In this document: in pieces, positions 1-64,000 of the stretch | How the letters are laid out: each line of letters opens with the position of its first letter | Position numbering within the stretch: position 1 is the first letter of the stretch | Assembly: GCF_051903065.1 (NCBI RefSeq) | Contig: NZ_CP178439.1 | DNA length: 64,000 bases | Reading direction: 5' to 3' (one strand) | From: Escherichia coli | Lineage (GTDB): Bacteria; Pseudomonadota; Gammaproteobacteria; Enterobacterales; Enterobacteriaceae | Position numbers and translations under genes: made by a program | The notes under the pieces: generated by a model | Databases searched by the model: none | What the model was told of the DNA's origin: nothing | Seen by the model: only the letters and a program-made list of their open reading frames with translations

Positions 1-876
1 ATGATTAAAAACAACGAGTTAATCCATCCTTTTGACGTAACCAGTAATGAATCAGGTAAGACTTATCAACTGACGCCTAACTCGTCCAAGTCGGTTCAGC
101 CCGTGGCCCTGTTGAGATTGAGTGTATTTACCCCTGTCGGCACAAAAGAAAACCGCGACCGAAACTTTGAAGTTGATGCCTCTGATGAGCTTTCGTGTAT
201 GGAAATTGCAAGATCGGAGGGTTATGACGACATCAAGATAACTGGTGTCAAACTATCTATGTCTACCGACTTTAAGTGCTGGCTCGGGATCATCATGGCT
301 TTCAGTAAATATGGTTTTACTTCCGAGAAGATTACCCTGACTTTTAACGAGTTTGCGAAGATGTGTGGTATCAGTTCAACAAACATCAACAAACGAACTC
401 GTGCGCGCTTTAAAGAGTCATTAATGAACCTTGCATCGGTAGTGCTTGCCTTCTCAGACTCTCGGAGTGGTCGGTTCACAGTAACGCATCTGGTGCAGAA
501 GGCTATGATTGATCCAAAAAGCGATACTGTTGAGTTGGTTGGGGATCCTTCTATGTGGGAACTGTATCGTTACGACCATAAGACATTGTTAAGCCTTCAG
601 GTTCTATACATTTTGGCTAAAAAAGAAGCTGCGCAATCTCTCTATATTTATTTTGAAGCAATGCCAGCTGGTACGTTGTTCGTTAATATGAAACGGTTGA
701 GGGAAAGGTTGCTTCTTACAACCCCTATTCGTACGCAAAACCAGATAATTCGTAAAGCAATGCGGGAACTTGAATCTATCGGATATCTCGATTATCAAGA
801 AGTTAAGAAAGGTCGCGACATACAATTTCAGATCTTCAAAAGAAGCCCTAAGCTGGCCCTCGCCAAACAAGGTTGA
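1..876 (+). CDS. repA: Plasmid replication initiator RepA (P1 RepA / RepFIB-like family)
   Basis: 291-aa ORF starting at window position 1; blocks VQPVALLRL, EGYDDIKITG, STDFKCWLG, KKEAAQSLY, IGYLD and KKGRD match P1-type RepA as I remember it; iteron-like repeats follow immediately downstream. Confidence 0.75.
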   Translation: MIKNNELIHPFDVTSNESGKTYQLTPNSSKSVQPVALLRLSVFTPVGTKENRDRNFEVDASDELSCMEIARSEGYDDIKITGVKLSMSTDFKCWLGIIMAFSKYGFTSEKITLTFNEFAKMCGISSTNINKRTRARFKESLMNLASVVLAFSDSRSGRFTVTHLVQKAMIDPKSDTVELVGDPSMWELYRYDHKTLLSLQVLYILAKKEAAQSLYIYFEAMPAGTLFVNMKRLRERLLLTTPIRTQNQIIRKAMRELESIGYLDYQEVKKGRDIQFQIFKRSPKLALAKQG

Positions 877-1104
877 AAGCTACCAGGTATGCACTGGTTA
901 TAACATGCTGAAAAATAAGTTATTTATCAGTGCTATGCTTAGTGCTTCTTTTACTACTGGTCTTACATCTCGGCTTAATGTGCAAAAAAGTAACTTTTCA
1001 AACGAACTCCTGACTATTCATCTGTATGCCTTTCTGACTCAAGCGTACATGCTAGCCCATTCATTAAATGCCGTGGAGCAAGATGGTTTCGTGCGCACTC
1101 TATT

Positions 1105-1605
1105 CACGTGAATGCCTTTTGTGGATTACGCCTCTTACATTCATACAAATGCTTTTGATGTCGGTATCCCAAAAAATCATTCATTGAAATGCTTTTGTTT
1201 GCCACTGTATCCCGAGCATAGCTATGCAGTGGTATAAAAAGGCATTTTGGTGAATGGCATTAGGTCGAATGACACACAGTACAGCTTTGTTAAGAGCGAG
1301 AATGGTCCAAGACATCTATGACATTGGGCATCAGAAGGACTATGTGTTTGATATGAGATCAAAAAAATATCAGAAGCATCACAACTCCAATGGCATTCAA
1401 AGAAATGCCTTTGTTTTGTTAGTACACCAAACAACCCAAAATTCATGCAGTTATATCAAAGACTCATTCGCAAAAGGACTCAGCCAGAAAGCATTTGCTT
1501 AAATAGCATTGGCCAAAAGCATTCGAATGAATGATGTTCATATGGACAAGACAAAGTCCCACTCACGCCCAGAGGTGTAAAAGGCATTTAGATGAATGAC
1601 GCACC
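1105..1605. repeat. Iteron-like short repeats downstream of repA (core AATGCCTTTTG / CAAAAGGCATT, both orientations, about 7 copies); incA-like copy-control candidate
   Basis: Copies read near 1108, 1145, 1184, 1246, 1389-1420, 1513 and 1577; the position after the rep gene parallels P1 incA. Confidence 0.45.
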
Positions 1606-2024
1606 GGCCGAGGATTGTATGTAGTTTCTCCAACTGATAGTTGCCGAACCAGGGAGCACAGTGATATGCGGCCTTCTCAGAATCAAGAGATAGATATTAA
1701 GGGAACAAAAAAGATTAGATATGAAGCTTAGTTACCTGCCCGATATCTAGTTAGAGCTTTTCAAACCATCAAAAGTGACTTTTATGCTTGAGGAGTCTCA
1801 TCAGCTTCAGGATTGAGCTTAACGTAATCTTACCCCCTCCCCTCTTTCAAACTTTTACTAAGCGTTCACTGGTACTTTTCAAAGATTATGCTTTAGGCCC
1901 CTTTGCTTAAAAATTCACCAATCGCTAAACGTTAAAAAAAGGGGGTTTATGCGAACGGAAGGATCGGAATAAAAAAGTATTATTCATTCGCGTTTACGTG
2001 AACTCAAATCTACACGGAGTAATT

Positions 2025-2378
2025 ATGGAACTTTCTTTAAATATTGGCCTTAGTGAAAAGAAATCTAACACGGCTGCACTTTTTAAAACAAAAAGCGCAA
2101 AAGTGATTTTGTTTGTTCTGCTGACCGTGCTTTTTTGCGGTCTGGCATATGCGGGTTCAGATGATGGGGCACTGGGAGATATTTGGTCATACATGAGTGA
2201 AAGTATGACTGGAGCTCCGGGCAAAATTCTGGCAGCCGCGATGTTGATCTCAAGCGTATATTTCTCTGTCCTTAAGCCTAACCCGGGCCTGGCACTGGTT
2301 TCATTATTCATGATGCTGGTAATGGCCAACGGCGAGAAAATTATCAGCACCTTTATGGATGCTGGCGTACCGCTGTAA
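2025..2378 (+). CDS. trhA: F-type conjugative propilin (TraA/TrhA-like)
   Basis: About 118 aa with a long leader ending AYA and a mature part with two hydrophobic segments; first gene of a traA-L-E-K-B-V-C-ordered operon; RBS GGAG before the ATG at 2025 (track ORF starts at 1998). Confidence 0.55.
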   Translation: MELSLNIGLSEKKSNTAALFKTKSAKVILFVLLTVLFCGLAYAGSDDGALGDIWSYMSESMTGAPGKILAAAMLISSVYFSVLKPNPGLALVSLFMMLVMANGEKIISTFMDAGVPL

Positions 2379-2428
2379 TTTATTGTTAATCATGCATGAG
2401 GGGGTTCATCCCCCTCTCTGGATTTTTA

Positions 2429-2746
2429 ATGAGTAAGCAGAACGACGTTCCTCAGCATACCTATAGATTCCCTTTCAGGATCAACATGCCTCTACTGATT
2501 TTGTTTTGGGATGCAAAAAAAATAGGGCTTGCATTCATTCTGGTTGCATTTGGGAATATCTTCGAATGCTTCGGGTTTTCTGTTGTAGCAGCGGTTGTAT
2601 ATTGGATTGCGTATAACAAAGCAGCTGAGTCAGGAATAAGAGGATTGCTAAAACACAGACTCTGGTGGCTCGGTTTTTTGCCAGGTAAAGCAGTTTTTAG
2701 TAGCCGTTATTTCAACGATCCATTTATCAGAGATTTGTATTCTTGA
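2429..2746 (+). CDS. trhL: TraL-like pilus assembly protein
   Basis: YRFPFRINMPLLILFWDA matches the TraL YRFP...FWD signature; small membrane protein; position after the pilin gene. Start taken at the internal Met (track ORF 2396). Confidence 0.6.
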   Translation: MSKQNDVPQHTYRFPFRINMPLLILFWDAKKIGLAFILVAFGNIFECFGFSVVAAVVYWIAYNKAAESGIRGLLKHRLWWLGFLPGKAVFSSRYFNDPFIRDLYS

Positions 2747-2757
2747 TGGAGCTATGA

Positions 2758-3546
2758 ATGAAAATGCTAAGTGGCATTAACATCCCTTTTTTCAAAAAAT
2801 CTAAAAAGGATGAAAACGGTGATCTTGAACAGTCATACGTAAAGAAAGATGAAAGTGCTAAGGGACGTTTTTTGGACATTAAAAAACGATTTAGCCCACA
2901 AGCTGAAGCGTCAGGTGCTGGAATTACATACAGCGCCCTGATTAATCGTGATACAAAACTTATCCGCATTAATACTGTTTCAATAGCCGTCATTGGGTTA
3001 TTGGTTGCAAAGATTCTTTTTTTCACTGACCCAGTGACGATTGTTACCCCTCCAAACATGAATGAAGAGATCACGGTTGTTGGTAACAAAGCATCGGAAT
3101 CTTATAAAACACAATGGGCTCTCTTTTTTAGTACCCTTTTAGGGAATATTAATCCAACTAATATTTCCTTTGTGACGGCCTATGTCCTCGATGCCCTTTC
3201 ACCTGAACTACAGGCTAAAACGAGTGAGTCTTTACAGGAGCAGATAAATATCATGCAGGCTCGTGGTGTTGAGCAGACCTTTAAGCCTAATGATATTTAC
3301 TTTGATCCAAAAAATGACATGGTCTATGTCTGGGGTACCAAAACGACTCGACTTGTAAATGTTCCGGACAAAACTGAATCATCGAAATGGACTTATGAAT
3401 GGGTTCTCGGGATGAAAAATGGTCGCCCAAGAATTGCATATGTAAATCAATATTCCGGAACACCGAATATTAAAAAAATTACGATAAACGGCAAAGAGCA
3501 ACTGGCAACGCTGGATAATCCGCCACCGTCTACAGGTAACAAGTGA
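2758..3546 (+). CDS. trhE: TraE-like (VirB8-like) mating-pair-formation protein
   Basis: 262 aa with an N-terminal transmembrane anchor (SIAVIGLLVAKILFF); operon position; GGAG RBS 6 nt upstream. Confidence 0.6.
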   Translation: MKMLSGINIPFFKKSKKDENGDLEQSYVKKDESAKGRFLDIKKRFSPQAEASGAGITYSALINRDTKLIRINTVSIAVIGLLVAKILFFTDPVTIVTPPNMNEEITVVGNKASESYKTQWALFFSTLLGNINPTNISFVTAYVLDALSPELQAKTSESLQEQINIMQARGVEQTFKPNDIYFDPKNDMVYVWGTKTTRLVNVPDKTESSKWTYEWVLGMKNGRPRIAYVNQYSGTPNIKKITINGKEQLATLDNPPPSTGNK

Positions 3547-4817
3547 TGATTAAAAAAAAGGGCTTAGGGTTCAACGCAATTACCGCATTGATCATGCTCA
3601 CGACTTCGAACTGCGTAATCGCTGAAGAATACCAATTGCCAGCAACAATTAATAACCCGGTTGTAATGCCAGTTGGTGCTGACGGATTTCAGAATGGAGC
3701 TGCAAAAGCCATTATTCCGGGTCAAGCTGGTTCTGAACAGTCAGGTGCACAAACAAACCTTAGTGAAGCCGGTAATGCGCAGGGACAAAAACCTACAACT
3801 GATCTCCCTACCGTGCAACTTTCCCCAGCCAGCAATGCTTCGCCTGCGGTAAGCGCTATTACTGGAGCATTATCAAATAATCCTAGTCTCCCCGGATTTG
3901 ACGCACAGACCCGCTCTGGTGCAATTGATAGCTATGGGAGACCAACAGGTACCTCTTCCCAGCAGAATGCAACCAATGCGACCGCCACGTCAAAAGCCGA
4001 TGAACTTTATGTCGAAGCTCGTAACCGATATAAAGAAGTTCAGCGTGTAAATGTGCCGCCTGGTGGGAATGTGGTACTGCCAGTTTCACGAGGACTTCAA
4101 AACAGAATATCGACCAGCTTCAAGAATGCTTCTGTCAGCACTTCTACCCCTGCTGAAGAGGCAAGCATATTTGTTAATGGTGGCGATGTCTTTATTTCAA
4201 CTAATACCGATAAACCAATCGGGATTATGTTGTCGGAAGATCAGGTACCTGAATCGACCTATAACCTGACCCTGGTACCGCTTGATGTTCCCGGTGCGAT
4301 GATTTCAGTTACTACATCTTTAAGCCCATCTATGCAAGCCAAACGTGAAACCTCATTGGATAAGCAAAACTATGAGGAAATGTTGGCCCGCTCCCAGTCA
4401 GAAGAACTGGCTCCATCGGATCCAAAACAAGACGATCATAAACAAAGAATCATTGATTTATTGACTCCTGTGGCTCTTGGTGAGGTCCCTTCAGGATTCA
4501 GTTTACAACAGGACCGACTTTCTCGTATTCCTGCGTCAGAGCAGTCCCCATGTAACTTTAATATGTATGCAAAGCTCGGTCAGAGACTGGTTGGCTCACG
4601 TGAACTTATTGATGTAATTCTTGTGAAAAACGATAAACCATACGGTCAAATCGTTGCTGATCAGCAGTGTATGGCAGAAGGCGTTATTGCAAGTGCTTTA
4701 TTTGATAAAGCATACCTGCAACCGGGAGAAGAAACAGAGCTTTACATAGTCCGGGATAAATTGTTCAAGGAACGCGAGGCCCGGGTTACAACCAGACCAA
4801 GTCTAATCAGAAAATAA
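3543..4817 (+). CDS. trhK: TraK-like secretin-type mating-pair-formation protein
   Basis: 424 aa with a signal peptide; operon position between traE-like and traB-like genes; start overlaps the trhE stop. Confidence 0.5.
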   Translation: MMIKKKGLGFNAITALIMLTTSNCVIAEEYQLPATINNPVVMPVGADGFQNGAAKAIIPGQAGSEQSGAQTNLSEAGNAQGQKPTTDLPTVQLSPASNASPAVSAITGALSNNPSLPGFDAQTRSGAIDSYGRPTGTSSQQNATNATATSKADELYVEARNRYKEVQRVNVPPGGNVVLPVSRGLQNRISTSFKNASVSTSTPAEEASIFVNGGDVFISTNTDKPIGIMLSEDQVPESTYNLTLVPLDVPGAMISVTTSLSPSMQAKRETSLDKQNYEEMLARSQSEELAPSDPKQDDHKQRIIDLLTPVALGEVPSGFSLQQDRLSRIPASEQSPCNFNMYAKLGQRLVGSRELIDVILVKNDKPYGQIVADQQCMAEGVIASALFDKAYLQPGEETELYIVRDKLFKEREARVTTRPSLIRK

Positions 4818-4938
4818 TATGGGAAAAGTTACTTTGCCTGCTCTGCTTGGGGCCACCGTGATTGGTTTTGTCGTATTTGCTTTAACCAGCTTTTACTACA
4901 GGTCAGAATATATACCAAAAAGGGGTAATGACTCCAAC

Positions 4939-5442
4939 TTATTGATAGTGTTTTATGTTCAGATAATGCCCGATGACTTTGTCATGCAGCTCCACCGATT
5001 TTGAGAACGACAGCGACTTCCGTCCCAGCCGTGCCAGGTGCTGCCTCAGATTCAGGTTATGCCGCTCAATTCGCTGCGTATATCGCTTGCTGATTACGTG
5101 CAGCTTTCCCTTCAGGCGGGATTCATACAGCGGCCAGCCATCCGTCATCCATATCACCACGTCAAAGGGTGACAGCAGGCTCATAAGACGCCCCAGCGTC
5201 GCCATAGTGCGTTCACCGAATACGTGCGCAACAACCGTCTTCCGGAGCCTGTCATACGCGTAAAACAGCCAGCGCTGGCGCGATTTAGCCCCGACATAGC
5301 CCCACTGTTCGTCCATTTCCGCGCAGACGATGACGTCACTGCCCGGCTGTATGCGCGAGGTTACCGACTGCGGCCTGAGTTTTTTAAGTGACGTAAAATC
5401 GTGTTGAGGCCAACGCCCATAATGCGGGCTGTTGCCCGGCAT
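4939..5442 (-). CDS. insB: IS1 InsB (normally made as an InsAB fusion by frameshifting)
   Basis: 167-aa [25 protein letters not shown] matches IS1 InsB as I remember it. Confidence 0.85.
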
Positions 5443-5636
5443 CCAACGCCATTCATGGCCATATCAATGATTTTCTGGTGCGTACCGGGTTGAGAAGCGG
5501 TGTAAGTGAACTGCAGTTGCCATGTTTTACGGCAGTGAGAGCAGAGATAGCGCTGATGTCCGGCGGTGCTTTTGCCGTTACGCACCACCCCGTCAGTAGC
5601 TGAACAGGAGGGACAGCTGATAGAAACAGAAGCCAC
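5361..5636 (-). CDS. insA: IS1 InsA
   Basis: 91-aa [42 protein letters not shown] matches IS1 InsA as I remember it. Confidence 0.9.
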
Positions 5637-6033
5637 TGGAGCACCTCAAAAACACCATCATACACTAAATCAGTAAGTTGGCAGCATCACCCAAAAAGGA
5701 GTGTATTAATCGTTCCGGACGCACCCATTAGTATCGAAGATGGCAGTAACGCTTTTCCCGTTCAGACAGTAATAATGAACGATCCAACTCTTATTGATAA
5801 ATTTGTAGGAGAGGACAATATTAATGAGGAGAATGCTTTTGACTATCACAAAAGTAACGTTTTGGAACCTAATTACAAACATGAAATATCTAGAACGAGC
5901 CAGATAGATAAAGCTGAAATGAATCATCCATCTGTTCGTGAAAACTGGGCCAGAGCAGGTGATCCCTATATCGTTCCTCAGATGTCTGACAGCGAACGAA
6001 ATCTAAAAATTAAACGATTCCAGAAACCTACAA

Positions 6034-7401
6034 GTGGAGCTAATCATGGACATTAAAAAGGCCTGGGAAAATAAGACCGTCAGACTTTCTGTTATTGGCG
6101 CTCTGCTGGTAGTGATTGTTTATATTATTAGCCAGTCTATTTTTTCCACACCAGTTAAGAAAGAAAAGAAAACACAGAAAAAAGACATGCAGACCAATTT
6201 GTTGTTAGATGATTCGCAAATGAACAAATTGAGTAATGAAGAAAGCCAGAAAGTATATAAGGAAATGGTTAAGCAAAACCGACTTGATCAAAATGCGGCG
6301 AAAGAGGACCGCGAAAAAGCAGAAAAAGCCCAACAGGAAACTAAAGCCCAAGTTGCAAGTTTAACTTCTCAACTTCAGCAGCTGTCTCAGCAAATTAATG
6401 ATATGCAGACTAATCGAAACGGCAATCGTAACTTGGATGCTGGTAGTTCGCGTAAAACGATTAATGAGCAGGCACCGGCAGCTCCTTATCAGCTTAATGC
6501 TAATGCGCCGATTAATGGCGTAAACCCTAATTACGCGTCTATCACACCTACGCGTAATAGCCCGATGAGAACAATCACACAAAGTTCCATTAAGACTAAT
6601 GGTACCGATGGTGTCATTCAGGTTATGCCCGTGTCTGAAAACAGAATCAAGGAAGGCAGAGAGGTCATTGCAGGAGATAAAGCGCCTACTCGGACTGTAC
6701 GAGGTGATGGTACTGCGCCAGTTGATAGCAAAGCGCGGCATGCTGCCCGAAAAGATGAAATGTTTCTTCCGGCAACATCTATTATCACTGGTGTTCTGAT
6801 TACCGGGCTTGAAGCGCCTACAAGCCTTTCTTCCAAATCAGAACCAATGCCAGTAACAATGCGTATTAAAAAAGATGTCATCATGCCCAATAATTTCACC
6901 ATGGATTTGCGTGACTGTAACCTTCTGGGTTCAGCTGTTGGTGATTTGGCGTCACAGCGTGCTTACATACGTGCCACTTCTATCTCTTGTGTTAATTCAA
7001 AAGGGAAAGCTTTTGACGTAAAACTGGAAGCATATGCTGTAAGTGAAAATGACGGAAAAAATGGGATCCGAGGCACGCTTATCAGCCGAAATGGTAACGC
7101 AATTGCAGGAGCTGCATTTGCCGGTGGACTTTCTTCACTTGCCGGTAGCTTAAGCCCCAGTAAGGTATCTTCACTTAACATCGACCCTAATTCACAGGCT
7201 CAGTATCAGTCCCCTAATTTTGGTGCACTTGGGGCATTAGCCGGGGCTGGTGCAGCTCAAGGTGGCCTTAATCGACTCGTCGATTACTACACCGCAATTG
7301 CAGAACAACAGTGGCCAATCGTAGAAATTAGCCCTGGCCGAGCTATTACATTTGTCGTTCAGACCGGAACTACAATTCCAACGAATCTGACCAGTCGCTG
7401 A
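6034..7401 (+). CDS. trhB: TraB-like (VirB10-like) mating-pair-formation protein
   Basis: 455 aa; N-terminal membrane anchor, coiled-coil Q-rich segment and Gly/Ala-rich C-terminal domain; operon position. Confidence 0.6.
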   Translation: MELIMDIKKAWENKTVRLSVIGALLVVIVYIISQSIFSTPVKKEKKTQKKDMQTNLLLDDSQMNKLSNEESQKVYKEMVKQNRLDQNAAKEDREKAEKAQQETKAQVASLTSQLQQLSQQINDMQTNRNGNRNLDAGSSRKTINEQAPAAPYQLNANAPINGVNPNYASITPTRNSPMRTITQSSIKTNGTDGVIQVMPVSENRIKEGREVIAGDKAPTRTVRGDGTAPVDSKARHAARKDEMFLPATSIITGVLITGLEAPTSLSSKSEPMPVTMRIKKDVIMPNNFTMDLRDCNLLGSAVGDLASQRAYIRATSISCVNSKGKAFDVKLEAYAVSENDGKNGIRGTLISRNGNAIAGAAFAGGLSSLAGSLSPSKVSSLNIDPNSQAQYQSPNFGALGALAGAGAAQGGLNRLVDYYTAIAEQQWPIVEISPGRAITFVVQTGTTIPTNLTSR

Positions 7402-7408
7402 GGTTTAA

Positions 7409-7891
7409 ATGGATAGTTTAGAAAAAAAAGAATCGACTGAATCAGCTGGACCTGAAATCACTAAAAAAATGGTGCGAGAAAGGACAACAAAAAAAATTAC
7501 CTTCGAAATTGATATTGAAAAAATATTGAAGTATTTATTTTTCTTCGCCTTTGCCGTTTTGGTCATTATTTATGGTTATAAAGGCTTTATGAATGTTTAC
7601 GATTACTTCAATAAACAATCACAGCCTTCGTACAAGATTGCAGTGCTTGACATGCCTGAATTACGTAAGGAATTTTTCAAGCATCACGAAGGCCGTACTG
7701 CTGACAATGATAGAACTCAATTCGAAGAATATTTCAGAACATTAATGAAGATCTACCGTGACCGTGGCTATTTAATTATTGATGCAACGCTTGCCGTTAC
7801 TGTACCGGATAGTGTTGAAATCGTCACTTATATGGAACTTGAAGATAGCTCTGAAGCGGTACAATCAAGTTCTTATAATGCAAAGAAGTAG
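7409..7891 (+). CDS. Hypothetical membrane protein inside the transfer operon
   Basis: 160-aa ORF with a transmembrane helix (LKYLFFFAFAVLVIIYGY), tightly spaced after trhB. Confidence 0.5.
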   Translation: MDSLEKKESTESAGPEITKKMVRERTTKKITFEIDIEKILKYLFFFAFAVLVIIYGYKGFMNVYDYFNKQSQPSYKIAVLDMPELRKEFFKHHEGRTADNDRTQFEEYFRTLMKIYRDRGYLIIDATLAVTVPDSVEIVTYMELEDSSEAVQSSSYNAKK

Positions 7892-7904
7892 AGGGCACCC
7901 AATA

Positions 7905-8762
7905 GTGAAAAAGTTACTTTTCCCTTTAATGGCGGCTTTCGCCATTATGGCGAATACGGTCACTTATGCTTCAGAGCAGGTCCTAACTAATAGTGATGCT
8001 GCTGCGTTAATGGCAAAGGCAAAGGAAGGCGGCGTTTCACCCAGTCAGATCTCGGGTGCGTTATCAAAAATGAAAGGATATAAACCTAAGGATGCCATAT
8101 ACATTCCTTCTGGTGGGCTATACCTCTTTCAGGACGAGCGTTCGCAGCTAATGGCAGTAACGACCGATGGCCGATACTCCCTTACTGGGGGAAGCCTTGT
8201 TGATGTAATTAAACGTAAACCTGTTCTGACTGTAGAAGAAATCAGAAATTCCTATTTTATTAGTCTTGATGAGGCCCCCTTCCCTCTGGAAACTGTAGCG
8301 TCCATTCATCTGGGAAATTCAAAGCTTAAGAGACAAGCAGCCATTTTCTTAACACTTGATTGTGACGGTTGCATGGAACTTGTTAAGAAATTTTATGCAG
8401 ATCGGGACAAGTATCGGATAGATATTGTTTTAGTTCCCTCACCCGGTGAGCCAAAAGAAGAGCTTAGAAGGCTCTGGTGTAGTAAAGAAAAAGGAAAAAT
8501 AAACAACCTCGATATTCTTCGTTGGCTAATGGGAAGCAAATCCGACATTGAAAAAAGATTGCTCTCTCAAAAAGAAGCAGAAGAATGTCCGGCGGAACCT
8601 TTGGTAGCGTCATTGATGCTCGCAGGAATTTATAAATTGCAGGGTGTACCTTCAGTTGTCAGACAGGATGGTTTGGCTGGTAATGGCATTCCAAAAGATT
8701 TCGACTACTGGTTGAACCAAAGCGTTGAACCTCTCTTAAAAAATCCATTTGAGACAAATTAA
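7905..8762 (+). CDS. Periplasmic thioredoxin-fold protein with CxxC (CDGC) motif, DsbC/TrbB-like
   Basis: GTG start after RBS GAGGG; signal peptide KKLLFPLMAAFAIMANTVTYA; CDGC motif; F-type systems carry DsbC-like TrbB proteins. Confidence 0.5.
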   Translation: MKKLLFPLMAAFAIMANTVTYASEQVLTNSDAAALMAKAKEGGVSPSQISGALSKMKGYKPKDAIYIPSGGLYLFQDERSQLMAVTTDGRYSLTGGSLVDVIKRKPVLTVEEIRNSYFISLDEAPFPLETVASIHLGNSKLKRQAAIFLTLDCDGCMELVKKFYADRDKYRIDIVLVPSPGEPKEELRRLWCSKEKGKINNLDILRWLMGSKSDIEKRLLSQKEAEECPAEPLVASLMLAGIYKLQGVPSVVRQDGLAGNGIPKDFDYWLNQSVEPLLKNPFETN

Positions 8763-8771
8763 GGCTAGTTT

Positions 8772-9722
8772 ATGAACATCAAAAGATTGGTACTCAGTGC
8801 TCTGGTTGTAGGTACATCCTCATATCTTACGGGGTGCTCCATCGGGAGTTCCGAATCCGAATGTCCAGGCATTGAAAAGGGCGTTATCTGTAAAGGTCCT
8901 CGCGAAGTTATGGAGTTAACTAATAATCGAGATGATCTGTCTGCACTTGCGGGGGAAGAGTCGGAATCGGGAAAGGAGAAATCGGCTGTCAATGACAGCC
9001 GTTATCCAACTGAAATTAGCCCTCCAGGGGAAGTCAAATATCCACAGTCTACAACCCTTAAAAATCAGCCTGTGGCTTATTCAAAAACCGAAATTAAGCC
9101 AGTTGGTCAGTTACCTGTCATGTACGATAAAACTTTAAAAATGGGTGCCCCTACTTCATCCATTGGACCACGGCCTATTTCTGGTGTACCGGTTAATTCA
9201 AACGTAAGGATGACTAGCAGTTATAGCACTGCCTCTTCAGCTGGTAACCCTTTCGTTCATCCGGCTGCGGAAGTCGTTAAACAAACAAGCTATCCGGTTT
9301 CTGCTGGAAATGCACCACGCTACGTTGCACCTAATTCTGATATCAGCCCTGGCAAGGATATGTACTCTCTTTACAATGGCCAGCCCGTTAACCCTACTCT
9401 CAACACTGGGCAGATCCAGCAATACCGTTCGCAAGGTTATAAACAAGCTGTAGTGGCTCCTGAACCACTTGCTGTTCTGCAACAGGGGAAAGTAATGAGA
9501 ATTACTTTTGCACCTTATACCGATGATAACGATGCGCTTAATCTTCCCGGCTACGTTTATGTCAACGTAAAACCGCAAACATGGATTGCTGGCAAGAATT
9601 CGACCTCAAACCCAGCTCGCATAGTTCCTTTAGAAGTACAGGATGCGGCCCGGGAAAATATGCAGCAGCAACAAAAAGCAACTAAAGCTGTCTCTTCGAA
9701 CGGCATTGTTAGACAACTGTAA
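8772..9722 (+). CDS. trhV: TraV-like outer-membrane lipoprotein
   Basis: Lipobox LTGC followed by a Cys-containing stretch; 316 aa; sits just before the traC-like gene. Confidence 0.55.
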   Translation: MNIKRLVLSALVVGTSSYLTGCSIGSSESECPGIEKGVICKGPREVMELTNNRDDLSALAGEESESGKEKSAVNDSRYPTEISPPGEVKYPQSTTLKNQPVAYSKTEIKPVGQLPVMYDKTLKMGAPTSSIGPRPISGVPVNSNVRMTSSYSTASSAGNPFVHPAAEVVKQTSYPVSAGNAPRYVAPNSDISPGKDMYSLYNGQPVNPTLNTGQIQQYRSQGYKQAVVAPEPLAVLQQGKVMRITFAPYTDDNDALNLPGYVYVNVKPQTWIAGKNSTSNPARIVPLEVQDAARENMQQQQKATKAVSSNGIVRQL

Positions 9723-9730
9723 GGTCAAAT

Positions 9731-12412
9731 ATGGAAGCTATCAATAATTACAATAGCGGTTTAAATCGCCATCAATTAGGTGGGTTTATCCCTGTTTACG
9801 ATCAATTAGCAGGGACTCACTATTTTTTGATTGATGGCAACAGATTAGGGTTTATGTTTATCTGTAATCCATCACCTGGAGTTTTTGATAATCAGCAAGA
9901 TGTTCTTGCTGAAATGTTCAAAATGGATTTTCCTACAGATACTGTCTGTCAAATATCTCTGACTGCATTGCCAGACTTGACTTTACAGCTTAGTGCTTGG
10001 TCAGCTGTGCGAGGTGGGCGTATGACTGGGAACGATAAGCTTAAAGCAGATCTGCTTAATGGTTATCAGTTGGACTACTACGACAGAAGTATGCATAAGC
10101 CTTTAAAACCTGATCATGATAACCTTATGTTGAGGGATTTTCAGGTATGGATCTCGCTATCGATTCCTTTACAGTCTGCCCTTCCTACCGAGCTGGAACA
10201 TTCGCGTATCGATTCACTTTACTCTGAACTTGTAAGTAAGTTAATTACGATTGGACTGCATCCGTTTAAGGTCGATGCAGAAAACTGGCTCTATTGTATA
10301 GATAAGGTCGTAAACCCCGGAAAGAACTCTCGGTGGGCTGAAGGTTTTATAGACGTTAACACTATGAAAAGGCTTAATGAACAAGTTAACGTTCCCGGCC
10401 GAAAGTATACAGTCACAGAAAATCATTTCTCATCAGTCACACAAAGTGACGACGAATCTGAGCATCGTTACTTCAAACAACTTTCCGTTGTAAAGTTTCC
10501 TGAATACGTCAATTTCGGTTGTATGTATGAGTTAGTAGTTAACTGGATGCATGGACGTAAGACAATTTTCAGCCCATTTATGATCACTCAGACTGTTCAG
10601 TTTGCCGATCCGCTCAAGTTGTCAAAAGAAAACGTCCGCTACAAAGCAATCACTAATAAACAGGCAAGTATACCTTCAGTTGTCACATTCTGCCCTCGCC
10701 TGCGGGATATGGATAATGACTACATGGCCGTAACTCGCGAGCTTGAGGATGGCGCAAAGCTTTTAAGAGGGTATCTTACTTTCACTGTTATGGGTAGTAA
10801 TGCCAATTCTGTGCAGACAGCAGCTAACGATCTCAAATCCTTTTACCTCGAAAGCCGGGTCAAAGTAGCAGATGATTCCTTTATCGTTTTCCCGTCATTT
10901 ATGTCATGTCTGCCAATGTGCAATGACCCAAAGACAATTTTCGACCTTGACCGTTCCGAAGTAGTGAGCAACACCGGAGCGGCTCATATGACGCCGATCT
11001 TTGGGCCCTGGAAAGGTAATACAGATAGACCAGTACTGAGTTTAGTTTCTCGTGAAGGTCAACTCATGGGACTTGATATTTTCAAGACTTCTGCAAGCTA
11101 TAACATGGTTATTGGTGCAACGTCAGGTGCAGGCAAGTCATTCTGGACAGCATATCTAATCAATAACTATCTTGGAGCTGGACCGCGATCTAATAACCTC
11201 GTTCATTATCGCTCAACATTTAAGCATTTTTTAGAAAACGAATACCCAGATGATGATCCTGATGGTGCTCAAGTTTTTGTAGTGGACGTGGGGCGTTCTT
11301 ACCAGGGGATTGCGGAACAATATACAAACAGTCAATTTATTGATTTCGGTAAAACCCCTGACTTCACCCTAAATCCCTTTGCCTTCCTAACTGACATCAC
11401 TGTTAACGACGATGTATTTAACGAAGCACCTGAATTTACCGGTGAATCAACTTCAAACGATGCAGAAAAAGACAAAGTTGCTCAGACCATAATGGTTCTG
11501 AATCAGCTAAAAATTATGGCTTCAGAGAAAGGCCTTATCGATGATTATCAACAATCAGTGATGCTTCAGCTTATTGCAGAAGAGTACCAGGAATCCAGAA
11601 AATCAGGTCGGACCGGTTCAATAACCGGCTTTGCTCTGCGTTGCAAGAAGCATGAAGACAAACGTATAAAGGATATTGGGGAGCAACTCGGAGCATGGTG
11701 CGAAGGTGGAATTTATGGGCACCGGTTTACCGATACGTTGCCTCCAATCAACTTCGACAGCAGATTTATTGTTTTGGAACTGGAGGAGCTAAAAGGCACC
11801 CCCCACCTTCAGACAGTTGTTTTAATGTCTATCATTCAGGCTGCTCAGCATGCAATGTTCATCAAAAAAGATGGGCGTCGTCGCTTGTTCATCCTAGATG
11901 AAGCTTGGGAGTACATTCGTCCTGATAATTCATCAGGTGCCGGAAATCAATCAAACCAATTCTTCTCTTCCTTCCTCGAAGCGGCATGGCGTAGGTTCAG
12001 GAAAACAAACTGCGCTGGCATCTGTATCACACAGTCGTTTGAAGATTATTTTACTTCTTCTGTTGGCCGGGCCCTGACTGCTAACTCGCCTTGGAAGATA
12101 ATCATGAAACAAGAAAAAGAAAGCATTGAAGCAATGAAGGCTAATAAATATTTTTCTACTTCAGATGCAGAATATGAACGAATGAAAAATATTCGTACAG
12201 TCAAAAAGGTGTTTTCAGAGATGTTAGTCAGGTTCGAAAACTTCCAAGAGATCTGTCGGTTATACGTAGACCGGAAAATGGAGCTTTGTTTTACTACGGA
12301 TAGTGCTGACAGGAGTAAATTATGGGAAATTCAAAGCCGCGAGAATTGTAGCTATGGCGAGGCAATAGAAATTCTCTATGCTCAAGAAGTAGCAGCGGGT
12401 TTGGCCGCGTAG
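9731..12412 (+). CDS. trhC: TraC-like (VirB4 family) conjugative ATPase
   Basis: 893 aa; Walker A GATSGAGKS; Walker B-like LFILDEAWE; size and position typical of F-type TraC. Confidence 0.85.
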   Translation: MEAINNYNSGLNRHQLGGFIPVYDQLAGTHYFLIDGNRLGFMFICNPSPGVFDNQQDVLAEMFKMDFPTDTVCQISLTALPDLTLQLSAWSAVRGGRMTGNDKLKADLLNGYQLDYYDRSMHKPLKPDHDNLMLRDFQVWISLSIPLQSALPTELEHSRIDSLYSELVSKLITIGLHPFKVDAENWLYCIDKVVNPGKNSRWAEGFIDVNTMKRLNEQVNVPGRKYTVTENHFSSVTQSDDESEHRYFKQLSVVKFPEYVNFGCMYELVVNWMHGRKTIFSPFMITQTVQFADPLKLSKENVRYKAITNKQASIPSVVTFCPRLRDMDNDYMAVTRELEDGAKLLRGYLTFTVMGSNANSVQTAANDLKSFYLESRVKVADDSFIVFPSFMSCLPMCNDPKTIFDLDRSEVVSNTGAAHMTPIFGPWKGNTDRPVLSLVSREGQLMGLDIFKTSASYNMVIGATSGAGKSFWTAYLINNYLGAGPRSNNLVHYRSTFKHFLENEYPDDDPDGAQVFVVDVGRSYQGIAEQYTNSQFIDFGKTPDFTLNPFAFLTDITVNDDVFNEAPEFTGESTSNDAEKDKVAQTIMVLNQLKIMASEKGLIDDYQQSVMLQLIAEEYQESRKSGRTGSITGFALRCKKHEDKRIKDIGEQLGAWCEGGIYGHRFTDTLPPINFDSRFIVLELEELKGTPHLQTVVLMSIIQAAQHAMFIKKDGRRRLFILDEAWEYIRPDNSSGAGNQSNQFFSSFLEAAWRRFRKTNCAGICITQSFEDYFTSSVGRALTANSPWKIIMKQEKESIEAMKANKYFSTSDAEYERMKNIRTVKKVFSEMLVRFENFQEICRLYVDRKMELCFTTDSADRSKLWEIQSRENCSYGEAIEILYAQEVAAGLAA

Positions 12413-12442
12413 AGTAAATATCTTCAAGCAAAAACAATTAAA

Positions 12443-12471
12443 CCAGATGTCTCATAAGAATCTGGTTTTTT
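12443..12471 (+). terminator. Hairpin plus T-run after trhC
   Basis: CCAGATgtctcataagaATCTGG followed by TTTTTT. Confidence 0.5.
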
Positions 12472-12829
12472 ATTGTATGCCTTAAGTAAACAAATGAGGT
12501 TATGACTTAATGAGTTCATCACTGTGCTGCAAATTTTGGTTTTATAATTAATATGGCTTAAAAACAGTGACATAATTACAAATCGCATTTAGGTTGTGTA
12601 CGCATTAAGTAAACAAAATTTATAACATCAATACTGACTTTATAAGATGAAATTCACGTAAATTACATTTTTGTTTACCAAAGGTAATCAAAGGAGCGCG
12701 GCATTATTAGTGAAAACAGATCACTGGTGTCATATTGCATACAAAACTTAATATCCTTTAATCATTCTTCTAAAAGTTTAATATTAACGCTTTGGTTTAT
12801 GAAAATTTATCCAATTTGCTCACCGAAGA

Positions 12830-15800
12830 CTTTTAACTTATTTAACCCCCTTTATCGCCAATCTGTGATTTTCTAATGTTAGCCTACAGTTCTAGGGCCC
12901 TTGCTCCCATGATGCGAATCCTTCCACCTAATAAAGATTAACGCCTCATTCCTGTATGCCGGTCTTACGACGCCAGTGCTCGGGCTATTTTCGGTCCTAA
13001 CAAGACCTGGCGAGAGATTTAATCAGGGCGTGGTGTGACTGAGCAGCAGCTGGGGCACTGTTATCCGCTTGCAGATTTAACCCCCTTAATCGCCAAACTG
13101 GGGTACTGTCCTGATGCTGGCCTTCAGTTCTGGGCTGGGTGGCTATCACTTCCTCCCATAATGCGAAATGTAACTGCTGATACAGATTAACGTCATATTC
13201 CTGCGTGCCGGTCTGCCAACACCAGTGCACGGGCTTTTTTCGGTCATCACATTACCGGGCAGGAGATTTTATCAGGGCGTGGTGTGACTGAGCAGAAGCT
13301 GGGGCACTGTCAGCAGCTTGCAGATTTAACCCCCTTAATCGCCACACTGGGATTCTGGTCTGATATTGACCTTCCGTTCTGGGCGGGGTTCGGTTTGCTA
13401 ACACTTACTCCCATGATACGAAATGTGCCTGCTGATACAGATTAAAATCACATTACTGCATACCGGTCTGCCGACACCGGTGCATGGGCGATTTCCGACG
13501 ATCTCAAGAACATATGGGAGATTATATCAGGGAGAGTAGTATGCCTGAGCAGCATCTGAAGGCACTGTCAGCCGCTGTCAGATTTAACCCCCTTAATCGC
13601 CAAACTGGTGTTCTGTCCTCATGCAGGCCTTCAGTTCTGAGCTGGGTTGCTATCACTTGCTCCCATAATGCGAAATGTACCTGCTGATACAAATTAACGT
13701 CGTATTCCTGTATGCCGGTCTGCCGACACCAGTGCTCGGGCTATTTTCGGTCCTAACAAGACCTGGCGAGAGATTTAATCAGGGCGTGGTGTGACTGAGC
13801 AGCAGCTGGGGCACTGTTATCCGCTTGCAGATTTAACCCCCTTAATCGCCAAACTGGGGTACTGTCCTGATGCTGGCCTTCAGTTCTGGGCTGGGTGGCT
13901 ATCACTTCCTCCCATAATGCGAAATGTAACTGCTGATACAGATTAACGTCATATTCCTGCGTGCCGGTCTGCCAACACCAGTGCACGGGCTTTTTTCGGT
14001 CATCACATTACCGGGCAGGAGATTTTATCAGGGCGTGGTGTGACTGAGCAGAAGCTGGGGCACTGTCAGCAGCTTGCAGATTTAACCCCCTTAATCGCCA
14101 CACTGGGATTCTGGTCTGATATTGACCTTCCGTTCTGGGCGGGGTTCGGTTTGCTAACACTTACTCCCATGATACGAAATGTGCCTGCTGATACAGATTA
14201 AAATCACATTACTGCATACCGGTCTGCCGACACCGGTGCATGGGCGATTTCCGACGATCTCAAGAACATATGGGAGATTATATCAGGGAGAGTAGTATGC
14301 CTGAGCAGCATCTGAAGGCACTGTCAGCCGCTGTCAGATTTAACCCCCTTAATCGCCAAACTGGTGTTCTGTCCTCATGCAGGCCTTCAGTTCTGAGCTG
14401 GGTTGCTATCACTTGCTCCCATAATGCGAAATGTACCTGCTGATACAAATTAACGTCGTATTCCTGTATGCCGGTCTGCCGACACCAGTGCTCGGGCTAT
14501 TTTCGGTCCTAACAAGACCTGGCGAGAGATTTAATCAGGGCGTGGTGTGACTGAGCAGCAGCTGGGGCACTGTTATCCGCTTGCAGATTTAACCCCCTTA
14601 ATCGCCACACTGGGGTTCAGTCCTGATAGTGTCCTTCCGTCCTGGGCTCGGTTGCTAACACTTGCTCCCATTGCGCCTGCTGATACAGATTAAAGTCACA
14701 TTACTGCATACCGATCTGCCGACTCCGGTGCATGGCTTTTTCCGATAATCACAAGGACGGACGGGTGATTTTATCTTTGCATAGTATGTCTGAGCAGCAT
14801 CAGAAGGCTCTGTCAGCCACTGGCAGATTTAACCCCCTTAATCTCCAAACTGGGATCAGTCCTGATAGTGTCCTTCCGTCCTGGGCAGGGTTGCTAACAC
14901 TTGCTCCCATGATACGAAATGCGCCAGCTGATACAGATTAACGTCTCATTACTCCATGCCGGTCTGCCGAAACTGGTGCATAGCTTTTTTCGATATTCGC
15001 ATGAACAGACGCTTGATTTTTTCAGGTTGTAATATACCTGAGCAGCATCTGAAGGCACTTTCAGTCTCTGTCAGATTTAACCCCCTTAATCGCCAATCTG
15101 GGATTTTCTGATGTTAACCTACAGTTCAAGGCCCTTGCTCCCATGATGCGAACCTTGCAACCTGATAAAGATTTAAGCCTCATTCCTGTATGCCGGTCTT
15201 ACGACTCTAGTGCACGGGGACTATTTTCGGTCATAATAAGACCTGGCGGGAGATTTAATCAGGCGTGGTGTGACTGAGCAGAAGCTGGGGCACTGTCAGC
15301 CGCTGGCAGATTAAAACCCTTTATTCGCCATCTCAAGACGTCATTATGGGTAGTCCTTTTAACTTTCTAAGGACCATTAAGCTTAAACTCCGTTTAGAGA
15401 ATGACGTAAGATTTAGGCTAAGCAGGTTAAGTGATCCCCGCTCCCGGGTTGAACACTTTATTCATCGTACGAGCGAAAGATTGTCCTTCGGGAAATATTT
15501 CTTATACACCGCTCGGGCACTTACAGCCACTGGCGGATTTAACCCCCTTAATCGCCAAACTGGGGTACTGTCCTGATGCTGGCCTTCAGTTCTGGGCTGG
15601 GTGGCTATCACTTGCTCCCCTAATGCGAAATGTGTCTGTTGATACAGATTAACGTCATTTTCCTGCGTGCCGGTCTGCCGACACCAGTGCACGGCCTTTT
15701 TTCGGTCATTACATTACCGGGCAGGAGATTTTATCAGGGCGTGGTGTTACTGAGCAGGAGCTGGGGCACTATCAGCAGCTTGCATATTTAACTCCCTTAA

Positions 15801-16410
15801 TCGCCAAACTGGTGTTCTGTCCTCATGCTGGCCTTCAGTTCTGGGCTGGGTTGCTATCTCTTGCTCCCATAATGCGAAATGTATCTGCTGATACAGATTA
15901 ACGTCATATTCCTGTATGCCGGTCTGCCGACACCAGTGCTTGGGCTATTTTCGGTCATAACAAGACCTGGCGAGAGATTTACTCAGGGCGTGGTGTGACT
16001 GAGCAGCAGCTGGGGCACTGTCATCCGCTTGCAAATTTAACCCCCTTAATCGCCAAACTTGGGTTTTGTCCTGATGCTGGCCTTCCGTTCTGGGCGGGGT
16101 TGCTATCACTTGCTCCCATCATGCGAAAAGTGCCTGCTGATACAGATTAACGTCATATTCCTTCATGCCGGTCTGCCGACACAAATGCACGGGCTTTTTT
16201 CGGTCCTTACAATACCGGGCAGGAGATTTAATCAGGGCGTGGTGTGACTGAGCAGCAGCTAGGACACTGTCAGCCGCTGGCAGATTTAACCCCCTTAATC
16301 GCCACACTGGGGTTGCCTCCTGAAGTTGGGTTTCAGTTCTGGGCTAGGTTGCTAACTCTGCTCCCATAATTCGTAGTGGGCCTACTCAAGAGATTAACAC
16401 CTCATATCTT
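12830..16410. repeat. Tandem array of about 15 units of about 249 bp, including a near-identical 756-bp (three-unit) duplication
   Basis: Anchor CAGATTTAACCCCCTTAATCGCCA recurs at about 12836, 13072, 13321, 13579, 13828, 14077, 14335, 14584, 14824, 15072, 15306, 15534, 15782, 16032 and 16281; track ORF pairs 12997..13230 / 13753..13986 and 13484..13687 / 14240..14443 are identical. Confidence 0.9.
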
Positions 16411-16711
16411 TAGACTGGACTGACGACAACGATTCACAGTTAGGAAACGTAAATCAGCACACCGGTGAGATAGATTTTAGGGTCTAAGCAAGAAATAGGG
16501 TAGGCGTGAAGATTCATTAATGGAGCTCATAACGTCAAAGCGTAGAGAAGTCGACAAGAATCGTGGTTTAAAAAGAATGAGCATTAGGTATGGACTAGAG
16601 AGTCTGAGCTCTCATCTGCAAGTTAAGCTCACAAAAAATCATAAAAAAGTAAACAAACATTAGCTTAGGATTGAAACAAAGGATAGAATTGTACGTATAA
16701 CAATGAAATGG

Positions 16712-16749
16712 ACGCATTATGCGTAAAGTTTACATATATGCGTAAAAGT
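16712..16749. promoter_or_regulatory. Palindrome ACGCATTATGCGT and nearby ATGCGTAAA half-site upstream of parA; candidate operator
   Basis: Perfect 13-bp palindrome about 55 bp before the parA start; type I ParA proteins with N-terminal extensions autoregulate at such sites. Confidence 0.3.
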
Positions 16750-16777
16750 CGGTTTTCAGTGCAAAAAGGTCATAACC

Positions 16778-18031
16778 ATGAATTTACTTGAAAAGATCGC
16801 CCTCGTTGGTCAGCGCATGAAAAGCGAGCAGATTTCTCTTAAGGAATCTCTGATGGCTTCATCAAGAGTATCTGTTTCTGATGATAGTGTTGATGGTGTT
16901 GATAGACTGATCTACAACCACTGTTTAAATAAAAAAAATCTCTCTGATTTTTTTGGGAAGTCACGAGTAACGTTCAATAAAATACTTTCGGACTTAGAAG
17001 AAAAAGAACTTGTTGGTGCACCTATTTATCAAAACAAAAATCATCTTTACACCCGCTGGGATGTTCAAAAAATAATGGATGCCCTGGGTTATCCCAAGTA
17101 CCGCGATCATTACTTTAGCAGAGCTATTGTTACTCAGAATCATAAAGGCGGTACAGGGAAAAGCACTACATCTGTAGCTTTAGCAGTAGCAGCTGCTTTA
17201 GATCTACAACTGAATGCACGTGTATTAATGATCGAATGGGACCCACAAGGTTCGATTGGAAGCAGCATGATTCAAAGTGTCTCAGAAGATGATGTCTTCC
17301 TTACAGCAATTGATGCAATCCTTGGAATTTATGAAGAAAATTCTGAGTATAAAAAATATTTAGATTCAGGATTCTCTGAAGAAGAAATCATCACTAATAT
17401 GCCTTTTTCAACGCATCTGCCAAACTTGGACGTGATAACGGCATTTCCGACAGATGCTCGTTTTAAAGATAAATACTGGCAATGTTCTAGAGAAGAACGA
17501 ACGTCTTTGTTACTACGTTTCAAGGAAGTTATCTTACCGGTACTGAAGCAGAACTATGATTTGATTATTATAGACACTCCACCTGAAGATTCACCTTTGA
17601 TCTGGGCTGCTGACGAAGCGGCCGATGGGATTCTTGTCGCAGTGTCACCACGTGAATATGATTACGCCTCTACTACAGACTTCATGCTTACAATAAGTGA
17701 AAGGTTTAAACAATCACCAAGTAAGGGCGATAATTTAAAATGGTTCAAAGTTCTTGCTGTCAATGTTGATGACAAAAGTCCATATGAAAGAATAGTTTTG
17801 GATAAATTAATCAGAACTGTTCAGGACCTTTTGATGTCCGCTAACATAAAAAATTCTGAAGCATTTAAGGCAGCTGCTTCCAAAGGGCGTACAGTGCTTG
17901 ATATCAAAAAATCAGAGGAACTTTGTTCCGCAAAGCAACTTGATGTCGCAGAAGAATCTGTATTACAGGTATATCAACAATTTATAAATGAAATAAAAAG
18001 TTTTTCAGCTAAGCAAGGAGTTAACGCATGA
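16778..18031 (+). CDS. parA: Partition ATPase ParA (type Ia, Walker type with N-terminal extension)
   Basis: 417 aa; deviant Walker A KGGTGKSTT; long N-terminal region typical of SopA/P1 ParA-type proteins. Confidence 0.85.
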   Translation: MNLLEKIALVGQRMKSEQISLKESLMASSRVSVSDDSVDGVDRLIYNHCLNKKNLSDFFGKSRVTFNKILSDLEEKELVGAPIYQNKNHLYTRWDVQKIMDALGYPKYRDHYFSRAIVTQNHKGGTGKSTTSVALAVAAALDLQLNARVLMIEWDPQGSIGSSMIQSVSEDDVFLTAIDAILGIYEENSEYKKYLDSGFSEEEIITNMPFSTHLPNLDVITAFPTDARFKDKYWQCSREERTSLLLRFKEVILPVLKQNYDLIIIDTPPEDSPLIWAADEAADGILVAVSPREYDYASTTDFMLTISERFKQSPSKGDNLKWFKVLAVNVDDKSPYERIVLDKLIRTVQDLLMSANIKNSEAFKAAASKGRTVLDIKKSEELCSAKQLDVAEESVLQVYQQFINEIKSFSAKQGVNA

Positions 18032-19032
18032 GCGATGAGCAACATATCGGGAATGATAAATCTCGATATTTAAACGCACCAAAGCGGACAGAAGTCGGTC
18101 ACCGTTCAGGTCTTGCGGGTTTGAAAACAGCACCTCGCATAAAAAAGTTATTCACTCTTCATAAGGGCCGAAGACTTGAAGCGGAACATGTGATTGTTCC
18201 AGCCCAGAGAGTGGAGAAGGAGACCTTAGTCCATCCAGCAAACCCACGAAATCAAGAAGCCCTTACAGATTATTCTGTTAGAGATATTCTTAAGCAGATT
18301 GAAGAAAGAGGGGTCGATACCGAAGGGATCGCTGTAAAAAGAGATGGGGTTTATTTATTAATAGAAGGAAGTCGCAGACGTTTCTGCTGTATAAAGGCAG
18401 AAAAGGATCTCCCCCTGTGGGTACTACCGGATGAACTAACCGAAGATGATATAAATTCAATTATATCCGCAGCACAAACATCTCGAAAATTTTCATATAG
18501 AGAAGTTGGGTTTCAATTTATCAAGAAAATGGAAGAAAAGGGATTTTCTACTAATGAAGAACTCGCAGCATATCTTGGGATTAGTCATGTATCGGTAGCC
18601 AAAAGAATCCAGGCGGCCCGTATTGACGAAACATTGATCTCTTTATTCCCGGATTATGAAGGAATACCGAACTCCTATTATAGTCGCTTGTCTCGTTTAC
18701 AGAAATATGTGCAAAAAAATCTATTTCCTTTAGATGAAGTAATAGATAATGTTAAAGAGGAAACAAAAGATTTAGACATTGGAGATCTCCAAGTTGCCCA
18801 AAAAGTTGTAATGGAGAAAATCACACAAGCTGTGGAAAGTGTTTGTGAAAAATCTTATTCCACAAAATGGGAAACAAGTGATCTTATTACTTTTGATAAC
18901 AAAGATAAGTATGCAAGAATCAGTAAAAACAATACTGGAAGAAAAATTCGCATTGAATTCAATAGGATAAGTGCGGGTTTTATTAAGGAGCTAGAGGAGT
19001 TCATAAAAGAAAAATTAAAAGTATCAGAATAA
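18028..19032 (+). CDS. parB: Partition protein ParB
   Basis: 334 aa, translationally coupled to parA (4-bp overlap); ParB-like GSRRRF box. Confidence 0.7.
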   Translation: MSDEQHIGNDKSRYLNAPKRTEVGHRSGLAGLKTAPRIKKLFTLHKGRRLEAEHVIVPAQRVEKETLVHPANPRNQEALTDYSVRDILKQIEERGVDTEGIAVKRDGVYLLIEGSRRRFCCIKAEKDLPLWVLPDELTEDDINSIISAAQTSRKFSYREVGFQFIKKMEEKGFSTNEELAAYLGISHVSVAKRIQAARIDETLISLFPDYEGIPNSYYSRLSRLQKYVQKNLFPLDEVIDNVKEETKDLDIGDLQVAQKVVMEKITQAVESVCEKSYSTKWETSDLITFDNKDKYARISKNNTGRKIRIEFNRISAGFIKELEEFIKEKLKVSE

Positions 19033-19037
19033 ATATT

Positions 19038-19062
19038 GAACTGCATCTTTATGATGCAGTTC
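19038..19062. terminator. Hairpin between the convergent parB and the minus-strand operon
   Basis: GAACTGCATCtttatGATGCAGTTC inverted repeat. Confidence 0.35.
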
Positions 19063-19093
19063 ATATGATTTATATTTTTAATTTCTTGTTATA

Positions 19094-19483
19094 TTAATAT
19101 GGGGTGTGCGCAGGTTCAGACATATAAGGTCTTAGTTCTATATGAACAGAAGCGCCATTCCCATCATTTACTACGTTTAAAGGTGCTTTGCCCGGCAATG
19201 ACATAGTTGCAACGTCAGGTCCAGAAACAGCAAAATTATTTTCTGCTGAAGGCATTACTGTAAAAATCTTTATAGCAACATTTTCATGTCTAAATAAAGA
19301 AATCCCAAAAGTAGAACCAGCTTCGGTATTGCTCACGTCCACAACCACAGGGGTTTTTCCTAGATATTCATTAGTTAGTATGTTTTTTACTAATGCCCCT
19401 TCCGGGACAGTATAGATACGGTATGGATATGCTAAAACTGAGTGACAAAAACATAATAAAATAACAATTAATGTTTTTTTCAT
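19094..19483 (-). CDS. Small exported protein, unknown function
   Basis: 129 aa with signal peptide MKKTLIVILLCFCHSVLA; last gene of a four-gene minus-strand operon. Confidence 0.55.
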   Translation of the reverse strand: MKKTLIVILLCFCHSVLAYPYRIYTVPEGALVKNILTNEYLGKTPVVVDVSNTEAGSTFGISLFRHENVAIKIFTVMPSAENNFAVSGPDVATMSLPGKAPLNVVNDGNGASVHIELRPYMSEPAHTPY

Positions 19484-20001
19484 AGATTATCCTCATTCAA
19501 AAATAAAAGATATAACTCTTGAAAATCGTGGTTATTAATTAGGTCCGCTTTTCCGGGAAAATCGTAACTAACAGAAAATAAAAGAGAAAGAGAATCTTTT
19601 CCTTTTGCTTTGGGAGAGATTCTGCTAAAAGCACGGTTAATAAACATAAGTTGATCTTCATTGTTGAAGCAAAGTCCAAGCATTCCAACCGTAGGAACTA
19701 CGAATGTGCTTACGCTGCCTGGGGGCAAAAGTTGCTTACTACGGGCATTGTAAGCACAACGACTACCACCTAGCGTTAGGCCTGAAAGCTCAATAAAACT
19801 TCTGGTTCCATTCTTGGCGACAAGCCAAACATCAGTTCCTGAACTTTCGACACGTAAAGTAACTTTTCCGTCAGTAAAGGCCTCACTTTTATTGTATAGA
19901 ATAGGGTCAAAACCAACTGTCGGGAGTTCTTCGATTTTACTTTCTACTGACTGACAACCAGTCAGTAATGCAAACAATAAAAGTGTGATAACTTTAATCA
20001 T
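19480..20001 (-). CDS. Lipoprotein, unknown function
   Basis: 173 aa; lipobox LTGC; 4-bp overlaps with both neighbours. Confidence 0.6.
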   Translation of the reverse strand: MIKVITLLLFALLTGCQSVESKIEELPTVGFDPILYNKSEAFTDGKVTLRVESSGTDVWLVAKNGTRSFIELSGLTLGGSRCAYNARSKQLLPPGSVSTFVVPTVGMLGLCFNNEDQLMFINRAFSRISPKAKGKDSLSLLFSVSYDFPGKADLINNHDFQELYLLFLNEDNL

Positions 20002-20830
20002 CCCGCTTCCTTAGATTGTTTTTGGCGCTGGTTATAAAAGATAATGATTCACCGGGGTAGAGAATTGTTTCTTTCGTCCAATAACCATAACCACCGAGGA
20101 TATCTTTTCTTTTCTCAATATAAACCGGTTCAGAAAATTCTAAATGTTGATATTTCGGAAGAGATAAGATTTTATATTTTACTTGTCCAACTAAGAGGTA
20201 ATTCTTCTCTTTAGGATTGATGGTTACTGAATTACCAACACTTTGAGGTATGTTAAGTTTTTTTATATTTAGATCAGAATCGTCAGGAACGGACACTTGA
20301 TCATTAGATGTCTTTCCGGGAAGAGTAAACCCTTTATCCTGATCCGGTCCAAAGATGGCAATTACATCTTTGTTGTTTCTTGTGATCGAAACGATAGCCT
20401 GAAGGGGCGTATTAGCAAGGTCATTTATAAACGATATAGTTATACTTGATTTAGGCTCGACCCAAACAATGCTTTTTCCGGATGTGCCTTCGCTTAATGC
20501 AATTTTTTCATTTAGTAAGATTTTATTTTTGGCAATGATATTATACTCAAGTTTCGGTATCACCATAAAAAGTGATTCTTTATTTGAAACATTCATGATT
20601 TCTAAGAAATTGGTTTTGGTCATGCTGGTCTTTAGAACAGGCCTATATTTACCATTTATAAACCACCTTCCGTTTATAAGCTCCGCTTTAGCAGATATAA
20701 GTGAATCACTTTTCTGAGCGGCAGAAGAAAAAGCATCTTTTCTTTGCTCTTTCTCTTGATGTGGTGCAGCTGCTGCGTGAAGATGCAAAAGTAATGTTGA
20801 AATTGAGATAATCTTCCATTTTATCTTCAT
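19994..20830 (-). CDS. Exported protein, unknown function
   Basis: 278 aa with an N-terminal signal peptide; coupled to neighbours. Confidence 0.55.
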   Translation of the reverse strand: MKIKWKIISISTLLLHLHAAAAPHQEKEQRKDAFSSAAQKSDSLISAKAELINGRWFINGKYRPVLKTSMTKTNFLEIMNVSNKESLFMVIPKLEYNIIAKNKILLNEKIALSEGTSGKSIVWVEPKSSITISFINDLANTPLQAIVSITRNNKDVIAIFGPDQDKGFTLPGKTSNDQVSVPDDSDLNIKKLNIPQSVGNSVTINPKEKNYLLVGQVKYKILSLPKYQHLEFSEPVYIEKRKDILGGYGYWTKETILYPGESLSFITSAKNNLRKRDD

Positions 20831-21774
20831 CTTGTTACCTCAATGTTGTTTTCAATCGAATCGAGTTCTAAAGGATAGGTTTTAAGTGAATAAAACTTGT
20901 TTGTTGTTTGTATTAGCTGATGACACAATAAAACTGGATTGTTCTTCATGATTATTTCTACTAATGTAAGTGCTGGTGAGTCAGTTGGCGGTATACCCGG
21001 AGCAACTATTACCTGGTCTTCTAATTTTGACATATAGAGTGATCCAGTATTTATATGTAAACAATTACCGATCAGTACTGGAAGATTGTTTTGAGTACGA
21101 CCATGGGCTTTTCGAATGCTGTTTACAGGATTCCTACCTAGGACCATAAGGTTGACGTCATTTATCATCATTGGTATTACGGCATGGTCCATACCGAATA
21201 GAAACTGGCTCTGAAAAATATTCACATTGGCATAGTTGAATGCTTGAAGCGCATTATAAGTATCAGTGAATGATGTGCGGATAGGGGCGTAATCAGAAGG
21301 GCAAACCCCAATTTTTATATCGCCTTTGAGTAAAATCTGCATCATCGTACCAAGCTGGGTATTAAGAAGTTTTTTTACCTCTTCCTCTAAATAGTAACGA
21401 TTTACAGCTTTATGCCACTTTCCGCCCATTACACACCATCTCTCATTGAGGTATGTGCTGGGGTAAAATGTTCTCCGGTCTTTGTTTAATGGTAACAATT
21501 TTTTTAACATTTCTTCTCCGGCTCCGGCAGCTGAGAAATGCCTCACAAAACGTCCATCGAAAAAGCCACTGTTTATCGCCTTCATCAACTCTATGGGTTC
21601 CGGCCCATAGTCAAACAAATTTCCAGTAGAGAAAATTACTATCTCTTCTTCTGGCTTTGTAACTGATTGAATCAAGTTGCACAGCGCAGAGTAATGTCCA
21701 TGAGGATCTGCCAGAAAGAAAATCCTTCCCGAGAAGTTTGTAAGGTCTATAGTTTGGACGTGCTCAGCTGCCAT
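20827..21774 (-). CDS. Calcineurin-like metallophosphoesterase
   Basis: 315 aa; LADPHGHY (D-x-H) and GNLFDYG (GD-x-x-D-x-G-like) metal-binding motifs; first gene of the minus-strand operon. Confidence 0.65.
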   Translation of the reverse strand: MAAEHVQTIDLTNFSGRIFFLADPHGHYSALCNLIQSVTKPEEEIVIFSTGNLFDYGPEPIELMKAINSGFFDGRFVRHFSAAGAGEEMLKKLLPLNKDRRTFYPSTYLNERWCVMGGKWHKAVNRYYLEEEVKKLLNTQLGTMMQILLKGDIKIGVCPSDYAPIRTSFTDTYNALQAFNYANVNIFQSQFLFGMDHAVIPMMINDVNLMVLGRNPVNSIRKAHGRTQNNLPVLIGNCLHINTGSLYMSKLEDQVIVAPGIPPTDSPALTLVEIIMKNNPVLLCHQLIQTTNKFYSLKTYPLELDSIENNIEVTR

Positions 21775-22795
21775 AAATTCCTCTACGTATGTTTACATCG
21801 ATGATACGGTATTTCGAGCTATGATTTTTTTACATAAAGGCGTCATTTTGGATTCTAAGCCTAAGGACCTTTGTTACTTACTGGTAAAGGCTCCAGTCCT
21901 GGCTCTCAAACAGTTCATACTTAGGATGCAAAGTAACTTTCTGATTATAATTGGCTCCTTTATAAACATGTTTACTTCATGAATACAGGATATTTAACGG
22001 TAATGTATTTAAAATGGAAGGATGCTGAAATAACATAGAGTTACGTATTTTTTTAATAGTGTTGATGTTGATAATAGGTCACCATTAATGTATAAAGTTA
22101 ATATCTAATATGGTCCTATTAATAAAAGAGAGTTTTTATGGCTGAACTATTAAAATCTGAAAGTCCTGTTTCACAATCATTGCAGGATATCACTGAAGCT
22201 TTAAAAATCGTTGTCGATGATGGAAGTAAAGCTGCAAAACTGGTTTGTCTTAATGAAAGAAACGAATTAGTTCCCTTGCTCACACAAAATAGTTTTGTTC
22301 CAGATTTCCGTGTTCGCCATGAGGGTCTCAATCCTTTTAACTATCTTATTGATGGGCTGGAAAGGTTTTCGCATCACAGCGAATCTAGTAACTCACTGGA
22401 ATCGACTGATGTATCTCACCAATACGATGAAATTAGCCGGTTAAATGTTCACCATGCACTTCATGCTTCTGGTTTAGTTCCTCAGGATGTTCACCTCTTT
22501 GTTACTTTACCTCTTAGCCAGTTCTATACTGCTTTAGGGGAAACGAATATTGAAAATATTCAGAGAAAAAAAGATAACCTGATGAAACCAGTTGAGCGTT
22601 ATCTTGACGGTAAACGCTATTCTTTCAACGTTTTGTCTGTGACTGTTTTCCCTGAATCTTTACCAGCTGTGACCCGGGCAGATGAAATTGAGGATATTGC
22701 TTCATTTGAATCAAGTTTGGTAATTGATCTTGGTGGTACTACTCTTGATGTTGCAAGTATTACTGGGCAATTAGAACAGATTTCGAAAGTAAAAG

Positions 22796-23992
<1,197 letters not shown>

Positions 23993-24198
23993 TAAGAATT
24001 ATCTTAATAAATCTGGTACTTAATTATTATTTTACTTATAAAGTCTCTGTGCTTTAATGGTTATGTAAGGATTTTTTGATACCCTTATACCCGATGGACC
24101 TAAGGTCACTGACAACGATGTTCATGTAGAATCTTCGTTTCTGTAATCCCTTTTGTCCTTGTCCCAAATGTTTGATTATTATAATAAAGGCTGATCGA

Positions 24199-24651
24199 AT
24201 GCTATCTCGCAACTCACTAATACATGGTTTACGCCGAGACCAGTTAATCGGAGTTCTGACTATTTCAGAGTTTCCGGTAGTTATGGTAGAAAGCCACTTC
24301 ATTCAGTCTGAGGTTATGGGAATAAAACCCGTAATTTTTAATATTGATGAGCTTCTTGTTTCTATATCCCCAATTTCCTCTCTTAAGTTCGATTGGGAGT
24401 GGGCCCCAGTTGATACAATACTCATTGAAGTTATCATTCCACCTGTAGAGTCAGACCTTGTAAGTGCAGAAAATGACTTCCTCCGTGATTCTGGTATCGG
24501 CCATATCCAGTGCGAGCCTGGCGGAGCATCAATACGACGTACAGTTACCTTCGTTGGTGGAATAACCGCTGATAACTTACTGTATCAGTTGAGGCTTATG
24601 TGCGTAAGTGCGTTAAAACTTTTAGGAGAGGAACTGGGGGATGAAGTCTAA
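24199..24651 (+). CDS. Hypothetical protein
   Basis: ORF of about 150 aa after IS5 (track start 24172); start choice uncertain. Confidence 0.4.
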   Translation: MLSRNSLIHGLRRDQLIGVLTISEFPVVMVESHFIQSEVMGIKPVIFNIDELLVSISPISSLKFDWEWAPVDTILIEVIIPPVESDLVSAENDFLRDSGIGHIQCEPGGASIRRTVTFVGGITADNLLYQLRLMCVSALKLLGEELGDEV

Positions 24652-25066
24652 GATTAGATATGTTTTATCTGGTTTTGTTGTGATATGTGCATTTGCTGGA
24701 GTTTATAAAATCCTAAACAATGTTCCGGTTAAACCTGACCTTTTGGACTTCACTGGAAACACATTTAAAAAGACATCACTCTTCCTGCCATGTGATAAAA
24801 GCTCGCCTTCTTTAAACATTAAAATTGCTGATAACGAGAAAATCGTGATCAACGGCATCGCTTCAAAAGTAACTTTTGTTGAAAAGGCTGACCCCGTCAA
24901 AAGCCCTGGTTTTTGTGATGATCTTGATCTAAACAATTCTCGCCTTGTACATACGGCATCTTACAGCATGGTGATTTCTGAAACCAAAACAGGATATACA
25001 CTCTCAAATTTCAAGCATCTTGCCGATGATGAATCATTAGGTGGTATGTGGTTTTATCAAAAGTGA
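24641..25066 (+). CDS. Small exported protein, unknown function
   Basis: 141 aa with signal peptide/anchor YVLSGFVVICAFAGV; overlaps neighbours. Confidence 0.5.
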   Translation: MKSKIRYVLSGFVVICAFAGVYKILNNVPVKPDLLDFTGNTFKKTSLFLPCDKSSPSLNIKIADNEKIVINGIASKVTFVEKADPVKSPGFCDDLDLNNSRLVHTASYSMVISETKTGYTLSNFKHLADDESLGGMWFYQK

Positions 25067-25074
25067 CTTTTTAT

Positions 25075-25629
25075 ATGGCAACTTCAGACTTCTCTCTTAA
25101 AAACCATAATGTAAAAGCTTTTGGTCAGGATGCAGCACTTGTCATTGAGATGAACAATGAAGATGTTAGCTCATCAAAACCTTCACCTTTTTCAAATGAG
25201 ATTGATAATTATTATCTTACATTGCACGCCGCTCCGAGGAACGCCAAAAAAGATTATGACTGGGGCTCAAACCGTTCTGTACTTCTAAAATTGTCGACGA
25301 ATGAAGTTATGCAGATGGCATCTGTATTTCTTAGAATCATGCATACTTTAAAAATTGATAAGAGGAAAACCTCACATCATGGCCACGTCGTATACAAAAA
25401 TATAAGCGTTACCCCAAACGAGAGGGGCGGTTTGTTGTTATCAGCAGGGATAGTTCCAGTCGATAAAGACGGCTTAAAACCCTTCATGCACATGGTCCCC
25501 GTCTCACAAATGGACTGCGTTAAAATTGGCCTCTACATACTTGGATATCTTGCTCAAAAAACGCCTTGGGTAAGCTCCGAGTCTATAATTACCGCGCTTC
25601 GCTTATCTGAAGCCAAGAATTCAAAATAG
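25075..25629 (+). CDS. Hypothetical protein
   Basis: ORF of about 184 aa (track start 25048); no recognisable motif. Confidence 0.45.
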   Translation: MATSDFSLKNHNVKAFGQDAALVIEMNNEDVSSSKPSPFSNEIDNYYLTLHAAPRNAKKDYDWGSNRSVLLKLSTNEVMQMASVFLRIMHTLKIDKRKTSHHGHVVYKNISVTPNERGGLLLSAGIVPVDKDGLKPFMHMVPVSQMDCVKIGLYILGYLAQKTPWVSSESIITALRLSEAKNSK

Positions 25630-25748
25630 CGTATTAACATACGGAATACATGGAAAAATACAGGTTTTTTTAAATGTTATACGAACGGATATTTCTGTTT
25701 TTCATCGTAAAGTGAGTTTAATTTTGCTCAGAAAAACAGGTATTCGTC

Positions 25749-28700
25749 ATGAGAAAATCAGGTTTAGGTTTAGCCCTGTTGTTTTCTTTAATTGCTCCGA
25801 TTAAAGCGGTCTATGCCGAAGCGATTATGATTTCAGGAAAGCTACAGGCTGATTTGCCAGCCGTATCCTTTGACCCGGGGCCGGGCGACTTTGTTGCATA
25901 CGTTAATTCTAACACTATCACTGCCTCAGGTGCAGGCACAGCCTGTAATGTAACGGTTGATGATCGAGCGACTTCCTCTGTTGATAACCTCGTTTGTTTT
26001 TTTGAGTGGTTACCCAATACCTTGGGATTTACTTCTAACGGTTTCACTCTTTCAGGCGTTCCCAACACCACCGGTGATTTAAAACTACCTTACAAGATTT
26101 CTTACTTCTCTGGTTCTGAACGGAAAAAAGTTGAAATAGTAAAAGGTGAATATTCAATCAAAAGTGTGGCACCGGTAAAACCTACTATCACCGGTCTTAA
26201 ATCATCCCTGAACGGATTAGTCTATGACGGCTTTTCTTTCAAATCGTATTTAAAGGATGAAGCGATCAAAGATATCGCTGTTTCTGTTGAGCCCCGCAAT
26301 TATATTCAATACATCTCAATAGGTTCAGGCTCCGCCTGTGAAGTTCCTATTGGCGGAACTTCCTGTACCATTGAAGTTGGAAGCATTAAGGCCAGTGATA
26401 CAGATGAACTTTTGGGTTCACGTGATATCACAATTACAGCAAACTCTAAGAATAATTATTTCGCACCTCCTGAATCCAAAAAGCTTGTTGTTAACTGGGA
26501 TTATCGGCCTCCTGTAGTAGACCATACACTTTGGAATTTTACCGATGAGGCTAAAACAATCAAAGTAGGTGGCCAGGACATCTATACCGGAGCCAAAACC
26601 GTTGCTGTGGCCGTTAAGGTACCCCAGCAAGAAACAGAAGGTGAATGGTGGCTCCCAACAGCTATGTCGCTCACTATGACTCCGGATGGCGTGTTTAAAC
26701 CGACGACTAAAGTGACTTTAGATGATGGCACTGAGATTGATTTCAAACAGTCCTGGGCAACCCCTTTACGTAGAACTTTACAGCCGGTAAGTGGACCTCA
26801 AAAAGTCGGTGATGAGTACCTCTATATCTTCGACTTAACGGATCTTATAAACGGGTCCTACGCAGCGACTTTTACAGTAGAAAATACGAGCAAAAACTCT
26901 TCTACGTACACTGAGCCTGAAAGCAAACTGATGCTGTCTGATAACCCAACGCTTATGGTTCTCAAAGATGGGCAGGTATTAACTAAACGAGCACCCGTAT
27001 ACTTCCTGAACGAGATTATCGTTGCAGCTTTCCAGGGGCAGGCTGGGGTTGCTGACATAAAATCAGTAACAATAGACAACAAAGTAGTTTCGTTAACACC
27101 TACAAATTATAGAGGTATTTACTACCTGCCGGTTGGAGACGATTTAGCAGTTAATTCGGATCACGAGATTACTGTGGTGGCTGAAAACCTTTATGGAAAA
27201 AACGTTAATTTCAGTACCGTTTTCACTTATCAACCTACTGGATTCACTCTCAAGAATCTGGAAAAAAACGTAACTCTTTACTCGCGTGTACGTCAGTATA
27301 CGGACCTGCTTAGTCAAACAGCTGGTGATAAATGCACTCTGTTTACCACAGAGGAAAATGCGAATGCTTACCTCGCCTGGTATGGGGAAAAATCAGATGT
27401 TACAGCATGCTACCCTCAGTGGAACAATGTCCCTGATGGGTTGGAGTTCTATTTTAAAGGACGTACCCCGGGTCTAACTGGATTCTTTAATAAAACAGGT
27501 GAGAATCTGCTCGACTATCAAGTCTATATGATTAACGGGAAGGGCTCTAAAGCGGTATCCGCAAGGAATCGCCGTACTCTGACCACACAATTACCATACA
27601 ACCCGATCATCTCTTACAAAAAGAATAAAGTCATAGCTGGCATCAATCCGAACACTGCTCTGGCTTATACGACCGGGGGGGAGGCCGCTCGAATATTAGC
27701 GAAGGTGGTACCAGCTGACGTTACGATGATCGTCTCTCAAAACGGCTCTGAGGCTGTCAAAACGTCATTTAAAAATCGTTCCTCAAACAACGATGCAACG
27801 ACCTTTGTACAAAGGGTTAAGGTTGCTGCTGCACCATTGTGGACAAAGAACGTCTTTGACATAGCTGTAGAATACTCAAAGGATCCAGAATTAAGAACTA
27901 CAGACACACTCAACGTATATACGGTGCCTGATTTCAATATTCGAGCATCGATGGAAGTGGATGACAGAAAAACAGCCACATCTCTTGAAGTGCCCTTAAA
28001 GGTAACAGTGGGGCGTTATAACAACTCCACACGTAAAAGTGCATTTGACCGTAAAACAATGGGAGAATGGGACGTCACGATATACTCGCAAAAAAGTGTA
28101 TACGGCAAAGATCCAGAAACAGGCCGTTATAAAACTACATACGAAAGAACTGCGCTGACTGAAGCATTGCCGGTCAATGATGCGGGCATTGTCGAAACCA
28201 AGATTAAAATTGAAAATATGGATCTGGGTAATATGCGTCTGGTTGGTGTGGCTAAGGTCAGATCGCCATTCTCTGATTTTGAAATGAAACGTGAGACCAG
28301 TGCTGTAGGCATTCGAATCTATAAAGGTGAGGAACTGGAGGGTAACCTGTCGAAAAGCCTTATTATCGGAAGGATCCCACTTAGTACTCTGGTAAGCTTC
28401 AAATCTGCCAGTACTGCTAACTCTGACGCACTTGCCCCCACCGAATGGCAGCAGTCCTCTGATAATGGTCAAACCTGGAATATGCTTTCCGACATGACCG
28501 GAAAGAGAAGTGTAAGTATCAAAAAGACAGAAGTAGGAAAGTGGCTTTATAGGGCAAAAATGACCAATAAATTCACATCTAAGGTTTCCTACACAGATGC
28601 CTTAACGGTAGTTACCTACAAGCAGCCTAAGCTCAGTATAGATGTGACAGACATTCTTCAGGGCTCAGATGTACCTGTAACCCTGCTTGATAACGATGAG

Positions 28701-30053
28701 CCTATACCAGCAGGCACCGCTGAGGTTCTCTGGTCAGAGGATAAAGTCAACTGGGTGCAGGGAGATACAACTTACACTGTGGCTTCAGCTGATACCCTAC
28801 CGTCTACGATTTATGCCCGGATGCGTTACCTTGATTCCGATGAACTGGCAGAGGAGTCTTCATGGAAGGAAACGTCTGCTCGGTTGGCAGCCGCAAAACC
28901 CAAGCGCCTTTCTGTCTCGGTAACGGGGGTTTCTAAGGTAGAGGTTGGTCAAAAAGTTACTTTGGAAGGTAAGTTCACGAACCCTAACAGTAAGTACCAG
29001 AATGGTAATAACGTAGTTGAAGAATGGAAAACACCGGATGGCCAGACATTTAAAGGCTCTACACTGTCTGTTACCCTTACTGAGCAAATGTTGGATAAAC
29101 AGGGATATGCTGCTTTTGAATACAGTGCATGGTTAGCGGACAATAAGGAGAATACGGTTTCTACCCGTAGAGTTTCTGTCAAATCGTGGGTTTATAAATT
29201 CCCCGAAATGAAAATAAGCTCCAAACTTAAATACGACATGGCACCGACCACCCTACGCGTTGCGTTGAGCGGTATTAAGGATGGAGACTATCCTGGTGTT
29301 ACTTATTCCCGAGAATGGATTTACGACAAAGAGAATCTGGTAATCACTAAAGATGAAGGTGACACCAAAGAATTTACAATTGAAAATCCTGGCAAATATA
29401 CATTGATGGTTGTTTTCAAAGATAACCGCAACAATGAACAGCGTATCGAAAATACCTTTGTTGTCGATGAACAAACGCCAATGAACGTTGAGATGACACC
29501 CAAGTTCTCTAACAAATATATGAGAGCTCCACTCGATGTAACCTTAAGGTCAAACATCAAGCTATCTCATTCGGCGGACTCGATAGATACGGTCACATAC
29601 AAGGTGAACGGTGAGGTAATACCCAGCGGCAAAAATTATTGGGCTCAACTGATTTCGGGTTTAAAAGAAAAGAAATACGAGATCACAATTGATGTTGTTA
29701 GTAAACTTGGACAGAGAGGTTCAGCATCTGTTGAGTTTGATGTCGTTAAAAACGCAGTGCCTAATTGTACATTGAGCTACACGGAAACCAACCTAAGCTG
29801 GAGCTTTACCAATAAATGTGATGATACTGATGGAAAAATGGTTAGATATGAATGGTTCATCAACGGCGAATTAAGGAACGTTTTCGGTAGTACGGCTACA
29901 CTTTCTAAAAACCTTAACCGTGGTAAGCAGGACATAAAAGTAATTGCTTATGATGATAGTGGAGACTTTGCAACGCAGCACGTGACAGTTTTCGGACCGG
30001 CTGAAGAGGCAAGTAAGTCTGAATACACTGTATCAATACCAAGCAGTGAGTAA
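25749..30053 (+). CDS. Very large secreted protein, probably repeated Ig-like beta domains; resembles the large Big-domain proteins reported on IncHI plasmids
   Basis: 1434 aa; signal peptide MRKSGLGLALLFSLIAPIKAVYA; Thr/Ser/Val-rich beta-strand-like composition; sits between the small ORFs and the traF-like gene. Confidence 0.6.
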   Translation: MRKSGLGLALLFSLIAPIKAVYAEAIMISGKLQADLPAVSFDPGPGDFVAYVNSNTITASGAGTACNVTVDDRATSSVDNLVCFFEWLPNTLGFTSNGFTLSGVPNTTGDLKLPYKISYFSGSERKKVEIVKGEYSIKSVAPVKPTITGLKSSLNGLVYDGFSFKSYLKDEAIKDIAVSVEPRNYIQYISIGSGSACEVPIGGTSCTIEVGSIKASDTDELLGSRDITITANSKNNYFAPPESKKLVVNWDYRPPVVDHTLWNFTDEAKTIKVGGQDIYTGAKTVAVAVKVPQQETEGEWWLPTAMSLTMTPDGVFKPTTKVTLDDGTEIDFKQSWATPLRRTLQPVSGPQKVGDEYLYIFDLTDLINGSYAATFTVENTSKNSSTYTEPESKLMLSDNPTLMVLKDGQVLTKRAPVYFLNEIIVAAFQGQAGVADIKSVTIDNKVVSLTPTNYRGIYYLPVGDDLAVNSDHEITVVAENLYGKNVNFSTVFTYQPTGFTLKNLEKNVTLYSRVRQYTDLLSQTAGDKCTLFTTEENANAYLAWYGEKSDVTACYPQWNNVPDGLEFYFKGRTPGLTGFFNKTGENLLDYQVYMINGKGSKAVSARNRRTLTTQLPYNPIISYKKNKVIAGINPNTALAYTTGGEAARILAKVVPADVTMIVSQNGSEAVKTSFKNRSSNNDATTFVQRVKVAAAPLWTKNVFDIAVEYSKDPELRTTDTLNVYTVPDFNIRASMEVDDRKTATSLEVPLKVTVGRYNNSTRKSAFDRKTMGEWDVTIYSQKSVYGKDPETGRYKTTYERTALTEALPVNDAGIVETKIKIENMDLGNMRLVGVAKVRSPFSDFEMKRETSAVGIRIYKGEELEGNLSKSLIIGRIPLSTLVSFKSASTANSDALAPTEWQQSSDNGQTWNMLSDMTGKRSVSIKKTEVGKWLYRAKMTNKFTSKVSYTDALTVVTYKQPKLSIDVTDILQGSDVPVTLLDNDEPIPAGTAEVLWSEDKVNWVQGDTTYTVASADTLPSTIYARMRYLDSDELAEESSWKETSARLAAAKPKRLSVSVTGVSKVEVGQKVTLEGKFTNPNSKYQNGNNVVEEWKTPDGQTFKGSTLSVTLTEQMLDKQGYAAFEYSAWLADNKENTVSTRRVSVKSWVYKFPEMKISSKLKYDMAPTTLRVALSGIKDGDYPGVTYSREWIYDKENLVITKDEGDTKEFTIENPGKYTLMVVFKDNRNNEQRIENTFVVDEQTPMNVEMTPKFSNKYMRAPLDVTLRSNIKLSHSADSIDTVTYKVNGEVIPSGKNYWAQLISGLKEKKYEITIDVVSKLGQRGSASVEFDVVKNAVPNCTLSYTETNLSWSFTNKCDDTDGKMVRYEWFINGELRNVFGSTATLSKNLNRGKQDIKVIAYDDSGDFATQHVTVFGPAEEASKSEYTVSIPSSE

Positions 30054-30069
30054 TAAATTTTTAAATATA

Positions 30070-30100
30070 AAGCCGGGACATTTTGTCCCGGCTTTTTTAT
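30070..30100 (+). terminator. Rho-independent terminator after the large secreted-protein gene
   Basis: AGCCGGGACAttttTGTCCCGGCT followed by TTTTTT. Confidence 0.7.
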
Positions 30101-30330
30101 GCCCAACAATTGGACCTTTGAAAAATTAATACCGGAAAGTAACTTTGCTACAAAGGTATCTTTCATGGCCGCTAACAAGGCTGCGTCTACATGCTGAGAA
30201 ATTAACATCCTTATAGGTGAATATTAGGTTAGTTTGCAGACTTCCGAGCGTTGAAAAACATGGATAATAGTTACTTGGATAGAGGTGTATCTACTTAGTA
30301 AAAATATTCTTCAGTGCCAGTGAGAAAAAT

Positions 30331-30843
30331 ATGAGCGACTACATACCTAAAAAGAGAGGGCTGCTTATACTGGATTGGTATGTCCCCATTAATATTTTAT
30401 TGCTGATTCTCGTTATGTGTGTCTTTTTCACCCGTTATACATTTGGATACGGTTTATTGAATGGGTGCCTGCCTGCTGATTTTTATATGATTGATCATTC
30501 GGATAAAACTATTAAAACTGGTGAACTCATAGCTTTCAACATGCCGAAATCGGTTCGTTTTATCCCAGAAAATGAACGAGTCATAAAAATTGTTGCCGGT
30601 GTGGGCGGTGACAAACTCAAAGTAACAATGGATGGGGTTTATAACGGGGACAAATTTTTTGAAGCTAATGCACGTCGTATTTCAAAGAAATACAGTATTC
30701 CGTCCATTTTGATTGAAAAAGAATTGATAATTCCTGAAGGCGAAGTTTTCCTAATTGGGCAAACCGATCACTCATGGGATTCCCGTTTTTGGGGAACAGT
30801 AAAGCTGAATTCAGTAATTGGGAAAACATATGCGATCTTTTAA
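30331..30843 (+). CDS. trhP: TraF-like signal-peptidase-family protein
   Basis: 170 aa; N-terminal membrane anchor plus peptidase-S26-like core (VIKIVAGVGGDKL ... GEVFLIGQTDHSWDSRFWG). Confidence 0.6.
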   Translation: MSDYIPKKRGLLILDWYVPINILLLILVMCVFFTRYTFGYGLLNGCLPADFYMIDHSDKTIKTGELIAFNMPKSVRFIPENERVIKIVAGVGGDKLKVTMDGVYNGDKFFEANARRISKKYSIPSILIEKELIIPEGEVFLIGQTDHSWDSRFWGTVKLNSVIGKTYAIF

Positions 30844-32341
30844 TGTAAATAAAAAATATTTACCAATACTTCCTGGACTTGCGTTATGTGCAGTTTTAAG
30901 TAATACAAATGCAAGCACTGAGTATCAACATGATGCTGACCTAATCGCTCAGCAAGCAAAAGGGCTTGGCGCTCAGGCTAAAGGTGCACAGCAGCCAGAT
31001 GGGGCTCTTAGCCTTGATGCTACGCTAAATTCACCAGATGTGCAGAAGTACATTGCGCAAGCTGAAGCACTCAAAAAAAACCAGGACCTGAGCAGGCAAA
31101 CAAACCGTGGTTACGTGCCCGGTATGAATGCGGATAGTGTTCAAGCAGTTATAGACCATACCCAGGCTATAAGGGCCCAAAGTAATAACTCTGATGCTGT
31201 CAACGATATAATTAGAAGACGTGATGAAATTCAGGAAAACGCCAGCCTTAATGAAGCGGCTCTGAAAGCTGTGGAAAATAAGCCGGAAGTCATGCGAGGA
31301 CAATCTAAAAATATCGAAAAATTGTTTGGTTCCTCGGGCATCACAGCTGCTGACTTCGAAAGAAAAATGGATAGCACACGTGAAGAAGCACTATCAACTG
31401 AAAATGGTATAACGATCTTTGCTTCATTTAGCTTACCGGATTATGTACTGGAAGACCTTTTACGTACGGCCTCAGAGCATAAAGCTCGTGTAGTTTTCAA
31501 TGGTCTAAAGAAAGGAACTACTCGGCTACCAGAGACACAGGCAGCAATAAACCAAATGATTGTCAAAGGAAAATTTGAATCTCCTTTGATTACAATTGAT
31601 CCTGATAGCTTCAGTCAGTATCAAGTAACTCAAGTACCGACAATTATTTCTCGGGAGCAAGCTCGTTTTGCAAAAATGGTAGGGTCCTTCAACGTTGAGT
31701 TTTTTCAGCGAGAACTTGCTAAAAAACCCGATCAGGACATTTTTCCTGTTGCTGGTACGATTTATCCCGTTGAAGAAAAGAGCATCATTAAAGAACTGGA
31801 AGAACGCGCACAAAAATATGACTGGGAAGGTGCAAAAAAAAGGGCCGTTGCGGACACCTGGAAAAATCAATGGATGGTCGATCTCCCTCCTGCCCAGGAA
31901 CACAAAGAATTTTTAATTGACCCTACAGTGAGGGTCACTCAGGACGTAAAAGATAAGCAGGGCCGTGTAATAGCTTCCGCCGGTGAGTTGATTAATCCAC
32001 TTTCGAGATTTCCTCAAAACCTGACGATGATAATTTTCGATCCACTCAATCCGGGCCAGCTGGTATGGGCTGAGCAGCAGTATCGACAACGTCTGGGTAG
32101 TGGAAAAGTAATGCCAATGTTTACCCGTATCCAAAAAGATAATGGATGGGATCACCTAAATGATTTACGTGAAAAATTTAACGGTAAGGTGTTTAAAGTA
32201 AACGAACAGATTATCTCACGCTTTCAGATTAAAAATACACCTGCGCTTATAACTACTGACCAAGATAAATTCCGGATCACCCTGTTTAGCGAGGCAGAAG
32301 TCCGTGGAATCGGAGCCCCAAATCTTTCAGAGGAAAAATAA
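30818..32341 (+). CDS. trhW: TraW-like pilus assembly protein (extended form)
   Basis: 507 aa with a signal peptide; assignment rests mainly on operon position (traF-like, traW-like, traU, traN order). Confidence 0.45.
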   Translation: MGKHMRSFNVNKKYLPILPGLALCAVLSNTNASTEYQHDADLIAQQAKGLGAQAKGAQQPDGALSLDATLNSPDVQKYIAQAEALKKNQDLSRQTNRGYVPGMNADSVQAVIDHTQAIRAQSNNSDAVNDIIRRRDEIQENASLNEAALKAVENKPEVMRGQSKNIEKLFGSSGITAADFERKMDSTREEALSTENGITIFASFSLPDYVLEDLLRTASEHKARVVFNGLKKGTTRLPETQAAINQMIVKGKFESPLITIDPDSFSQYQVTQVPTIISREQARFAKMVGSFNVEFFQRELAKKPDQDIFPVAGTIYPVEEKSIIKELEERAQKYDWEGAKKRAVADTWKNQWMVDLPPAQEHKEFLIDPTVRVTQDVKDKQGRVIASAGELINPLSRFPQNLTMIIFDPLNPGQLVWAEQQYRQRLGSGKVMPMFTRIQKDNGWDHLNDLREKFNGKVFKVNEQIISRFQIKNTPALITTDQDKFRITLFSEAEVRGIGAPNLSEEK

Positions 32342-32479
32342 TATGAAACTCGGATTTATTATAGGCGCTCTCTTTGCAACATGGCTGACGCTAAATTATC
32401 CGGACCAGATGAGAAGTTATTTTACCAAAGCCGTCGACTATATCGAAAGTGTTGCAACATTTATTACATCCAAGTGAGC

Positions 32480-33541
32480 ATGATGGTGAAAAAATTCAAA
32501 AAGTTACTTTTAGAGTTCATTGTAGCAGTTATGCTTTCGCTTTCTATACCTGGTATGGCTATGGCAGCAGATGCTGGAGTCCCTGGGGCTATGTGTCAGT
32601 CAGCTGGAGTGTGGCAGGGCTTGATTAAGAATATCTGTTGGAGCTGCATTTTTCCCATGAGGATAATGGGCATAGGGGCTGCTCCAGAAGGCGCTGCACC
32701 TTCACGTCCGGGTTGCTACTGCACAGATCAGAACGGCGTACCGGAAATAGGTTGGCAATTGAGCTTCTTTCAGCCGGTGAAGATTGTAGAAGTTGTAAAG
32801 AGCCCCTGGTGCAGCCCCTTTCTTGAAGGCACGATGCTTCAAAAATCGCAGTTTGATATTGGTAAAAGCAACACTAATCAGCCAATGACAGCAACTGAAG
32901 CCGGATTTTACGATGTTCATCTTTGGGAGTTCCCAATCATGACAATGCTCAAATTACTGATTATTGGCGAGTGCACTGCTGAACCCTATATAGATGCCAG
33001 CCTGACCTATATAAGCGAAGTGGACCCTATGTGGGAAAGTGATCTGCTTACACTCGTCCTGAATCCCGAGGCAGTAGTTTTTGCAAACCCAATTGCCTCA
33101 ATGGTGTGCGCTGCTGACTGTGTAGCAGTAACAGCAGGAAAGGATAATCTCGCTGCATACTTTTGTGCCGGATGCGATGGCAACCTTTACCCATTAACCG
33201 GCCACATTTACGCAAATGATGACGCTGTAAGGACGAGTTCACTGATTACCCAGCGTCTTCTGACAAAACTACATCGCCAAGGCATGCTGATGCGAACGAT
33301 GGGAGCAGACGCAATGTGTGAGAAAACGTGGGAATACTTTACACCACGTTCCCAGTATCGGCTTTCAATGCTTTTCCCTACTCCTGAGGCGAAGGGACCG
33401 GATTGCTGTCATCGTCTTGGTGATTCGGTACACGACTGGTCAACCCTTAAAGGTGGGCGCAAAAAAATAGGCAACGATAATTATGTCTATATGTTGTGGC
33501 GTTACAATGACTGTTGTGTTCGCTACGTTCCGGGCGTTTGA
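32480..33541 (+). CDS. trhU: TraU-like pilus assembly protein
   Basis: Signal peptide MMVKKFKKLLLEFIVAVMLSLSIPGMAMA; Cys-rich periplasmic protein of about 350 aa as in F TraU (track start 32381). Confidence 0.6.
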   Translation: MMVKKFKKLLLEFIVAVMLSLSIPGMAMAADAGVPGAMCQSAGVWQGLIKNICWSCIFPMRIMGIGAAPEGAAPSRPGCYCTDQNGVPEIGWQLSFFQPVKIVEVVKSPWCSPFLEGTMLQKSQFDIGKSNTNQPMTATEAGFYDVHLWEFPIMTMLKLLIIGECTAEPYIDASLTYISEVDPMWESDLLTLVLNPEAVVFANPIASMVCAADCVAVTAGKDNLAAYFCAGCDGNLYPLTGHIYANDDAVRTSSLITQRLLTKLHRQGMLMRTMGADAMCEKTWEYFTPRSQYRLSMLFPTPEAKGPDCCHRLGDSVHDWSTLKGGRKKIGNDNYVYMLWRYNDCCVRYVPGV

Positions 33542-33559
33542 TTTCTAAGGAGAAAATAA

Positions 33560-36500
33560 GTGAAACTTAGAAAAACAATCACCTCAGCGATTATTGCATC
33601 AATGGTTGCCAATACTATGAGTTGGGCTTTTTATGTCACACTCATAAACATGGTAATGACACCACGTGTTTACGCTGCTGACGCTATATTTGACCAGCTC
33701 GAAAATAATTTTAACCTTGCAAATCCTAACGCAAATCGCAATGCAACCACCAGTGCTCAGGACATTGTGGAGAAATACAAGAACGCGGATTCAGGCGAGA
33801 ATGTCAGTGGGAAGATCACCGAGAAATACGTGGGTAAAGCCGAATCCGCTAATCTTAATCTCGGGAAGTATGGGGCAGGGAACTCTAATGAAAGTGTCAT
33901 GAAAAATGCCGCATCCGATGGAAAGTCTATTGGTAGCGCCGTACAACTGCCGAGTATGTCTGGAGGGACAATCAATTCAAACTACACCAAGGAAGGGGCA
34001 AAGCTGCTCTCTCGTGATGCTAATGGCAACATTGGTATAAGCAGTAATCCCAATACTACTCCTGGAACCAAAACAAATACGGGAGAGATTTTCAGCTCAG
34101 AGCAAAAGCACAGCGATATAAAGTTCAACGCCGCAGATCGTTATGGGGATGAGGATGGCTTTGTTAACGATATAAAGAATCGGAAAAGCCAGTTATTTGA
34201 TGCTCAAAGTTATGATGGCGTTGCCTACCGCACCCTCGTAAATGCTAACAAGGACAACCCGGCATCGTCTGTAAAGCCTAACGATCCCATGTTTACTGCG
34301 GGGAGAAATGAGATAACCAATGCTGTTGCTGGTACTGGAAACTGGCTTCAGAACTGTAATGTTGAGACCTCCAAAAAAACAGTAACCACACACTATCCTG
34401 ATTACAAAGAGTTCTACTGTAACTCGCCTAAGCAAGATAACTTCAGCAGCTGCACGATAACTCGTGACTTCTCTGTTCCTGTATACATTTCAGGCGGAAA
34501 CGGAGACATGTCGATGTGCGGCGATAATTGTGTGCGTATATGGTTTGGTCGCCGTGATGACAACTACTGGAGTGACGGGGTATTTAATAACGAACTGACA
34601 TTAAAATTCCATCCGGATGCAAAATTGGCCTCAGCAAAGATTGTTAACGCGGAGTGGGATGACCACATGCGGGTAACACTTGATGGCACGCAGATTTTTG
34701 CTCACATAGATGGTGCATATCGAGAAAGTGACTATCCGGCTCCAAAGGGATCTTGGGAGTTAAAAAAATCGTGGAAACTCGACAAAGTATACGATGTAAC
34801 TGAAAAGGTCAGAAAATCAGTTTATGAAGAACCTGATCGTGAAGTGACAATGGCATCCAGAGTCTGGGTTGGTGGGGGAGGTGAAGGGTACTTTGAGGTT
34901 GAGCTGACGTTTGAAAATATGAAGCTCGAAGATAAGCACGTCCAGGAACCAGCTGGTTGTTACGATGCTGTACAAACACCAAATACATTCTGCCGTTTCG
35001 ATCGGTTTAAAGATATGGATGTTGGCACGAAGCGGCTTCCGGAAAGCGTGCTTTCTATGGCAAAGCCGCTGTATGAAGGCGATAAAGGCTTTCTTACCTG
35101 GAAGACTAACCTTGAAGGCTATTTTTGTGATCCATTGGCTAAAGACAAGATTTGCTCTTATGACGCTAGTGGGAAAATTATGAAAGACGCTAATGGAAAG
35201 GACCTCTGTTACAACTACGAAGAAATTAAGAGTATGCCTGATGCATGTAGTTCTTATAAAAATGATGCAGCATGTGTACTCGATAAACAAACATGTGCAG
35301 AGGGTTGGTTCGATGAGGGCACTAACAGCTGCTACATGTATGAACAGAAATACACCTGTGACAGAGGTAAGGATGTAGTTCGTGAGGTTGAATCTTCTAC
35401 AAATGCCTGTGTTGGCATGATCCCATGTTCTGGAGGAACATGCGAAACTGGGCCAAAGGAAGAGAACAACGATTTTGGAAAAGTTGCGGCTTATTCAAAC
35501 ATGGTTCAGTACATGCAGGGCGAAGCCAAATGCGAAGACCCTAACGATGCCAATTCCTGTTCTGTCTTTGAAGGAAAACCTGAATGGTGTGGTCGTTCAG
35601 TAGGCTTTGTAAATGGCCTGGCAAAGACGGACTGCTGCGAAGCACCGCAGGGAACCGCAGGAGCACTTGAAGGTATCATGCTTGCCGGATCTATGATCAG
35701 AAACACTAACTGGACCAGAGTTAATGCTCAGCTAATAAAATGGACCGGCGGTGATACAGGTACATGGGCTTCTATGTCCAATGCGGTCGGTGAGTGGACT
35801 GCATCAGCTGGTAAAACAGTAGGGCAAATGTGGAACAATGTCACGAGCTCCTTAACGAGCGTATATGAAAACGTCGCTGGTAATCTAAGCAGGGCAGTTG
35901 GGTCTTCCGCAACTTCTGGAGGGGCAGGAGGTGCTGGCCAGTTGGCACAGGAAACAATGTCCAGCTTCGGTATAGGTCAGCTTAAGCAGATGGCAATGAA
36001 GAAAGCCTACGAATTGCTACCAGATACAGTTCGAGACTTTGTCTTTAAGAACGTTGCTACTACCGGAGGAGAGGTTGTCTTCTCGGCTGCGGTTCAAAAC
36101 TTTATGCTTGCATTAAACGTGATCGGTTGGATTTATACAGCCTATCAGGTCACTAAAATGCTTTTAGAAATGTTGGTAGCATGCGACCAGAAAGAGATGG
36201 AAGCTTCTATTCATAAGAATCAAAAATCCTGTTTTACATTAGATACGGAACGATGCGTCAAATATCTGAATGTTGGTTTCACAAAGAAATGCGTTAAAAA
36301 AGCAACAGACATGTGCTGTTATAATTCCATGTTGTCACGCGTTATTATGCAACAAGCTTATCCGCAATTAGGAATAGACCCTGTCGCCTCTAATTGCGTG
36401 GGGCTATCAATAAAGCAAATACAGCAACTGGATTTCGATAAAATTGATCTGACGGAGTGGATTAATGATGCAGTTCAGGTAGGAGAAGTTCCTGATCAAT

Positions 36501-36748
36501 ATTCAAAATTCTCCGAAGAATCAATTGTGGAAAACTTACCATTCCAGAATGAGAACTATCAACTTCCATCAGAACGTACCAAGGAAGCAATGGGCGGTGA
36601 AGAAAATATGATAAAGGCCAGACAAGAAAATGCTCAGGCTATAAAAGAGGAAAATGTAGATTGTAGCTATTTACCTCGACCGGCCATATGTGAGGTAGGT
36701 TCAACTACGCTGGATCCGGTTACGGGCAAGCAGTTGCCGAAATATTGA
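33560..36748 (+). CDS. trhN: TraN-like Cys-rich outer-membrane mating-pair-stabilisation protein
   Basis: 1062 aa; signal peptide; many Cys concentrated centrally and C-terminally, as in F TraN; GTG start after AAGGAG. Confidence 0.6.
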   Translation: MKLRKTITSAIIASMVANTMSWAFYVTLINMVMTPRVYAADAIFDQLENNFNLANPNANRNATTSAQDIVEKYKNADSGENVSGKITEKYVGKAESANLNLGKYGAGNSNESVMKNAASDGKSIGSAVQLPSMSGGTINSNYTKEGAKLLSRDANGNIGISSNPNTTPGTKTNTGEIFSSEQKHSDIKFNAADRYGDEDGFVNDIKNRKSQLFDAQSYDGVAYRTLVNANKDNPASSVKPNDPMFTAGRNEITNAVAGTGNWLQNCNVETSKKTVTTHYPDYKEFYCNSPKQDNFSSCTITRDFSVPVYISGGNGDMSMCGDNCVRIWFGRRDDNYWSDGVFNNELTLKFHPDAKLASAKIVNAEWDDHMRVTLDGTQIFAHIDGAYRESDYPAPKGSWELKKSWKLDKVYDVTEKVRKSVYEEPDREVTMASRVWVGGGGEGYFEVELTFENMKLEDKHVQEPAGCYDAVQTPNTFCRFDRFKDMDVGTKRLPESVLSMAKPLYEGDKGFLTWKTNLEGYFCDPLAKDKICSYDASGKIMKDANGKDLCYNYEEIKSMPDACSSYKNDAACVLDKQTCAEGWFDEGTNSCYMYEQKYTCDRGKDVVREVESSTNACVGMIPCSGGTCETGPKEENNDFGKVAAYSNMVQYMQGEAKCEDPNDANSCSVFEGKPEWCGRSVGFVNGLAKTDCCEAPQGTAGALEGIMLAGSMIRNTNWTRVNAQLIKWTGGDTGTWASMSNAVGEWTASAGKTVGQMWNNVTSSLTSVYENVAGNLSRAVGSSATSGGAGGAGQLAQETMSSFGIGQLKQMAMKKAYELLPDTVRDFVFKNVATTGGEVVFSAAVQNFMLALNVIGWIYTAYQVTKMLLEMLVACDQKEMEASIHKNQKSCFTLDTERCVKYLNVGFTKKCVKKATDMCCYNSMLSRVIMQQAYPQLGIDPVASNCVGLSIKQIQQLDFDKIDLTEWINDAVQVGEVPDQYSKFSEESIVENLPFQNENYQLPSERTKEAMGGEENMIKARQENAQAIKEENVDCSYLPRPAICEVGSTTLDPVTGKQLPKY

Positions 36749-36750
36749 AG

Positions 36751-36776
36751 AAGGGGCCGTTAGGCCCCTTTTTTAA
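36751..36776. terminator. Bidirectional terminator between convergent trhN and the lipoprotein gene
   Basis: AGGGGCCgttaGGCCCCT followed by TTTTTT. Confidence 0.65.
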
Positions 36777-37649
36777 TTACTTGGCTTTCAATGTTTTTTC
36801 TGGGAAGCCTTTTTTACCGTATTCACCGGTAAAGAGGTAATAATCTTTTCCGTTGATGGAGGCTGCAACACCCCCTGGAGTTGTTGTATTTGGGCTATCA
36901 GAACGGAAAATGATACCCGAAAAATCAGCGCTTGTTTCGTTTCCTTTAAATGGGATGAACACATAACGAATTACAGCGTAATCACCAGCGGGAAGGTTTA
37001 GCTGAGGAATTTCGGTTCCTGTTGCGGGGCGAATCGCCTGAAAGCTGTACATTGAATCTGTAGGGAAAACATCAGCATCAGGCTTAGAGGGCAGATCACA
37101 GGTACTCCATTTATTGACGACTGCCATATCAATTTTACATGTGGCCAGAGCTGCTTTCTGTTTTTCAGGGTTGTATCCAAATGAGGCCTGAGTTGCTTTT
37201 GTATGCTCAAAAACATACTTAGCTCCTTCACGTACCAAACTTTCATCATTGTAAGGCAATTTTTTTGGATTGGGGACGAACACTAGGTATTGATTGACCT
37301 GGATGTATTCGGCGTCAGAAGAACTGTACAAAGAGCCGAGGCTCATGATCCCAAAACCTTTTAGACCGCCTGTTACGTAGCCCATCGAACTATTGATGAG
37401 ATACTTAGAAAGAAAGTTGTCGGCATCCCCTCCAGGAGTAACCTCTTGCTCCTTAAAATTAACGTCGAAACCAGCAAACGAATAGGCATTCTTGGCGACA
37501 GAATCATTTGCTTTAGCATGCCAGTACTGGCCGTGACTGTACGCATTCAGAGCGGTGCCTGGCGTAGTGCCGGTGTCACCGGCACAACCCGATAGGGAAA
37601 AACCAATGACGACAGAAGAGACCAGAGATACTAAACGTAAAAGTTTCAT
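36777..37649 (-). CDS. Lipoprotein, unknown function
   Basis: 290 aa; lipobox LSGC after a signal peptide. Confidence 0.65.
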   Translation of the reverse strand: MKLLRLVSLVSSVVIGFSLSGCAGDTGTTPGTALNAYSHGQYWHAKANDSVAKNAYSFAGFDVNFKEQEVTPGGDADNFLSKYLINSSMGYVTGGLKGFGIMSLGSLYSSSDAEYIQVNQYLVFVPNPKKLPYNDESLVREGAKYVFEHTKATQASFGYNPEKQKAALATCKIDMAVVNKWSTCDLPSKPDADVFPTDSMYSFQAIRPATGTEIPQLNLPAGDYAVIRYVFIPFKGNETSADFSGIIFRSDSPNTTTPGGVAASINGKDYYLFTGEYGKKGFPEKTLKAK

Positions 37650-37828
37650 TTAAAGCCCTTTTTGTAATGTCTTTTGGAGATGGAACCATTATTCCATAGT
37701 CACGCGTTTCACAAACAACCTGATTGCATAAAAAAGGAAAAAAAGTGATTTCCAGTAGAACCAGCAGTACACAAGAAAAGCGCTTTTATAAAAATGTATA
37801 ATTATTAAAACGAAGTAATGAGGTTGAA

Positions 37829-39613
37829 ATGGGTAAGCCAACAGAAGAGCAAAGACCTGTTATCGAGAATGCTAGCGCAAACAATATGGTGATAGCAGCG
37901 CCTGGATCAGGCAAATCATTCACCATGATAGAAGCGGTTATATCGATTCTCAAAAAGTATCCATATGCAAGAATCGGGATGGTGACCTTTACTCGCGCTG
38001 CAACAAACGCACTTGCAGCAAAGTTACAAAAGCGATTGAGCAAGAAGGATCTTGACCGGGTGCTGGTGGATACTTTTCACGGACTCGTTAAGAAGCAACT
38101 GGACATGATTCGCTGGCCGGGAAAGATGTTGATAGGGCCAGCACAGAGATCTGTCATTCACCGGGCTTTGAAAGAATCCGGTGTAACGATGAAGTTTGCT
38201 GAAGCTGAATTCGTTATTGATGCTATCGGCAGAGAAATGGATACGGATGTGATTTCAGTTCGGCATAACAGACAACAGATCCATTTATTTAATACCTATC
38301 AGGCGTTATGCCAGAAAGACCATGTGGCGGACCTCAATGCTCTTTCAAAATTTGTTGTCGGTCAAATGCATTCGGGAAAAATGCGCACGTTAGATTTGAC
38401 ACATTTGATAGTAGACGAAGTTCAGGATACTGACTCTATACAATTCTCATGGATAGCATTGCATACAAGAGCTGGAGTCTATACGAGTATAGTTGGAGAC
38501 GATGATCAGGCCATCTACTCCTTCAGATCCTCAGGAGGAGTCAAAATATTTCAACAGTTTGAAAAACACTTCAGACCTAACATATTTTACTTAAACACAT
38601 GCTTTAGGTGTGAACCTGAAATTTTAGAGGTGGCCGGAGCACTGATAGGAAAGAATGTTTACCGTTATGCCAAAGAGTTACGCTCGGCAAAAAAGGGAGG
38701 AGGAAAGGTCACTTTTCGTTCATATGTAGATATGGAGGAACAGATACAGGGTATTTTAAGCCTTATAAATCAGGATCCACATGGATGGGCAATTCTAAGC
38801 CGCAATAATGCTCACTTGGATGAGCTAGAAAGTTTGATCGAACAGCCAGTAATTCGTTACGGAGGTAAATCATTCTGGGATGAAAAAGAAACAAGCGATG
38901 TGTTAAGCCTTATGGCCTTTTTCCGACAATCAAATGATCCTCGCTTAATGAAGAGAGTATTGGCATTGTTTGGAGAACAGGAATCAGTTTTGGATGAAGT
39001 GGCATTGAGTATGAGAGGAAGAAAAGTTACTTTTGGCGACCTTGCCATCCCGGAGGACAGTTCTCTCGAAACAAAAACATTACATTCAAACTTCGTGCGC
39101 TTTACCCAGGAAAGTACTGATAAAGTTGAGATAGCAAAACGTTTCGCCAACCTTACGAAATGGATGGAATCGTCGTCAATCAAGATGAGGAGTAATAAAG
39201 GTACAGCAACCTTAACAAAAATTGCTTTAGACACTTGTAAACAGTGGGCAGAAAAGACTGGTTGGATGAATATGATCAATCGTGCTGCTGCAATGTCATT
39301 AGGCCCTAGGAAGAAGGACGAGGAATACAGCCCAGAGAAAGTAGTCCTATCAACCTTGCATGGTTCAAAGGGTCTTGAGTGGAATAAAGTAATAATAATG
39401 AGTTGTAATGCGGATCAGATACCAAGTAAAAGATCAGTTGGGGAGGAGGCAATAGAAGAAGAAAGACGTTTGCTTTATGTTGGATTTACGCGTGCAGAAA
39501 AGCAACTTTTTGTAATGTGGTATGGTGACCCTTCTTTCTTTTTAAGAGAATGCAGTGAAGAAAAGATAAAAGAAGCAGCTAATATTCGAATTTCTCCAGT
39601 TTATACAGAATAA
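37829..39613 (+). CDS. UvrD/Rep-like superfamily 1 DNA helicase
   Basis: 594 aa; motif I AAPGSGKSFT, motif II LIVDEVQDT, motif VI VGFTRAEKQL. Confidence 0.8.
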   Translation: MGKPTEEQRPVIENASANNMVIAAPGSGKSFTMIEAVISILKKYPYARIGMVTFTRAATNALAAKLQKRLSKKDLDRVLVDTFHGLVKKQLDMIRWPGKMLIGPAQRSVIHRALKESGVTMKFAEAEFVIDAIGREMDTDVISVRHNRQQIHLFNTYQALCQKDHVADLNALSKFVVGQMHSGKMRTLDLTHLIVDEVQDTDSIQFSWIALHTRAGVYTSIVGDDDQAIYSFRSSGGVKIFQQFEKHFRPNIFYLNTCFRCEPEILEVAGALIGKNVYRYAKELRSAKKGGGKVTFRSYVDMEEQIQGILSLINQDPHGWAILSRNNAHLDELESLIEQPVIRYGGKSFWDEKETSDVLSLMAFFRQSNDPRLMKRVLALFGEQESVLDEVALSMRGRKVTFGDLAIPEDSSLETKTLHSNFVRFTQESTDKVEIAKRFANLTKWMESSSIKMRSNKGTATLTKIALDTCKQWAEKTGWMNMINRAAAMSLGPRKKDEEYSPEKVVLSTLHGSKGLEWNKVIIMSCNADQIPSKRSVGEEAIEEERRLLYVGFTRAEKQLFVMWYGDPSFFLRECSEEKIKEAANIRISPVYTE

Positions 39614-39854
39614 TTCGATATGGGCATTTACTTATGCTTAAAGCTATAGTATAAAAACAATGAGCTTAAATATCAGCTCCCAAATTTGAGTAACTTTGCT
39701 TAAAGTTACTTTCGCGTTAAGCGTTGATTTAGCCGTGAAAAGCGGCCAGCTTAAACAAGCTGTAAGACACCACCGGCAAAATGTCACCTTTGTCGCTGGT
39801 GCACTTCCCATGCCTGAAAAAGGCAATCTGAATTTACCAAACCGTAACTAATTT

Positions 39855-39877
39855 AGCTCCTCCTGGAGCTATTTTTG
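39855..39877 (+). terminator. Hairpin plus T-run downstream of the helicase gene
   Basis: AGCTCCtcctGGAGCT followed by ATTTTT. Confidence 0.45.
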
Positions 39878-40007
39878 TTGCGTACTTCTAATGCCAGATA
39901 GTATAAATCAGGCGGTTCATAGCTTACGGGAGATGAATGACAGGCTTTGCCTTCGTGTTGAAACAAAAAATTGTTTCTTCCTTCTTACTATATATAGGTG
40001 ACCCCAA

Positions 40008-40880
40008 ATGTCTAAAAATAAAGCTCGCAGTAAAGCCCTTCATCAAACCTTTAGTGAAATTATTCCAGAGATGGATAAGGCGCTAAACAAACAGCTCTTA
40101 GAAGTTCTGATGAAATATACAGAACGTGATAATGAACTGATTGTTATTTTGAATGAGGACGGCCCAAATATCATTGAACTTAAGTCTCTTAAGCCTGTGT
40201 CTTTGTTGGCCGAAAAGCTTTCTGCTTATTCAAGCTATTATCATGTGGATGTTGTGGAGCTCGTGGTCAAGAAAATTGATTTCGAAGGAGCTTATAAGCT
40301 TCTTAAAGCTTCCCCAGATGTACCACTTTTTAAAAGCTTAACTGAACTGGATAAATATCTTGTTGAGGAGTTTGAAAAATACGGATTAAATTCATTTCTT
40401 GACGTGGATAATCTGGATTACTCACTTGAAAAAGCCAGTGAACTCAAAAATGAGCAGTTAATAAATTGGGTTTCGGACATCATTTGCAAACGTGAAAAAT
40501 TAACTTTACGTAAGCGTTTTGATGTCGCAGTAAAGGCCCACTACGAAAATGTAGAAAAAATGTATGATACCATTCGTCCGTTAATGAAAAAACTGGGTTT
40601 CCCAGAAGATCTCATGACGCACACCTTTAGTGAGTTAAGCGTTTTTGAAACTAAAGGATGGGACCATGCAATAAAATCGAAAATTGAGACTCTCGCTAAG
40701 CGTGAAACTCAATATTTAGATGATGCGGCTAAAGCAGAGAATCGACGTCTTGTAACAGAGAAGTTGGAGAACTCTTTAGCGATTGCACCAACTAAACCAA
40801 CAAGAAATTGGTTACATATTGCCGGAATTGCCTGTTTGGTAGTCTGCACGTTCATGTATGTAACTAATAAATTTATTTAA
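40008..40880 (+). CDS. Hypothetical protein with C-terminal membrane anchor
   Basis: 290 aa; C-terminal hydrophobic helix WLHIAGIACLVVCTFMYV. Confidence 0.55.
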   Translation: MSKNKARSKALHQTFSEIIPEMDKALNKQLLEVLMKYTERDNELIVILNEDGPNIIELKSLKPVSLLAEKLSAYSSYYHVDVVELVVKKIDFEGAYKLLKASPDVPLFKSLTELDKYLVEEFEKYGLNSFLDVDNLDYSLEKASELKNEQLINWVSDIICKREKLTLRKRFDVAVKAHYENVEKMYDTIRPLMKKLGFPEDLMTHTFSELSVFETKGWDHAIKSKIETLAKRETQYLDDAAKAENRRLVTEKLENSLAIAPTKPTRNWLHIAGIACLVVCTFMYVTNKFI

Positions 40881-40937
40881 TCCTGTTAAGGGGGAACCCT
40901 AACGGGGCTTCTCTTTGAACAAATCGAGGAGCGGAAA

Positions 40938-41315
40938 ATGTCATATCTTGAATATATCAATGAAGTAAAAGTGTCCGGGATAGTTATCAGTGCTGTGGAG
41001 AAAAAAATGACTGACCAGAGTATAGGTTTGTTAATAAAGCTCAAAAATAGGATGAAGACAGAAGTTGATGGTGAAATCACTGAGAGAGAATTTTCAGTTC
41101 AAATCAAGGTGTCGCCTGAAATGTATTCAACCTGTTTCACTGGTATAAATCAGGGTGATGAGTTGATGGTCTCCGGTTATATTGTTGTCGATACTATTAT
41201 GATTGAAGGGAGAGAACATCCTCTTGACTACATGAGAGTGGTAGCAACAAGTAAGTTGGCTCACATACCTAAACCTCTAAAAGGTTTTGGACAAAGTAGC
41301 TTTAATCAGATCTGA
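40938..41315 (+). CDS. Hypothetical small protein
   Basis: 125-aa ORF with an RBS-like GAGGAG upstream. Confidence 0.5.
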   Translation: MSYLEYINEVKVSGIVISAVEKKMTDQSIGLLIKLKNRMKTEVDGEITEREFSVQIKVSPEMYSTCFTGINQGDELMVSGYIVVDTIMIEGREHPLDYMRVVATSKLAHIPKPLKGFGQSSFNQI

Positions 41316-41375
41316 CATTAAACCCACCCTAAAGGGGAGAAATCCCTTCATGGGATTTCTCCTTTTGGAGTCCCC

Positions 41376-42353
41376 ATGAAACAAAAATTTAGGGCTACTG
41401 CAATAAGTAGTAATCAACTTAGTTTTTTTTCTATACTCGATATAGATGAAGATGAAATAACGCAAATAGTTGATTCACCCAAAGAGCATTTAAATGATGC
41501 TTACACGTCCGGATTAAACTTTAAATCAGAAGAAAGTAACATTTCTGAGATAAATTATGATTCTGAAAGGCGTGAAAATCACCTTTATGAAAAATCCAAA
41601 TTACTTAAAAATCAGATTTTGCATACAATTAATTTTGCAACAGAAACAGATTATCTATATACGGTTGAAGAATATAACCCAGATTTGGGTGGTCTGGTAA
41701 TAGAATGGACCCCTGAGGATGTGTATGTTGTTTTTCTATCCGCTATGGAAGAGTCTTTGGAAATCATTAAAGAACTAGTGTTGAGGAGAAAGTTATTCTT
41801 CAAAGATGACAATGGTAATATCACAGTGAATCCACTTTTAGAAGCTGAAACACGGTGGTATATGTCAAAATCATTTGAATACACTTGTTTATCTCATGGA
41901 CTTGATGCATGTGAATTTAGAGCGGAATTAAAATCATGGCTCTATTATCATTCGCATCGTTCGATTAGTGAAAACACGAAATTAGCTGAATGCAGGAATG
42001 ATGATGAAATCATTTTGCATGATTGCAATGACGATATGGGCTGGGACATCTTCTTTGATCAGGATTATTTAATGTCAGAAAAAAAACTGGCTGTTAAATG
42101 GACTGACAGGGAAATTATGGATGTTTACATAAAAGCTTTTAAATCCTCATTAGAGTTGTTTGACGAGCTTGTTTCATGTGATCTGTTAACTAAACGAAAC
42201 GCTTTTGGCAAGTTAGAAATCAATCCAATATTCGAAAATCATTTTGAATGGATCATGTCTGAAGCTTTTGAAATAGTGGGAAATCATCTTGGTTATAATG
42301 TGCCTCAAATCAGGAAACTGATGGCAACTATTTGCCAAATGAATCTCAAATAA
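41376..42353 (+). CDS. Hypothetical acidic protein
   Basis: 325-aa ORF preceded by a hairpin and RBS GGAG. Confidence 0.55.
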   Translation: MKQKFRATAISSNQLSFFSILDIDEDEITQIVDSPKEHLNDAYTSGLNFKSEESNISEINYDSERRENHLYEKSKLLKNQILHTINFATETDYLYTVEEYNPDLGGLVIEWTPEDVYVVFLSAMEESLEIIKELVLRRKLFFKDDNGNITVNPLLEAETRWYMSKSFEYTCLSHGLDACEFRAELKSWLYYHSHRSISENTKLAECRNDDEIILHDCNDDMGWDIFFDQDYLMSEKKLAVKWTDREIMDVYIKAFKSSLELFDELVSCDLLTKRNAFGKLEINPIFENHFEWIMSEAFEIVGNHLGYNVPQIRKLMATICQMNLK

Positions 42354-42410
42354 AATGCCACTGGCAAACATCTGCCAGAGGGCGGTGTTTGCATTTTACC
42401 GGAGTTAAAA

Positions 42411-43469
42411 ATGTCTAATGCCGCTATGAAGTTAAATGAAACATCTTCTGATGCTTATGAAAAATTAGAAGCTCTTCTTTCCCCGGATGTTATAAAGTTA
42501 AAACATTATGTGGATAAAGGTGAGTATCTTTTAGTTCTAGCAAAGGACCTTTTTGGTATTCCAGAAATGGATCCAAAGATGGCTGTGCCTGTTTTCAAAA
42601 CTAAAACCTCGTATCGAGCTCCGCTGAACAAAGACTACATACCAAATCCCCGAATACTTGAACAAGTGGTTAAACTGCTTATCAGTCCGGATATAGATTT
42701 AAGTGTGTGTCTTAAAGGTGAGTCCGGTTCTGGCAAGACTGAAATGGTAATGTACATTAGCCACATGATGAATTGGCCGCTGACAATTAAGCAGATCAAC
42801 AGCAATATTCGAGTTGATGAGCTTGAAGGTGAGCGCAGTCTTAATGGTGGTAATACAGGTTTTGTACACAGCGATTTGGTAACGGGATTTCGTAATGGTC
42901 ACCTCATTCTTCTGGATGAAGTGGACAAAATCGATCCTGATACGGCAGCAAAACTTCACATGCCCATTGAACGTAAGCCCTGGTCACTCAGTGCTAATGG
43001 TGGTGAGGTTATAACTGCTAATGGCTACACGCGATTTATTGGTACTGCAAACACAAACATGAGTGGAGGCGCTCGCCGGTTCGTTTCTTCTCAACGTCAA
43101 GATGCAGCTTTTATAAAGCGGTTCTTGATAGTTGAAATGGAGAAGCCCGACAAAGTTGCTTTAACCAATGTGCTTACTAAACGATATAGCTCTTTGCCTT
43201 TTCAGGTCATTGAGAAGTTCGTAAGAGTAGCGATTGCAGTAAATGACTCTGGTACAGAAGACAGTGTGATGGATATTCGTCAATTAGTAGCTTGGGTTGG
43301 CACGTCGATGACGTTAAAAACCTTTAGTCTTCTTGACACTTTCAAAATAGCTTTTGCTTCTGCTTTACCTTTACATGTGGTCGATCTTGTTCTTCAAGCT
43401 ATAGATCTTTCTCTTGGCGAAGACAAGGATAAATCGCTGGAGTATTTCACAGCAAAAAAGTCGAGTTAG
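42411..43469 (+). CDS. AAA+ ATPase, MoxR/CbbQ/CobS-like (AAA_5 type)
   Basis: 352 aa; Walker A GESGSGKT; Walker B ILLDEVDK; sensor-like TANT. Confidence 0.8.
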   Translation: MSNAAMKLNETSSDAYEKLEALLSPDVIKLKHYVDKGEYLLVLAKDLFGIPEMDPKMAVPVFKTKTSYRAPLNKDYIPNPRILEQVVKLLISPDIDLSVCLKGESGSGKTEMVMYISHMMNWPLTIKQINSNIRVDELEGERSLNGGNTGFVHSDLVTGFRNGHLILLDEVDKIDPDTAAKLHMPIERKPWSLSANGGEVITANGYTRFIGTANTNMSGGARRFVSSQRQDAAFIKRFLIVEMEKPDKVALTNVLTKRYSSLPFQVIEKFVRVAIAVNDSGTEDSVMDIRQLVAWVGTSMTLKTFSLLDTFKIAFASALPLHVVDLVLQAIDLSLGEDKDKSLEYFTAKKSS

Positions 43470-43837
43470 ATGGGATTTGTTATGAAACCTCTGATATTTG
43501 TATCTCAGAGTTATCCCATCTTGAATTTAGTGCGTTTTTAAGTACGGATGGTGCTGCTACCATTGCTATAGCAAAAAACGGAACTAATTTTACTGGACTT
43601 ATGCAACTGAATAACGACTATTCTTTATTGTTTTATCATGATGGTAAAATAAATATGGAAGGTCTGATTAAACAAATGGAATTAAAAGGTTATATGTATC
43701 AGGGAGCAATGGGCAATGATGATGTTGTTGCTGAGTTTCCCGGTATTCTTTTAATTTCACCAGAGTAGCTTTAATATCAACCCTATCGGGAAATCTTTCC
43801 CGTTGGGGAGGGTTTCCCCTTTTTTTTGGAGAAACCC

Positions 43838-44965
43838 ATGACTTTAAATACTTCAATGCTTAACAAAGTATCTGCAAAACAAATCTCTGAGAATTTTGCA
43901 AAATCATATCCAGATTTACTGGAAGGTGCAGTTATAACAAAAATTGAAATAAGTGGCTGTCAAGGATCGCGTCGAACCGATAAAATCGATTTGTCTTATG
44001 ATGGAGATGATATTACGGATCAAAAAAGCGTATCTAAAAGCGAAGTACGCTGGATTGACATAAAAGCCCTTAGCTTCAAAAGTACGATTACCAGCAGAAT
44101 ATCAACTCTTTGCTCACGCTTGTGCATCCGCTATAGCAATATGTGGATTTTACCAGTATCCAGTATGGAAGAGTTTCTGGAAGGGGCCCAAGAGATTGAA
44201 CGAGAGTTTCAGGCAGGTATTCAAAACGTTGTAGACAATTATGAGATGCATATTGAGGCTGAAAAAAATAGAAGCCCAAGAATGTCTTCTTTGATTGATC
44301 AGTTGAAATTAACTAAAGATGATTTCATAAAATCCTTTAGATTTAATATTGCTCACTTTATTCCTTTTACGCCTATTAGCGTTGAAGGTGATGAAACCCA
44401 GGACTACTATCAGGAACAATTGATAACAGATCTGGCAGAAGAAGCAATGAAGGTTTATGAAAAAATTAGCAAAAATAACAATTTGCGCTCAAGTACTATT
44501 GACCGACTGAAGCAAATGCAAAATAAGATCATTAGCTTCATGTTTATACATAAAGAGGCGGCAGTACTTGCAGAAGCTATAAAACACATAATGAATAATT
44601 TACCTAAAGGTGCCATTTCTGAACCTCGCGACGTTGCGGTGTTACAGCAGTGGTTTTATTTCATGAGTGATGCTTCAATGTTAAAGCGTATTATTTCAGG
44701 AGAGCAAAAGGTTACTGACTGGTTGGAATCTATTACCAGATCATTTAATCAAAGCTCACAAACAGAACCGAACGCGCTACAGAACACAGGTATTGAAGCT
44801 ATTTTAGATTCAACAAATGTGTTCCAGGTTGAACCTGTCGTAGAGAACGATATAAATAACAGCACGTTTTCAAACACTGATCCTGTAGCTGAACCTGAGA
44901 AATCAGTTTCGCAACAGGAAGACAATGTTGAAAATGGTTTTGATATCGAGCTCAAAGGCTGGTAA
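43838..44965 (+). CDS. Hypothetical protein between the AAA+ ATPase and the vWA protein
   Basis: About 375 aa; ATG at 43838 after RBS GGAG (track start 43826 is a TTG). Confidence 0.55.
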   Translation: MTLNTSMLNKVSAKQISENFAKSYPDLLEGAVITKIEISGCQGSRRTDKIDLSYDGDDITDQKSVSKSEVRWIDIKALSFKSTITSRISTLCSRLCIRYSNMWILPVSSMEEFLEGAQEIEREFQAGIQNVVDNYEMHIEAEKNRSPRMSSLIDQLKLTKDDFIKSFRFNIAHFIPFTPISVEGDETQDYYQEQLITDLAEEAMKVYEKISKNNNLRSSTIDRLKQMQNKIISFMFIHKEAAVLAEAIKHIMNNLPKGAISEPRDVAVLQQWFYFMSDASMLKRIISGEQKVTDWLESITRSFNQSSQTEPNALQNTGIEAILDSTNVFQVEPVVENDINNSTFSNTDPVAEPEKSVSQQEDNVENGFDIELKGW

Positions 44966-45042
44966 CTGTTTGCTTTATTAAAAACCCCAGATGGGTACTT
45001 CACCATCTGGGTGAGTACCCCTTTTTTATAAAGAGGTATTCT

Positions 45043-47055
45043 ATGAAATTAGATCTTAAATCATCACCGCGCCATATTAAGCGTTTACAGAATATAGCAA
45101 AAGTCATTAGCGGCTTAGGCGATGTAAGAGTTGTAATAGACGACAATACCAAAGGACCGTATTTTGATCCTGTAAATAAAGTTTGTGTTTTACCAAACGG
45201 CGATTATAGCGATGATGACTTTGTCAGTCTGATTGAAGGTTTTACCTGTCATGAAGCTGGTCATGGTCGCTATACCGACAGCGAGGTTTACAGTGACGCC
45301 TTTAATAGTGTTCTCAAGTCATCTGAAGGGTTTACACGCTTCGATGACGGAATGAATGCAGAGTTTGAGAGCCTCGCTGAGAAACGTAAAGCTTATAGCA
45401 GGGCAAAACGTCTTACCGGGCTTATAAATCTGTTCGATGATGTACAGATGGAAGAGAAGGTTGGTAACGATTATCCGGATGCAAAGCGGCGGCTTGCAGC
45501 CACTTACGCACTGATGGTTAAAGCCGGAAGGATGACTCCTGATATATCTTCTCGTCCGGAAAATCCTGTCCTATTTATTGAGTGGTATCTGCTTAACTCA
45601 TTGCGAGTAAAAGTCCTTCAGCAGGCAGGTCACAAAGAAACACTCGATCCGTTTTTTGACTATGCCCAAAAGATACTTTCTCCAGTAATTTCTGATGTTG
45701 AGGAAATTTTTCATGATGCTCTTGGTTGTGAAAATACTCAGGGCTGTGAATCCCTTGCTCGTAAGACCCTGGCTCTTTTAGAGAGACTGCGGGATGAGGC
45801 AAGGGAACAACAGCAGCAGACAGAGCAGGAGGAGCAGGAGGCATATGATGAATCCGAGACCGAGACCGAGACCGATACCGAATCAGAAGATAAATCGCTT
45901 GAGTCGACTGATAGTCGTGAGGATGATTCTGAGGACGATAGTGAAGGTCAGGCAGATACTTCCGATAACTCTGATCTTGCTCAAGAGGGATGTTCTGAGC
46001 CTTCAGAACTTGCTGAAGATAACGAGGGAAATAATGAACCCACCGGTGGCAATCCCACAGGTGATAACATTATTGAAGACGATACTGATGCGATTAACCC
46101 TTCCGAGAGTGAATCAGATGAAGCCAGTTCGACTAACGTTGAAGATGAAAGTAACTTTTCATCGGCTCAATGGGAGATACTGGCAGATTTGTTGGATGCC
46201 TTTCTTGGCAGTGATGAGGATAGCGAAGATTATCACGATGCTTTGGCTAAAGAGATTGAAGGTATTGCATCAAAAGTATCCGATGACGTGAAAGCCGAAT
46301 TCGGTGCTTCTGAATGGGATATCCCTGATCTCCTTATCGATTTGAATGTTTACAATGAGGCTTTGTCTCTGAGTCATTCAATCGGTAGCGACTTGTCTGT
46401 TTTACAGCAGGTTAAAATGCGTGGCCGAAACAAAACTCATGAGCGTGGAATTACCTTCGATGGAAATCGATTAATTCTGTCACCAATGGGAGTTCGTGAT
46501 GTCTTCAGAGCTCAAAGCGAATCTAAAAATAGAGGGCATGTTGGCCTCGTATTAGTTCGTGATATTTCAGCGTCAATGGCTAATGATGAAAGATATATTC
46601 ATGCCATTAAGTCAGATCTTGCTTTATCGATGGCCGCTGAAAGTTTGTCAAAAATGCATGTCTCCAATATAGTCTTTCCCTTCAAGGAAAGTGAATTTGA
46701 GATTATCAAAACGTTTGATCAAAGCGTTGAGGAATCTCTATCGAAATTCACTCTTGGATGTAAGGGTTATTATACCCCTACGGGATCGGCTTTAATGGCA
46801 GCTGTTGATCTGTTACTTGACAGCCAATTCGATAGGAAAATAATTTTTCTTATAACTGATGGTTATCCGAATAAATCGGAATTTACTATCGGCGAAGTTA
46901 TGGAAAAGGCTAAATGTAATGGAATAGAAATCGTTGGTGTTGGTATTAAGACTGATGAAATAATTGGTTTTGAAACGGACACTTTCGTAACAGTTGATGA
47001 TACTTCTTTATTGTCTATTGAAGTCAGTAAGCTAGTTCATCAAATACTTTCTTAA
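45043..47055 (+). CDS. von Willebrand factor A (MIDAS) domain protein with N-terminal HExxH and an acidic linker
   Basis: 670 aa; HEAGH near residue 70; long D/E/S/T-rich linker; C-terminal vWA with D-x-S-x-S (DISAS), Thr (YTPTGS) and Asp (ITDGYP). Confidence 0.8.
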   Translation: MKLDLKSSPRHIKRLQNIAKVISGLGDVRVVIDDNTKGPYFDPVNKVCVLPNGDYSDDDFVSLIEGFTCHEAGHGRYTDSEVYSDAFNSVLKSSEGFTRFDDGMNAEFESLAEKRKAYSRAKRLTGLINLFDDVQMEEKVGNDYPDAKRRLAATYALMVKAGRMTPDISSRPENPVLFIEWYLLNSLRVKVLQQAGHKETLDPFFDYAQKILSPVISDVEEIFHDALGCENTQGCESLARKTLALLERLRDEAREQQQQTEQEEQEAYDESETETETDTESEDKSLESTDSREDDSEDDSEGQADTSDNSDLAQEGCSEPSELAEDNEGNNEPTGGNPTGDNIIEDDTDAINPSESESDEASSTNVEDESNFSSAQWEILADLLDAFLGSDEDSEDYHDALAKEIEGIASKVSDDVKAEFGASEWDIPDLLIDLNVYNEALSLSHSIGSDLSVLQQVKMRGRNKTHERGITFDGNRLILSPMGVRDVFRAQSESKNRGHVGLVLVRDISASMANDERYIHAIKSDLALSMAAESLSKMHVSNIVFPFKESEFEIIKTFDQSVEESLSKFTLGCKGYYTPTGSALMAAVDLLLDSQFDRKIIFLITDGYPNKSEFTIGEVMEKAKCNGIEIVGVGIKTDEIIGFETDTFVTVDDTSLLSIEVSKLVHQILS

Positions 47056-47126
47056 TAAACTCTACCCAATCGGGGCAAAAGGCCCCGGTGGGTCTTTTTG
47101 CTCCATGAAGGAATAAGGAGCAAAAT

Positions 47127-47348
47127 ATGACTCAGATAAAAACTTACCGTGTAGAACATGAAAAAGTCGGTGCGATGCATAAAGTCCGTATTTTCGGACG
47201 TGTTGGTGAAGTTATAAGCAATGATAGCCCTCAGGAAAGAATCTTCCGCGAAGTCACTATAGCGGAGGGTAATAGCCAGCAGGCTGCGTTACTTGTAGAT
47301 AACTACATACAGCGTCTTGAGAATAATGGCTTCACGACTGAAGCATAA
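47127..47348 (+). CDS. Hypothetical small protein
   Basis: 73-aa ORF with RBS AAGGAG upstream, between two hairpins. Confidence 0.45.
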   Translation: MTQIKTYRVEHEKVGAMHKVRIFGRVGEVISNDSPQERIFREVTIAEGNSQQAALLVDNYIQRLENNGFTTEA

Positions 47349-47461
47349 ATGTTGAGGGCCCCCGGGCCCTCTTTCTTAAATTCTGCGTTGTGGGTTTCTC
47401 CCTGTCTTCTGCACCGCAGAAGGCATTGAGAAACTCACAATGCCAGATAAGAGAGATCATC

Positions 47462-48694
47462 ATGACTTATGCATCCCCGGCTCTTCGTCGTAATCCACAG
47501 GAAGTATCTGAACACTTTATTAAACTCGTTCATGCTCGAATTGCTGAAGTGTCTGGCTGGAAGTATATATTCGAAAGAATACCTGCTTTCAAAGACGCTT
47601 GTGCAAAAGCCCCGAGCCAGGTTCCTTGCCCGTTTACTGGCGCAGGGAAATCGAAGTTTCGTTTCCGACAAAAAGACCTTTATACCGGATGTGCGATCCA
47701 TAATGACTTTCCGGTAAATGAGTTTTGCGACGGAATTGATGTTCTGGCGAAATATTATGAATTAAGTAAAACGCAGACTTGCAAAAAGATTCTCTCAGAT
47801 TTTTTCGGGATGGATCTGCATGCTCCGTTAACTGACGCCGACATTGAAAATGAACGACGCTATAAATCAGCAGTTCGTGCCACAGAAACTCTTGACCGAG
47901 AGGAAGTGGCAAAGCGAATGCGAAAACTTGATGTGATGTATCACTATACCGGTGAAATCAAGCCTAATACTCCTGTTGCTTTGTACCTCCGTAATCGTGG
48001 GATCTCCCGCTTACTGAGTCACTTACCAAAGGATTTAGGCTTTAATAACCGGATCTACTATTGGGATAAAGATAAGCAGAAATCGATTATCTATCCGGGA
48101 ATGATTGCGATCTATCGTGACACCCGAGGTCGGCCTCTGACTATTCATAGAACATACGTAGACAAAAATGGTGATAAGGCACCTGTAGAAAATCCAAAGC
48201 TGATGATGAAGCCTCCTGCCGATATGACAGGTGGCTCAATTCAGTTGTTTGACCCTCACTATGATTCAGGTAGTTCGACCTGGACACTGGGAGTGGCTGA
48301 AGGGATCGAGAACGCGCTTTCTGTTGTAGAAGCGACTTCAACACCATGCTGGGCAGCCAGCTCCGCATGGTGCCTTGAAAACGTTACTGTTCCTGATTTT
48401 TTACTGCCTCCGCCGGATGTAAAATCTATAAACTTTTATATCTGGGCGGATAAGGATATTGCTAACTCACAAGGCACTCGTGCCGGTATTGAAGCTGCTC
48501 AGCGACTTCAAAGCCGCATGGTTGAGTTTTTGGCTAAACGATATCCCGCATCAAAGCTGACAATTGAAGTCTTCGAACCAGCACAAGATATTCCTGATGG
48601 GAAAAAGGGTATCGACTGGAACGATGTTCTCCAGTTAACAGGGCAGGATGGATTCCCGATTCACTGGGCTCCTGAATGTCTTAATCAGCTGTAA
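47462..48694 (+). CDS. TOPRIM-domain primase-like protein with N-terminal Cys-rich zinc-ribbon-like region
   Basis: CPFTGAGKSKFRF...GCAIHND Cys cluster; TOPRIM-like EGIENALSV (Glu) and IWADKD (DxD). Confidence 0.55.
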   Translation: MTYASPALRRNPQEVSEHFIKLVHARIAEVSGWKYIFERIPAFKDACAKAPSQVPCPFTGAGKSKFRFRQKDLYTGCAIHNDFPVNEFCDGIDVLAKYYELSKTQTCKKILSDFFGMDLHAPLTDADIENERRYKSAVRATETLDREEVAKRMRKLDVMYHYTGEIKPNTPVALYLRNRGISRLLSHLPKDLGFNNRIYYWDKDKQKSIIYPGMIAIYRDTRGRPLTIHRTYVDKNGDKAPVENPKLMMKPPADMTGGSIQLFDPHYDSGSSTWTLGVAEGIENALSVVEATSTPCWAASSAWCLENVTVPDFLLPPPDVKSINFYIWADKDIANSQGTRAGIEAAQRLQSRMVEFLAKRYPASKLTIEVFEPAQDIPDGKKGIDWNDVLQLTGQDGFPIHWAPECLNQL

Positions 48695-48964
48695 CAACGA
48701 TAACTCCCCCGCTTTTTGCGGGGGGGGTTATCTTATCAATATTATATTTTAAAATTGTATTGATAAGATAACCGCTTTCCTTCGTGATAATTACCTGCCT
48801 TTAAGGTCTTTTCACGGCTGAGATGCTTGCTCAGTTAAATAAATGTGCGGTACTACTGGCTATGGTCGGTTGTATGACATGGTTATTCCATAAACTATTA
48901 AAACCCATAACGGGAGTATTACCGTTATGGTGATGCTCGTCGTTTTACATCGGAGAGCATTTTA

Positions 48965-49486
48965 ATGAATTTTCAAATTAACGAAGTTTTTAATAAATTT
49001 GCTGCTGTTATAAAATCGCGCATCGTCAATGAACCATCGTCATGCTATTTGCTGCATGATAATGAGATAGATATAACGATTTTGAAACATAGCATATTAG
49101 AAAATGACAGAAACCTGTTGTACGTAGTTCGTCCTTCAGGAACGTGTTTGTTGCGTTGTGACAAATATTTCTATCCGAAATATTATCTTCGTTGCCGTGG
49201 AGATTATAAGTCATTCATATATGTCCATCTTGATCTACATAGTGGTGAAGCTAAAGAAATCACATGGGAGCAAGCAGACGATATGCTGTCTAGTCCAGGA
49301 AAACCCCCATTAAAAGGGAATCTTGGACGATTTGAGTATATAAAAGTTGTGGTTGAGGACCTTCGTATTCGAGGTTACGCTGATTATCTTCCTGCGTATA
49401 ATCTTGATGACCTTCGCCGTTTTGCCTTACAGGACGACCGCCCATCCCTTGTCAGATACATTGACAATGTCATGGCAACGGTCTGA
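48965..49486 (+). CDS. Hypothetical protein
   Basis: 173-aa ORF; no recognisable motif. Confidence 0.5.
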   Translation: MNFQINEVFNKFAAVIKSRIVNEPSSCYLLHDNEIDITILKHSILENDRNLLYVVRPSGTCLLRCDKYFYPKYYLRCRGDYKSFIYVHLDLHSGEAKEITWEQADDMLSSPGKPPLKGNLGRFEYIKVVVEDLRIRGYADYLPAYNLDDLRRFALQDDRPSLVRYIDNVMATV

Positions 49487-49564
49487 TTGATTGCTAATTG
49501 ATTTACATATTTTCCCTGATGGCCAACCTGCATCAGGGAGGCCTCAATAACGAATGGAGGCTGT

Positions 49565-50443
49565 ATGAAGTTAGCTACGGACCTGGTAAAAGCTATTTTG
49601 ATTAGAAATGGCGTTGAACCAGTAAATATAAGCGAATCATCTAAGTTATCTTTGAAACAACCACTGACAGAACTTAAATTCAGTTTATATTTGCGAACTG
49701 AGCATTTATCTCACTTCCTACCCGGTTATGTTTATTCTATAAAAGAATGTCCACTGTCATATGACATCGGGATCGAAATTCAGAAAATCTTCGAAAGTTT
49801 ACATTTGTTAAACGAAGAATTTGAATCCCTCGGTTTTGTTTCTGTATGGATAGAAATGCATCAAAGCATTTTTGAACAAAGTCGGTTTAAGAAAAGTAAC
49901 TTTACTTTTCGGGAGGAAGAGGTCGAGCTTGCTAAAGGGCTTGTTTGTTCTCACAATTCACAAATAAGTAATGCGGCTTATTTCTGGCTTCAGCACTTTG
50001 AGGAGTTTATGATTTATGTTCGTAATAAGCTTATCGACCTCTTTCGAGAGGCCTATGACCTGATCCTTGGAATGCAGCAAGTATTTTTCATTCGGGAAAA
50101 GGAAGAGCTGTTGAAAACTATAAGTTATGGCGATGAGCTGTATGAGGTGAAATTCATGGCGGCTGAGCTTTACTCTATCGAACAGAACTTAAAGTGTTCT
50201 GAATCGATAAGTACAAAATCTCAAGCTTCGGCATATATTAACCGCATCCGTGAGTTTGTGCGTTCGGGGTGGAGGCAGGGCTATATAGTCTGCCATCATA
50301 AGCGAAGTAATCAAATTTCATCATTGTCATTACCGATGTACTTGAAAGATACGTCAGGCCGAAGTGCTCGAAAGCGAGTAAAACGTCTTATATCTTCTAC
50401 AGTTTGTGGTAGAAATAAAGATTTAGGTCTTACAGATTTTTAA
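49565..50443 (+). CDS. Hypothetical protein, possible distant member of the tandem paralogue family
   Basis: 292 aa; N-terminal pattern LVKAILIRNGV resembles the other members; hairpins on both sides. Confidence 0.5.
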   Translation: MKLATDLVKAILIRNGVEPVNISESSKLSLKQPLTELKFSLYLRTEHLSHFLPGYVYSIKECPLSYDIGIEIQKIFESLHLLNEEFESLGFVSVWIEMHQSIFEQSRFKKSNFTFREEEVELAKGLVCSHNSQISNAAYFWLQHFEEFMIYVRNKLIDLFREAYDLILGMQQVFFIREKEELLKTISYGDELYEVKFMAAELYSIEQNLKCSESISTKSQASAYINRIREFVRSGWRQGYIVCHHKRSNQISSLSLPMYLKDTSGRSARKRVKRLISSTVCGRNKDLGLTDF

Positions 50444-50513
50444 TTAAATTATACCCATGTGGGGATCACACCCCATATGGGAGTGATCCCTTTTTTTATT
50501 GAGAGAGGATCAC

Positions 50514-51269
50514 ATGAAAATTATCGAAAAAATCATTAATGCCTTTTTGGTTGTTCAACATAAAAAAATACAGGTTAAAAACATTACATTTTTAGACAAT
50601 GGGCAGGGCATGTTCTCTGGTATGTCTTTTGATGCTGATGTTTCACTGGAGTTTATGTATGAATCAGCAAAAGCATATAGTTCTTGTTTCTGTGATATTC
50701 CCTTTCCAGGTTTTGAAGATGCAAATCTGGAGGAAATTACGAAATTTCAATTAGATGCTCTGAAGCAAAGAAAGAATCATTCTTTCTTTGTTAACCATTT
50801 GAGGTTTCCTATAGTTTTAAGGGAAGGGTGCAAAATCGAAAGAGGAGAAGTCTATTCAATTTCGAATTGCACTTATAATAAAGAAAGATTGCAGTATCTT
50901 TTTTCTCAGGATATTTACGGTAAGTTGTATAATTCCTTAGAGAAAGAATTAAGCTCGTTTTTCTCATTTATCAATGTTGAGGTGCACGAGTTGTTAAAAG
51001 ATGCTGTATGCTTTGCATTAAAAATCCTGAATAAGATATCTTTGGATACACCTGAAAGACTTATTAAAGCTTTTAATTATCGTGACTGGTATTGTAGTTA
51101 CGATGTTGAGCTTTTTAGGAAAGGCTTACCTGGTCATATTCTGGAAGAGCTCATTGCTCCAGATATCTTACTTTCAGACCTTAACGGTTGTAGAAAAATA
51201 CTTAGAAATGCAAAACGATTTCTAAATGGACATACACAAACCAATTGTGTTTATATTAAATATGAATGA
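50514..51269 (+). CDS. Hypothetical protein, possible distant member of the tandem paralogue family
   Basis: About 251 aa; ATG at 50514 after RBS GAGAGG; N-terminal IEKIINAFLVV pattern. Confidence 0.5.
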   Translation: MKIIEKIINAFLVVQHKKIQVKNITFLDNGQGMFSGMSFDADVSLEFMYESAKAYSSCFCDIPFPGFEDANLEEITKFQLDALKQRKNHSFFVNHLRFPIVLREGCKIERGEVYSISNCTYNKERLQYLFSQDIYGKLYNSLEKELSSFFSFINVEVHELLKDAVCFALKILNKISLDTPERLIKAFNYRDWYCSYDVELFRKGLPGHILEELIAPDILLSDLNGCRKILRNAKRFLNGHTQTNCVYIKYE

Positions 51270-51517
51270 TGGTTGGGGCCTGTTGATACCTCACACTCAG
51301 CTAAGTTGATGTCTGACAAAGAAATTAATAACCGAAGTGACTTGAAGAATTTTTCAAAGGTCTTTTTCAAAGAGTGTTTAAGTTCTGGTAAGTCGGAATA
51401 TGAAAACCATCTTAGTGAAAAAGAACATGCGCTTCGCTATAATTATTAATTAAAATTATTTTCTCCCATAGGGATTTCTCCCTATGGGAGAAATCCCTCT
51501 ATTAAGAGGGTATTGAA

Positions 51518-52438
51518 ATGAATGCTATACAAAAGTTAGTTGAATCTATTCTTGTTAAAATGGGTTTTGTTGGCGCTGTAGTGGAAAATATATATTTGGA
51601 TTCAAAACCATTTCGGCATATTCGATTTGTGGCTGATATTCCAGTAATATCTTTTCTACCTCATTTGGTGAAATATCTTAAGGGTGCAGACCATCTTTAC
51701 AGTGGTAACGATGATTTGCATCCTCTTTTCATTTATTTTTCCGAAGCGGCTACATTAAAAGCAGGTCCTGTAAATCTCGCGAACTTTCGTTTTGAAGTTT
51801 CTATAGCTTCAACTCATTTACGACTGGTCTCAGAGCAGCCTGATTTGCTTTTCAAAGGATTTAACCGGGATAATCTAGAATACGTTTATTACCGCTCAGA
51901 TTTGGCCTCTAAGGATCTTATACTAGGCCTTGTTGAACACGGTTCTCCTTTCATAAAACATCTACATGGACTTATACAAAAGCGAATTTTAAACGAGTTC
52001 TCTCTGATTTTTTCTGTTCTTGAAAAGATTTTAGAAAGCGCGAAGCCACAAATTCTTGCTTGCTTCCATAGTGTTGATTATGAAATGAACGTAAAAATAA
52101 TAGCCGAAGCTATACCTGAAACTGTATCTAATCAGATAGTCACATCTGATTATATAGTTAATTCTATATCAGATGCGGACAAGTTTATAAATCATGTTCG
52201 TCGCTATTTAGCAGGCAGGGTAATGAAGAGGCGGATATACGCTGAATTAGATGTTTGTGAAGAAACATCAAGTATTTCACTAGTGAACTTAGGATGCTTT
52301 ACGTCTCCTCTGCTCGTTACGGAATATCAAATGTTTAAGCCACACTCTTCAGGGTTATATCGAAAAGCTATAAACAACTCCTTAAAACAGTTCAAACCAG
52401 AAATGCATGTACCTTCTGAAGAACTCTTTTATAATTAA
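51518..52438 (+). CDS. Hypothetical protein, possible distant member of the tandem paralogue family
   Basis: 306 aa; N-terminal QKLVESILVKMGF pattern; hairpins on both sides. Confidence 0.5.
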   Translation: MNAIQKLVESILVKMGFVGAVVENIYLDSKPFRHIRFVADIPVISFLPHLVKYLKGADHLYSGNDDLHPLFIYFSEAATLKAGPVNLANFRFEVSIASTHLRLVSEQPDLLFKGFNRDNLEYVYYRSDLASKDLILGLVEHGSPFIKHLHGLIQKRILNEFSLIFSVLEKILESAKPQILACFHSVDYEMNVKIIAEAIPETVSNQIVTSDYIVNSISDADKFINHVRRYLAGRVMKRRIYAELDVCEETSSISLVNLGCFTSPLLVTEYQMFKPHSSGLYRKAINNSLKQFKPEMHVPSEELFYN

Positions 52439-53357
52439 TCTAACCCATCCGGGAACCTGCTTCCCGGTGGGAAGCACTTCCTTTTTAGTCATGAGGTAGT
52501 GTAAATGTTTAAAGAATCTGACCACGTGGAATTTGTTAGTGCCTTTCTTTATCAAAATTTAGGCCTTAATGTTTCCGCTGACGATATAACCGTTCAATTA
52601 TCTGATACTTCGTTCGACAAAGTAACCTTTGATTACGATGTAGATATCGATAATTTAAATTGTATGTTGGATCTCTACATATCTGAGCTAATAAAGCACA
52701 ACGCATCTTACTCCGATTCTATTCTTTTGAAACAAAAAATAATTTATTTTCTTGGAGTATTTAAGAATTTCGGATTTTTTACGTTTGATATTCGCGGATA
52801 TAGTAATACTTTAAGCCCAGTTAAAGTTATTGATATTGTTTCAATGATTATTAATGACTGTGAAGAGTTATCTAAAGCTAATTCTTCTACTGATGCTATA
52901 AGAAATCTTTATCTCGATAAAATGAAGGTGGATGGGAAAGTGTTAGTTGCGAAATTTGCACTTAAACAGTTTTTTCATTCCGACTTTGGTGACTTTATCT
53001 CATTTGTCGAGAAAAGAATTACAGATTGTCTTAATGAAACTTTAAGGATTATCAAAGCTGTTGAACATGGCTTTGTACGTGTAGGGCAGCATAAGATTAA
53101 TCGCCGTATTAATGATGACTTAAAGTTATGCATTGATTTCAATACTGATGATTATCCGGCAAATATGCCAGATATATATATTAAGTTTAACGATACATTT
53201 GATGGGAACGGGGCGTTATATTGTGACAATGATGCCCTCATATCCCTCTATACCGATGTTGCTTCAATTATCAATGTGCCGGTGATGATGGAAGTAAGAT
53301 TGATCAATAAAAGAGGGCGTGTTGTCTGTGATTCTTCGCATTCAACTTACGTATCTC

Positions 53358-54414
53358 GGCTTTGTTGAATAAATCGAACTTTTGCTGAGTTGAAGGATCA
53401 GATCACGTATCTTCCCGACAACGCAGACCGTTCCGTGGCAAAGCAAAAGTTCAAAATCACCAACTGGCCCACCTACAATAAAGCCCTCATCAACCGTGGC
53501 TCCATAACTTTCTGGCTGGATGATGAAGCTATTCAGGCCTGGTATGAGTCAGCAACACCTTCTTCACGAGGCAGACCTCAGCGCTATTCTGACCTTGCCA
53601 TCACGACTGTGCTGGTCATTAAACGCGTATTCAGGCTGACCCTGCGCGCTGCGCAGGGCTTTATTGATTCCATTTTTTCTCTGATGAACGTTCCGCTACG
53701 CTGCCCGGATTACAGCTGTGTCAGCAGGCGGGCAAAGTCGGTTAATGTCAGTTTCAAAACGCCCACCCGGGGTGAAATCGCACACCTGGTAATTGATTCC
53801 ACCGGGCTGAAGGTCTTCGGTGAAGGCGAGTGGAAAGTCAAAAAGCATGGCCAGGAACGCCGCCGTATCTGGCGTAAGCTGCATCTCGCCGTTGACAGTA
53901 AAACACATGAAATCATCTGCGCTGACCTGTCGCTGAACAACGTTACGGACTCAGAGGCCTTCCCCGGGTTAATCCGGCAAACCCACCGGAAAATCAGGTC
54001 AGCCGCCGCCGATGGCGCTTACGATACCCGGCTATGTCACGATGAACTGCGGCGTAAGAAAATCAGCGCGCTTATCCCTCCCCGAAAAGGTGCGGGTTAC
54101 TGGCCCGGTGAATATGCAGACCGTAACCGTGCAGTGGCTAATCAGCGAATGACCGGGAGTAATGCGCGGTGGAAATGGACAACAGATTACAACCGTCGCT
54201 CGATAGCGGAAACGGCGATGTACCGGGTAAAACAGCTGTTCGGGGGTTCACTGACACTGCGTGACTACGATGGTCAGGTTGCAGAGGCTATGGCCCTGGT
54301 ACGAGCGCTGAACAAAATGACGAAAGCAGGTATGCCTGAAAGCGTGCGTATTGCCTGAAAACACAACCCGCTACGGGGGAGACTTACCCGAAATCTGATT
54401 TATTCAACAAAGCC
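53358..54414 (+). mobile_element. IS903-like insertion sequence (IS5 family), complete, 1057 bp
   Basis: 18-bp inverted repeats GGCTTTGTTGAATAAATC at 53358 and GATTTATTCAACAAAGCC ending 54414; perfect 9-bp direct repeat ACGTATCTC at 53349-53357 and 54415-54423. Confidence 0.9.
53435..54358 (+). CDS. tnpA: IS903 transposase
   Basis: VAKQKFKITNWPTYNKALINRGSITFWLDDEAIQAWY matches the IS903/IS102 transposase as I remember it; GTG start gives 307 aa. Confidence 0.85.
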   Translation: MAKQKFKITNWPTYNKALINRGSITFWLDDEAIQAWYESATPSSRGRPQRYSDLAITTVLVIKRVFRLTLRAAQGFIDSIFSLMNVPLRCPDYSCVSRRAKSVNVSFKTPTRGEIAHLVIDSTGLKVFGEGEWKVKKHGQERRRIWRKLHLAVDSKTHEIICADLSLNNVTDSEAFPGLIRQTHRKIRSAAADGAYDTRLCHDELRRKKISALIPPRKGAGYWPGEYADRNRAVANQRMTGSNARWKWTTDYNRRSIAETAMYRVKQLFGGSLTLRDYDGQVAEAMALVRALNKMTKAGMPESVRIA

Positions 54415-54680
54415 ACGTATCTCTCGAAAGTAATGACCGATACAGAGTAACTGATCGCACATTACTAATAACTGAAGCTTTTGACGATTTTCGTAACGCG
54501 TCTCAATGATCCTTTTGCTTCAGTCCAAAAAAGTAACTTTGGTTGGCTGAAGACACTTGTCTATGACAATGTAAAATCTGTCGCTGGCATCTTCTTTTAG
54601 CTTAACCAAATTTTTATCTAACCCAGTGGGGAAGTCGCTTCCCTTCTGGGGCACTTCCTCTCAAATTCGAGGTAGTGTAT

Positions 54681-55637
54681 ATGACACATTCATCTGATGA
54701 TAAAAACTATGTCCGAGCAGTTCTGAGTTATCTTGGCATAGATTTTGATGAGGCGGATATAGTATTAAGTGTTTGCCATTGTCAAAGTGACGAGCTTTCT
54801 TTTACCTGTAATATCAAAGCTATTGAACTCAAGAATGCTGTTGATTTATATGTCGATAGTATCTCTGAGAATGAAATAGAAGCTTTAAACAGAGAATCTT
54901 TAAAATCGCGACTCTGTTACTTTCTTGAGGTGTTTGACGCAGTCTCTGGTCAGTACCTTGAAATTTCAGGAAAACACTTTGCAACTAGTCGTTTTGAATA
55001 TGATGATGTTTGTAGTGAAGTTCTTAGCATGTCTAATGATGTTTCTCAGTCGAAAGGTTATGACCGGGATGAATATAACAGACTGATGCAGGTTGATGGT
55101 CAGGTTATGATTGCCCGTTTTGCTTTGCAACAGTTCTGGGATACTCATTTTATTGGACTAATAACATTTGTATCTGAGTCTATAACATCGAGCCTCTATA
55201 AAGCTTATGAAACTTTTAGTGATATTAGTTTGGCTTGCTATAAACTGAGTGAATATTCTTATTCACGCTCTATCAACAGTGAATTGACCCTTAATATTTC
55301 ACTTAAAGAAAATGACTTCTGTGAGGACCTATCTGATTGCTATATGGAAGATGAGGCTTTACCTTCTGGTAGGGTAATTTCTCGACGCAACAATGACTCC
55401 ATAATAAGTATTTATGAGAGCTATGCTGCGGCTTCTTATATTCCGATGATTGCATCTTTGGAAGTCGTTGATGAATACGGCGAAGTGGTTACTGACCTCT
55501 GCCATACCGTTTATGTTTCAGAGTTAACCGGTGGGCGGATTAAAATCCACGACCGTAATGACTTAGTATCTGAAGTTTTCGATAACCTAAGAAATTTAAA
55601 TCTTGCAGTTGGAGATTCAGTTTCACAAGCTGCTTGA
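54681..55637 (+). CDS. Hypothetical protein, intact paralogue of the IS903-disrupted gene
   Basis: About 318 aa; aligns along its length with the 52505 product; same upstream context GAGGTAGTGTA(A/T)ATG. Confidence 0.6.
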   Translation: MTHSSDDKNYVRAVLSYLGIDFDEADIVLSVCHCQSDELSFTCNIKAIELKNAVDLYVDSISENEIEALNRESLKSRLCYFLEVFDAVSGQYLEISGKHFATSRFEYDDVCSEVLSMSNDVSQSKGYDRDEYNRLMQVDGQVMIARFALQQFWDTHFIGLITFVSESITSSLYKAYETFSDISLACYKLSEYSYSRSINSELTLNISLKENDFCEDLSDCYMEDEALPSGRVISRRNNDSIISIYESYAAASYIPMIASLEVVDEYGEVVTDLCHTVYVSELTGGRIKIHDRNDLVSEVFDNLRNLNLAVGDSVSQAA

Positions 55638-55900
55638 TTCTTTCCCTGATTTTGATTTTTTCTCACATACTCTTATGGCACGGTTTCCGTGCCTTTTTTT
55701 TGCCTCGCTTACAAGCGTCTACTCCTCTTCTACCTATCCCACCTTACATCACCACTTAAAATCTATCTTTCTAATTCCATTATCCTTTTCGTAGCCTCTA
55801 ATGCTCTGGTATGAACATACTCTTTAAACTCAAAAAAGTGCTATTAACGAAAAAAAATCCCTAAAGAGATTTGTATACTGTTCTCAACCAAGGAGAGCTC

Positions 55901-56176
55901 ATGAATGAACTAAAATCCAAAAACGAGAACAGTACCAAAAGCAACTTTCCCCCGGTTGATAATCAGTTTTGCTTTTACCATGTTGATTTCAGCATAGAAC
56001 GACTACTTTCTACGGCCGAGGATCTCCAGCTTGAGTACATCTTCCAGAAACCTGGAAGTGAAGTAAGAAAGGATTTGGTTGAGCGATTCGAACGTGGAGA
56101 GCGCTTTGTTACAGCTTCACACTGTGACAATTTCTGTGAAATCCTTGGTTGTCAAGGCCATCAGGAAAATGCATAA
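55901..56176 (+). CDS. Hypothetical small protein
   Basis: About 91 aa from the ATG after RBS AAGGAGAG (track ORF 55871). Confidence 0.45.
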   Translation: MNELKSKNENSTKSNFPPVDNQFCFYHVDFSIERLLSTAEDLQLEYIFQKPGSEVRKDLVERFERGERFVTASHCDNFCEILGCQGHQENA

Positions 56177-56220
56177 ACCCATAAACCTACATTTCCACTT
56201 TTAAGGATGTTCACTAAAGA

Positions 56221-56811
56221 ATGATTGGAGAAAGTATTTTTGACTGGGTAATTTACGGAATATCCATTTTGATATTTGCCTCAGCACTAATTGAAGGAAA
56301 GACAACTCGCTACCCAGCACTTTTTTTCTATGGGAGTTTAATTTTAATGTTAATCCTGATAGTTGCTGGAGGCCTTAACTGGTGGTTCTACAGGTCAAAA
56401 TATGGCGCAGTAATCGTTATCTTCACAGTGGTTTCTTTACTGATGACTCGATTCCGCCTGGTCATATATAAATTAAGATTAAGAAAGTTAGTTTCAGAGA
56501 TCAGATTTCGTATAAAAACGGGTTTTCGTATAATTCTTGTTTTGTCGGATAATGAGGATGAGCGTAATGTTCTGCTGTCTATGCTTAGCAACGTATTGCC
56601 AGAGCAAACGCTTATTCACACGCGTGATGCTCTCGGACCTCATTCAGGGCCTATCCTAAAAGCTCTTGAGCTACATCATCAACAGGGAACAGGTTACATA
56701 CTCGTCTGTGAACAACAAATCTCAGCGCGTACGTGGTTGAGTATCGTAGAAAATGGGAAACCTGATACATCTATAGCTGTTAATTTTCATTCGATCCCAG
56801 AAATGGAGTGA
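56221..56811 (+). CDS. Hypothetical membrane protein (three predicted N-terminal helices plus soluble domain)
   Basis: 196 aa; hydrophobic segments at residues 10-25, 35-55 and 62-80. Confidence 0.5.
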   Translation: MIGESIFDWVIYGISILIFASALIEGKTTRYPALFFYGSLILMLILIVAGGLNWWFYRSKYGAVIVIFTVVSLLMTRFRLVIYKLRLRKLVSEIRFRIKTGFRIILVLSDNEDERNVLLSMLSNVLPEQTLIHTRDALGPHSGPILKALELHHQQGTGYILVCEQQISARTWLSIVENGKPDTSIAVNFHSIPEME

Positions 56812-56818
56812 TTTTTCA

Positions 56819-57076
56819 ATGAGTAGAACCGTTTCACAAAGTGTCACAGAAGATTGTCTTTTTGATACCCGCACACAAGTCAGATTACAACTAAGTCGAA
56901 GCGTTCATAAAACGCTGGCATCTGCTAAAGAAATTTTACAGGGAAGGGGGGTTGATTCGGTCTCTATTGAAGATCTTGTGCGAGCCTGTCTTGAAGAGAA
57001 CCAGCCAATTGATCTCGCCTCACTTTACCTTGAAAATCTCTTAAAACAGAAAGGTACCAGCATTTGCGATTTTTAG
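56819..57076 (+). CDS. Hypothetical small protein
   Basis: 85-aa ORF 8 bp after the preceding stop. Confidence 0.4.
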   Translation: MSRTVSQSVTEDCLFDTRTQVRLQLSRSVHKTLASAKEILQGRGVDSVSIEDLVRACLEENQPIDLASLYLENLLKQKGTSICDF

Positions 57077-57149
57077 TGTTTTCAAACCTATTAGATAAAA
57101 TGCCGGTTGTGTTTATATAACATCAATAATTTCATGCAACAGGTAAAAC

Positions 57150-57686
57150 ATGAGTACTCAAAAGCAACTTTCCAGAACAACCGGCACTGAACGTATGTTT
57201 AAGGAAGAGCTGGCGTTATCCTTAATTTGTTGGGTTTTCACCAGTCCATTTACCAACTGGACCGATAAAGTCTTCAGTGGTATTGAAGTTCCGTCTGAAG
57301 GACCGTCAACATTACTGGGTGAGGCTGAAAAATTCTTTCGTTTTGTCGTTAATGAAGAAGGCTACGACGCAGGAAGGGCTGCTCTTGGTCTTGACCTATG
57401 TTGTTTTTCACTTCCGTCGTGTTTGTTCCCGGACGCTGCCCTGTCTGAGGAAGAGGTTATGAGTAAGTTAACCGGAGAAGTTATCCATGGGATTCTTCTT
57501 TCCTTACCTGAATTTATTGATATGCCAGAAGTGCTCGCTTACCAGGTCAGGGATGAAATTCTTGCTTTTAACACTCGCTGTGGAGACGGGATCTTTCATG
57601 GTTGGAACACGGCTTCAGAATTGTGGAAGTTTGAAATCTTTCCCCGCACCACCATCATGATGCAGCATACTTCGGCAATACATTAA
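57150..57686 (+). CDS. Hypothetical protein
   Basis: 178-aa ORF. Confidence 0.45.
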   Translation: MSTQKQLSRTTGTERMFKEELALSLICWVFTSPFTNWTDKVFSGIEVPSEGPSTLLGEAEKFFRFVVNEEGYDAGRAALGLDLCCFSLPSCLFPDAALSEEEVMSKLTGEVIHGILLSLPEFIDMPEVLAYQVRDEILAFNTRCGDGIFHGWNTASELWKFEIFPRTTIMMQHTSAIH

Positions 57687-57702
57687 AATTAGGCGGGGCA
57701 GA

Positions 57703-58149
57703 ATGCATAAAAAACTTTTTCTTCTCGAATGGAAACCCTGTCAGAGCCGCGTATGGGCCGGTTGGATGGCCCTGTGGTTGACTATCAGTTTTCTGATGTT
57801 ATCTGCCTTGCTTATGACAGATCATCTCCTGAACAAAGTCATCCTGCCGCCAACATGGTTGTTGATCTGGTTTTCGCCAATGCTGGGGTTTTTGATAAAA
57901 GTTCGCGTCGTCGAAACTCAACATTTCCTGGAGCATGACCTCTGTGTTGCAGGTTTCTCTTTTTACCGCTGGAAGAGGTTAGTTTCTCCCGGGCTTTGGT
58001 CAGTTGACTGTATAAATGGTCGTTTTCGCCTCAATCGGATCACCCAGGTGGGTAAGACTATCCACTATCCATGGCGTCTCCATTATCATCCTTTGTTCAT
58101 GAGCCCTATCGAACATAAATCGCATGCTGTGAAAGCTGTTTCAAAATGA
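57703..58149 (+). CDS. Hypothetical membrane protein
   Basis: 148 aa with two hydrophobic helices. Confidence 0.45.
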   Translation: MHKKLFLLEWKPCQSRVWAGWMALWLTISFLMLSALLMTDHLLNKVILPPTWLLIWFSPMLGFLIKVRVVETQHFLEHDLCVAGFSFYRWKRLVSPGLWSVDCINGRFRLNRITQVGKTIHYPWRLHYHPLFMSPIEHKSHAVKAVSK

Positions 58150-58221
58150 CTTCTTTAGAGGTTTACATGACATTTATGTTCTGCAAGGTCAGCCAGGGCA
58201 GCAAAATTGATTTGAAATAAC

Positions 58222-59202
58222 ATGAGCCTGGAGAAACGTATGAGTTATGACGATTTGCCCTATTTTCGTGACCAGATTCTGGAACGTATCGACTCGCTTA
58301 AGTGTTTTCTTTCGAACACCCCCCCGCTGATGGCAAACCTGATGACTGTCTCCACCGTATCTCGAACAGAAGAGCGACTGAAGCAGGTTAAACCCATCAG
58401 GGTTAGTGTTAAAGACGATGCTTCGGTTGAGGAAATTATTCAGGCACTTACTGACATCTGTGTGGATGACATAGAGTCATTAAGTCATGATTCCACCAAA
58501 GTGACCACTAAATACCCGGGTCTTATCATTGTCCCAGAAAGAGCAGATCTTCTCGAAAGCTTGATCACATCTATAAATGAAGCAAAAAATGATTTTGCTG
58601 CGGCAATGAGGCGTATCGATAATAAAAAGAATGTCCGTTTTGATAAAGTGCACAAGAAGCTCCCGGGCCTTGTCGCTATGCACTCAACAAGAAATGTCCT
58701 TTTCATCAAGTCCCAGCTTAAAAAAGTTACTTTTTCATGGCGGCTAAACCGAAACCAGGAAGTTAAAACAGCAGAGCAACTTGTGAGTTTGTTGGAGCGC
58801 AGGAGAGCCTCAGAAGTAAAAAATGTAGCAACTACCAATTTGAATGTCGTGTCTAATATCGATAAGGCTTTACACCGTCTTGAATTTCACCCACTGAAGC
58901 AGGGCGAATCTTATCGCCTTTGTCGAACTAACTCTTTCCCTGTTCCGATTGCTCACATTTTTGCATTTAGGCCTGAAGGGCAGGAACGAAACGGGAATAA
59001 ATATGCTGAGACTGATTATTCAGTAGTAAAAGCATCCTTGCCCATTTTCGCAGCAGGCAACATACCTCAATTAAAAACGCTCTCTGACTGGGCTCCTGAA
59101 AACAGCCAGGGCCCGTCCAACCAACGGAAGCTGAGCCTGAAATATACAGAACTCGTGCCGGGGGCTGAGCTGGGCATTTTCATTGTCAGCCCCGAAAATT
59201 AA
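58222..59202 (+). CDS. tus: Tus-like replication-terminus-binding protein
   Basis: RFDKVHKKLPGLVAMHSTRNVL aligns with the E. coli Tus segment [21 protein letters not shown] as I remember it; 326 aa against about 309 for Tus. Confidence 0.55.
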   Translation: MSLEKRMSYDDLPYFRDQILERIDSLKCFLSNTPPLMANLMTVSTVSRTEERLKQVKPIRVSVKDDASVEEIIQALTDICVDDIESLSHDSTKVTTKYPGLIIVPERADLLESLITSINEAKNDFAAAMRRIDNKKNVRFDKVHKKLPGLVAMHSTRNVLFIKSQLKKVTFSWRLNRNQEVKTAEQLVSLLERRRASEVKNVATTNLNVVSNIDKALHRLEFHPLKQGESYRLCRTNSFPVPIAHIFAFRPEGQERNGNKYAETDYSVVKASLPIFAAGNIPQLKTLSDWAPENSQGPSNQRKLSLKYTELVPGAELGIFIVSPEN

Positions 59203-59211
59203 GGAACAACA

Positions 59212-60117
59212 ATGCAATGGATTTCCACAGCCAGCCAGAAAATCGATGAGCGTCTCTATCGTGTCTGTGTCTGGGTAAAAAAATATCACGCTGATGCGAT
59301 TAACCGCGTTGTGCTTACCGTTGATCTAAGTAAAGCCCGACATGACCCTGACGAGGACCAGGTAAGAGCAGAGCTGCTGTGCGGCCATTATTTTTTGCTT
59401 CGTAAGGAAAACGCTTCGAACTCTGCGCCTGACGATCAAAAGTTTGCTTTCCTGCCTGACGGGCGCAATCTGTGTTGGCAGACCGCAACCCCGGTGCTTC
59501 AGCATCTCCTGCTCAATAAAAACGTTCCTGAGTCGCTGAGGTTGCTTACGGACTACATACATATGCGTCTGGCCAGGCTGACAATGGTACCAATGTCCGG
59601 AACCATCATGAACGAGGCTCTGCTGGACAGCATCAGCTGGGTTAAGGTGGATTTGACCTACTTCTGGCAGTACGAACAGCTCAGCTCTCATCTGGGACCC
59701 ATCCAGATAACCCACAAGGCACTAGTACGCTTCGGGCATCTGGCAAAGAATGATGAAAACTCCAGTGCCATAAGAATCCTGCGTCAGCGTCTGTCTTCAG
59801 AATTCTTACAAGAATTTCAGATGGCTGAGGATGAGCTAAAGCGCAAACAGTCGTTGATGGGCACCATGGACGTGAAAATGCTGTTTCATGCTCATTACCC
59901 CAGCCAGAAGATGCTGGTGGCTCGATATAAAAATGGTTGGGTAATGGTGGATTGTTTTCTGTTTCATCATACCAAACCTAAGAAAAAAGCAAAAAACAAA
60001 ACTACTGTGGCTAAGCCTCAACTTAAAGAGACTAAAAGAGAAGGGAGTGAAAATGGAACTGGGCATTATGGTGTGCATCGTGTTGTTACTCTCCGTGGCG
60101 GCGGCGTGGATCAGTAA
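59212..60117 (+). CDS. Hypothetical protein
   Basis: 301-aa ORF 10 bp after the tus-like stop; Lys-rich C-terminus. Confidence 0.5.
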   Translation: MQWISTASQKIDERLYRVCVWVKKYHADAINRVVLTVDLSKARHDPDEDQVRAELLCGHYFLLRKENASNSAPDDQKFAFLPDGRNLCWQTATPVLQHLLLNKNVPESLRLLTDYIHMRLARLTMVPMSGTIMNEALLDSISWVKVDLTYFWQYEQLSSHLGPIQITHKALVRFGHLAKNDENSSAIRILRQRLSSEFLQEFQMAEDELKRKQSLMGTMDVKMLFHAHYPSQKMLVARYKNGWVMVDCFLFHHTKPKKKAKNKTTVAKPQLKETKREGSENGTGHYGVHRVVTLRGGGVDQ

Positions 60118-60397
60118 TAAGACAGTTGATTTGCTCGAAAGATTCTATTTCAAGCGTCCGCTGAGCATGGAGTACGCGGCATGGCTACGTGTAATGTGTG
60201 CAGGCTTGTTATTGGTTTTTATTCAGGTTGCTCCACAATTTACACTTCTGTATACCCTTAAACTTGTCACGCTTATTAATCTTGGAATCCAGACAATGAA
60301 ATTAAATGGCGTGTACAAATATAAAAGAACGGGAATTTTGCCTCCGGGAGGGGCACTCTCTAATCTCACCAGACTTAACCCGTTCAAGAAAAAATAA
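60053..60397 (+). CDS. Hypothetical small membrane protein
   Basis: About 114 aa; ATG at 60053 after RBS AAGGGAG; two hydrophobic helices; overlaps the end of the upstream ORF. Confidence 0.4.
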   Translation: MELGIMVCIVLLLSVAAAWISNKTVDLLERFYFKRPLSMEYAAWLRVMCAGLLLVFIQVAPQFTLLYTLKLVTLINLGIQTMKLNGVYKYKRTGILPPGGALSNLTRLNPFKKK

Positions 60398-60400
60398 AGT

Positions 60401-60420
60401 TATGCGCCCGTGAGGGCGCT
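60401..60420. terminator. Hairpin between convergent genes
   Basis: GCGCCCgtgaGGGCGC inverted repeat. Confidence 0.4.
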
Positions 60421-61603
60421 ATTCATCAAAGGCATTTCGCATAAGCTTGATCATTGCTTTTTTACCAGCTTCAATATTACGAATGTAGCGCATAACCATT
60501 TCTTCATTCGACCAGTTCCCCATTTCCATAATCTGTGGTAGCGAGTAACCTTCAATATTTAGCTGTATCGCTCCGCCTACACGAACGCTGTGCCCTGTCC
60601 AGTAACGAGTTTTAGTCTCATTTGGATAAAGCTCATTCCACATCTCTTTAAATGCTCGTAAAAGGGAATTTTTGCTGAGCATACCGGCATCGTCCACAGT
60701 GTCTTCTTCATCTTCATCGTTCAGAAGACTTTGCTTAGCACGATAGGGTAGGTTATGCCTTTTAAGAAGTTCAGATAGCTCATTCCCCTTACTCCGAAGC
60801 TTCCAGCCGGGTGGCATATAGCCTGTATCATGGAAATTTACGGCCTGGAAAAGGAATTCATCCGGATGACTGTGCTGATCCATTTTCACGAGGTTCATCA
60901 ATCTCAAGAGGCAGTTAGTTAACTGACGTGTCAGCCGGTAGGTAAGAAGTGTACTAATGTTCGTTTTTGTACGGTATACCGTCAGGTTAAATTCACCGGT
61001 CATACTATCCAGAGACAGATCTTTCAGACGTATACGTCGAATTTCGGATGAACGGAGCAGTGTTTCAAAGCCTGTCCAGATCAGGCACAGGTCACGAAGT
61101 TTACGAACTGAGTTTGTAGTACTGCGTAACTTTATCAGAGCCTTGAGATCGCCAATAAGAAAGGGAGTTGCCTGTTTAGTCGTCTTTCGCTTCCGGGCTT
61201 CCGATTGTTTTAAGGCTTCCAGCATGTACCATGCTTCAGACGTAATAATCCCGGGCAGGTTAAGCCCTTTTTTATGGATACTATTTAAGGCCTGAAGACA
61301 GCTGTTTATGCTGCTTCGTGACAATTTGCCTTCAAGATGCCCCATAAACGCAAGCAGAGCGTCCTCAGACACGGGGAGCGAACTTACTGGCCAGTCTGTA
61401 TGCAACCGGGCATTCGCCAGATACCATTCGTTCCATACTCGTAGCCAGTGCAGATAGGTTTTAGCAGTGTTGTATCTCAGATGGGAAAAGTAACGGATCA
61501 AGCGTGAAAGCTGTTTATCATGGTTGCCGAACGTTTCCAGCTGCTGATGCAATTCGCTTTCCGAAAACTGTCTGATCACTGATTGATTCTTCATCCTGCT
61601 CAC
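60419..61603 (-). CDS. Tyrosine site-specific recombinase (phage-integrase / Xer-like family)
   Basis: 394 aa; C-terminal catalytic signature LLRSSEIRR (Arg), HSVRVGGA (His-x-x-Arg) and MRYIRN (Tyr). Confidence 0.8.
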   Translation of the reverse strand: MSRMKNQSVIRQFSESELHQQLETFGNHDKQLSRLIRYFSHLRYNTAKTYLHWLRVWNEWYLANARLHTDWPVSSLPVSEDALLAFMGHLEGKLSRSSINSCLQALNSIHKKGLNLPGIITSEAWYMLEALKQSEARKRKTTKQATPFLIGDLKALIKLRSTTNSVRKLRDLCLIWTGFETLLRSSEIRRIRLKDLSLDSMTGEFNLTVYRTKTNISTLLTYRLTRQLTNCLLRLMNLVKMDQHSHPDEFLFQAVNFHDTGYMPPGWKLRSKGNELSELLKRHNLPYRAKQSLLNDEDEEDTVDDAGMLSKNSLLRAFKEMWNELYPNETKTRYWTGHSVRVGGAIQLNIEGYSLPQIMEMGNWSNEEMVMRYIRNIEAGKKAMIKLMRNAFDE

Positions 61604-61764
61604 CGGGATACACTGGTTTTAATTACAGGTCATTTTAGCACTCATGTACCTGGTTATGAACAGGGTGGAAACAACGAAAAAGGTTGTGAAATCGTTAGGC
61701 TTAAGTGAAAAATGATATTAAGATTATCCCTGGCCAGTTGAGGCCTGTCTAAAGAAGGTTGATT

Positions 61765-61977
61765 ATGTCTGACACAAAGCAGTCTTATTTAATGAAATTC
61801 CGTAAGTGTAGTTCGTTCGAAACGCTCGAAAAAGTATTTGAAAGGTTATGTGAAAAAAACTCGGGTGTCGCCTCTCTTGAAATTTCTGGTGCTTATGATC
61901 ATCGTAAAGCCGAACTGACAATGAAAAAGTTATATGACAAAGTTCCTGCGAGTGTGTGGACCTTTGTTCGCGAGTAA
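61765..61977 (+). CDS. hha: Hha/YmoA-family nucleoid-associated modulator
   Basis: KQSYLMKFRKCSSFETLEKVFE...AYDHRKAELTMKKLYDKVPASVW aligns with Hha/YmoA as I remember them; ATG at 61765 after RBS AAGAAGG. Confidence 0.75.
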   Translation: MSDTKQSYLMKFRKCSSFETLEKVFERLCEKNSGVASLEISGAYDHRKAELTMKKLYDKVPASVWTFVRE

Positions 61978-62184
61978 TTATTAATATTGGCACAACAAAA
62001 AGACTGTGCCTGGATTTGAAAATAGTTTATGCCCCTTTCGGGGCTAAAGGCATTGTAATAGCCTGTCTTTTAAAGTTGTTTATTAAGTTCGGAGAAAAAC
62101 TTTAATCATAAGCCAAGCCCACTGCTAAATACATCCGATATTCTCCTTCATTTTATTAGAAGTGATAAAAGTTACTTTACCTAA

Positions 62185-64000
<1,816 letters not shown>

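What the first reader, a model, noticed from the sequence alone, without database searches (positions are those of the whole stretch)
19094..21774. Operon of a metallophosphoesterase and three exported proteins, divergent from the parM remnant
Four minus-strand genes with 4-bp overlaps (translational coupling): a cytoplasmic calcineurin-like phosphoesterase followed by a signal-peptide protein, a lipoprotein and a small secreted protein. I do not recognise this combination as a named system. The layout suggests an envelope-targeted function, possibly exclusion, signalling or defence.
Basis: partly seen in the sequence, partly recalled or inferred. Interest (0 to 1): 0.55.

Follow-up and report, generated by a model that had tools for sequence, protein, structure and literature searches.

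The report
IncHI plasmid "Z operon": trhO-eexB-orf17-trhZ
The four genes are real, but they are an already named accessory operon of the IncHI plasmid conjugation region (trhO, orf16/eexB, orf17, trhZ), which in the model plasmid R27 boosts transfer and blocks redundant entry of related plasmids, so the finding is ordinary.

Summary
Four overlapping minus-strand genes lie at 19094-21774: a cytoplasmic metallophosphoesterase-like protein, a signal-peptide protein, a lipoprotein and a small exported protein. The overlaps are 4, 8 and 4 bp, not all 4.

The window is an IncHI2 plasmid backbone (Tra2 transfer region). The block is the IncHI2 copy of R27 genes R0015-R0018, called the "Z operon": trhO, eexB (orf16), a lipoprotein (orf17) and trhZ. 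Protein identity to R27 is 72/44/62/78%. UniRef already names the exact window proteins TrhO and TrhZ.

Published R27 work says trhO and trhZ raise transfer frequency. It describes the operon as encoding the entry-exclusion system, activated by TrhR/TrhY and repressed by HtdA.

About 1,976-1,979 PLSDB plasmids carry trhO, orf17 and trhZ. In distant Klebsiella IncHI-like plasmids the block sits beside the transfer genes with no partition genes nearby.

New details, all computational:
- TrhO has lost most λ-phosphatase metal ligands and is probably a pseudo-enzyme.
- Orf16 models as two copper-free cupredoxin-like domains and is the fastest-diverging gene.
- TrhZ models as a PEGA/transthyretin-like β-sandwich.

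There is no defence-system match. Novelty: already known. Interest is low.

The parts
20827..21774 (-). trhO: cytoplasmic λ-phosphatase-like metallophosphoesterase-fold protein (315 aa) with a degenerate active site; orthologue of R27 R0015
   Evidence: ORF. Pfam PF00149 E 6e-5. PHROG NinI-like phosphatase E 1.4e-7. hhalign to λ phosphatase gives probability 97.8% over 217 columns, with most ligand positions substituted. 72% identical to R27 R0015. UniRef name 'IncH1 plasmid conjugative transfer protein TrhO'.
19994..20830 (-). orf16 / eexB orthologue: exported 278-aa protein, modelled as two copper-free cupredoxin-like domains; the fastest-diverging gene of the block
19480..20001 (-). orf17: 173-aa lipoprotein (lipobox LTGC, Gln at +2) with two further invariant cysteines; orthologue of R27 R0017
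   Evidence: ORF. Lipobox and Cys positions. C16, C82 and C111 are invariant in 7 homologues. 62% identical to R27 R0017, which is listed as 'lipoprotein (Z)'.
19094..19483 (-). trhZ: small exported protein (129 aa), PEGA/transthyretin-like β-sandwich; orthologue of R27 R0018
19037..19063 (.). Bidirectional terminator-like hairpin (11-bp stem) between the stops of parB and trhZ; probable 3' end of the operon
   Evidence: Terminator scan reports it on both strands. Sequence read.
21775..22137 (.). 363-bp AT-rich divergent intergenic region between trhO and parM; presumed Z-operon promoter
   Evidence: Sequence. No σ70 consensus match in this interval. That fits an activator-dependent promoter: in R27 the Z operon needs TrhR/TrhY. 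This is an inference for this plasmid.

Best explanation
This is the IncHI2 copy of the IncHI 'Z operon' of transfer region Tra2: trhO-orf16(eexB)-orf17-trhZ. It is an accessory conjugation operon, not a stand-alone system.

The following is shown in R27 and carried over here by orthology. The operon is transcribed as one unit, activated by TrhR/TrhY and repressed by HtdA. TrhO and TrhZ are needed for normal transfer frequency. The exported middle protein(s) mediate exclusion of incoming IncH plasmids, with EexB located in the outer membrane. Exclusion requires the Eex proteins in both donor and recipient, which points to like-with-like recognition between the two cell envelopes.

The following is my inference from sequence and models.
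- TrhO is a λ-phosphatase-fold protein that has lost most metal ligands. It probably acts as a non-catalytic cytoplasmic scaffold or regulator.
- Orf16/EexB is a copper-free, two-domain, cupredoxin-like periplasmic or outer-membrane-associated protein. Its rapid divergence suggests it sets exclusion specificity.
- Orf17 is an outer-membrane lipoprotein that may anchor Orf16. It may be EexA.
- TrhZ is a small PEGA/transthyretin-like periplasmic adaptor.
For: Replicon and context: 100% identity to IncHI2A/MOBH/MPF_F plasmids, in the order TraC, ParA, ParB, four genes, ParM, htdA, RSP. The same order is found in R27.

Orthology to R27 R0015-R0018 is 72/44/62/78%.

Literature. The Gibert 2020 supplement lists R0015 trhO, R0016 eexB exclusion protein, R0017 lipoprotein and R0018 trhZ, all marked '(Z)'. 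They are derepressed 8-17-fold in an htdA mutant at 25 °C. [quoted passage not shown] A review citing Lawley 2003 says trhO and trhZ increase transfer frequency. Another paper says EexB is in the outer membrane and that EexA/EexB are needed in donor and recipient. An FDA transfer-gene table lists trhO, orf16, orf17 and trhZ for IncHI2. UniRef names are given.

Co-occurrence. tblastn finds TrhO in 1,979 PLSDB plasmids, Orf17 in 1,976 and TrhZ in 1,976, with near-identical genus counts. Synteny holds at 45% and at 31% TrhO identity.

Divergence. Orf16 is always the fastest-diverging gene.

TrhO ligand loss. Folds.
Against: - No experiment on the IncHI2 genes was available to me. All function is transferred from R27 at 44-78% identity.
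- I could not read the primary papers (Lawley 2003, Gunton 2008). The phenotypes come from secondary citations, and the locus of eexA is unresolved.
- The structure models are of moderate confidence (pLDDT 73 and 76, built from alignments of 8-11 sequences).
- The pseudo-enzyme inference rests on a profile alignment, not on coordinates or an assay. N52 and D23 could still bind one metal.
- Gene-wide dN/dS for orf16 is below 1, so positive selection is not demonstrated.
Confidence: 0.9

Rival explanations
1. TrhO is an active Ser/Thr or phosphodiester phosphatase. The operon would then be a phospho-signalling module that switches the transfer apparatus or envelope proteins on and off. This matches the database labels 'phosphodiesterase' and 'metallophosphoesterase'.
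For: Homology to the λ phosphatase / PrpA-PrpB / ApaH clade. The motif I Asp (D23) and D55 are invariant, and H121, H197, H224 and H240 are invariant elsewhere in the protein. They could form an atypical site. The distant L006 homologue keeps a GFHE motif III.
Against: In the profile alignment to λ phosphatase, the family has D49→N52 (invariant), R53→Y56, N75→A85, H76→G86, H139→P159 (P/S/A in the family) and H186→R214 (invariant). The motif I His (H25) is Y or C in half the family. That removes four of six metal ligands and the catalytic His.
Confidence: 0.15
2. The block is an envelope-targeted anti-phage defence or signalling system carried as plasmid cargo and unrelated to conjugation.
For: Exported proteins plus an enzyme-like cytoplasmic partner. 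Three of the four proteins have no significant Pfam or NCBIfam family.
Against: No PADLOC hit for any of the four. The block is found only in IncHI-type MOBH/MPF_F plasmids, always inside Tra2 next to traC/trhC and htdA-RSP. It is co-regulated with tra genes in R27. Transfer and exclusion phenotypes are published.
Confidence: 0.03
3. The four genes are accessory components of plasmid partitioning, because they sit between the ParA/ParB and ParM/ParR modules.
For: Their position between the two par modules in IncHI1 and IncHI2. They share a divergent intergenic region with parM.
Against: In Klebsiella IncHI-like plasmids and in L006/L009 the same four-gene operon lies between htdA/F/K-RSP and traC with no par genes. 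In this window parM is IS-disrupted and parR is missing, yet the four proteins match exactly sequences found on ≥1,000 contigs. In R27 the par genes do not respond to htdA as the Z genes do.
Confidence: 0.02

Closest known systems
R27 (IncHI1) Z operon of Tra2: trhO (R0015), eexB (R0016), R0017 lipoprotein, trhZ (R0018)
   Same: Same four genes in the same order, with overlapping stop/start codons. Same neighbours: parM divergent, parB convergent, htdA-htdF-htdK-RSP beyond. Protein lengths are 315-323/278-279/173/129-130 aa, and identity is 72/44/62/78%.
   Different: This is the IncHI2 lineage. Orf16/EexB is only 44% identical, so the exclusion specificity may differ. Here parM is truncated by ISKpn26 and parR is missing. 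No IncHI2-specific experiments were found.
F-plasmid TraT (surface exclusion lipoprotein) and TraS (entry exclusion)
   Same: Envelope-located exclusion factors encoded inside a transfer region and non-essential for pilus synthesis. EexB, like TraT, is reported in the outer membrane.
   Different: No sequence match to TraT or TraS families in NCBIfam or Pfam. The IncHI factors are reported to be needed in both donor and recipient, whereas TraT/TraS act in the recipient. Orf16 is not a lipoprotein and models as a cupredoxin-like tandem.
Bacteriophage λ Ser/Thr phosphatase (NinI, PDB 1g5b) and E. coli PrpA/PrpB
   Same: TrhO shares the fold-level sequence signature: hhalign probability 97.8% over 217 columns, with motif I/II context GD(x)HG...GDLxDRG ~ aDpHG...GNLFDYG.
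   Different: Four of six metal ligands and the catalytic His are substituted. TrhO is about 95 residues longer (315 vs 221 aa), partly through an unaligned C-terminal tail of about 36 residues. Its scores are far below the NCBIfam equivalog cut-offs.
SufI/FtsP and other copper-less members of the multicopper-oxidase (cupredoxin) fold
   Different: Only 9-14% identity. Two domains rather than three. The model is of moderate confidence. No functional link to cell division is known.

Membership tests
IncHI Tra2 Z operon (trhO-orf16/eexB-orf17-trhZ) | Located in the Tra2 region of an IncHI (MOBH, MPF_F) plasmid, between the trhC/par genes and the htdA-RSP operon | tested here: met
   100% matches to IncHI2A plasmids, with flanking TraC, ParA/B, ParM, htdA and RSP.
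IncHI Tra2 Z operon (trhO-orf16/eexB-orf17-trhZ) | Four co-directional, overlapping genes, each orthologous to R27 R0015-R0018 | tested here: met
   Same order and sizes. 72/44/62/78% identity with E ≤ 1e-68. UniRef names TrhO and TrhZ for the exact sequences.
IncHI Tra2 Z operon (trhO-orf16/eexB-orf17-trhZ) | The four genes are inherited as a unit across the IncHI group | tested here: met
   1,979/1,976/1,976 PLSDB records for TrhO/Orf17/TrhZ, with matching genus counts. Synteny in L004, L005, L006, L009 and L011. Record-by-record overlap was not checked.
IncHI Tra2 Z operon (trhO-orf16/eexB-orf17-trhZ) | Transcription activated by TrhR/TrhY and repressed by HtdA | not testable with these tools
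   Known for R27 only. htdA is present in the window at 24172-24651.
IncHI Tra2 Z operon (trhO-orf16/eexB-orf17-trhZ) | Phenotypes: reduced transfer in trhO/trhZ mutants; exclusion conferred by the Eex protein(s) | not testable with these tools
   Secondary citations for R27 only. Primary papers are not held.
Active calcineurin-like metallophosphoesterases (PF00149; λ-phosphatase/PrpA-B clade) | Sequence or profile homology to the family | tested here: met
   PF00149 E 6e-5. hhalign to λ phosphatase: probability 97.8%, E 3.8e-12.
Active calcineurin-like metallophosphoesterases (PF00149; λ-phosphatase/PrpA-B clade) | Conserved dinuclear-metal ligands and catalytic His (λPP D20, H22, D49, N75, H76, H139, H186) | tested here: not met
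   Only D23 is invariant. H25 is variable. The substitutions are D49→N52, N75→A85, H76→G86, H139→P159 and H186→R214.
TraT-type surface-exclusion lipoproteins / TraS-type entry-exclusion proteins | Sequence membership in the TraT or TraS families | tested here: not met
   No NCBIfam or Pfam hit to these families for Orf16, Orf17 or TrhZ.
Known anti-phage defence systems (PADLOC-DB) | Any component matching a defence-system model | tested here: not met
   Zero hits at E ≤ 1 for all four proteins.
Multicopper oxidases / cupredoxins | Cupredoxin β-sandwich fold (two tandem domains) | tested here: met
Multicopper oxidases / cupredoxins | His/Cys/Met copper ligands | tested here: not met
   No Cys in the protein, and only two His (24, 229) after the signal peptide. 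No His or Cys is invariant in the family alignment.
PEGA domain (PF08308) | Significant profile match | tested here: inconclusive

The most novel reading that the evidence does not exclude
The Z operon may encode a self-recognising envelope complex built from unusual parts. These would be a copper-free two-domain cupredoxin-like protein (Orf16/EexB), tethered by an outer-membrane lipoprotein (Orf17, possibly EexA) and a PEGA-like adaptor (TrhZ), coupled to a cytoplasmic pseudo-phosphatase (TrhO) that has kept the λ-phosphatase fold without its chemistry. Rapid divergence of Orf16 (78-87% identity between IncHI2 variants whose neighbouring proteins are 91-100% identical, orf17 89-98%) would define distinct exclusion groups within IncHI2. 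That would govern which mcr- and ESBL-carrying IncHI2 plasmids can superinfect each other.
Probability: 0.3. Interest if true: 0.4.

Novelty: already known. Interest (0 to 1): 0.15.

Why it matters
IncHI2 plasmids are major carriers of resistance genes in Salmonella, E. coli and Enterobacter. Their exclusion and transfer-efficiency genes shape which plasmids can spread or co-reside. The operon itself is already named and partly characterised in R27, so finding it here adds no new system.

The open part is the molecular mechanism. It is not known how a degenerate phosphatase-fold protein and three small envelope proteins raise transfer and exclude relatives. It is also not known whether Orf16 variants define exclusion groups. 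The computed details here give testable hypotheses: TrhO ligand loss, a cupredoxin-like Orf16, and Orf16 as the fastest-evolving gene.

Tried and rejected
- Defence system: PADLOC gave no hits, so this was rejected.
- Housekeeping phosphatase: the NCBIfam PrpA/PrpB matches are far below cut-off (23.6 and 14 bits against 332 and 326), so this was rejected.
- Partition accessory genes: rejected, because distant IncHI-like plasmids keep the operon without par modules.
- Primary papers: Gunton 2008, Lawley 2003 and Humbert 2019 are not held.
- Submitter annotation: AF250878 and AM412236 are not in the collections.
- Literature searches: 'trhO' alone and 'R0016/R0017' returned irrelevant papers. 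As a result, the locus of eexA could not be fixed. The candidates I considered are orf17/R0017 and, purely as a conjecture from my own recollection, the R0004-like lipoprotein next to trhN.
- Sequence-only search of the PDB with TrhO, or with its family profile, aligned only motifs I-II. hhalign against λ phosphatase was needed for motifs III-V.
- Pfam on Orf16 and Orf17 gave nothing significant.
Full report
**1. Observation**

The ORF list shows four minus-strand ORFs at exactly the stated coordinates:
- 20827-21774, 315 aa
- 19994-20830, 278 aa
- 19480-20001, 173 aa
- 19094-19483, 129 aa

Reading the junctions gives overlaps of ATGA, ATGATTAA and ATGA. That is 4, 8 and 4 bp, not 4 bp throughout. 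Each start codon is preceded by a GAGG/AAGGA motif.

The first protein matches Pfam Metallophos weakly (E 6e-5) and a PHROG of NinI-like phosphatases (E 1.4e-7). It has no hydrophobic segment. The second has an N-terminal signal-like segment. The third has a canonical lipobox (LTGC, residues 13-16). The fourth has a signal peptide.

A terminator-like hairpin at 19037-19063 sits between the converging stops of parB and the last gene. No terminator-like site was found on the minus strand inside the block.

Upstream, a 363-bp AT-rich spacer separates the block from a divergent parM. That parM is cut by an ISKpn26 (IS5-family) element.

**2. What the region is**

The 6.5 kb around the block is 100% identical to many IncHI2 plasmids, such as pAPEC-O1-R and pR18.0877_278k. 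These are typed IncHI2A, MOBH, MPF_F. The annotated order there is TraC, ParA, ParB, three hypothetical proteins, metallophosphoesterase, ParM, IS5, HtdA, two transfer proteins, RSP. This is the Tra2 transfer region.

The IncHI1 prototype R27 has the same arrangement at 20184-22897. Its proteins are 72%, 44%, 62% and 78% identical to the window proteins.

**3. What is already published**

The supplementary tables of Gibert et al. 2020 (PMC7366339) list R0015 as trhO (phosphodiesterase), R0016 as eexB (exclusion protein), R0017 as a lipoprotein and R0018 as trhZ. All are marked as belonging to the 'Z' operon. All are derepressed 8- to 17-fold in an htdA mutant at 25 °C.

[quoted passage not shown] It also states that TrhR and TrhY are required to activate the F, H, AC and Z operons.

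A 2024 review citing Lawley et al. 2003 states that trhO and trhZ increase transfer frequency, while htdA lowers it.

A 2024 PLoS Genetics paper, citing Gunton et al. 2008, states that the IncHI1 EexB localises to the outer membrane. It also states that EexA and EexB are needed in both donor and recipient for exclusion.

A preprint lists the Tra2 genes in the order 'parA, eexB, parM'. A transfer-gene catalogue lists trhO, orf16, orf17 and trhZ for IncHI2.

The exact window sequences are named in UniRef as 'IncH1 plasmid conjugative transfer protein TrhO', '...transfer protein' (twice) and '...TrhZ'.

The combination is therefore a named and partly characterised operon. I could not read the two primary papers, so I could not establish which ORF is eexA. 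Orf17/R0017 is the obvious candidate, because it is the only other non-trh gene of the operon. That assignment is an inference.

**4. Co-occurrence and distribution**

The families are narrow. At 90% clustering among 5.8 billion proteins there are 14 clusters for TrhO, 10 for Orf16 and 7 for Orf17. Among 1.84 billion representative proteins, TrhZ has 11 hits.

In PLSDB, tblastn finds TrhO in 1,979 records, Orf17 in 1,976 and TrhZ in 1,976. The genus breakdowns are almost identical. I did not check the overlap record by record.

The four-gene order is kept in contigs where TrhO is only 58% or 45% identical.

It is also kept in Klebsiella IncHI-like plasmids and related contigs, where TrhO is about 31% identical. 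There the operon (267, 238, 166 and 138 aa) lies directly between htdA/F/K-RSP and traC, with no parM/parR or parA/parB. A still more distant contig keeps Orf16-like, lipoprotein and TrhZ-like genes next to traC.

The block therefore belongs to the transfer region. Its position between two partition modules in IncHI1 and IncHI2 is secondary.

**5. TrhO (computed here)**

A profile of 11 family members aligns to λ phosphatase with 97.8% probability over 217 columns. Mapped onto that alignment and the family alignment:

| λ phosphatase residue | TrhO position | Status in the family |
|---|---|---|
| D20 | D23 | invariant |
| H22 | H25 | Tyr or Cys in half the family |
| D49 | N52 | invariant Asn |
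| R53 | Y56 | Tyr |
| N75 | A85 | Ala |
| H76 | G86 | Gly |
| H139 | P159 | P/S/A |
| H186 | R214 | invariant Arg |

Four of six metal ligands and the catalytic histidine are gone. I therefore infer that TrhO is probably not a conventional dinuclear phosphoesterase. It may be a pseudo-enzyme. This is an inference from alignment, not from a structure or an assay.

**6. Orf16/EexB (computed here)**

An AlphaFold2 model built from 11 sequences has pLDDT 73 and pTM 0.69. Residues 1-42 and 166-182 are disordered. It contains two β-sandwich domains.

The protein has no cysteine, and only two histidines after the signal peptide. No His or Cys column is invariant in the family. It is therefore a copper-free scaffold.

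**7. TrhZ and Orf17 (computed here)**

Orf17 has three invariant cysteines: the lipobox Cys and two others. It was not modelled.

**8. Divergence**

In every comparison Orf16 is the most diverged protein of the neighbourhood.

| Comparison | Orf16 identity | Other proteins |
|---|---|---|
| IncHI2 variant L012 | 78% | 89-99% |
| IncHI2 variant L014 | 87% | 95-100% |
| R27 | 44% | 62-89% |

The same ranking holds in the more distant loci.

Pairwise dN/dS against the two IncHI2 variants:

| Gene | dN/dS |
|---|---|
| orf16 | 0.27-0.39 |
| orf17 | 0.15-0.29 |
| trhO | 0.08-0.10 |
| trhZ | 0-0.09 |
| parB | 0.05-0.09 |
| parA | 0-0.02 |

All genes are under purifying selection. The exclusion gene changes its protein three to four times faster at similar dS. 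That is what a specificity determinant would show, although dN/dS below 1 does not prove positive selection.

**9. Rivals**

- A defence system is not supported: PADLOC gives no hits, and the block has a fixed position inside Tra2.
- A partition role is contradicted by the par-less Klebsiella arrangement.
- An active phosphatase-signalling role for TrhO remains possible but is disfavoured by the ligand losses (confidence about 0.15).

**10. Verdict**

The novelty rating is 'already known' and interest is low. The residual value lies in the mechanistic hypotheses of sections 5-8, none of which I found in the papers I could read.

Noticed in passing
window 12900-16370: A 249-bp tandem repeat array in two blocks (about 9.8 + 3.5 copies, 76-86% matches). 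It has about 50% GC against a backbone of about 40%. It fills most of the gap between trhC (9731-12412) and parA (16778-18031), a gap with no ORF of 150 aa or more. The short 'ORFs' listed there are translations of the repeat.
   Followed up: partly
window 22138-24651: parM is truncated to 234 aa by an ISKpn26/IS5-family element (transposase at 22943-23923). parR is absent between the IS and htdA (24172-24651). Related IncHI2 contigs have an intact parM (345 aa) plus parR (211-212 aa). The same IS junction is shared at 100% identity by many plasmids.
   Followed up: partly
L011 (NZ_CP097690.1) 6980-9364; L006 6033-8417; L009: In Klebsiella IncHI-like plasmids the four-gene operon sits directly between htdA/F/K-RSP and traC, with no partition modules. 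The ParA/B and ParM/R modules of IncHI1/IncHI2 therefore appear to have been inserted on either side of a pre-existing transfer operon.
   Followed up: partly
L007 581-3112: A more distant variant has a larger Orf16-like protein (333 aa) and a lipoprotein. A YdjM-family gene is inserted on the opposite strand before the TrhZ-like gene, and the locus is again next to traC.
   Followed up: no
window 19994-20830 vs L012, L014: Orf16 alleles of 78-87% identity occur in IncHI2 backbones whose ParA, ParB, TrhO and TrhZ are 91-100% identical. This could reflect distinct exclusion types within IncHI2.
   Followed up: partly
window 36777-37649 (- strand): A 290-aa ORF lies just after the 1062-aa trhN-sized ORF. 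By its position next to that ORF and its identical size it corresponds to the R27 'lipoprotein' R0004 (orf4). In R27 that gene is unnamed and among the most highly expressed plasmid genes in the Gibert 2020 tables. Homology was not checked here.
   Followed up: no
L003 (R27) 20184-21155 vs window 20827-21774: RefSeq starts R27 TrhO eight codons further upstream (323 aa) than the window ORF and most family members (315 aa). The 315-aa start has a GAGGAA Shine-Dalgarno motif in the window.
   Followed up: no
L004 8912-9718; L005 8945-9766; P0126: Some distant Orf16 homologues have a Cys at the end of the signal-peptide hydrophobic region (LAVC, LFSC, LLTC). They may be lipoproteins, whereas the IncHI1/IncHI2 proteins are not.
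   Followed up: no

Follow-up and report, generated by a model that had tools for sequence, protein, structure and literature searches.

The rsp gene of an IncHI2 plasmid from Escherichia coli: a predicted string of Ig-like domains encoded in the transfer region, and a palindrome scattered over the plasmid backbone

Identity and genetic context of rsp

The large open reading frame at positions 25749..30053 (plus strand) of the window, i.e., the 64,000-nucleotide stretch of Escherichia coli DNA that was analysed, is rsp, a gene that has already been described; its detection was correct but is not new. The gene begins with ATG, has 1434 codons followed by a TAA stop, and represents the IncHI2 allele of ORF R0009 of plasmid R27. 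It is very probable that this gene is the true orthologue of R0009 and that it encodes an extracellular protein of about 13 Ig-like domains, exported by the Sec pathway and then by the pilus machinery, which promotes mating. The product, RSP, has a molecular mass of 158.6 kDa and a pI of 5.8, and its three most frequent residues are Thr (9.8%), Val (8.9%) and Ser (8.4%). The coordinates, the length of 1434 residues and the Thr/Ser-rich composition given in the original prediction were therefore accurate, and no ORF of comparable size overlaps rsp in the ORF list of the window.

A resemblance to the large Big-domain proteins of IncHI plasmids had also been proposed, and the identity is now settled. 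At the DNA level the gene does not differ (100% identity) from the one that RefSeq annotates as "rsp: IncHI-type conjugal transfer protein RSP" on IncHI2A/MOBH/MPF_F plasmids, and the encoded protein is identical to RefSeq RSP WP_065311105.1, which RefSeq names although a scan of RSP against NCBIfam gave no model match. The rsp DNA matched 1126 plasmid records, 974 of them with at least 99% identity, and the records with an identical rsp are typed as IncHI2A, MOBH and MPF_F, that is, as having an IncHI backbone. In addition, positions 10001-50000 of the window are 100% identical, in register, to pXJW9B277-HI2-N. RSP from R27 (Huttener et al. 2019, PMC6764697; 2022, PMC8730810), with 1432 residues, shows 84% identity and 93% positives with no gaps over 1424 residues; the 16% of residues that differ are densest at 100-200, 1000-1100 and in the last 35 positions. 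Both proteins are orthologues that share neighbours, operon position and signal-peptide pattern, and every IncHI2 plasmid examined in the 2019 paper has an allele of R0009 (PMC6764697). A difference between R27 and the IncHI2 subgroup is that the latter lacks rsp2, the gene for the partner protein RSP2, and therefore the interplay between RSP and RSP2 cannot apply here.

As originally proposed, the gene is embedded in a transfer region. According to the RefSeq annotation of identical DNA, it is preceded by htdA (24199-24651), an htdF-like gene (24641-25066) and an htdK-like gene (25075-25629), and it is followed in the annotation by trhF (30331-30843; S26 peptidase family, named trhP in the R27 literature), the TrbC-family gene trhW (30830-32341), trhU (32486-33541) and trhN (33560-36748), all of them on the plus strand. 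This order, htdA-htdF-htdK-rsp-trhF/P-trhW-trhU-trhN, matches that of R27 and makes rsp a member of the Tra2/AN operon, flanked by htdK and the S26-peptidase gene, with trhW, trhU and trhN further on. The order around rsp is identical in R27, in IncHI2 and around a 51%-identical orthologue of the IncHI1B type, and it is retained in metagenomic relatives whose RSP is distant or about 50% identical; the neighbours of rsp are type IV secretion system (T4SS) and partition genes. The alignment to IncHI proteins proposed at the outset thus found homologues in the transfer regions of IncHI1, IncHI2 and IncHI1B-type plasmids.

The structure of the AN operon, including its internal promoters, has been described for R27, where the gap between rsp and trhF(trhP) contains an active internal promoter (PMC7366339). 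In the window, a hairpin resembling an intrinsic terminator is located at 30069..30100 (plus strand), 16 nt past the rsp stop codon, with a 12-bp stem, a 3-nt loop and a U-run. RNA folding gave it a stability of -22.3 kcal/mol (z = -4.8), which none of 200 shuffled sequences equalled, and R27 has an equivalent hairpin 3' of rsp. A consensus scan around rsp was less informative: promoter-like sites were fewer than in shuffles (10 versus 16.5) and terminator-like sites were at chance level (7 versus 5.0), the scan having missed the hairpin confirmed by folding. In all likelihood the AN operon transcript includes rsp as its fourth gene; an internal promoter probably contributes as well, and transcription would stop at this strong terminator-like hairpin.

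Domain architecture and homologues of RSP

The original prediction described a beta-rich protein with tandem Ig-like domains, and structure prediction indeed yielded an all-beta string of such domains. Two AlphaFold2 models with pLDDT values of 86 and 82 showed 54% strand and 3% helix, and matched only Ig, FnIII, PKD and macroglobulin (MG) folds. In these models the mature protein (25818..30050, plus strand) consists of about 13 consecutive beta-sandwich (Ig/PKD/FnIII-like) domains, whose boundaries, set by strand grouping alone, fall approximately at residues 35-141, 145-252, 255-395, 398-496, 497-615, 618-727, 731-858, 865-958, 961-1046, 1054-1147, 1154-1241, 1245-1334 and 1338-1416. As modelled, RSP is Ig-like throughout, and not a single Big domain followed by a SiiE-like tail.

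The tandem arrangement stood at the level of the fold, but similarity of sequence among the domains was not detected. Alignment of one half of RSP against the other with hhalign gave as sole match a 20-residue overlap between the constructs, and a search for internal repeats in the rsp DNA yielded nothing beyond matches of chance size, and no long direct repeats; the modelled domains are thus alike in fold alone. Likewise, a sequence search of the PDB with RSP gave no significant match (best E 0.25). The expected Pfam domain was recovered below threshold: residues 356-497 (26814..27239, plus strand) match Big_3_3 (PF13750) with an E of 5.6e-4 and 20 bits, this allele falling short of the gathering threshold of 27 bits. 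The 2019 paper places a Big 3 domain at residues 331-470 of R27 RSP, the same region (PMC6764697 Fig 1). Because precomputed PF13750 matches exist for the homologues P0003, P0014, P0015 and P0018, this allele probably does have the domain, in a diverged form.

A large Ig-like protein is also encoded in the transfer region, likewise MOBH/MPF_F, of the IncA/C (IncC) plasmids (ALG87338.1 of pKAZ3 in PMC8730810, represented here by WP_085281193.1 of an IncC plasmid), and a stimulation of conjugation at 25 °C by this protein has been reported (PMC8730810). This protein is 24.4% identical to RSP over RSP residues 487-1405 (tblastn, E 1e-64), and a related protein of 1828 aa aligns to RSP residues 142-1434 with a probability of 100% and an E of 9.5e-62 (hhalign). 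Homology to the IncC protein, and to relatives in marine bacteria, extends through most of RSP, and, judging from the alignments, the kinship with the IncC protein is true homology, more than a shared type of domain. The extent of the family was understated by a word-seeded search, which gave 18 clusters only, whereas a profile search gave 281. Nevertheless, the two proteins differ. With 1843 aa the IncC protein exceeds RSP in length, its additional N-terminal part including DUF4165 and Big_3_2, and its gene lies between traA and dsbC-traC, whereas rsp lies upstream of the S26 peptidase gene. In general, the IncC/SXT-type protein has about 1830-1845 aa, its gene being adjacent to traA or traL within a MOBH element, and RSP lacks the first ~380 residues of this protein; the comparison places RSP in a homologous but distinct subfamily.

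Export and role in conjugation

Residues 1-23 of RSP (MRKSGLGLALLFSLIAPIKAVYA; 25749..25817, plus strand) form a predicted Sec-type signal peptide with cleavage before E24, as judged from the hydrophobicity profile, family conservation and model disorder. The N-terminus, MRKSGLGLALLFSLIAPIKAVYA|EA, shows a basic n-region, a hydrophobic core that is the sole strongly hydrophobic stretch of the protein, and a cleavage site of the A-x-A type. In 17 family members A23 is invariant and E24 nearly so, R27 RSP has a matching pattern, and residues 1-31 are disordered in the AlphaFold2 model. The early suggestion that the protein is exported agrees with this conserved leader. According to the published model, RSP is exported by the T4SS (PMC6764697); that paper makes no mention of a signal peptide and nowhere uses the word "signal". 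R27 RSP was detected both in the secretome and in the periplasm; a trhC mutant failed to export it, and complementation repaired the defect (PMC6764697); export also requires TrhH and the pilin TrhA (PMC8730810). The conserved leader argues for export in two steps and not for direct type IV secretion: most likely, a cleavable Sec signal peptide would carry RSP over the inner membrane into the periplasm, from where RSP would pass to the cell surface and into the medium only on condition that the plasmid's own F-type/H-type pilus-assembly machinery works, as the R27 data on TrhC, TrhH and TrhA indicate. The autotransporter (type V) route weighed in the 2019 paper was discarded, since no autotransporter family in Pfam matched at E values up to 1, and the last 380 residues, where a C-terminal barrel would lie, were modelled as four separate sandwiches of 80-95 residues matching PKD/FnIII.

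The functional experiments were all carried out with the IncHI1 plasmid R27, to which the IncHI2 allele is 84% identical. R27 RSP is exported, binds flagella and conjugative pili, and is required for efficient IncHI conjugation (PMC6764697, PMC8730810). As has been shown for R27 RSP, the protein of IncHI2 would bind the conjugative pilus and the flagella outside the cell, reduce motility and favour the formation of mating pairs, and the outcome would be a higher frequency of transfer in liquid at low, permissive temperature. It has to be considered whether RSP, instead of being chiefly a freely secreted effector, is a built-in part of the pilus, e.g., an adhesin associated with it or located at its tip, stabilising mating pairs in the manner of TraN or a PilV-type protein, its flagellar binding and motility effects being secondary. 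The fixed position of rsp directly upstream of the S26 peptidase-TrbC-TraU-TraN block in IncHI1, IncHI2, IncHI1B-type and distant marine or metagenomic elements is in line with this idea, as are the location of the IncC homologue between the pilin gene traA and dsbC-traC, the dependence of RSP export on the pilin and pilus-assembly proteins, and the observation of RSP decorating pilus-like filaments (PMC8730810). In addition, RSP is needed for conjugation in non-flagellated cells too (PMC6764697). However, RSP is plentiful in cell-free supernatant and was also seen on flagella (PMC6764697). A pilus component is rather unlikely, and it would refine the account of RSP as an extracellular promoter of mating more than exclude it.

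Far less probable is that RSP is a general fibrillar adhesin or biofilm protein for attachment to hosts or surfaces, of the kind of SiiE, BapA and the Lap proteins, lying in the transfer region by accident. These type I giant adhesins are exported by a T1SS, and T1SS substrates have no leader but a C-terminal secretion signal; RSP has an N-terminal Sec leader, depends on T4SS pilus genes for its export, neighbours T4SS and not T1SS genes, and acts in conjugation. Near-identical tandem repeats were not found in RSP at the DNA or protein level, its domains not being sequence repeats. This reading is largely refuted by the synteny, with rsp kept inside tra operons across very distant elements, and by the R27 genetics, deletion of rsp lowering the conjugation of R27 (PMC6764697).

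A palindrome dispersed over the IncHI backbone

The window has 19 copies of the palindrome AAAGT-N-ACTTT (AAAGTNACTTT), where 0.20 are expected from shuffles, and none of 100 shuffles reached 19; R27 has 46 copies. On the plasmid backbone the palindrome recurs about once per 3-4 kb, within genes as well as in promoter gaps, and is absent from Tn10, the tcu island and the IS26/aph resistance island. Both in-frame copies originally noted within rsp are present: AAAGTGACTTT (26709..26719, strandless), 960 nt from the ATG, encodes K321-V-T-L324, and AAAGTTACTTT (28953..28963, strandless), 3204 nt from the ATG, encodes K1069-V-T-L1072. Another copy, AAAGTAACTTT (30136..30146, strandless), lies in the rsp-trhF(trhP) intergenic region, and its R27 counterpart at 11569 aligns amid otherwise divergent flanks. 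A near-copy upstream of rsp, AAAGTGAGTTT at about 25709, was dropped as not conserved in R27.

K-V-T-L is a common beta-strand peptide, and the copies in rsp could be viewed as a by-product of encoding it, with no significance at the DNA level. Both are in frame 0, V322, T323 and L324 are invariant across the RSP family, and of the 11 copies that the window has inside ORFs, 7 read KVT[LF] in frame 0. Nevertheless, about 8 of the 19 copies are intergenic and the coding copies occur in all three frames; moreover, the spacer is always 1 nt, spacers of 0 or 2-5 nt being absent. All ten specified bases are retained in R27 at 7/7 alignable sites, the corresponding figure for background 11-mers being 6.5%, with an overall identity of 74.7% (P = 5e-9). 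The copy at 26709 occupies the same position in R27, in an IncHI1B-type Klebsiella plasmid and in L004, and its codons AAA GTN ACT TTA are fixed in four lineages, only N varying, while the flanking codons vary. The copy at 28953 is kept in R27 and the IncHI1B-type plasmid and lost in L004, whose peptide also differs there. The palindrome positions in rsp are thus retained in IncHI lineages whose RSP is as little as 51% identical, whereas the distant homologues from Vibrio, IncC and marine bacteria carry no copy, and there are no AAAGTNACTTT sites around the IncC gene. For the motif as a class the by-product explanation is refuted, and for the copies in rsp it is scarcely credible.

A role of the palindrome as operator of the TrhR/TrhY-HtdA circuit was considered but found no support: the promoter gaps of the HtdA-regulated F-operon and AN-operon of R27 have no copy, and the HtdA-insensitive R-operon has one at -86 (regulation as in PMC7366339); the sites do not follow HtdA-regulated promoters. 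In the searchable literature no description of AAAGT-N-ACTTT was found, the sequence matches being unrelated primers or eukaryotic sequences. It may be, and we propose it tentatively as a reading nearly as likely to hold as to fail, that the palindrome is a cis-acting signal specific to the IncHI clade, which marks the backbone and is under purifying selection in IncHI1, IncHI2 and IncHI1B-type plasmids and in a more distant relative, most likely bound by a dimeric plasmid-encoded protein such as a global regulator or a nucleoid/partition-type organiser; the copies within rsp would then be functional binding sites overlaid on coding sequence. Candidates for the bound protein among the DNA-binding proteins of the backbone are a ParB-family protein (18028-19032), a 160-aa transcriptional regulator (7409-7891), HtdA and TrhR/TrhY. 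The OB sites of KorB in the IncP-1 plasmids are dispersed operator sites of a plasmid global regulator, and they are similar as short palindromes scattered over a backbone, with an unrelated sequence.

The window carries a standard, intact IncHI2 allele of rsp, with nothing new in itself. The IncHI2 plasmids rank among the main vehicles of resistance genes, including mcr-1. The surface-exposed RSP has been proposed as a vaccine or nanobody target against plasmid spread (bioRxiv 10.1101/2023.12.12.571265). To the knowledge of this protein the present analysis makes modest additions, i.e., the conserved Sec leader, the Ig-like nature predicted for the whole protein and the homology with the IncC protein. 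This homology, together with the marine relatives, suggests that RSP is an ancient accessory to mating systems of the MOBH type, and the palindrome may offer a handle on plasmid-wide control in the IncHI plasmids, should the protein that binds it be identified.

Identity of the rsp gene

The ORF under study (25749-30053, + strand, ATG start, 1434 codons) has the position and size originally noted, and its product has a computed mass of 158.6 kDa and a pI of 5.8, with Thr (9.8%), Val (8.9%) and Ser (8.4%) as the commonest residues. It had been tentatively taken for one of the large proteins of IncHI plasmids, and alignment to these was proposed as a check. With the product of R0009, from the IncHI1 reference plasmid R27, this alignment showed 84% identity and 93% similarity over 1424 residues with zero gaps. 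Both plasmids also share the order htdA, two small htd genes, rsp, an S26-peptidase gene (called trhF by RefSeq and trhP in work on R27), trhW (TrbC family), trhU, trhN and trhI. From the match and the common gene order, it follows that the tentative identification was correct. A megablast search with rsp against 72,556 plasmids matched 1126 records (974 at ≥99% identity), where the underlying annotation reads "rsp: IncHI-type conjugal transfer protein RSP". Plasmids matching at 100% are typed IncHI2A, MOBH and MPF_F, and positions 10001-50000 of the window recur in register, without a difference, in the E. coli plasmid pXJW9B277-HI2-N.

The feature is the standard IncHI2 version of rsp, a gene already known from earlier work; the original observation is confirmed and its interpretation supported. 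The R0009 product was named RSP by Huttener et al. 2019 (PMC6764697), and in R27 it was located in the secretome and the periplasm. In this study, an rsp mutant conjugated poorly in liquid, and a trhC mutant lost RSP export, which was restored by complementation; RSP also bound flagella and lowered motility, and an R0009 allele was present in 34 of 34 IncHI1 and 102 of 102 IncHI2 plasmids then available. Type IV secretion via a periplasmic intermediate was proposed, and the paper nowhere uses the word "signal". Later it was reported that TrhH and the pilin TrhA are also required for export, that RSP binds pilus-like filaments, that a partner protein, RSP2, is found in IncHI1 and not in IncHI2, and that a large Big-domain protein encoded by an IncA/C plasmid stimulates conjugation at 25 C (Huttener et al. 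2022, PMC8730810). In a 2024 study RSP was employed as a vaccine and nanobody target. What is added here is incremental: a leader that is conserved, Ig-like architecture from end to end, and homology with the IncC protein.

Export and relatives of RSP

Residues 1-23 of RSP (MRKSGLGLALLFSLIAPIKAVYA) are laid out like a Sec signal peptide, with basic, hydrophobic and A-x-A parts, and profiling of the whole protein revealed no other comparably hydrophobic stretch. This leader is conserved among 17 homologues down to 27% identity, with A23 invariant and E24, I26, M27 and S29 nearly so. An autotransporter barrel was not found in RSP. The Sec leader, the periplasmic pool and the dependence on pilus-assembly proteins and pilin would be best explained by a two-step export, in which Sec would carry RSP into the periplasm and the protein would then travel to the surface together with the growing pilus or attached to it.

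The tblastn matches of RSP among plasmids fall into four tiers: IncHI2 at ≥99% identity (1098 records); IncHI1 at ~84% (282 records at 80-90%); Klebsiella IncHI1B-type plasmids at ~51%, with full synteny; and, at ~24.5% over residues 487-1405 (E 1e-64), an 1843-aa "Ig-like domain-containing protein" of IncC plasmids, whose gene lies between traA and dsbC-traC. This last match, together with the hhalign alignment of a related 1828-aa protein to RSP residues 142-1434 (probability 100%, E 9.5e-62), shows that RSP and the IncC protein are homologous over most of their length; they were previously grouped by domain annotation only (PMC8730810). A word-seeded search gave 18 clusters of homologues, the most distant of which is a Vibrio plasmid protein with 26% identity. 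Searching 1.84 billion representatives with a profile built on the N-terminal half of RSP retrieved 281 proteins at E ≤0.001; ~65 of them are full-length and RSP-like (1380-1450 aa), including proteins from Photobacterium, Neiella and Alteromonas. At the loci with readable context (L004, L008 and L007), the rsp homologue likewise precedes S26 peptidase-TrbC-TraU-TraN.

On the Vibrio plasmid CP090982.1, additional Ig-like genes (DUF4165/Big_3_2/Big_3_3) occur close to the rsp homologue (6355-8739 of locus L003). R27 has three 'Ig-like domain-containing protein' genes between Tra2 and Tra1 (48925-51084, 55629-56225 and 57498-59882), one of which is presumably rsp2.

Surroundings of rsp

In R27, R0009 occupies the fourth position in the AN operon, which has active internal promoters ahead of both R0009 and trhP (Gibert et al. 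2020, PMC7366339). A strong hairpin resembling an intrinsic terminator (30069-30100; 12-bp stem and U-run) begins 16 nt past the rsp stop codon; it has a folding energy of -22.3 kcal/mol (z = -4.8), was missed by a consensus terminator scan, and is conserved in R27. Its presence agrees with the report of multiple transcripts from the AN operon of R27.

Upstream, at 22138-23923, an IS5-like ISKpn26 (22943-23923) separates htdA from a shortened parM (product of 234 aa versus 344 aa in R27). Nothing here aligns with the gene that lies between these two in R27, so that the partition module of actin type (ParM) seems to be disrupted in the present IncHI2 lineage. The 4.4-kb gap between trhC/TraC and parA is occupied by a tandem array of 249-bp units (12900-15330, 9.8 copies; 15511-16370, 3.5 copies; 76-86% matches) with a GC content of ~49% versus ~42% nearby, and contains no ORF of ≥120 aa on either strand. 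The array may serve the adjacent ParA/ParB module as a centromere or as an incompatibility repeat region.

The palindrome AAAGT-N-ACTTT

As originally noted, rsp contains two in-frame copies of this motif, at 26709 (AAAGTGACTTT) and 28953 (AAAGTTACTTT), 960 and 3204 nt from the start codon. The window holds 19 copies versus 0.20 expected (987, 1772, 4825, 7910, 19856, 21930, 24866, 25060, 26709, 28953, 30136, 32500, 39023, 39702, 46148, 49893, 54530, 58723 and 62168), many at gene boundaries or in promoter gaps. Both rsp copies encode K-V-T-L, and the palindrome could thus be a by-product of coding this tetrapeptide. For the motif as a class, this is ruled out by the intergenic copies (~8 of 19) and coding copies in all three frames, by the fixed bases and by the IncHI-limited distribution. 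The spacer is always 1 nt, none of 0 or 2-5 nt occurring in the window, and the flanks are uninformative except for a preferred A before and T after. All seven alignable sites retain the ten specified bases in R27, with changes of the central base, whereas 6.5% of 11-mers do so in the aligned DNA (74.7% identity; binomial P = 5e-9). R27 rsp carries both copies at the same offsets, the 51%-identical Klebsiella orthologue at 957 and 3198, and the locus L004 its first copy at 960; at this first site four lineages share the fixed codons AAA GTN ACT TTA, with variation at N and in the adjacent codons. The copy at 30136, past the hairpin, is also conserved, and in R27 this gap carries the trhP promoter. 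A near-copy upstream of rsp was discarded as not conserved.

The palindrome is backbone-wide in IncHI1, IncHI2 and IncHI1B-type plasmids. The 180 kb of R27 contain 46 copies, with Tn10 and the tcu island free of them; in the IncHI2 plasmid copies are sparser beyond the window and absent from the IS26/aph island. No copies were found in IncC, the Vibrio plasmid or one marine relative. The spacer, frame, conservation and distribution results thus indicate that the palindrome is an IncHI-specific signal under selection at the DNA level. It does not track HtdA/TrhRY-controlled promoters: the R27 F and AN promoter gaps lack a copy, while one is found at -86 of the HtdA-insensitive R promoter.

Between trhB and htdT, inside the Tra2 pilus operon, is a gene for a 160-aa 'transcriptional regulator' (7409-7891), and the copy at 7910 is 19 nt past its stop codon; its product is one candidate palindrome-binding protein. 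The palindrome was not found in a relevant context in the searchable literature, older subscription IncHI papers lying outside this search. Among the elements described here it alone may be new, and it deserves a separate look.

Follow-up and report, generated by a model that had tools for sequence, protein, structure and literature searches.

The lipoprotein gene and its flanks

The window, by which we mean the whole stretch of 64,000 nucleotides that was analysed, is IncHI2 plasmid backbone. In it, trhN is followed by a convergent gene for a 290-aa lipoprotein, and 179 bp separate the other flank of this gene from the divergently transcribed trhI. Three alignments were used, covering the IncHI family of this lipoprotein (A1, 29 sequences), the Sfx family (A2, 31 sequences) and a further family of lipoproteins termed family C (A3, 18 sequences). 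The features of the locus are as follows.

33560..36748 (+): trhN (TraN-long, 1062 aa, Pfam F_T4SS_TraN), the donor adhesin and presumed specificity partner
36744..36777 (no strand): hairpin between the convergent stop codons, a bidirectional terminator candidate from folding
36777..37649 (-): lipoprotein coding sequence, 290 aa, homologue of R27 R0004; WP_000771832.1, annotated 'hypothetical protein'
37011..37031 (-): RPATGxE motif, aa 207-213, a signature common to family C and the Aeromonas TraN-adjacent lipoproteins
37098..37139 (-): cysteine pair C171...C184, invariant in A1
37317..37397 (-): Gly/Ser-rich hydrophobic segment, aa 85-111, INSSMGYVTGGLKGFGIMSLGSLYSSS, conserved in A1
37584..37649 (-): Sec/SPII-type signal peptide with lipobox LSGC (L19-S20-G21-C22), read directly from the sequence
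37656..37660 (-): Shine-Dalgarno-like AAGGG, 6 nt 5' of the ATG, conserved in R27
37688..37696 (-): extended -10-like element TGGAATAAT in a conserved block, candidate promoter of the lipoprotein gene's own transcript

The open reading frame at 36777..37649 (-) is intact, with an ATG start, a TAA stop and the N-terminus MKLLRLVSLVSSVVIGFSLSGC, and it bears out the preliminary description of a 290-aa lipoprotein with an LSGC lipobox. Among the 37 invariant columns of A1 are G21 and the lipid-attachment residue Cys22. The mature protein begins with C-A-G-D, so that residue +2 is Ala; across the IncHI family this residue is Ala, Ser or Thr, and never Asp. The +2 rule is established knowledge on sorting by the Lol pathway of E. 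coli, and because residue +2 is Ala it predicts that the lipoprotein is located in the outer membrane.

Within the Gly/Ser-rich segment, G90, T93, G94, M102, S106 and Y108 are invariant in A1, and the pLDDT of the monomer model falls below 50 there. Sfx (aa 66-100), family C and the Aeromonas protein each have a corresponding Gly-rich stretch of low confidence. This segment is a candidate membrane-embedded or oligomerisation element. The cysteines C171 and C184 form a probable disulfide, as judged from their invariance, and they bound the most variable part of the protein (aa 151-200), in which the IncHI2 and R27 copies are 60-72% identical, against 84-96% in the flanking blocks.

The convergent orientation to trhN was also noted correctly before, and the end of trhN lies 28 nt from the stop codon of the lipoprotein gene. 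The gap carries the hairpin GGGGCC-GTTA-GGCCCC with an A-run and a T-run on its flanks, and this folds with an energy of -23.4 kcal/mol on the plus strand (z -4.8) and -21.6 kcal/mol on the minus strand (z -4.7). None of 200 shuffles folded as well on either strand. A simple consensus terminator scan did not return this hairpin, which was confirmed by folding. For trhN the T-tract is perfect (TTTTTT), and that of the lipoprotein gene (TTCTTCAATATTT) is imperfect. On these results for both strands, the common bidirectional terminator proposed earlier is retained as a candidate.

Upstream of the lipoprotein gene, TG-n-AATAAT is found about 40 nt 5' of the ATG and is invariant in the three lineages compared (IncHI2, R27 and the pNDM-MAR type). 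A consensus sigma-70 scan found no full promoter upstream of the gene. Because this conserved block lies upstream and the hairpin follows the stop codon, the lipoprotein gene looks like its own transcription unit. In R27, R0004 is missing from the lists of temperature- and HtdA-regulated genes (PMC7366339).

Distribution, conservation and linkage to traN

A 1.6-kb query spanning the lipoprotein gene (window 36400-38000) matched 1113 PLSDB plasmids at a nucleotide identity of at least 99%. In the matching plasmids the neighbours are annotated as TrhN and TrhI, and the lipoprotein gene itself is called only 'hypothetical protein' or 'lipoprotein'. The gene or its IncHI1-type homologue was found in 387 of 5426 complete E. 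coli genomes, almost always on a plasmid, and homologues were recovered down to 39% protein identity. That is roughly 7% of the genomes for a gene with neither a name nor an assigned function. Resistance genes such as mcr-1 and blaNDM have major vehicles in the IncHI2 plasmids.

In R27, the reference IncHI1 plasmid, the lipoprotein gene is R0004 (4082-4954) and trhN is R0005, in the same convergent layout. The IncHI2 lipoprotein is 76% identical to that of R27 and 43% identical to the pNDM-MAR-type copy. It is more divergent than TrhN (88% and 64%, respectively) and than TrhU (95% and 79%). Synonymous sites were saturated for most genes, for which dN/dS was therefore not computable. For the lipoprotein gene against R27, dN was 0.16 with saturated synonymous sites, and this means that the gene has been under strong purifying selection. 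Given the 1113 matching plasmids, the homologues down to 39% identity, the 387 genomes and the purifying selection, the reading frame at 36777..37649 is a genuine gene and not a chance reading frame.

The linkage to traN is kept while the other neighbour of the lipoprotein gene varies among lineages. This neighbour is trhI in IncHI1, IncHI2 and six further lineages, traG (a TraG_N-domain gene) in the pNDM-MAR type, a DUF4400 gene and traD in the metagenomic family C, and acaB in IncC. Family C genes lie directly downstream of the TraN gene in metagenomic F-like conjugative elements, and an Aeromonas MOBH plasmid encodes a 287-aa lipoprotein directly after traN. In some IncHI1 plasmids three genes are inserted between trhN and the lipoprotein gene. 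Rts1 (IncT) also has a convergent gene for a 259-aa lipoprotein directly after traN. This protein, orf245, is analogous by position only, and its profile matched none of the families significantly. The 32 genes required for Rts1 transfer do not include it.

Two orphan copies were found. One is an intact copy beside the integrase of a P22/lambda-like prophage that has no TraN; among the proteins encoded around it are Abc2, an N-like antiterminator, a Sak4-like protein and a CI-type repressor. This prophage-borne protein (P0027) is 54% identical to the window protein and 89% identical to the copy of a Buttiauxella IncHI-like plasmid, and the DNA common to the prophage and the Buttiauxella plasmid consists of 67 bp of upstream sequence and the coding sequence. 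The other orphan is a 271-aa homologue on a 9.3-kb Aeromonas plasmid, the rest of which consists of integrase, rep, par and toxin-antitoxin genes. The occurrence of orphans on a prophage and a small plasmid suggests that the lipoprotein can act without TraN in the same cell.

Comparison with Sfx and other exclusion proteins

The lipoprotein had no family match in Pfam, NCBIfam, PHROG or PADLOC. Sequence and fold searches of the PDB gave no match to the window protein, and neither its model nor that of Sfx had a strong PDB match.

On the F tra map, traT lies between traS and traD and not beside traN. The precedent on which the preliminary description had relied, a TraT-like protein encoded next to a TraN-type gene, was accordingly mistaken, and no similarity to TraT was found either: the window protein has no Pfam match at all, PF05818 included, and no similarity to the TraT fold. 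TraT of F-like plasmids is a surface-exclusion lipoprotein that forms a decameric outer-membrane complex (PMC11733297), and its specificity was reported to be independent of TraN (PMC11493245; PMC11733297). The abbreviation 'SFX' in the cryo-EM paper on TraT (PMC11733297) stands for surface exclusion and does not denote the Sfx protein. Like TraT, the window protein is predicted to be an outer-membrane lipoprotein of a conjugative plasmid that acts in the recipient, and it has a hydrophobic segment that could insert in the outer membrane or drive oligomerisation. The two differ in sequence and fold and in gene position, and TraT has about 225 mature residues.

The exclusion genes of IncHI that have been defined by experiment, eexA and eexB, belong to the Z operon of R27, and homologues of the four genes of this operon are present at 19094-21774 of the window. 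An eexB-like gene lies at 19994-20830 and an eexA-like gene at 19094-19483, 16 kb from the lipoprotein gene. In R27 itself, we take eexB to be R0016 and eexA to be R0018. Two reports (PMC7366339 and bioRxiv 10.1101/334409) are consistent with this assignment, and EexB was reported to be needed in donor and recipient alike (PMC11493245). The window protein shares the plasmid family with EexA and EexB; no homology to R0016 or R0018 was found, and the identification with EexB was rejected as unrelated (hhalign P 0.81). Unlike the window protein, EexB has an ordinary signal peptide and no lipobox, and it is encoded between parM and parB. A cosmid screen of R27 by Gunton et al. in 2008 reportedly found exclusion only in the Z operon; if this is right, any effect of R0004 would be at most weaker, or would depend on the expression level.

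The closest precedent is provided by Sfx, which occurs on IncC, IncA, ACL and related plasmids. Rivard et al. (2024, PMC11493245) reported that Sfx (vcrx085) of the IncC plasmids is a 286-aa outer-membrane lipoprotein encoded between traN and acaB, and that it is produced constitutively from a separate transcript bounded by terminators. In their study, Sfx was necessary and sufficient for surface exclusion and was required in the recipient only, while the specificity of exclusion was set by the TraN of the donor. Orphan sfx genes were found in mobilizable islands, and the searches did not recover the IncHI proteins (PMC11493245). In pSN254 (IncC), we found sfx to be convergent, 38 bp after traN, and its product to have an LSGC lipobox followed by Ala.

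The IncHI lipoprotein resembles Sfx in several respects. Both are SPII lipoproteins of nearly the same length (290 and 286 aa) with Ala at +2, and both are encoded convergently, directly after traN (gap of 28 bp in the window), on a MOBH/MPF_F backbone. The order traW-traU-traN-lipoprotein is common to IncC and IncHI, as are the AAA ATPase, DUF3150, VWA and toprim genes further downstream. The sfx gene is a separate unit bounded by hairpins, and the IncHI gene, with a promoter-like block before it and a hairpin after it, would be arranged likewise; both have orphan copies on non-conjugative elements. The order of features along the protein is also the same. A tether after the lipid-carrying Cys is followed by a short S-x-A-x-N-x-A helix, the low-confidence Gly-rich segment, a strand, Pro and a long helix, conserved cysteines (C184 aligns with C170 of Sfx) and a beta-rich C-terminal half. 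On the other side, the helix 235-245 of Sfx has no counterpart in the window protein, the second Cys is placed differently, similarity is absent at the level of BLASTP, and profile similarity is borderline and is reached only through a bridging family.

Between the lipoprotein and Sfx, BLASTP aligned the signal peptides only. When A1 was used for an exhaustive HMM search, two members of family C were found (lipoproteins of 283-285 aa; E 5e-8 and 4e-6), and the family was expanded to 18 sequences. The comparison of family C with the IncHI family by hhalign gave a probability of 99% (E 6e-19), and 97.5% (E 5.6e-12) with the mature parts only, and so family C and the IncHI lipoproteins are firmly related by sequence. 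The lipoproteins of family C and Aeromonas encoded next to TraN (hhalign probability 97.5-99%) share with the window protein the RPATGxE motif, the Gly-rich segment, the Cys pair and a length of about 285 aa. They differ in that their genes are co-directional with traN and not convergent, and they are 23-26% identical to the window protein (tblastn).

The step from family C to Sfx is much less certain. With signal peptides included, hhalign gave a probability of 95% for this pair, a figure that is inflated and was rejected because most of the score came from the signal peptide; with the mature parts only, the probability was 5% (P 0.008). The direct comparison of the IncHI and Sfx profiles over the mature parts was insignificant (E 0.22). 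When the Aeromonas sequences were added to family C, the comparison with Sfx improved to an hhalign score of 30.5 (P 0.0016, mature parts), from shallow alignments with a Neff of 2-3.5. None of 166 column-block-shuffled Sfx profiles reached this score (null 15.6±2.7, maximum 24.8), and the reversed profile gave P 0.14. The merged profile of the IncHI family and family C brought no gain against Sfx (E 0.04-0.07). These profile scores link the bridging family weakly to Sfx.

Secondary structure was compared with AF2 models of Sfx and the window protein (pLDDT 73 and 80), each predicted independently, whose DSSP strings were placed on an alignment made from sequence only. Of the 191 aligned positions, 65% were in agreement, compared with 38±5% (maximum 49%) in 106 shifted registers. 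We regard the common ancestry of the IncHI lipoprotein and Sfx as suggestive and rather likely, and the IncHI lipoprotein is probably the distant IncHI counterpart of Sfx. The homology search against exclusion proteins that had been put forward earlier as a check of the exclusion idea gave a divided outcome, with TraT, EexA and EexB unrelated and no BLASTP match for Sfx on the one hand, and the bridged profile comparison at P 0.0016 on the other.

Possible role of the lipoprotein

The preliminary description had offered exclusion as a guess from gene position. Its TraT analogy failed, but the arrangement of IncC sfx matches that of the IncHI gene exactly, and by this analogy the lipoprotein is probably a surface-exclusion factor keyed to TrhN. 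We hold with middling confidence that the gene encodes an Sfx-type outer-membrane surface-exclusion lipoprotein that acts in the plasmid-carrying cell, and that expression of the gene, driven by a promoter of its own, does not depend on the tra operons. After export by Sec and lipidation at Cys22, the protein would be sorted to the outer membrane, where it would stop the TrhN adhesin of an IncHI donor from stabilising the mating pair. He et al. reported that IncH TraN-long needs OmpA of the recipient, as shown for the alpha and gamma isoforms, that residues ~305-457 at the TraN-long tip set the specificity, and that the IncHI2 isoform, TraNL-beta, has 1062 aa (PMC13104618), which is also the length of TrhN in the window. 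The likeliest way for the lipoprotein to act would be that it is abundant and occupies or shields the receptor of TrhN, which for the IncH TraN-long proteins (alpha and gamma isoforms) is OmpA.

Some observations count against this exclusion role. The TrhN tip is 86-90% identical between IncHI2 and R27 and the lipoprotein 76%, and this comparison gave no obvious co-variation of the two. IncHI plasmids already have EexA and EexB, and in some IncHI1 plasmids three genes intervene between trhN and the lipoprotein gene.

The tight and ancient linkage to traN, seen across at least five lineages, could also be expected of a donor-side accessory of mating-pair stabilisation, which would help TrhN to fold, dock or be displayed and would be non-essential in laboratory matings. 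It would also agree with such a function that the cysteine-rich TrhN and the lipoprotein, with its C171/C184 pair, both probably need periplasmic disulfide formation. However, a part of the donor mating machine is less favoured in view of the two orphans, one in a prophage and one on a small plasmid without any T4SS. In addition, the gene runs convergently, a promoter-like block of its own precedes it, and in R27 it is not co-regulated with the tra operons. Moreover, Sfx is not needed in the donor (PMC11493245) and the Rts1 positional analogue is dispensable for transfer, so we consider a donor accessory unlikely. The location of the prophage copy turns attention to another function, that of a general envelope-protection lipoprotein. 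It might mask OmpA or some other receptor against phages or colicins, or confer serum resistance; TraT and the phage lipoproteins Cor and Llp are reported to have such roles. A gene captured as a moron next to the integrase of a lambdoid prophage is in a typical position for a superinfection-exclusion or lysogenic-conversion gene. OmpA is a common phage receptor. The use of OmpA by IncH TraN-long (PMC13104618) would fit this function as well. Nevertheless, no catalogued phage superinfection-exclusion or defence family in PHROGs or PADLOC was matched, tblastn with the prophage-borne homologue P0027 found no copy in 50,697 phage records, and the great majority of copies adjoin traN on conjugative plasmids; a mainly protective function therefore seems improbable to us. 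It overlaps mechanistically with the surface-exclusion explanation, as a single masking activity could give both effects.

The preliminary description spoke of 'surface or entry exclusion', and of these two terms 'surface' fits better than 'entry' because the Ala at +2 predicts outer-membrane sorting. Entry exclusion in the strict sense would be an inner-membrane block of DNA translocation acting through the VirB6/TraG-type protein of the donor, as with TraS, Eex and EexC, and apart from the earlier wording it is favoured by the TraG_N-domain gene that is the other neighbour in the pNDM-MAR type. It is highly improbable, since the family-wide Ala, Ser or Thr at +2, never Asp, predicts sorting to the outer membrane, the ~270 mature residues are unlike the small inner-membrane entry-exclusion proteins, and the inner-membrane factor of IncHI, EexA, is already encoded elsewhere in the window.

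Returning to surface exclusion, the lipoprotein is best placed among the TraN-coupled surface-exclusion lipoproteins, as a variant that has diverged strongly. A wider proposal, which we make tentatively and think somewhat doubtful, is that Sfx, the R0004-type proteins, family C and the Aeromonas proteins belong to one ancient MOBH/MPF_F superfamily of TraN-coupled receptor-masking lipoproteins. The IncH member would shield OmpA. The copies in prophages and on small plasmids would then be captured cassettes that serve on their own to fend off IncH-type plasmids and perhaps also OmpA-dependent phages.

How surface exclusion works has been a question since the 1970s. Unlike IncC, IncH is the one system in which the receptor of TraN is already known (OmpA, for the alpha and gamma isoforms). 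If the lipoprotein is of the Sfx type, the receptor-masking model would become testable with a set of three proteins, namely the lipoprotein, TrhN and OmpA. It would also add a third layer of IncH exclusion beside EexA and EexB, and the prophage-borne copy would be a case of a phage carrying an anti-conjugation gene.

Z-operon homologues

All four genes of the Z operon of the IncHI1 reference plasmid R27, which holds the exclusion genes eexB and eexA, have homologues at 19094-21774 on the minus strand of the window.

Homologues of the R27 Z-operon genes in the window
20827-21774, minus strand, R0015-like gene, 72% identity to R27
19994-20830, minus strand, eexB-like gene, 44% identity to R27
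19480-20001, minus strand, R0017-like gene encoding a 173-aa lipoprotein, 62% identity to R27
19094-19483, minus strand, eexA-like gene, 78% identity to R27

The divergence of the IncHI2 proteins from those of R27 was far greater for EexB (44% identity) than for EexA (78%), and this could be a mark of a difference in exclusion specificity between IncHI1 and IncHI2.

The traN region in related backbones

Comparison of window positions 40008-48000 with the IncC plasmid pSN254 (L005/L006) revealed, downstream of the traN region, a segment common to IncHI2 and IncC in which the order of the AAA ATPase, DUF3150, VWA-domain and toprim-domain genes is kept. It indicates that the backbone synteny between the two families is deep. 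The R27 genes just past trhI (R0001, R0002 and the preceding cluster) were reported to be induced 8-20-fold at 25 °C (PMC7366339), and R0001, R0002 and R0204-R0209 have homologues at approximately 40008-41315 of the window and beyond. R0003 (trhI) and R0004, the R27 homologue of the IncHI lipoprotein gene, are absent from the 25 °C-induced genes listed in that report.

In some IncHI1 plasmids, a three-gene insertion encoding a 328-aa hypothetical protein, an ATP-dependent helicase and an 84-aa protein separates trhN from the lipoprotein gene (L014:13334-16613, L002:16335-18361); R27 does not carry it. The IncHI-like lineage of P0021 has an additional 116-aa ORF that separates the lipoprotein gene from TraN and is read in the direction of the former (L034:6922-7272, L035:5231-5581).

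The IncT plasmid Rts1 encodes a convergent 259-aa lipoprotein (LSGC) between traN and setC (L019:11885-12664), a position identical to that of the IncC gene sfx and of the IncHI lipoprotein gene. Its sequence similarity to Sfx or to the IncHI lipoprotein was not significant, and the genes required for Rts1 conjugation do not include it.

Other matches to the IncHI lipoprotein family

The N-terminal HGxYW motif of the IncHI family profile matched P0122, a repetitive 597-aa metagenomic protein, at E 1.5e-5; its nine repeats each contain HGEYWRR, and the match is in all likelihood an artefact of low complexity.

A 271-aa lipoprotein belonging to the superfamily of the IncHI lipoprotein is encoded at L017:4950-5765 on the 9.3-kb Aeromonas veronii plasmid NZ_CP121831.1, and aligned with family C, the metagenomic TraN-adjacent homologues, at an hhalign probability of 97%. 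It is an orphan, as this plasmid has neither TraN nor a T4SS; apart from the lipoprotein gene, its content is limited to integrase, rep, par and toxin-antitoxin genes.

An intact homologue of the IncHI lipoprotein gene was also found as a moron adjoining int in a P22/lambda-like prophage (L020:4321-12876; 747-kb contig of GCA_977068915.1) with genes for an integrase, Abc2 anti-RecBCD, a Sak4-like protein, an N-like antiterminator and a CI-type repressor. The capture of this copy took in 67 bp of its native upstream sequence, and its DNA is 88.7% identical to that of a Buttiauxella IncHI-like plasmid.

Follow-up and report, generated by a model that had tools for sequence, protein, structure and literature searches.

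The window analyzed here, a stretch of 64,000 nucleotides, comes from an IncHI2 plasmid, of which it represents the Tra2 side, and is 100% identical to pAPEC-O1-R as well as to over 1,100 further plasmids. Plasmids of the IncHI groups are important vehicles of multidrug, colistin (mcr) and typhoid-associated resistance, and the temperature control of their transfer is incompletely understood. The locus under study (Table 1) holds the helicase gene trhI, a hairpin-rich non-coding stretch, a promoter-like block and the first gene of a nine-gene cluster. The order trhN, opposite-strand gene, trhI is found at the end of Tra2 in IncHI1, IncHI2 and IncHI3 plasmids and in a Vibrio megaplasmid, the opposite-strand gene keeping its place between the trhN and trhI positions in IncHI3 and the Vibrio plasmid as well; its counterpart in pHCM1 is annotated as “lipoprotein.” The first gene of the cluster was assigned to R0002 by gene order, and its product has no family match. 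On the same strand, 3–8 kb downstream of trhI, are genes for an AAA_5 ATPase, a VWA protein and a Toprim protein, the last of which lies 8 kb away and is primase-like (phrog_510); a Tus homolog is found further along. The neighboring proteins bear out the claim of an earlier note on this DNA that the helicase has no adjacent nuclease. Its wider claim, that there is neither an adjacent nuclease nor an adjacent ATPase partner, holds for the immediate neighbors, the AAA_5 ATPase, VWA and Toprim proteins being encoded 3–8 kb away. A 125-aa downstream protein was considered as a single-stranded DNA-binding protein (SSB) and rejected on the absence of a family match at any threshold; it matches the SSB gene of the Vibrio plasmid in position only.

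Table 1. Features of the trhI locus, with positions counted in the window.
Feature	Position	Strand	Basis
Divergent 290-aa gene with lipoprotein-type signal sequence (LSGC), putative R0004 ortholog	36777..37649	-	Between trhN and trhI
trhI, 594-aa SF1A UvrD/Rep/PcrA-like helicase, R0003 of R27	37829..39613	+	ORF, Pfam, RefSeq name
Palindrome copy AAAGTTACTTT inside trhI, encoding K399-V-T-F402	39023..39033		Motif scan
Non-coding, structured stretch with eight hairpins in a row	39655..39885	+	MFE fold, conservation
Degenerate palindrome copy TGAGTAACTTT, holding the left arm of the inverted repeat	39687..39697		Motif scan
Perfect palindrome copy AAAGTTACTTT, holding the right arm of the inverted repeat	39702..39712		Motif scan
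Intrinsic-terminator-like hairpin TAGCTCCTCCTGGAGCTA with T-run, last hairpin of the stretch	39854..39879	+	Terminator scan
Promoter-like block and conserved leader start	39878..39917	+	Alignment
290-aa gene, putative R0002 ortholog, first of the nine-gene cluster	40008..40880	+	Gene order

The trhI reading frame opens with an ATG and encodes 594 residues, and the helicase was correctly described as an intact SF1 enzyme, with exact coordinates and every motif in place: I (GSGKS), Ia (TFTRAA), II (DEVQD), III (GDDDQAIYSFR), V (TLHGSKGLEW) and VI (VGFTRAE), all invariant in a protein alignment of the IncHI1, IncHI2 and IncHI3 orthologs. It was also called an orphan, which it is not: the protein is 100% identical to WP_000517886.1, named “IncHI-type conjugal transfer helicase TrhI” in RefSeq, and its gene order is conserved in IncHI1/2/3 and the Vibrio megaplasmid. 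The DNA, too, is 100% identical to annotated trhI, TrhI is found in more than 1,300 IncHI plasmids, and the R27 tables list R0003 as “trhI, DNA helicase” (PMC7366339). The 594-aa ORF is TrhI, an IncHI backbone helicase that already has a name, and is neither an orphan nor a novelty. Primary R27 papers aside, the accessible literature on TrhI function consists of uses of the gene for naming and typing.

A Pfam search of TrhI returned UvrD-helicase, UvrD_C, AAA_19 and UvrD_C_2, the scores of UvrD-helicase and UvrD_C being above their cut-offs; the domain search for accessory domains that had been proposed as a check finds none in Pfam. Among solved structures, E. coli UvrD comes closest, with E = 5e-33 over UvrD residues 12–614. 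TrhI, a compact SF1A helicase, has the UvrD/Rep/PcrA core and lacks the C-terminal ~100 residues of UvrD. In the NCBIfam equivalog test, where the cut-offs lie at 911–1,144 bits, it scores 176–180 with Rep and UvrD and 159 with PcrA; judged by these scores, TrhI is a member of the UvrD/Rep/PcrA family and an ortholog of none of the three. A relaxase-helicase fusion of the F TraI or R388 TrwC type, which joins a relaxase domain to an SF1B RecD-like helicase, was rejected, as TrhI has no relaxase domain and AAA_30 reaches 18.1 bits against a cut-off of 27.

The family also includes the helicase half, GajB, of the Gabija anti-phage system, and PADLOC GajB profiles match TrhI over its full length with E = 3e-42, at a similar size of ~600 aa. 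However, the UvrD/Rep profiles and the phage helicase family phrog_1967 give lower E-values, in libraries that differ, and the partner GajA (an OLD-family ATPase-Toprim nuclease) is unmatched in both neighbors and in seven downstream proteins. The neighbors of trhI are the lipoprotein-like gene and genes for proteins with no family match, the sole Toprim protein is the distant primase-like one, and the genes are arranged as in a conjugative backbone rather than a defense island. With GajA absent, the reading of TrhI as part of a Gabija-like system is effectively refuted, and we give it next to no credence.

The relaxase of the plasmid is a separate MobH protein of 1,050 aa in which the TraI_2 relaxase domain is the only match, and it contains no helicase domain. 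PcrA and UvrD are the partners of nicking initiators on rolling-circle plasmids and on ICEBs1, and the pairing of TrhI with the MOBH relaxase would mirror this arrangement: most likely, TrhI would be a plasmid-supplied motor that unwinds the DNA nicked by the relaxase, and host UvrD or Rep could partly replace it. A role in conjugative DNA processing, which had been raised as a possibility, agrees with the published name of TrhI and with where the gene lies, at the trhN end of Tra2. In Burkholderia pMBR02, a compact UvrD-like helicase ends an operon of MOBH relaxase, traD and DUF4400; it shares 27% identity with TrhI and is no nearer than chromosomal UvrD, so that orthology is unsupported. The helicases of other plasmids at ≤25% identity to TrhI were found in unrelated settings and set aside as uninformative.

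Alternatively, TrhI may be a maintenance helicase, a Rep/UvrD-like accessory motor for vegetative replication or repair and not for transfer, which would, for example, clear bound proteins and transcription complexes ahead of the fork on a large, AT-rich, protein-coated plasmid. Expression of trhI in R27 is constitutive and independent of temperature, and the authors of the R27 transcriptome did not class it among the 35 tra genes (PMC7366339); the neighborhood includes the replication-like Toprim protein (phrog_510) and Tus homolog, and SSB genes are found nearby in Vibrio and Hydrogenophaga plasmids. Against this, trhI closes Tra2 in each of the IncHI groups, a similar helicase is tied to the relaxase operon in pMBR02, and trhI is derepressed along with the tra genes, by 8.7-fold, in the transfer-derepressed htdA mutant of R27 (PMC7366339). 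We consider a maintenance role possible but doubtful, and favor the reading of TrhI as the motor for relaxase-nicked DNA. For the helicase itself the analysis brings nothing new except this testable idea, that TrhI may replace the helicase domain missing from the MOBH relaxase.

Further observations weigh against a role in transfer. In the Tra2 mutagenesis of Lawley et al. in 2003, trhI was reportedly not among the essential transfer genes. A deletion study of the related MOBH plasmid Rts1 describes 32 conjugation genes, and the word “helicase” is absent from its main text. The R27 array records no induction of trhI at the transfer-permissive temperature (PMC7366339).

Downstream of trhI is an inverted repeat with arms at 39689–39697 (AGTAACTTT) and 39702–39710 (AAAGTTACT), which are 100% complementary and separated by a 4-nt spacer. 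The repeat reported earlier is therefore real, although it spans 22 bp and not 20, and it is indeed made of the dispersed motif, as both arms lie within palindrome copies. The window contains 17 copies of the 9-mer AAAGTTACT, where 0.81 would be expected, and 0 of 100 shuffles reached this count. The motif had been taken for a half-site, but 16 of the 17 copies run on into TT, and the repeat unit is therefore the complete 11-bp palindrome AAAGTNACTTT. The inverted repeat consists of two whole palindrome sites 15 bp apart, one degenerate and one perfect. The right copy is invariant in all four aligned lineages, IncHI1 among the comparisons in which it is kept, and the left copy reads CAAGTAACTTT in IncHI1 and degenerates further in pMB3888B_1. 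The corresponding intergenic region of IncHI3 has a single copy, adjoining the promoter-like block. As an intrinsic terminator the repeat was rejected: its stem is A+T-rich and followed by TTCGCG, and it is absent from the terminator scan list.

Within the window AAAGTNACTTT has 19 exact copies against ~0.1 expected, 8 of them intergenic, and it is the sole strongly enriched palindrome of the 5-N-5 form. The comparison gives 13 copies in IncHI1 (0.07 expected) and 19 in the Tra2 region of IncHI3 (0.10 expected). A whole IncHI2 plasmid has 49 copies (~0.5 expected), its accessory DNA being nearly free of them. Every alignable copy is kept in IncHI1 (10 of 10, against a background of 7.8% at 73% background identity; P ≈ 1e-11, or 9e-12), and the center base of these conserved copies varies freely. 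Copies within genes favor one reading frame. The copy inside trhI falls on identical codons in IncHI1 (offset 1194) and in IncHI3 (offset 1197), where conservation was judged by coordinates and protein alignment; RKVTF is invariant across IncHI1/2/3, and the residues around it diverge in IncHI3. On these alignments, the palindrome is held by strong purifying selection, also inside genes. A search of the literature for the motif sequence or for IncHI palindromes found nothing relevant.

The link suggested earlier between the helicase locus and the palindrome does not stand as a functional tie, given the 49 copies spread over the backbone. The Vibrio plasmid has the same helicase family and gene order without enrichment of the palindrome; the link is therefore one of position, and the inverted repeat is not an element particular to the helicase gene.

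The repeat forms hairpin 2 of the structured stretch that follows trhI, in both the minimum-energy and the centroid folds. The minimum free energy of the stretch is -76 kcal/mol, with z = -6.6 on the + strand and z = -3.3 on the - strand; compensatory and G-U changes are found within it in pC27A-CTX-M-55 and IncHI1, as judged by inspecting the alignment, the four-sequence consensus fold being thin and partly misaligned. Differences in spacers and indels are not multiples of three, which disfavors a conserved coding frame, and Rfam gave no match in 37000–41000 even at E ≤ 1. A small-RNA promoter of its own (TGGGCA-18-TATAGT, 39621–39650) was considered and rejected as poorly conserved in other lineages, and for this reason we read the stretch as probably the 3′ UTR of trhI or a 3′-derived RNA; it is a candidate regulatory RNA bordering an operon coregulated with conjugation. 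The stretch ends in a terminator-like hairpin (39854–39871), 150 bp past the inverted repeat, whose stem is kept in IncHI1 and pC27A, in part by U-G wobble.

These data raise the possibility that a hairpin, in RNA or in single-stranded DNA, is all that matters about the inverted repeat, as part of a 3′ UTR, small RNA or insulator, and that its likeness to the palindrome is incidental. Its place in the folds of a stretch with z = -6.6 would fit, as would the compensatory change from CAGCTT/AAGCTG to CTATTT/AAATAG in another hairpin, the G-U wobbles that suit the + strand, and the left arm in pMB3888B_1, which leaves the motif and is still able to pair. However, every lineage keeps the right copy as an exact 11-mer, down to the TT outside the stem; lone palindrome copies elsewhere, unable to form a hairpin, are equally conserved; and in IncHI3 one copy adjoins the promoter-like block. 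The two roles are also mutually compatible, and a role as a hairpin alone is in our view unlikely. We retain the reading in which the palindrome matters as a DNA motif.

The promoter-like block consists of a -35 element TTGCGT (39878–39883), an 18-nt spacer and a -10 element TATAAA (39902–39907), a combination unique in the window, and from 39886 onward it is near-invariant in IncHI1/2/3. A consensus promoter scan passed over the block, and its -35 element is weak; we regard it as a candidate promoter of the downstream cluster. This fits the R27 data, in which R0003 and R0002 are separately regulated: at 25 versus 37°C, the microarray change is 1.13-fold for R0003 and 5- to 23-fold for R0002 to R0204, and HtdA represses the nine-gene cluster, which is induced at 25°C (PMC7366339). 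The hairpin-rich, terminator-ended stretch lies between the constitutive trhI and the candidate promoter of the nine genes that follow, and the doubled copy (39687–39712) probably has a part in marking or regulating the boundary between them. In both IncHI1 and IncHI2 the doubled copy precedes the terminator, with ~200 bp separating it from the promoter-like block downstream, and this position is not a classical one for an operator.

As to what reads the palindrome, the best reading of AAAGTNACTTT from its symmetry and conservation is a candidate site for a dimeric, plasmid-specific DNA-binding factor, which would bind copies across the IncHI backbone. No candidate binder emerged among the plasmid proteins considered: the ParB is of P1 type, and HtdA and the putative R0002 have no recognizable DNA-binding domain. 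R0002 was considered as an AcaB-like regulator and rejected for want of similarity to the AcaB family; a proximal operator for TrhR/TrhY is disfavored, there being no copy in the intergenic region upstream of the putative Tra1 “F” (pilus) operon (L007, 18712–19306).

The palindromes could instead be dispersed, centromere-like binding sites of ParB, in the manner of KorB and its OB sites on RK2: the arrangement resembles the KorB-OB pattern, and a ParA/ParB pair is located within Tra2. Yet this ParB is of P1 type (PF08775) and not KorB-like, the 249-bp repeat array beside parA holds no copy even with one mismatch allowed, and the Tra2 region of IncHI3 lacks this Par module and has 19 copies all the same. 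Loss of HtdA in R27 derepresses most backbone genes, unlike parA and parB, which are HtdA-independent (PMC7366339). ParB is disfavored as the binder, and we rate this explanation as very unlikely.

Recognition by an enzyme deserves slightly more weight and is still improbable. Here AAAGTNACTTT would be recognized by a plasmid-encoded sequence-specific enzyme, either a methyltransferase, a nicking enzyme or a nuclease, or would serve as a “self” mark, and would not be the operator of a regulator. The 19 exact copies in the window are accompanied by 11 with one mismatch, where chance predicts far more mismatched ones; the core is GTNAC-like; and the plasmid has several apparently solitary DNA methyltransferase genes as well as HNH or NERD nuclease genes. 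Restriction-type recognition sites are, however, usually avoided in a genome, and this one is enriched ~100-fold; no candidate enzyme could be linked to it, and enrichment at gene boundaries is better suited to a role in transcription or DNA architecture. Taken by itself, the unusual sharpness of the motif suits an operator and the recognition site of an enzyme equally well.

We therefore return to the dimeric factor. An undescribed plasmid-wide array of ~50 palindromes, read by a factor and acting globally, with the doubled copy as a special control point, is a tentative proposal that we would not yet call probable. If true, the array would be, for example, the DNA side of the HtdA-dependent plasmid-wide control in R27, or a compaction or “self” signal, and the doubled copy after trhI, within its structured, RNA-like element, would be a control point for the low-temperature-induced, replication-like operon downstream. 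We see the chances as evenly balanced for the joint reading, in which TrhI is the motor for nicked DNA, the palindrome is the site of a factor and the doubled copy marks a boundary. The array is the more useful lead: it offers a precise, conserved bait for a global DNA-binding factor of IncHI plasmids, and may explain the derepression of most R27 backbone genes on the loss of HtdA.

Set beside known systems, TrhI does not differ from the TrhI of RefSeq and R27, being identical in protein and in position (trhN, opposite-strand lipoprotein-like gene, trhI). It resembles UvrD, Rep and PcrA in having all helicase motifs and in homology through the 1A-1B-2A-2B core (UvrD residues 12–614), and differs in its ~180 bits against at least 911, in the missing C-terminal ~100 residues of UvrD and in being plasmid-borne. 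With GajB it shares a UvrD-like helicase of ~600 aa and a strong profile match, whereas it has no GajA partner and a conjugative-backbone setting. The OB site of KorB in RK2 is a 13-bp odd palindrome present in 12 copies, in and between genes. The IncHI palindrome is similarly a short, exact, odd-length palindrome spread over a backbone, in promoter regions and genes, and conserved among relatives; it differs in sequence and in copy number (49 versus 12), and is accompanied by a P1-type ParB, with no KorB-like protein found. The uptake sequences of Neisseria (DUS) and Haemophilus (USS) are also sharp, dispersed motifs with a preferred frame in genes and inverted pairs forming a hairpin after a gene, but they are non-palindromic and serve natural transformation, whereas the IncHI copies are palindromic and carried on a conjugative plasmid.

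The 594-aa UvrD-like helicase, described as an orphan in an earlier note on this DNA, has a name and a conserved setting. Its reading frame lies exactly where that note placed it (see table) and is annotated as trhI, "IncHI-type conjugal transfer helicase TrhI"; its region matches pAPEC-O1-R and >1,100 other IncHI2 plasmids at 100% identity, and orthologs share 82% identity in IncHI1 (pHCM1) and about 48% in IncHI3. Throughout IncHI1, IncHI2 and IncHI3, trhN is followed by an opposite-strand lipoprotein-like gene and trhI, then by three genes without a family match, genes for an AAA_5 (CobS-like) ATPase, a DUF3150 protein and a VWA (CobT-like) protein, a small gene, and a primase-like Toprim protein, with a Tus homolog further on. 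Given that this order is kept in the three groups, and also in a Vibrio campbellii megaplasmid whose TrhI is only 31% identical, trhI is not an orphan; it is a fixed component of an old conjugative backbone, already known and named, with a putative role.

The domain check suggested earlier was run with Pfam and returned a compact helicase, with UvrD-type domains only (UvrD-helicase, UvrD_C, AAA_19, and UvrD_C_2) and no accessory domain found. The ATPase motifs are indeed intact, all SF1 motifs being invariant across IncHI1, IncHI2 and IncHI3. The nearest solved structure is E. coli UvrD (E=5e-33, UvrD residues 12-614), followed by Rep and PcrA, but TrhI lacks the C-terminal ~100 residues of UvrD. 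As its scores fall far below the UvrD, Rep and PcrA orthology cut-offs, TrhI forms a separate compact branch of this family. A partner gene marking a known two-component system was also sought: GajB (Gabija) profiles match TrhI, but GajA was not found at the trhI locus and the context is not a defense island, so that membership in Gabija was rejected.

PcrA and UvrD are the unwinding motors for rolling-circle initiators, and TrhI is proposed to act likewise for relaxase-nicked DNA. In the plasmid's 1,050-aa MobH relaxase, a relaxase domain is the only one found, with no P-loop helicase domain. In what we infer to be the best reading, TrhI would be a plasmid-supplied motor that unwinds the nicked DNA, and host helicases could partly replace it. 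A serious rival is that TrhI is a maintenance helicase of the Rep-like accessory type. In R27 mutagenesis work, trhI reportedly does not count as an essential transfer gene. In Burkholderia plasmid pMBR02, the gene for a compact UvrD-like helicase comes last in a MOBH relaxase-traD-DUF4400 operon (locus L015, 3147-10665); at only 27% identity, this helicase is not established as a TrhI ortholog. On a Hydrogenophaga plasmid (locus L014, 8019-10782), a compact UvrD-like helicase about 27% identical to TrhI adjoins a gene for an AcaB-family conjugation regulator. An R27 microarray study lists R0003 as "trhI, DNA helicase" and leaves it out of the tra gene count, with expression of 560 units at 25 C versus 494 at 37 C (1.13-fold) and an 8.7-fold increase in the transfer-derepressed htdA mutant (PMC7366339). 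The interpretation in the earlier note, which included a possible part in conjugative DNA processing or plasmid establishment, is supported in part.

The inverted repeat noted downstream of trhI is real, with arms separated by a 4-nt spacer. Its unit had been taken for a half-site, AAAGTTACT, of which the window holds 17 copies (0.81 expected); TT comes next in 16 of these copies, and the unit is therefore a complete 11-bp palindrome, AAAGTNACTTT, which rules out the half-site reading. With that correction the observation stands: the "inverted pair" comprises a degenerate copy, TGAGTAACTTT, and a perfect one, 15 bp apart, each a whole palindrome.

Features of the trhI locus (window positions)
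Feature	Position	Strand	Remarks
trhI ORF	37829-39613	+	594 aa
Palindrome inside trhI	39023-39033		K399-V-T-F402; codons matched in IncHI1/2/3
Inverted repeat arms	39689-39697 and 39702-39710		perfectly complementary
Degenerate palindrome TGAGTAACTTT	39687-39697		left member of pair
Perfect palindrome AAAGTNACTTT	39702-39712		right member of pair
Structured stretch	39655-39885	+	eight consecutive hairpins, -76 kcal/mol, z=-6.6 (- strand, z=-3.3)
Promoter-like block	39878-39917		TTGCGT (weak -35) and near-invariant 39886-39917

Exact copies of AAAGTNACTTT number 19 in the window, 13 in a 42-kb IncHI1 stretch (0.07 expected), 19 in IncHI3 (0.10 expected) and 49 in the whole 241-kb pAPEC-O1-R (about 0.5 expected); no other 5-N-5 palindrome is strongly enriched in either the window or IncHI1. 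The motif is sharp (19 exact versus 11 one-mismatch copies in the window); beyond the 11-mer, sequence bias is weak, with A favored before it and T after it. Copies in pAPEC-O1-R are dense in Tra2, Tra1 and backbone genes without assigned function, and hardly any lie in resistance, Tn7-like, sil or pco DNA. Three cluster in or beside the intergenic region 5' of mobI (20256, 20697, and 21182 of L007, a stretch of pAPEC-O1-R; plasmid positions 170256-171192), the place that oriT occupies in related MOBH elements.

In an alignment with IncHI1 (73% identical overall), each of the ten copies that could be aligned is preserved at its orthologous position, compared with only 7.8% of random 10-of-11 windows (P≈9e-12); three of these ten have a different center base. 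Eight of the 19 window copies are intergenic, and seven of the 11 coding ones are in frame K-V-T-F/L. Two copies in rsp and one at the trhU start have matching offsets in IncHI1, IncHI2 and IncHI3. A second K-V-T-F of TrhI (aa 293-296, window 38705-38715) is encoded by AAGGTCACTTT, one mismatch off the motif, and in IncHI3 by an exact copy, so that sites seem to come and go where the peptide can accommodate them. Counts and conservation together argue strongly for a functional DNA element. Several copies also fall in the opening codons of genes (window 4825, 7910, 32500, and also 25060), and three gene-start copies overlap N-terminal, signal-peptide-like codons, in htdO (GKVTL), htdT and trhU (KKLL).

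A 394-bp spacer, reaching to the next gene, follows trhI and holds the structured stretch. The inverted repeat makes up its second hairpin; the final hairpin is terminator-like and precedes a T-run. One stem changes from CAGCTT/AAGCTG to CTATTT/AAATAG in the divergent pC27A-CTX-M-55, giving three compensatory pairs, and other stems are kept through U-G wobbles compatible only with the + strand; covariation support over four lineages is suggestive. Lineage differences in spacers and indels are not multiples of three, which disfavors a conserved coding frame. No Rfam match was found for this conserved stretch, a candidate for either a 3'-UTR-derived RNA or an insulator that separates trhI from the operon after it. 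Beyond it, positions 39886-39917 are almost invariant in IncHI1, IncHI2 and IncHI3 even though identity of the flanking proteins is only about 50%, and the block, read with the TTGCGT before it, looks like a promoter; the IncHI3 spacer has one palindrome directly abutting it.

The same R27 data treat nine genes, R0204 to R0002, as one cluster with 5- to 23-fold induction at 25 C, trhI being constitutive; in the htdA mutant, the five of them for which values were obtained (R0001, R0002, R0207-R0210) rise 19- to 61-fold (PMC7366339). By gene order, this cluster would be the nine genes 3' of trhI, from the 290-aa gene through the Toprim gene, and the data fit a regulatory boundary between the two. 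The doubled palindrome is thus placed within a structured stretch that ends in a terminator, between two units under different regulation, where it may act as a protein site, an RNA hairpin or both.

Relative to pAPEC-O1-R, an IS1 copy (window 4924-5690, 9-bp target duplication) is inserted in the transfer gene htdO and may affect transfer of this particular plasmid. Beside an IS5-family element (ISKpn26-like), 1,229 bp are absent (window 22138-23923); this loss leaves parM truncated (234-aa ORF vs 345 aa) and takes out the parR-like gene behind it, so that the Par2 module looks inactivated. Between trhC and parA lies a 249-bp tandem repeat array of ~13 copies (window 12900-16370), with no palindrome within, which may be the Par1 centromere or incompatibility region.

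The earlier note had tied the helicase locus to the palindrome through the repeat. This link is positional, not functional, since the distributions differ: the Vibrio plasmid, with its IncHI-like helicase gene order, has one copy in the 26 kb examined and no palindrome enriched there. Follow-up value lies in the palindrome array and the structured element more than in the helicase finding as framed. The intergenic DNA preceding the inferred Tra1 F (pilus) operon carries no copy. ParB is disfavored as the binder, being P1-type, with a parA-adjoining array devoid of copies and an IncHI3 Tra2 region lacking this Par module; R0002 showed no similarity to an AcaB-family regulator. The symmetry of the palindrome points to a dimeric DNA-binding factor as its putative reader. 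The inverted repeat after trhI is part of this array, which spans the plasmid and is under strong selection. The motif found no mention in the searchable literature, and the array, which appears undescribed there, is akin to known dispersed-operator networks, much resembling the KorB operator network of RK2.

Follow-up and report, generated by a model that had tools for sequence, protein, structure and literature searches.

In translational attenuators such as those of ermC and cat, a 3' helix sequesters the Shine-Dalgarno (SD) sequence, and the anti-SD strand can pair instead with a segment further upstream. In two plasmid systems, the repY/repZ pseudoknot of ColIb-P9 and tap/repA of R1, upstream translation demonstrably opens the inhibitory helix. 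The window (the whole 64-kb stretch of DNA that was analyzed) is the backbone of an IncHI2 resistance plasmid, in which hairpin elements sit in a conjugation-linked gene array. These elements share the RNA topology of the ermC and cat attenuators, with mutually exclusive 1:2 + 3:4 and 2:3 pairings, but they lack a leader peptide, have no antibiotic link and occur in twelve copies in one array. Like repY/repZ and tap/repA, they are plasmid-borne, sequester a downstream SD, have a loop that pairs beside the SD and have a stop codon near the structure. Unlike in those systems, the stop codon usually lies 9–11 nt from the first hairpin, beyond reach, and for two elements (e8 and e13) the surrounding untranslated region is long and contains no conserved upstream ORF or sORF. 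By pure analogy with the kinetic folding of the MS2 maturation gene and the metastable hairpins of hok mRNA, isoenergetic hairpins could set SD access in nascent versus mature RNA, but here the off-state hairpin is transcribed first.

Each element is composed of two adjacent hairpins and an overlapping alternative hairpin, where the first-pass annotation had described a single hairpin per gene. S1 is a GC-clamped hairpin of the form CCC-N-GGG ... CCC-N-GGG. The segment directly 3' of S1, X', pairs with the SD region in the helix S3. Because X' is complementary to the loop of S1 and the top of that hairpin as well, an alternative hairpin of 11–14 bp, S2, can form. Twelve elements, each 56–69 nt long, lie on the + strand between 40878 and 54683, one for each of 12 consecutive genes, ending at the start codon. 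The elements and the terminators around them are as follows.

40878–40940, + strand: element e1; S1 40882–40906, S3 40907–40932; gene start 40938.
41323–41378, + strand: element e2; fold dominated by the S2-type hairpin GGAGAAATCCC/GGGATTTCTCC; start codon 41376.
42354–42413, + strand: element e3, atypical; S1 42357–42383; 5' of the CobS-like AAA ATPase gene (42411).
43777–43840, + strand: element e4; S1 43781–43808, S3 43810–43837; S2 43788–43818, followed by T8; 5' of the DUF3150 gene (ATG 43838).
44981–45045, + strand: element e5; S1 44986–45011, S3 45013–45041; 5' of the CobT-like VWA gene (45043).
47061–47129, + strand: element e6; S1 47064–47093, S3 47096–47125; 5' of a 73-aa gene (47127).
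47354–47371, + strand: conventional terminator-like hairpin outside the family, 3' of the 73-aa gene; with orthologues.
48704–48726, no single strand: strong bidirectional terminator outside the family, 3' of the toprim gene.
48900–48967, + strand: element e8; S1 48905–48930, S3 48932–48961; gene start 48965.
49509–49567, + strand: element e9; S1 49513–49539, S3 49540–49562; 5' of a paralogue gene (49565).
50450–50516, + strand: element e10; S1 50454–50481, S3 50483–50513; ATG 50514.
51460–51520, + strand: element e11; S1 51460–51493, S3 51495–51510; 5' of a paralogue gene (51518).
52440–52507, + strand: element e12; S1 52444–52471, S3 52474–52502; 5' of a paralogue gene (52505).
54618–54683, + strand: element e13; S1 54622–54650, S3 54651–54678; 5' of a paralogue gene (ATG 54681).
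55677–55693, + strand: terminator closing the array, from the terminator scan.

RNAfold placed a hairpin at every coordinate that the first-pass annotation had listed, and most of these hairpins belong to one family. Those at 47352–47370 and 48704–48728 are ordinary terminators outside it, and the list had missed the members at 42357 and 48905. The shared sequence that had been noticed was recovered as exact 11-mers at two sites each, GGAGAAATCCC at 41336 and 51487 and GGGATTTCTCC at 41352 and 51471. The proposal of a related palindromic family, rather than independent terminators, was borne out by a shared consensus, nnAACCCnTnnGGGGA...CCCnnnTGGGG, and by a single covariance model that recovers the elements. 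This model gave 10 matches in the window (E 3e-11 to 4e-5) plus a weak match to e1 (E 0.31), which has orthologues in 5 other lineages, and it matched nothing elsewhere in the window. A structural descriptor scan of the 64 kb likewise found the 12 elements, every one of them on the + strand and within 40882–54622, with a few weak matches elsewhere, mostly in GC-rich IS DNA. No family elements were found in the 174 kb of R27 outside the orthologous array; the family is limited to a single co-regulated array. Folding z-scores of the 12 elements ranged from -1.8 to -7.3 and were -2.8 or lower in 10 of them. Rfam held no match to the family, FourU and ROSE included even at E up to 5, and the literature that could be searched contained no description of it. 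The elements look like an undescribed per-gene translation switch and are a candidate new cis-regulatory family for Rfam.

S1 is the hairpin of the minimum-energy fold in 10 of the 12 window elements, and in most elements of all lineages the two-hairpin minimum-energy fold ends 3–8 nt 5' of the ATG. S3 helices comprise 9–12 bp with energies of -8 to -15 kcal/mol. S2 (-13.6 to -21.5 kcal/mol) is about as stable as S1 alone, the mean energies being -16.9 for S2, -17.3 for S1 and -29.2 kcal/mol for S1+S3, and S2 lies within 0.3 kcal/mol of S1, or is better, in 11 of 19 elements. Among 67 transcripts ending just after X', 37 have S2 as their minimum-energy fold. Going from S1 to S2 along a nested path is predicted to meet a high barrier (~20 kcal/mol), and a trigger would therefore be needed. 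Element e3, together with e2 in IncHI2, is mostly in the S2/open state; the consensus fold of e3 is S2 (GCAAACA/TGTTTGC, then ATTTT), with the SD mostly open. Folding favours the sense over the antisense strand in 36 of 51 elements, and G-U pairs make up 7.7% of all pairs.

The first-pass annotation had suggested comparison with related plasmids, and this showed the architecture to be kept at orthologous sites in ~10 IncH lineages, even where the proteins are only 35–45% identical. In an alignment of 67 sequences scored against the model's own structure, S1+S3 covariation was 0.42 versus 0.21 for shuffles (0 of 500 shuffles reached it) and 0.10–0.17 with slid partners. In the same alignment, 16 of 20 S1+S3 pairs change on both sides (8 of 9 for S3 alone). 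Orthologue alignments made on sequence only gave compensatory changes in 41 of 176 pairs, and 89% of cells were canonical versus roughly 45–70% with a slid partner. For S2, column-based covariation in the family alignment, where register differences blur the columns, was 0.25, and 0.30 when slid by -1. Complementarity is also element-specific. In the window, X:X' pairing reaches -17.3 kcal/mol with its own partner versus -9.9 with those of other elements, and X':SD pairing -11.1 versus -6.6 kcal/mol; none of 20,000 permutations reached the observed mean. When partners were swapped between orthologues, the own partner was better than the orthologue's in 275 versus 70 cases for S1, 260 versus 88 for S2 and 236 versus 116 for S3, these orthologue-pair samples not being independent. 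Two single cases illustrate the same pattern: in e10, X GGGATCAC, X' GTGATCCC and the SD flank GGATCAC all change together in R27, and a loop insertion in e6 is accompanied by a matching X' change. The partner-swap tests support all three helices, with covariation shown for S1 and S3.

The SD of the array genes is thus predicted to be paired in a conserved helix (S3), and a mutually exclusive helix (S2) can capture the anti-SD strand, as in SD-sequestering switches and attenuators. Opening the ribosome-binding site is predicted to cost 11.6 kcal/mol in the array genes versus a median of 7.3 in 33 other plasmid genes (p = 0.006), and the SD itself is stronger (-7.1 versus -4.8 kcal/mol, p = 8e-4). 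The predicted probability that the SD core is unpaired is only marginally lower (0.25 versus 0.37 in other plasmid genes, p = 0.08), and only 14 of 51 elements respond to masking of the S1 base with an SD opening of more than 50%. Because S2 is about as stable as S1 and frees the SD, a two-state gate is suggested, with S1+S3 as the off state and S2 as the on state. On these predicted structures, we hold with moderate confidence that the elements act in cis as bistable translational gates, each serving as a leader within long polycistronic mRNAs of the conjugation regulon.

According to this gate model, the HtdA/TrhR/TrhY (conjugation) regulon would produce two or three long polycistronic mRNAs, and the elements would be transcribed as parts of these. 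In the off state, the pyrimidine- and T-rich X' would hold the SD at a predicted ribosome-binding cost of 8–15 kcal/mol; in the on state, X' would be paired to S1, at its loop and upper part, leaving the SD free. Whatever blocks or opens S1 would turn the cistron on, and candidates are a helicase, a factor recognizing the conserved ACCC...UGGG clamp, and processes at the stop codon upstream. The helicase reach of a terminating ribosome extends roughly to +11 from the P site. The usual spacing between stop codon and S1 is just outside this reach, which counts against opening at the stop codon. A leader peptide is also not apparent, as the frame running from the 3' arm of S1 is no more open than control frames and has a start codon there in only 35 of 67 sequences. 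Translation of the twelve genes would then be gated separately from their transcription. More tentatively, the 12 elements could be operators of a dedicated trans-acting factor, a protein or RNA encoded by plasmid or host, which recognizes the conserved ACCC...UGGG-clamped S1 and switches every copy from S1+S3 to S2; we regard this extension as possible but doubtful. If true, it would constitute a post-transcriptional regulon timing translation of the conjugation-linked array in IncH donor or recipient cells.

IncHI1, IncHI2 and Klebsiella IncHI1B-type plasmids rank among the main vehicles of mcr, NDM, ESBL and typhoid multidrug resistance, and the array belongs to ~15 kb of functionally unassigned, conserved backbone beside Tra2. 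The array encodes a CobS/CobT-like ATPase-VWA pair, a DUF3150 protein, a primase-like toprim protein (phrog_510) and five paralogues. A 65-nt bistable module before every array gene, kept at 35% protein identity, points to a second, post-transcriptional control layer, and the compensatory pairs in S1, S2 and S3 offer handles on when and where the array genes are made. One switch architecture reused a dozen times in a single operon system would be unusual RNA biology.

Intrinsic terminators and attenuators resemble the elements in having a GC-rich hairpin, which T's follow in roughly every second IncHI2 copy, and an antiterminator-like overlap. They differ in that the U-tract of the elements is unconserved, the minimum-energy hairpin has none and microarrays show read-through. 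The hairpin part of the hairpin-plus-T-run description in the first-pass annotation stood, whereas a T-run (at least 5 T in the 8 nt after S2) was present in no more than 5 of the 10 elements scored in the window, 25 of 67 overall and 2 of 9 in R27, and it is missing in many orthologues (e.g., CCCTTTATCAAATAAAGG in R27). S1, the ground state, is followed by X' without a U-tract, and the T-run is part of the anti-SD strand, pairing with the purine-rich SD. Microarray signal in R27 is flat over nine genes and then over six genes (PMC7366339), and in the htdA mutant it stays at 10–25k across R0002 to R0204 and at 2.7–6.7k across R0203 to R0198 (PMC7366339). Compared with our coordinates, these flat stretches correspond to e1–e6 and e9–e13, an indirect sign that RNA does not drop across the elements, and the sole drop in array signal, about 3-fold, falls at the site matching the classical terminator after the toprim gene (PMC7366339). 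Since the T-run is an unconserved anti-SD strand, S1 lacks a U-tract and R27 signal is flat, neither one terminator per gene nor the suggested moron-style insulation is supported.

A conditional version, in which S2 plus a U-tract terminates and S1 is the first-forming antiterminator, giving graded or conditional read-through between cistrons, fits several observations. The S1/S2 overlap has the classical antiterminator/terminator topology, S2 is long and stable, half of the scored window copies carry the T's, and a terminator scan picks e4, e6, e8 and e12. We nevertheless consider it unlikely, as the U-tract is unconserved, the T-run has the SD as its conserved partner, the htdA-mutant signal is flat within both gene blocks (PMC7366339), and S1 forms first, with a high predicted barrier to S2. 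Under the gate model, the T-runs would be there mainly as the anti-SD strand, and the long ones (e4, e5, e10) may add some termination upon S2 formation.

At every junction a stable GC-clamped hairpin has an A/U-rich single-stranded spacer next to it, and this arrangement could also serve mRNA processing or stability, with RNase E cutting the spacer 5' of S1, and S1 acting as a 5' protector or 3' barrier that gives segmental stability to a long AT-rich operon mRNA. Consistent with this, per-gene signal within one unit varies non-monotonically, up to ~7-fold in the wild type and ~2.5-fold in the htdA mutant (PMC7366339). Such a role leaves unexplained both the covariation of X' with the SD flank and S1 apex and the start-codon register lock of every element, which makes it improbable.

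Single-strand structures used during transfer had been suggested as well. These might act on the transferred strand as recombination sites or as sites of priming, ssi-like and possibly used by the toprim protein, or substrates for paralogue duplication and loss. The elements are strictly strand-specific, a primase-like protein is encoded in the array, and paralogue number differs between lineages, each copy with its own element. Array genes of R27 are also up 19–115 fold in the htdA mutant, i.e., on with conjugation (PMC7366339). Nevertheless, each element is coupled to the SD and start codon of its own gene, folding favours the sense strand, and the array adjoins Tra2, outside the leading region, with the relaxase gene mobH in Tra1 roughly 62–75 kb away in R27. 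Gene order is stable between lineages and not cassette-like, no attC core sites occur in the elements, and a promoter scan found no -35/-10 site overlapping any of the 12. This reading is therefore very improbable, and leading-region ssi sites or single-strand promoters, which are long hairpins with -35/-10 boxes beside oriT, match poorly with elements of 56–69 nt, no overlapping promoter-like site and the distance from mobH.

FourU and ROSE thermometers are likewise leaders of ~60 nt with two hairpins and with U's paired to the SD, and IncHI conjugation is thermosensitive, with R27 array RNA 5–23 fold higher at 25 C (PMC7366339). A simple melting thermometer is disfavoured and has hardly any probability, since S3 is too stable to melt, the predicted SD unpaired probability is flat (0.15–0.18 over 20–50 C), Rfam gave no match, and induction occurs at low temperature and is transcriptional, through HtdA (PMC7366339). 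Repeated stem-loops that flank single genes of unknown function and may mediate paralogue duplication are known from T4-type phage PeSL cassettes, phage morons and REP/BIME, but the present elements have no promoter, one orientation and a single array that is syntenic across lineages; dispersed REP/BIME-like palindromes are rejected because every copy sits on the same strand of a single array, and integron attC (core sites RYYYAAC ... GTTRRRY) because no element contains GTTRRRY and gene order is stable.

Element e8 belongs to a 5' UTR and closes an intergenic region of 270 nt, and the DNA upstream of e13 contains an inserted copy of IS903B.

The window is IncHI2 plasmid backbone, and its 40-55 kb region shares 99-100% identity with over 1,000 plasmids of Enterobacteriaceae, pXJW9B277-HI2-N among them. 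The Tra2 genes trhN and trhI are followed directly downstream by an array of genes in one orientation, in which twelve elements of 56-69 nt (e1-e13, with no e7) each stand before one gene and end at its start codon. On modelled folding, these elements are rated as a cis-acting RNA switch that would sequester the Shine-Dalgarno (SD) sequence. The components of the array are as follows.

40,878-54,683, + strand: elements e1-e13
First genes of the array: three hypothetical genes
Middle genes: CobS-like AAA ATPase, DUF3150 protein, CobT-like VWA protein, 73-aa protein and primase-like toprim protein
42411-47055: the trio of CobS-like AAA ATPase, DUF3150 and CobT-like VWA genes
Last genes: 173-aa protein and five paralogous proteins of ~290 aa
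49565-55637: the five tandem paralogues, each with its own element
~53370-54420 (~53.4-54.4 kb): IS903B copy between two paralogue genes, upstream of e13, interrupting the array

The CobS-like/DUF3150/CobT-like trio is co-induced with conjugation genes in R27, the IncHI1 comparison plasmid (PMC7366339). No family match was found for the first paralogue (49565-50440), the copy scanned. Both IncHI1 and IncHI2 have five paralogues, locus L014 has three or four, L016 has two and the Klebsiella type has none. The paralogue at 50514-51269 is apparently truncated relative to R27 (256 vs 311 aa), with a 248-nt gap before e11. The IS903B copy is missing from many related plasmids, which match at 93% coverage.

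Each element begins after the upstream stop codon with an A/U-rich spacer, followed by a hairpin (S1), a strand designated X', an A/U-rich loop, the SD and the start codon. In S1, a CCC/GGG basal clamp and a GGG/CCC top clamp enclose 3-5 variable pairs, which are often imperfect, and the loop has 4-9 nt. X' begins 0-2 nt after S1, and the SD region pairs back onto it across the short A/U-rich loop to form the helix S3, with the start codon 3-8 nt beyond. X' is complementary to a segment of S1, designated X, that comprises its upper 5' arm and loop and nearly repeats the SD flank; the e10 sequences are GGGATCAC for X, GTGATCCC for X' and GGATCAC for the SD flank. X and X' can therefore pair as an alternative hairpin, S2, of 11-14 bp and -13.6 to -21.5 kcal/mol, which is mutually exclusive with both S1 and S3. 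The MAFFT consensus of the elements is nnAACCCnTnnGGGGA...CCCnnnTGGGG...AGG...ATATG. The first-pass annotation had described a GC-rich hairpin with a T-run before nearly every gene at 40-55 kb. RNAfold placed a hairpin at every site it proposed, and the shared 11-mers it noticed are exact. The family is real, but the hairpins at 47352 and 48704 are ordinary terminators, and the members at 42357 and 48905 were absent from its list. The hairpin and T-run are likewise real, but in several cases they correspond to S2, and the elements are not single hairpins. The MFE of the twelve elements ranges from -17.8 to -36.3 kcal/mol, with z-scores of -1.8 to -7.3 against dinucleotide shuffles.

The SD of each gene lies in a conserved, covarying helix. 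In a 67-sequence model alignment, fitted to the structure of the model, S1 and S3 gave a covariation score of 0.42, compared with 0.21 for shuffles (0/500 reached the observed value) and 0.10-0.17 for slid partners; both sides had changed in 16 of the 20 S1/S3 pairs. Orthologue alignments made from sequence only contained compensatory changes in 41/176 predicted pairs, and 89% of their cells were canonical vs ~45-70% with a slid partner. The anti-SD strand X' also has a conserved competing helix. The fixed-column covariation count is blurred for S2 because its register shifts between elements, and support for this helix comes from two sequence-specific comparisons. The X:X' duplex averaged -17.3 kcal/mol with its own X' vs -9.9 with that of another element, a mean reached in none of 20,000 permutations and repeated in three plasmids. 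When X' was swapped between orthologues, the own strand won over the swapped strand 260 vs 88 times for S2, 275 vs 70 for S1 and 236 vs 116 for S3. Single cases include a triple change in e10 (C-to-T / G-to-A / C-to-T) and, in e6, a CGAC loop insertion matched by GTCG in X'. Folding is better on the sense than on the antisense strand in 36/51 copies (11/12 in the window), and G-U pairs make up 7.7% of pairs. Both features suggest that the molecule that folds is single-stranded and of the sense strand, mRNA being the simplest case.

According to the energy model, S1 and S2 are nearly equal in stability, with mean energies of -17.3 kcal/mol for S1 alone, -16.9 for S2 alone and -29.2 for S1 with S3. 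For transcripts ending just after X', the MFE fold was S2 in 37/67 and S1 in 30/67. S1 and S2 are thus predicted to be balanced, and in the full-length RNA S3 would shift the balance towards sequestration of the SD. For the array genes, opening positions -15 to +13 costs 8.2-15.3 kcal/mol, and the mean of 11.6 exceeds the median RBS opening cost of 7.3 for 33 other plasmid genes (p = 0.006). By unpaired probability alone, the array genes differ only weakly from those other genes (p = 0.08). The SDs of the array genes are unusually strong and well spaced.

The element family is restricted to this one conjugation-co-regulated array. A descriptor scan combining an S1-type hairpin, X:X' pairing and X' pairing downstream returned the twelve elements, all on the + strand at 40,882-54,622, while the rest of the window gave a few weak matches, mostly in GC-rich IS DNA. 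The twelve orthologues were the sole convincing matches in 174 of the 180 kb of R27. With a covariance model trained on 41 copies, each plasmid yielded 10-12 copies, all of which end at a start codon, and the best match of the model in the remaining 150 kb of R27 had E = 0.25. Elements occupy orthologous junctions in R27 (~73% nucleotide identity), pCFR-eb27, a Pseudocitrobacter contig and three more lineages with DUF3150 protein identities of 68%, 55% and 45%. Klebsiella IncHI1B/FIB-type plasmids carry them at five junctions, where VWA protein identity is just 35%. A DUF3150 search of genome contigs found only 2 loci; L006, a frameshift-ridden assembly, was left out of the comparison.

The elements may gate translation one cistron at a time. 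S1 with S3 would be the default state, since S1 comes first in transcription and a barrier to S2 of ~20 kcal/mol is predicted, and reaching S2 would need a trigger. A putative factor recognising the conserved clamp is a candidate and the most attractive idea, because temperature, leader peptide, sORF and stop-codon triggers were tested without success. A leader peptide from an NTG in the S1 3' arm was rejected, as a start codon occurs there in only 35/67 elements; the frame from this arm is open in 42/67 vs 44 and 49 for control frames. e8 and e13 are the two elements situated in long untranslated regions; an sORF ending just before them is seen in IncHI2 and R27 but is not conserved in L014, L015 or L016, and was rejected as a trigger. 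Within the region before e8 there is a 16-codon ORF, which more distant lineages do not conserve. The distance from stop codon to S1 is 9-11 nt in 23/55 and 5-13 nt in 36/55. A terminating ribosome unwinds RNA to just short of the 9-11 nt spacing. A relay by such a ribosome is a weak possibility, since this spacing is too long and masking the S1 base opened the SD by >50% in only 14/51 copies. An H-type pseudoknot holding S1 and S2 together was rejected as geometrically unsuitable: as read from the sequence, only 0-2 nt separate the 3' arm of S1 from X'.

Among rival readings, some termination is possible at the long T-runs of e4, e5 and e10, which would then act as attenuator terminators. The purine-rich SD has the T-run as its pairing strand; orthologues often have other pyrimidine-rich sequence in place of the T-run, with pairing retained, and only 25/67 copies carry at least 5 T within 8 nt downstream of S2. 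In an R27 htdA mutant (HtdA being a conjugation regulator), the whole array (R0198-R0210 with R0001 and R0002) is derepressed 19-115 fold, and its signal is flat at ~10-25k from R0002 to R0204 and at ~2.7-6.7k from R0203 to R0198 (PMC7366339). The sole step coincides with a classical bidirectional terminator after the toprim gene. These arrays speak to the refuting condition that the first-pass annotation had set, read-through at most sites. One terminator per gene, a pattern the first-pass annotation had remarked on, is not supported, given the flat signal across junctions and T-runs that are often not kept; this microarray evidence is at probe level from an IncHI1 plasmid and says less on IncHI2 3' ends. 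The elements fail the tests for the intrinsic terminator class. Processing or stability hairpins are a further rival. Sites acting as ssDNA are another; the suggested single-strand transfer structures are not supported, and the elements fail the tests for leading-region single-strand promoters. RNA thermometers were also considered: the R27 cluster "from ORF R0204 to ORF R0002" is induced 5-23 fold at 25 C (Gibert et al. 2020, PMC7366339) and corresponds to the first nine array genes, as judged from gene order (R0003 = trhI, R0005 = trhN), and a simple thermometer was rejected with no predicted temperature effect at 20-50 C. Double-stranded palindromes for transcription factors are disfavoured by covarying variable stem positions, G-U pairs and strand asymmetry. 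The elements fail the tests for attC sites and REP-like mobile palindromes.

In topology, the proposed SD-sequestering switch is the same as ermC-type translational attenuators and the plasmid coupling switches repY/repZ and tap/repA; their defining trigger, among those tested, is not seen. It is unusual in having about a dozen copies within one operon system together with deep conservation. Rfam gave no matches across the whole window at the gathering threshold and only spurious miRNA and lncRNA matches at 39.6-55.8 kb with E up to 5. No description of the family was found in full-text literature searches, and PMC4853401 does not mention these ORFs.

Upstream of the first array gene, IncHI1, IncHI2 and pCFR share a strongly conserved sequence at 39920-40007 (CATAGCTTACGGGAGATGAATGACAGGCTTTGCC ... 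TATATATAGGTGACCCCAAATG), which is likely the promoter and operator of a unit controlled by the conjugation regulators HtdA/TrhR/TrhY. Nucleotide-level conservation is also seen in the 270-nt intergenic region that precedes e8 (48729-48900; e.g. GGTCGGTTGTATGACATGGT), where the promoter for the second half of the array probably lies. A long hairpin of ~60 nt at 47390-47450 (GCGTTGTGGGTTTCTC...GAGAAACTCACAATGC), just upstream of or overlapping the toprim gene start, is conserved in sequence even in the Klebsiella lineage and is probably a separate regulatory RNA structure.

The near-palindromic 12-mer AAAAGTAACTTT (AAAGTWACTTT) is strongly over-represented in the window, with 36 matches at no more than 1 mismatch vs 1.1 expected. 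Examples of its copies are as follows.

986, 7909, 24865, 32499, 39022, 39702, 49892, 54529 and 58722: copies of the 12-mer

Exact copies occur in every IncH locus compared, with 27 among the matches listed in 150 kb of R27. The 12-mer may be the operator of a regulator acting across the plasmid. There is a copy upstream of e13, and in L014 a copy replaces element e9.
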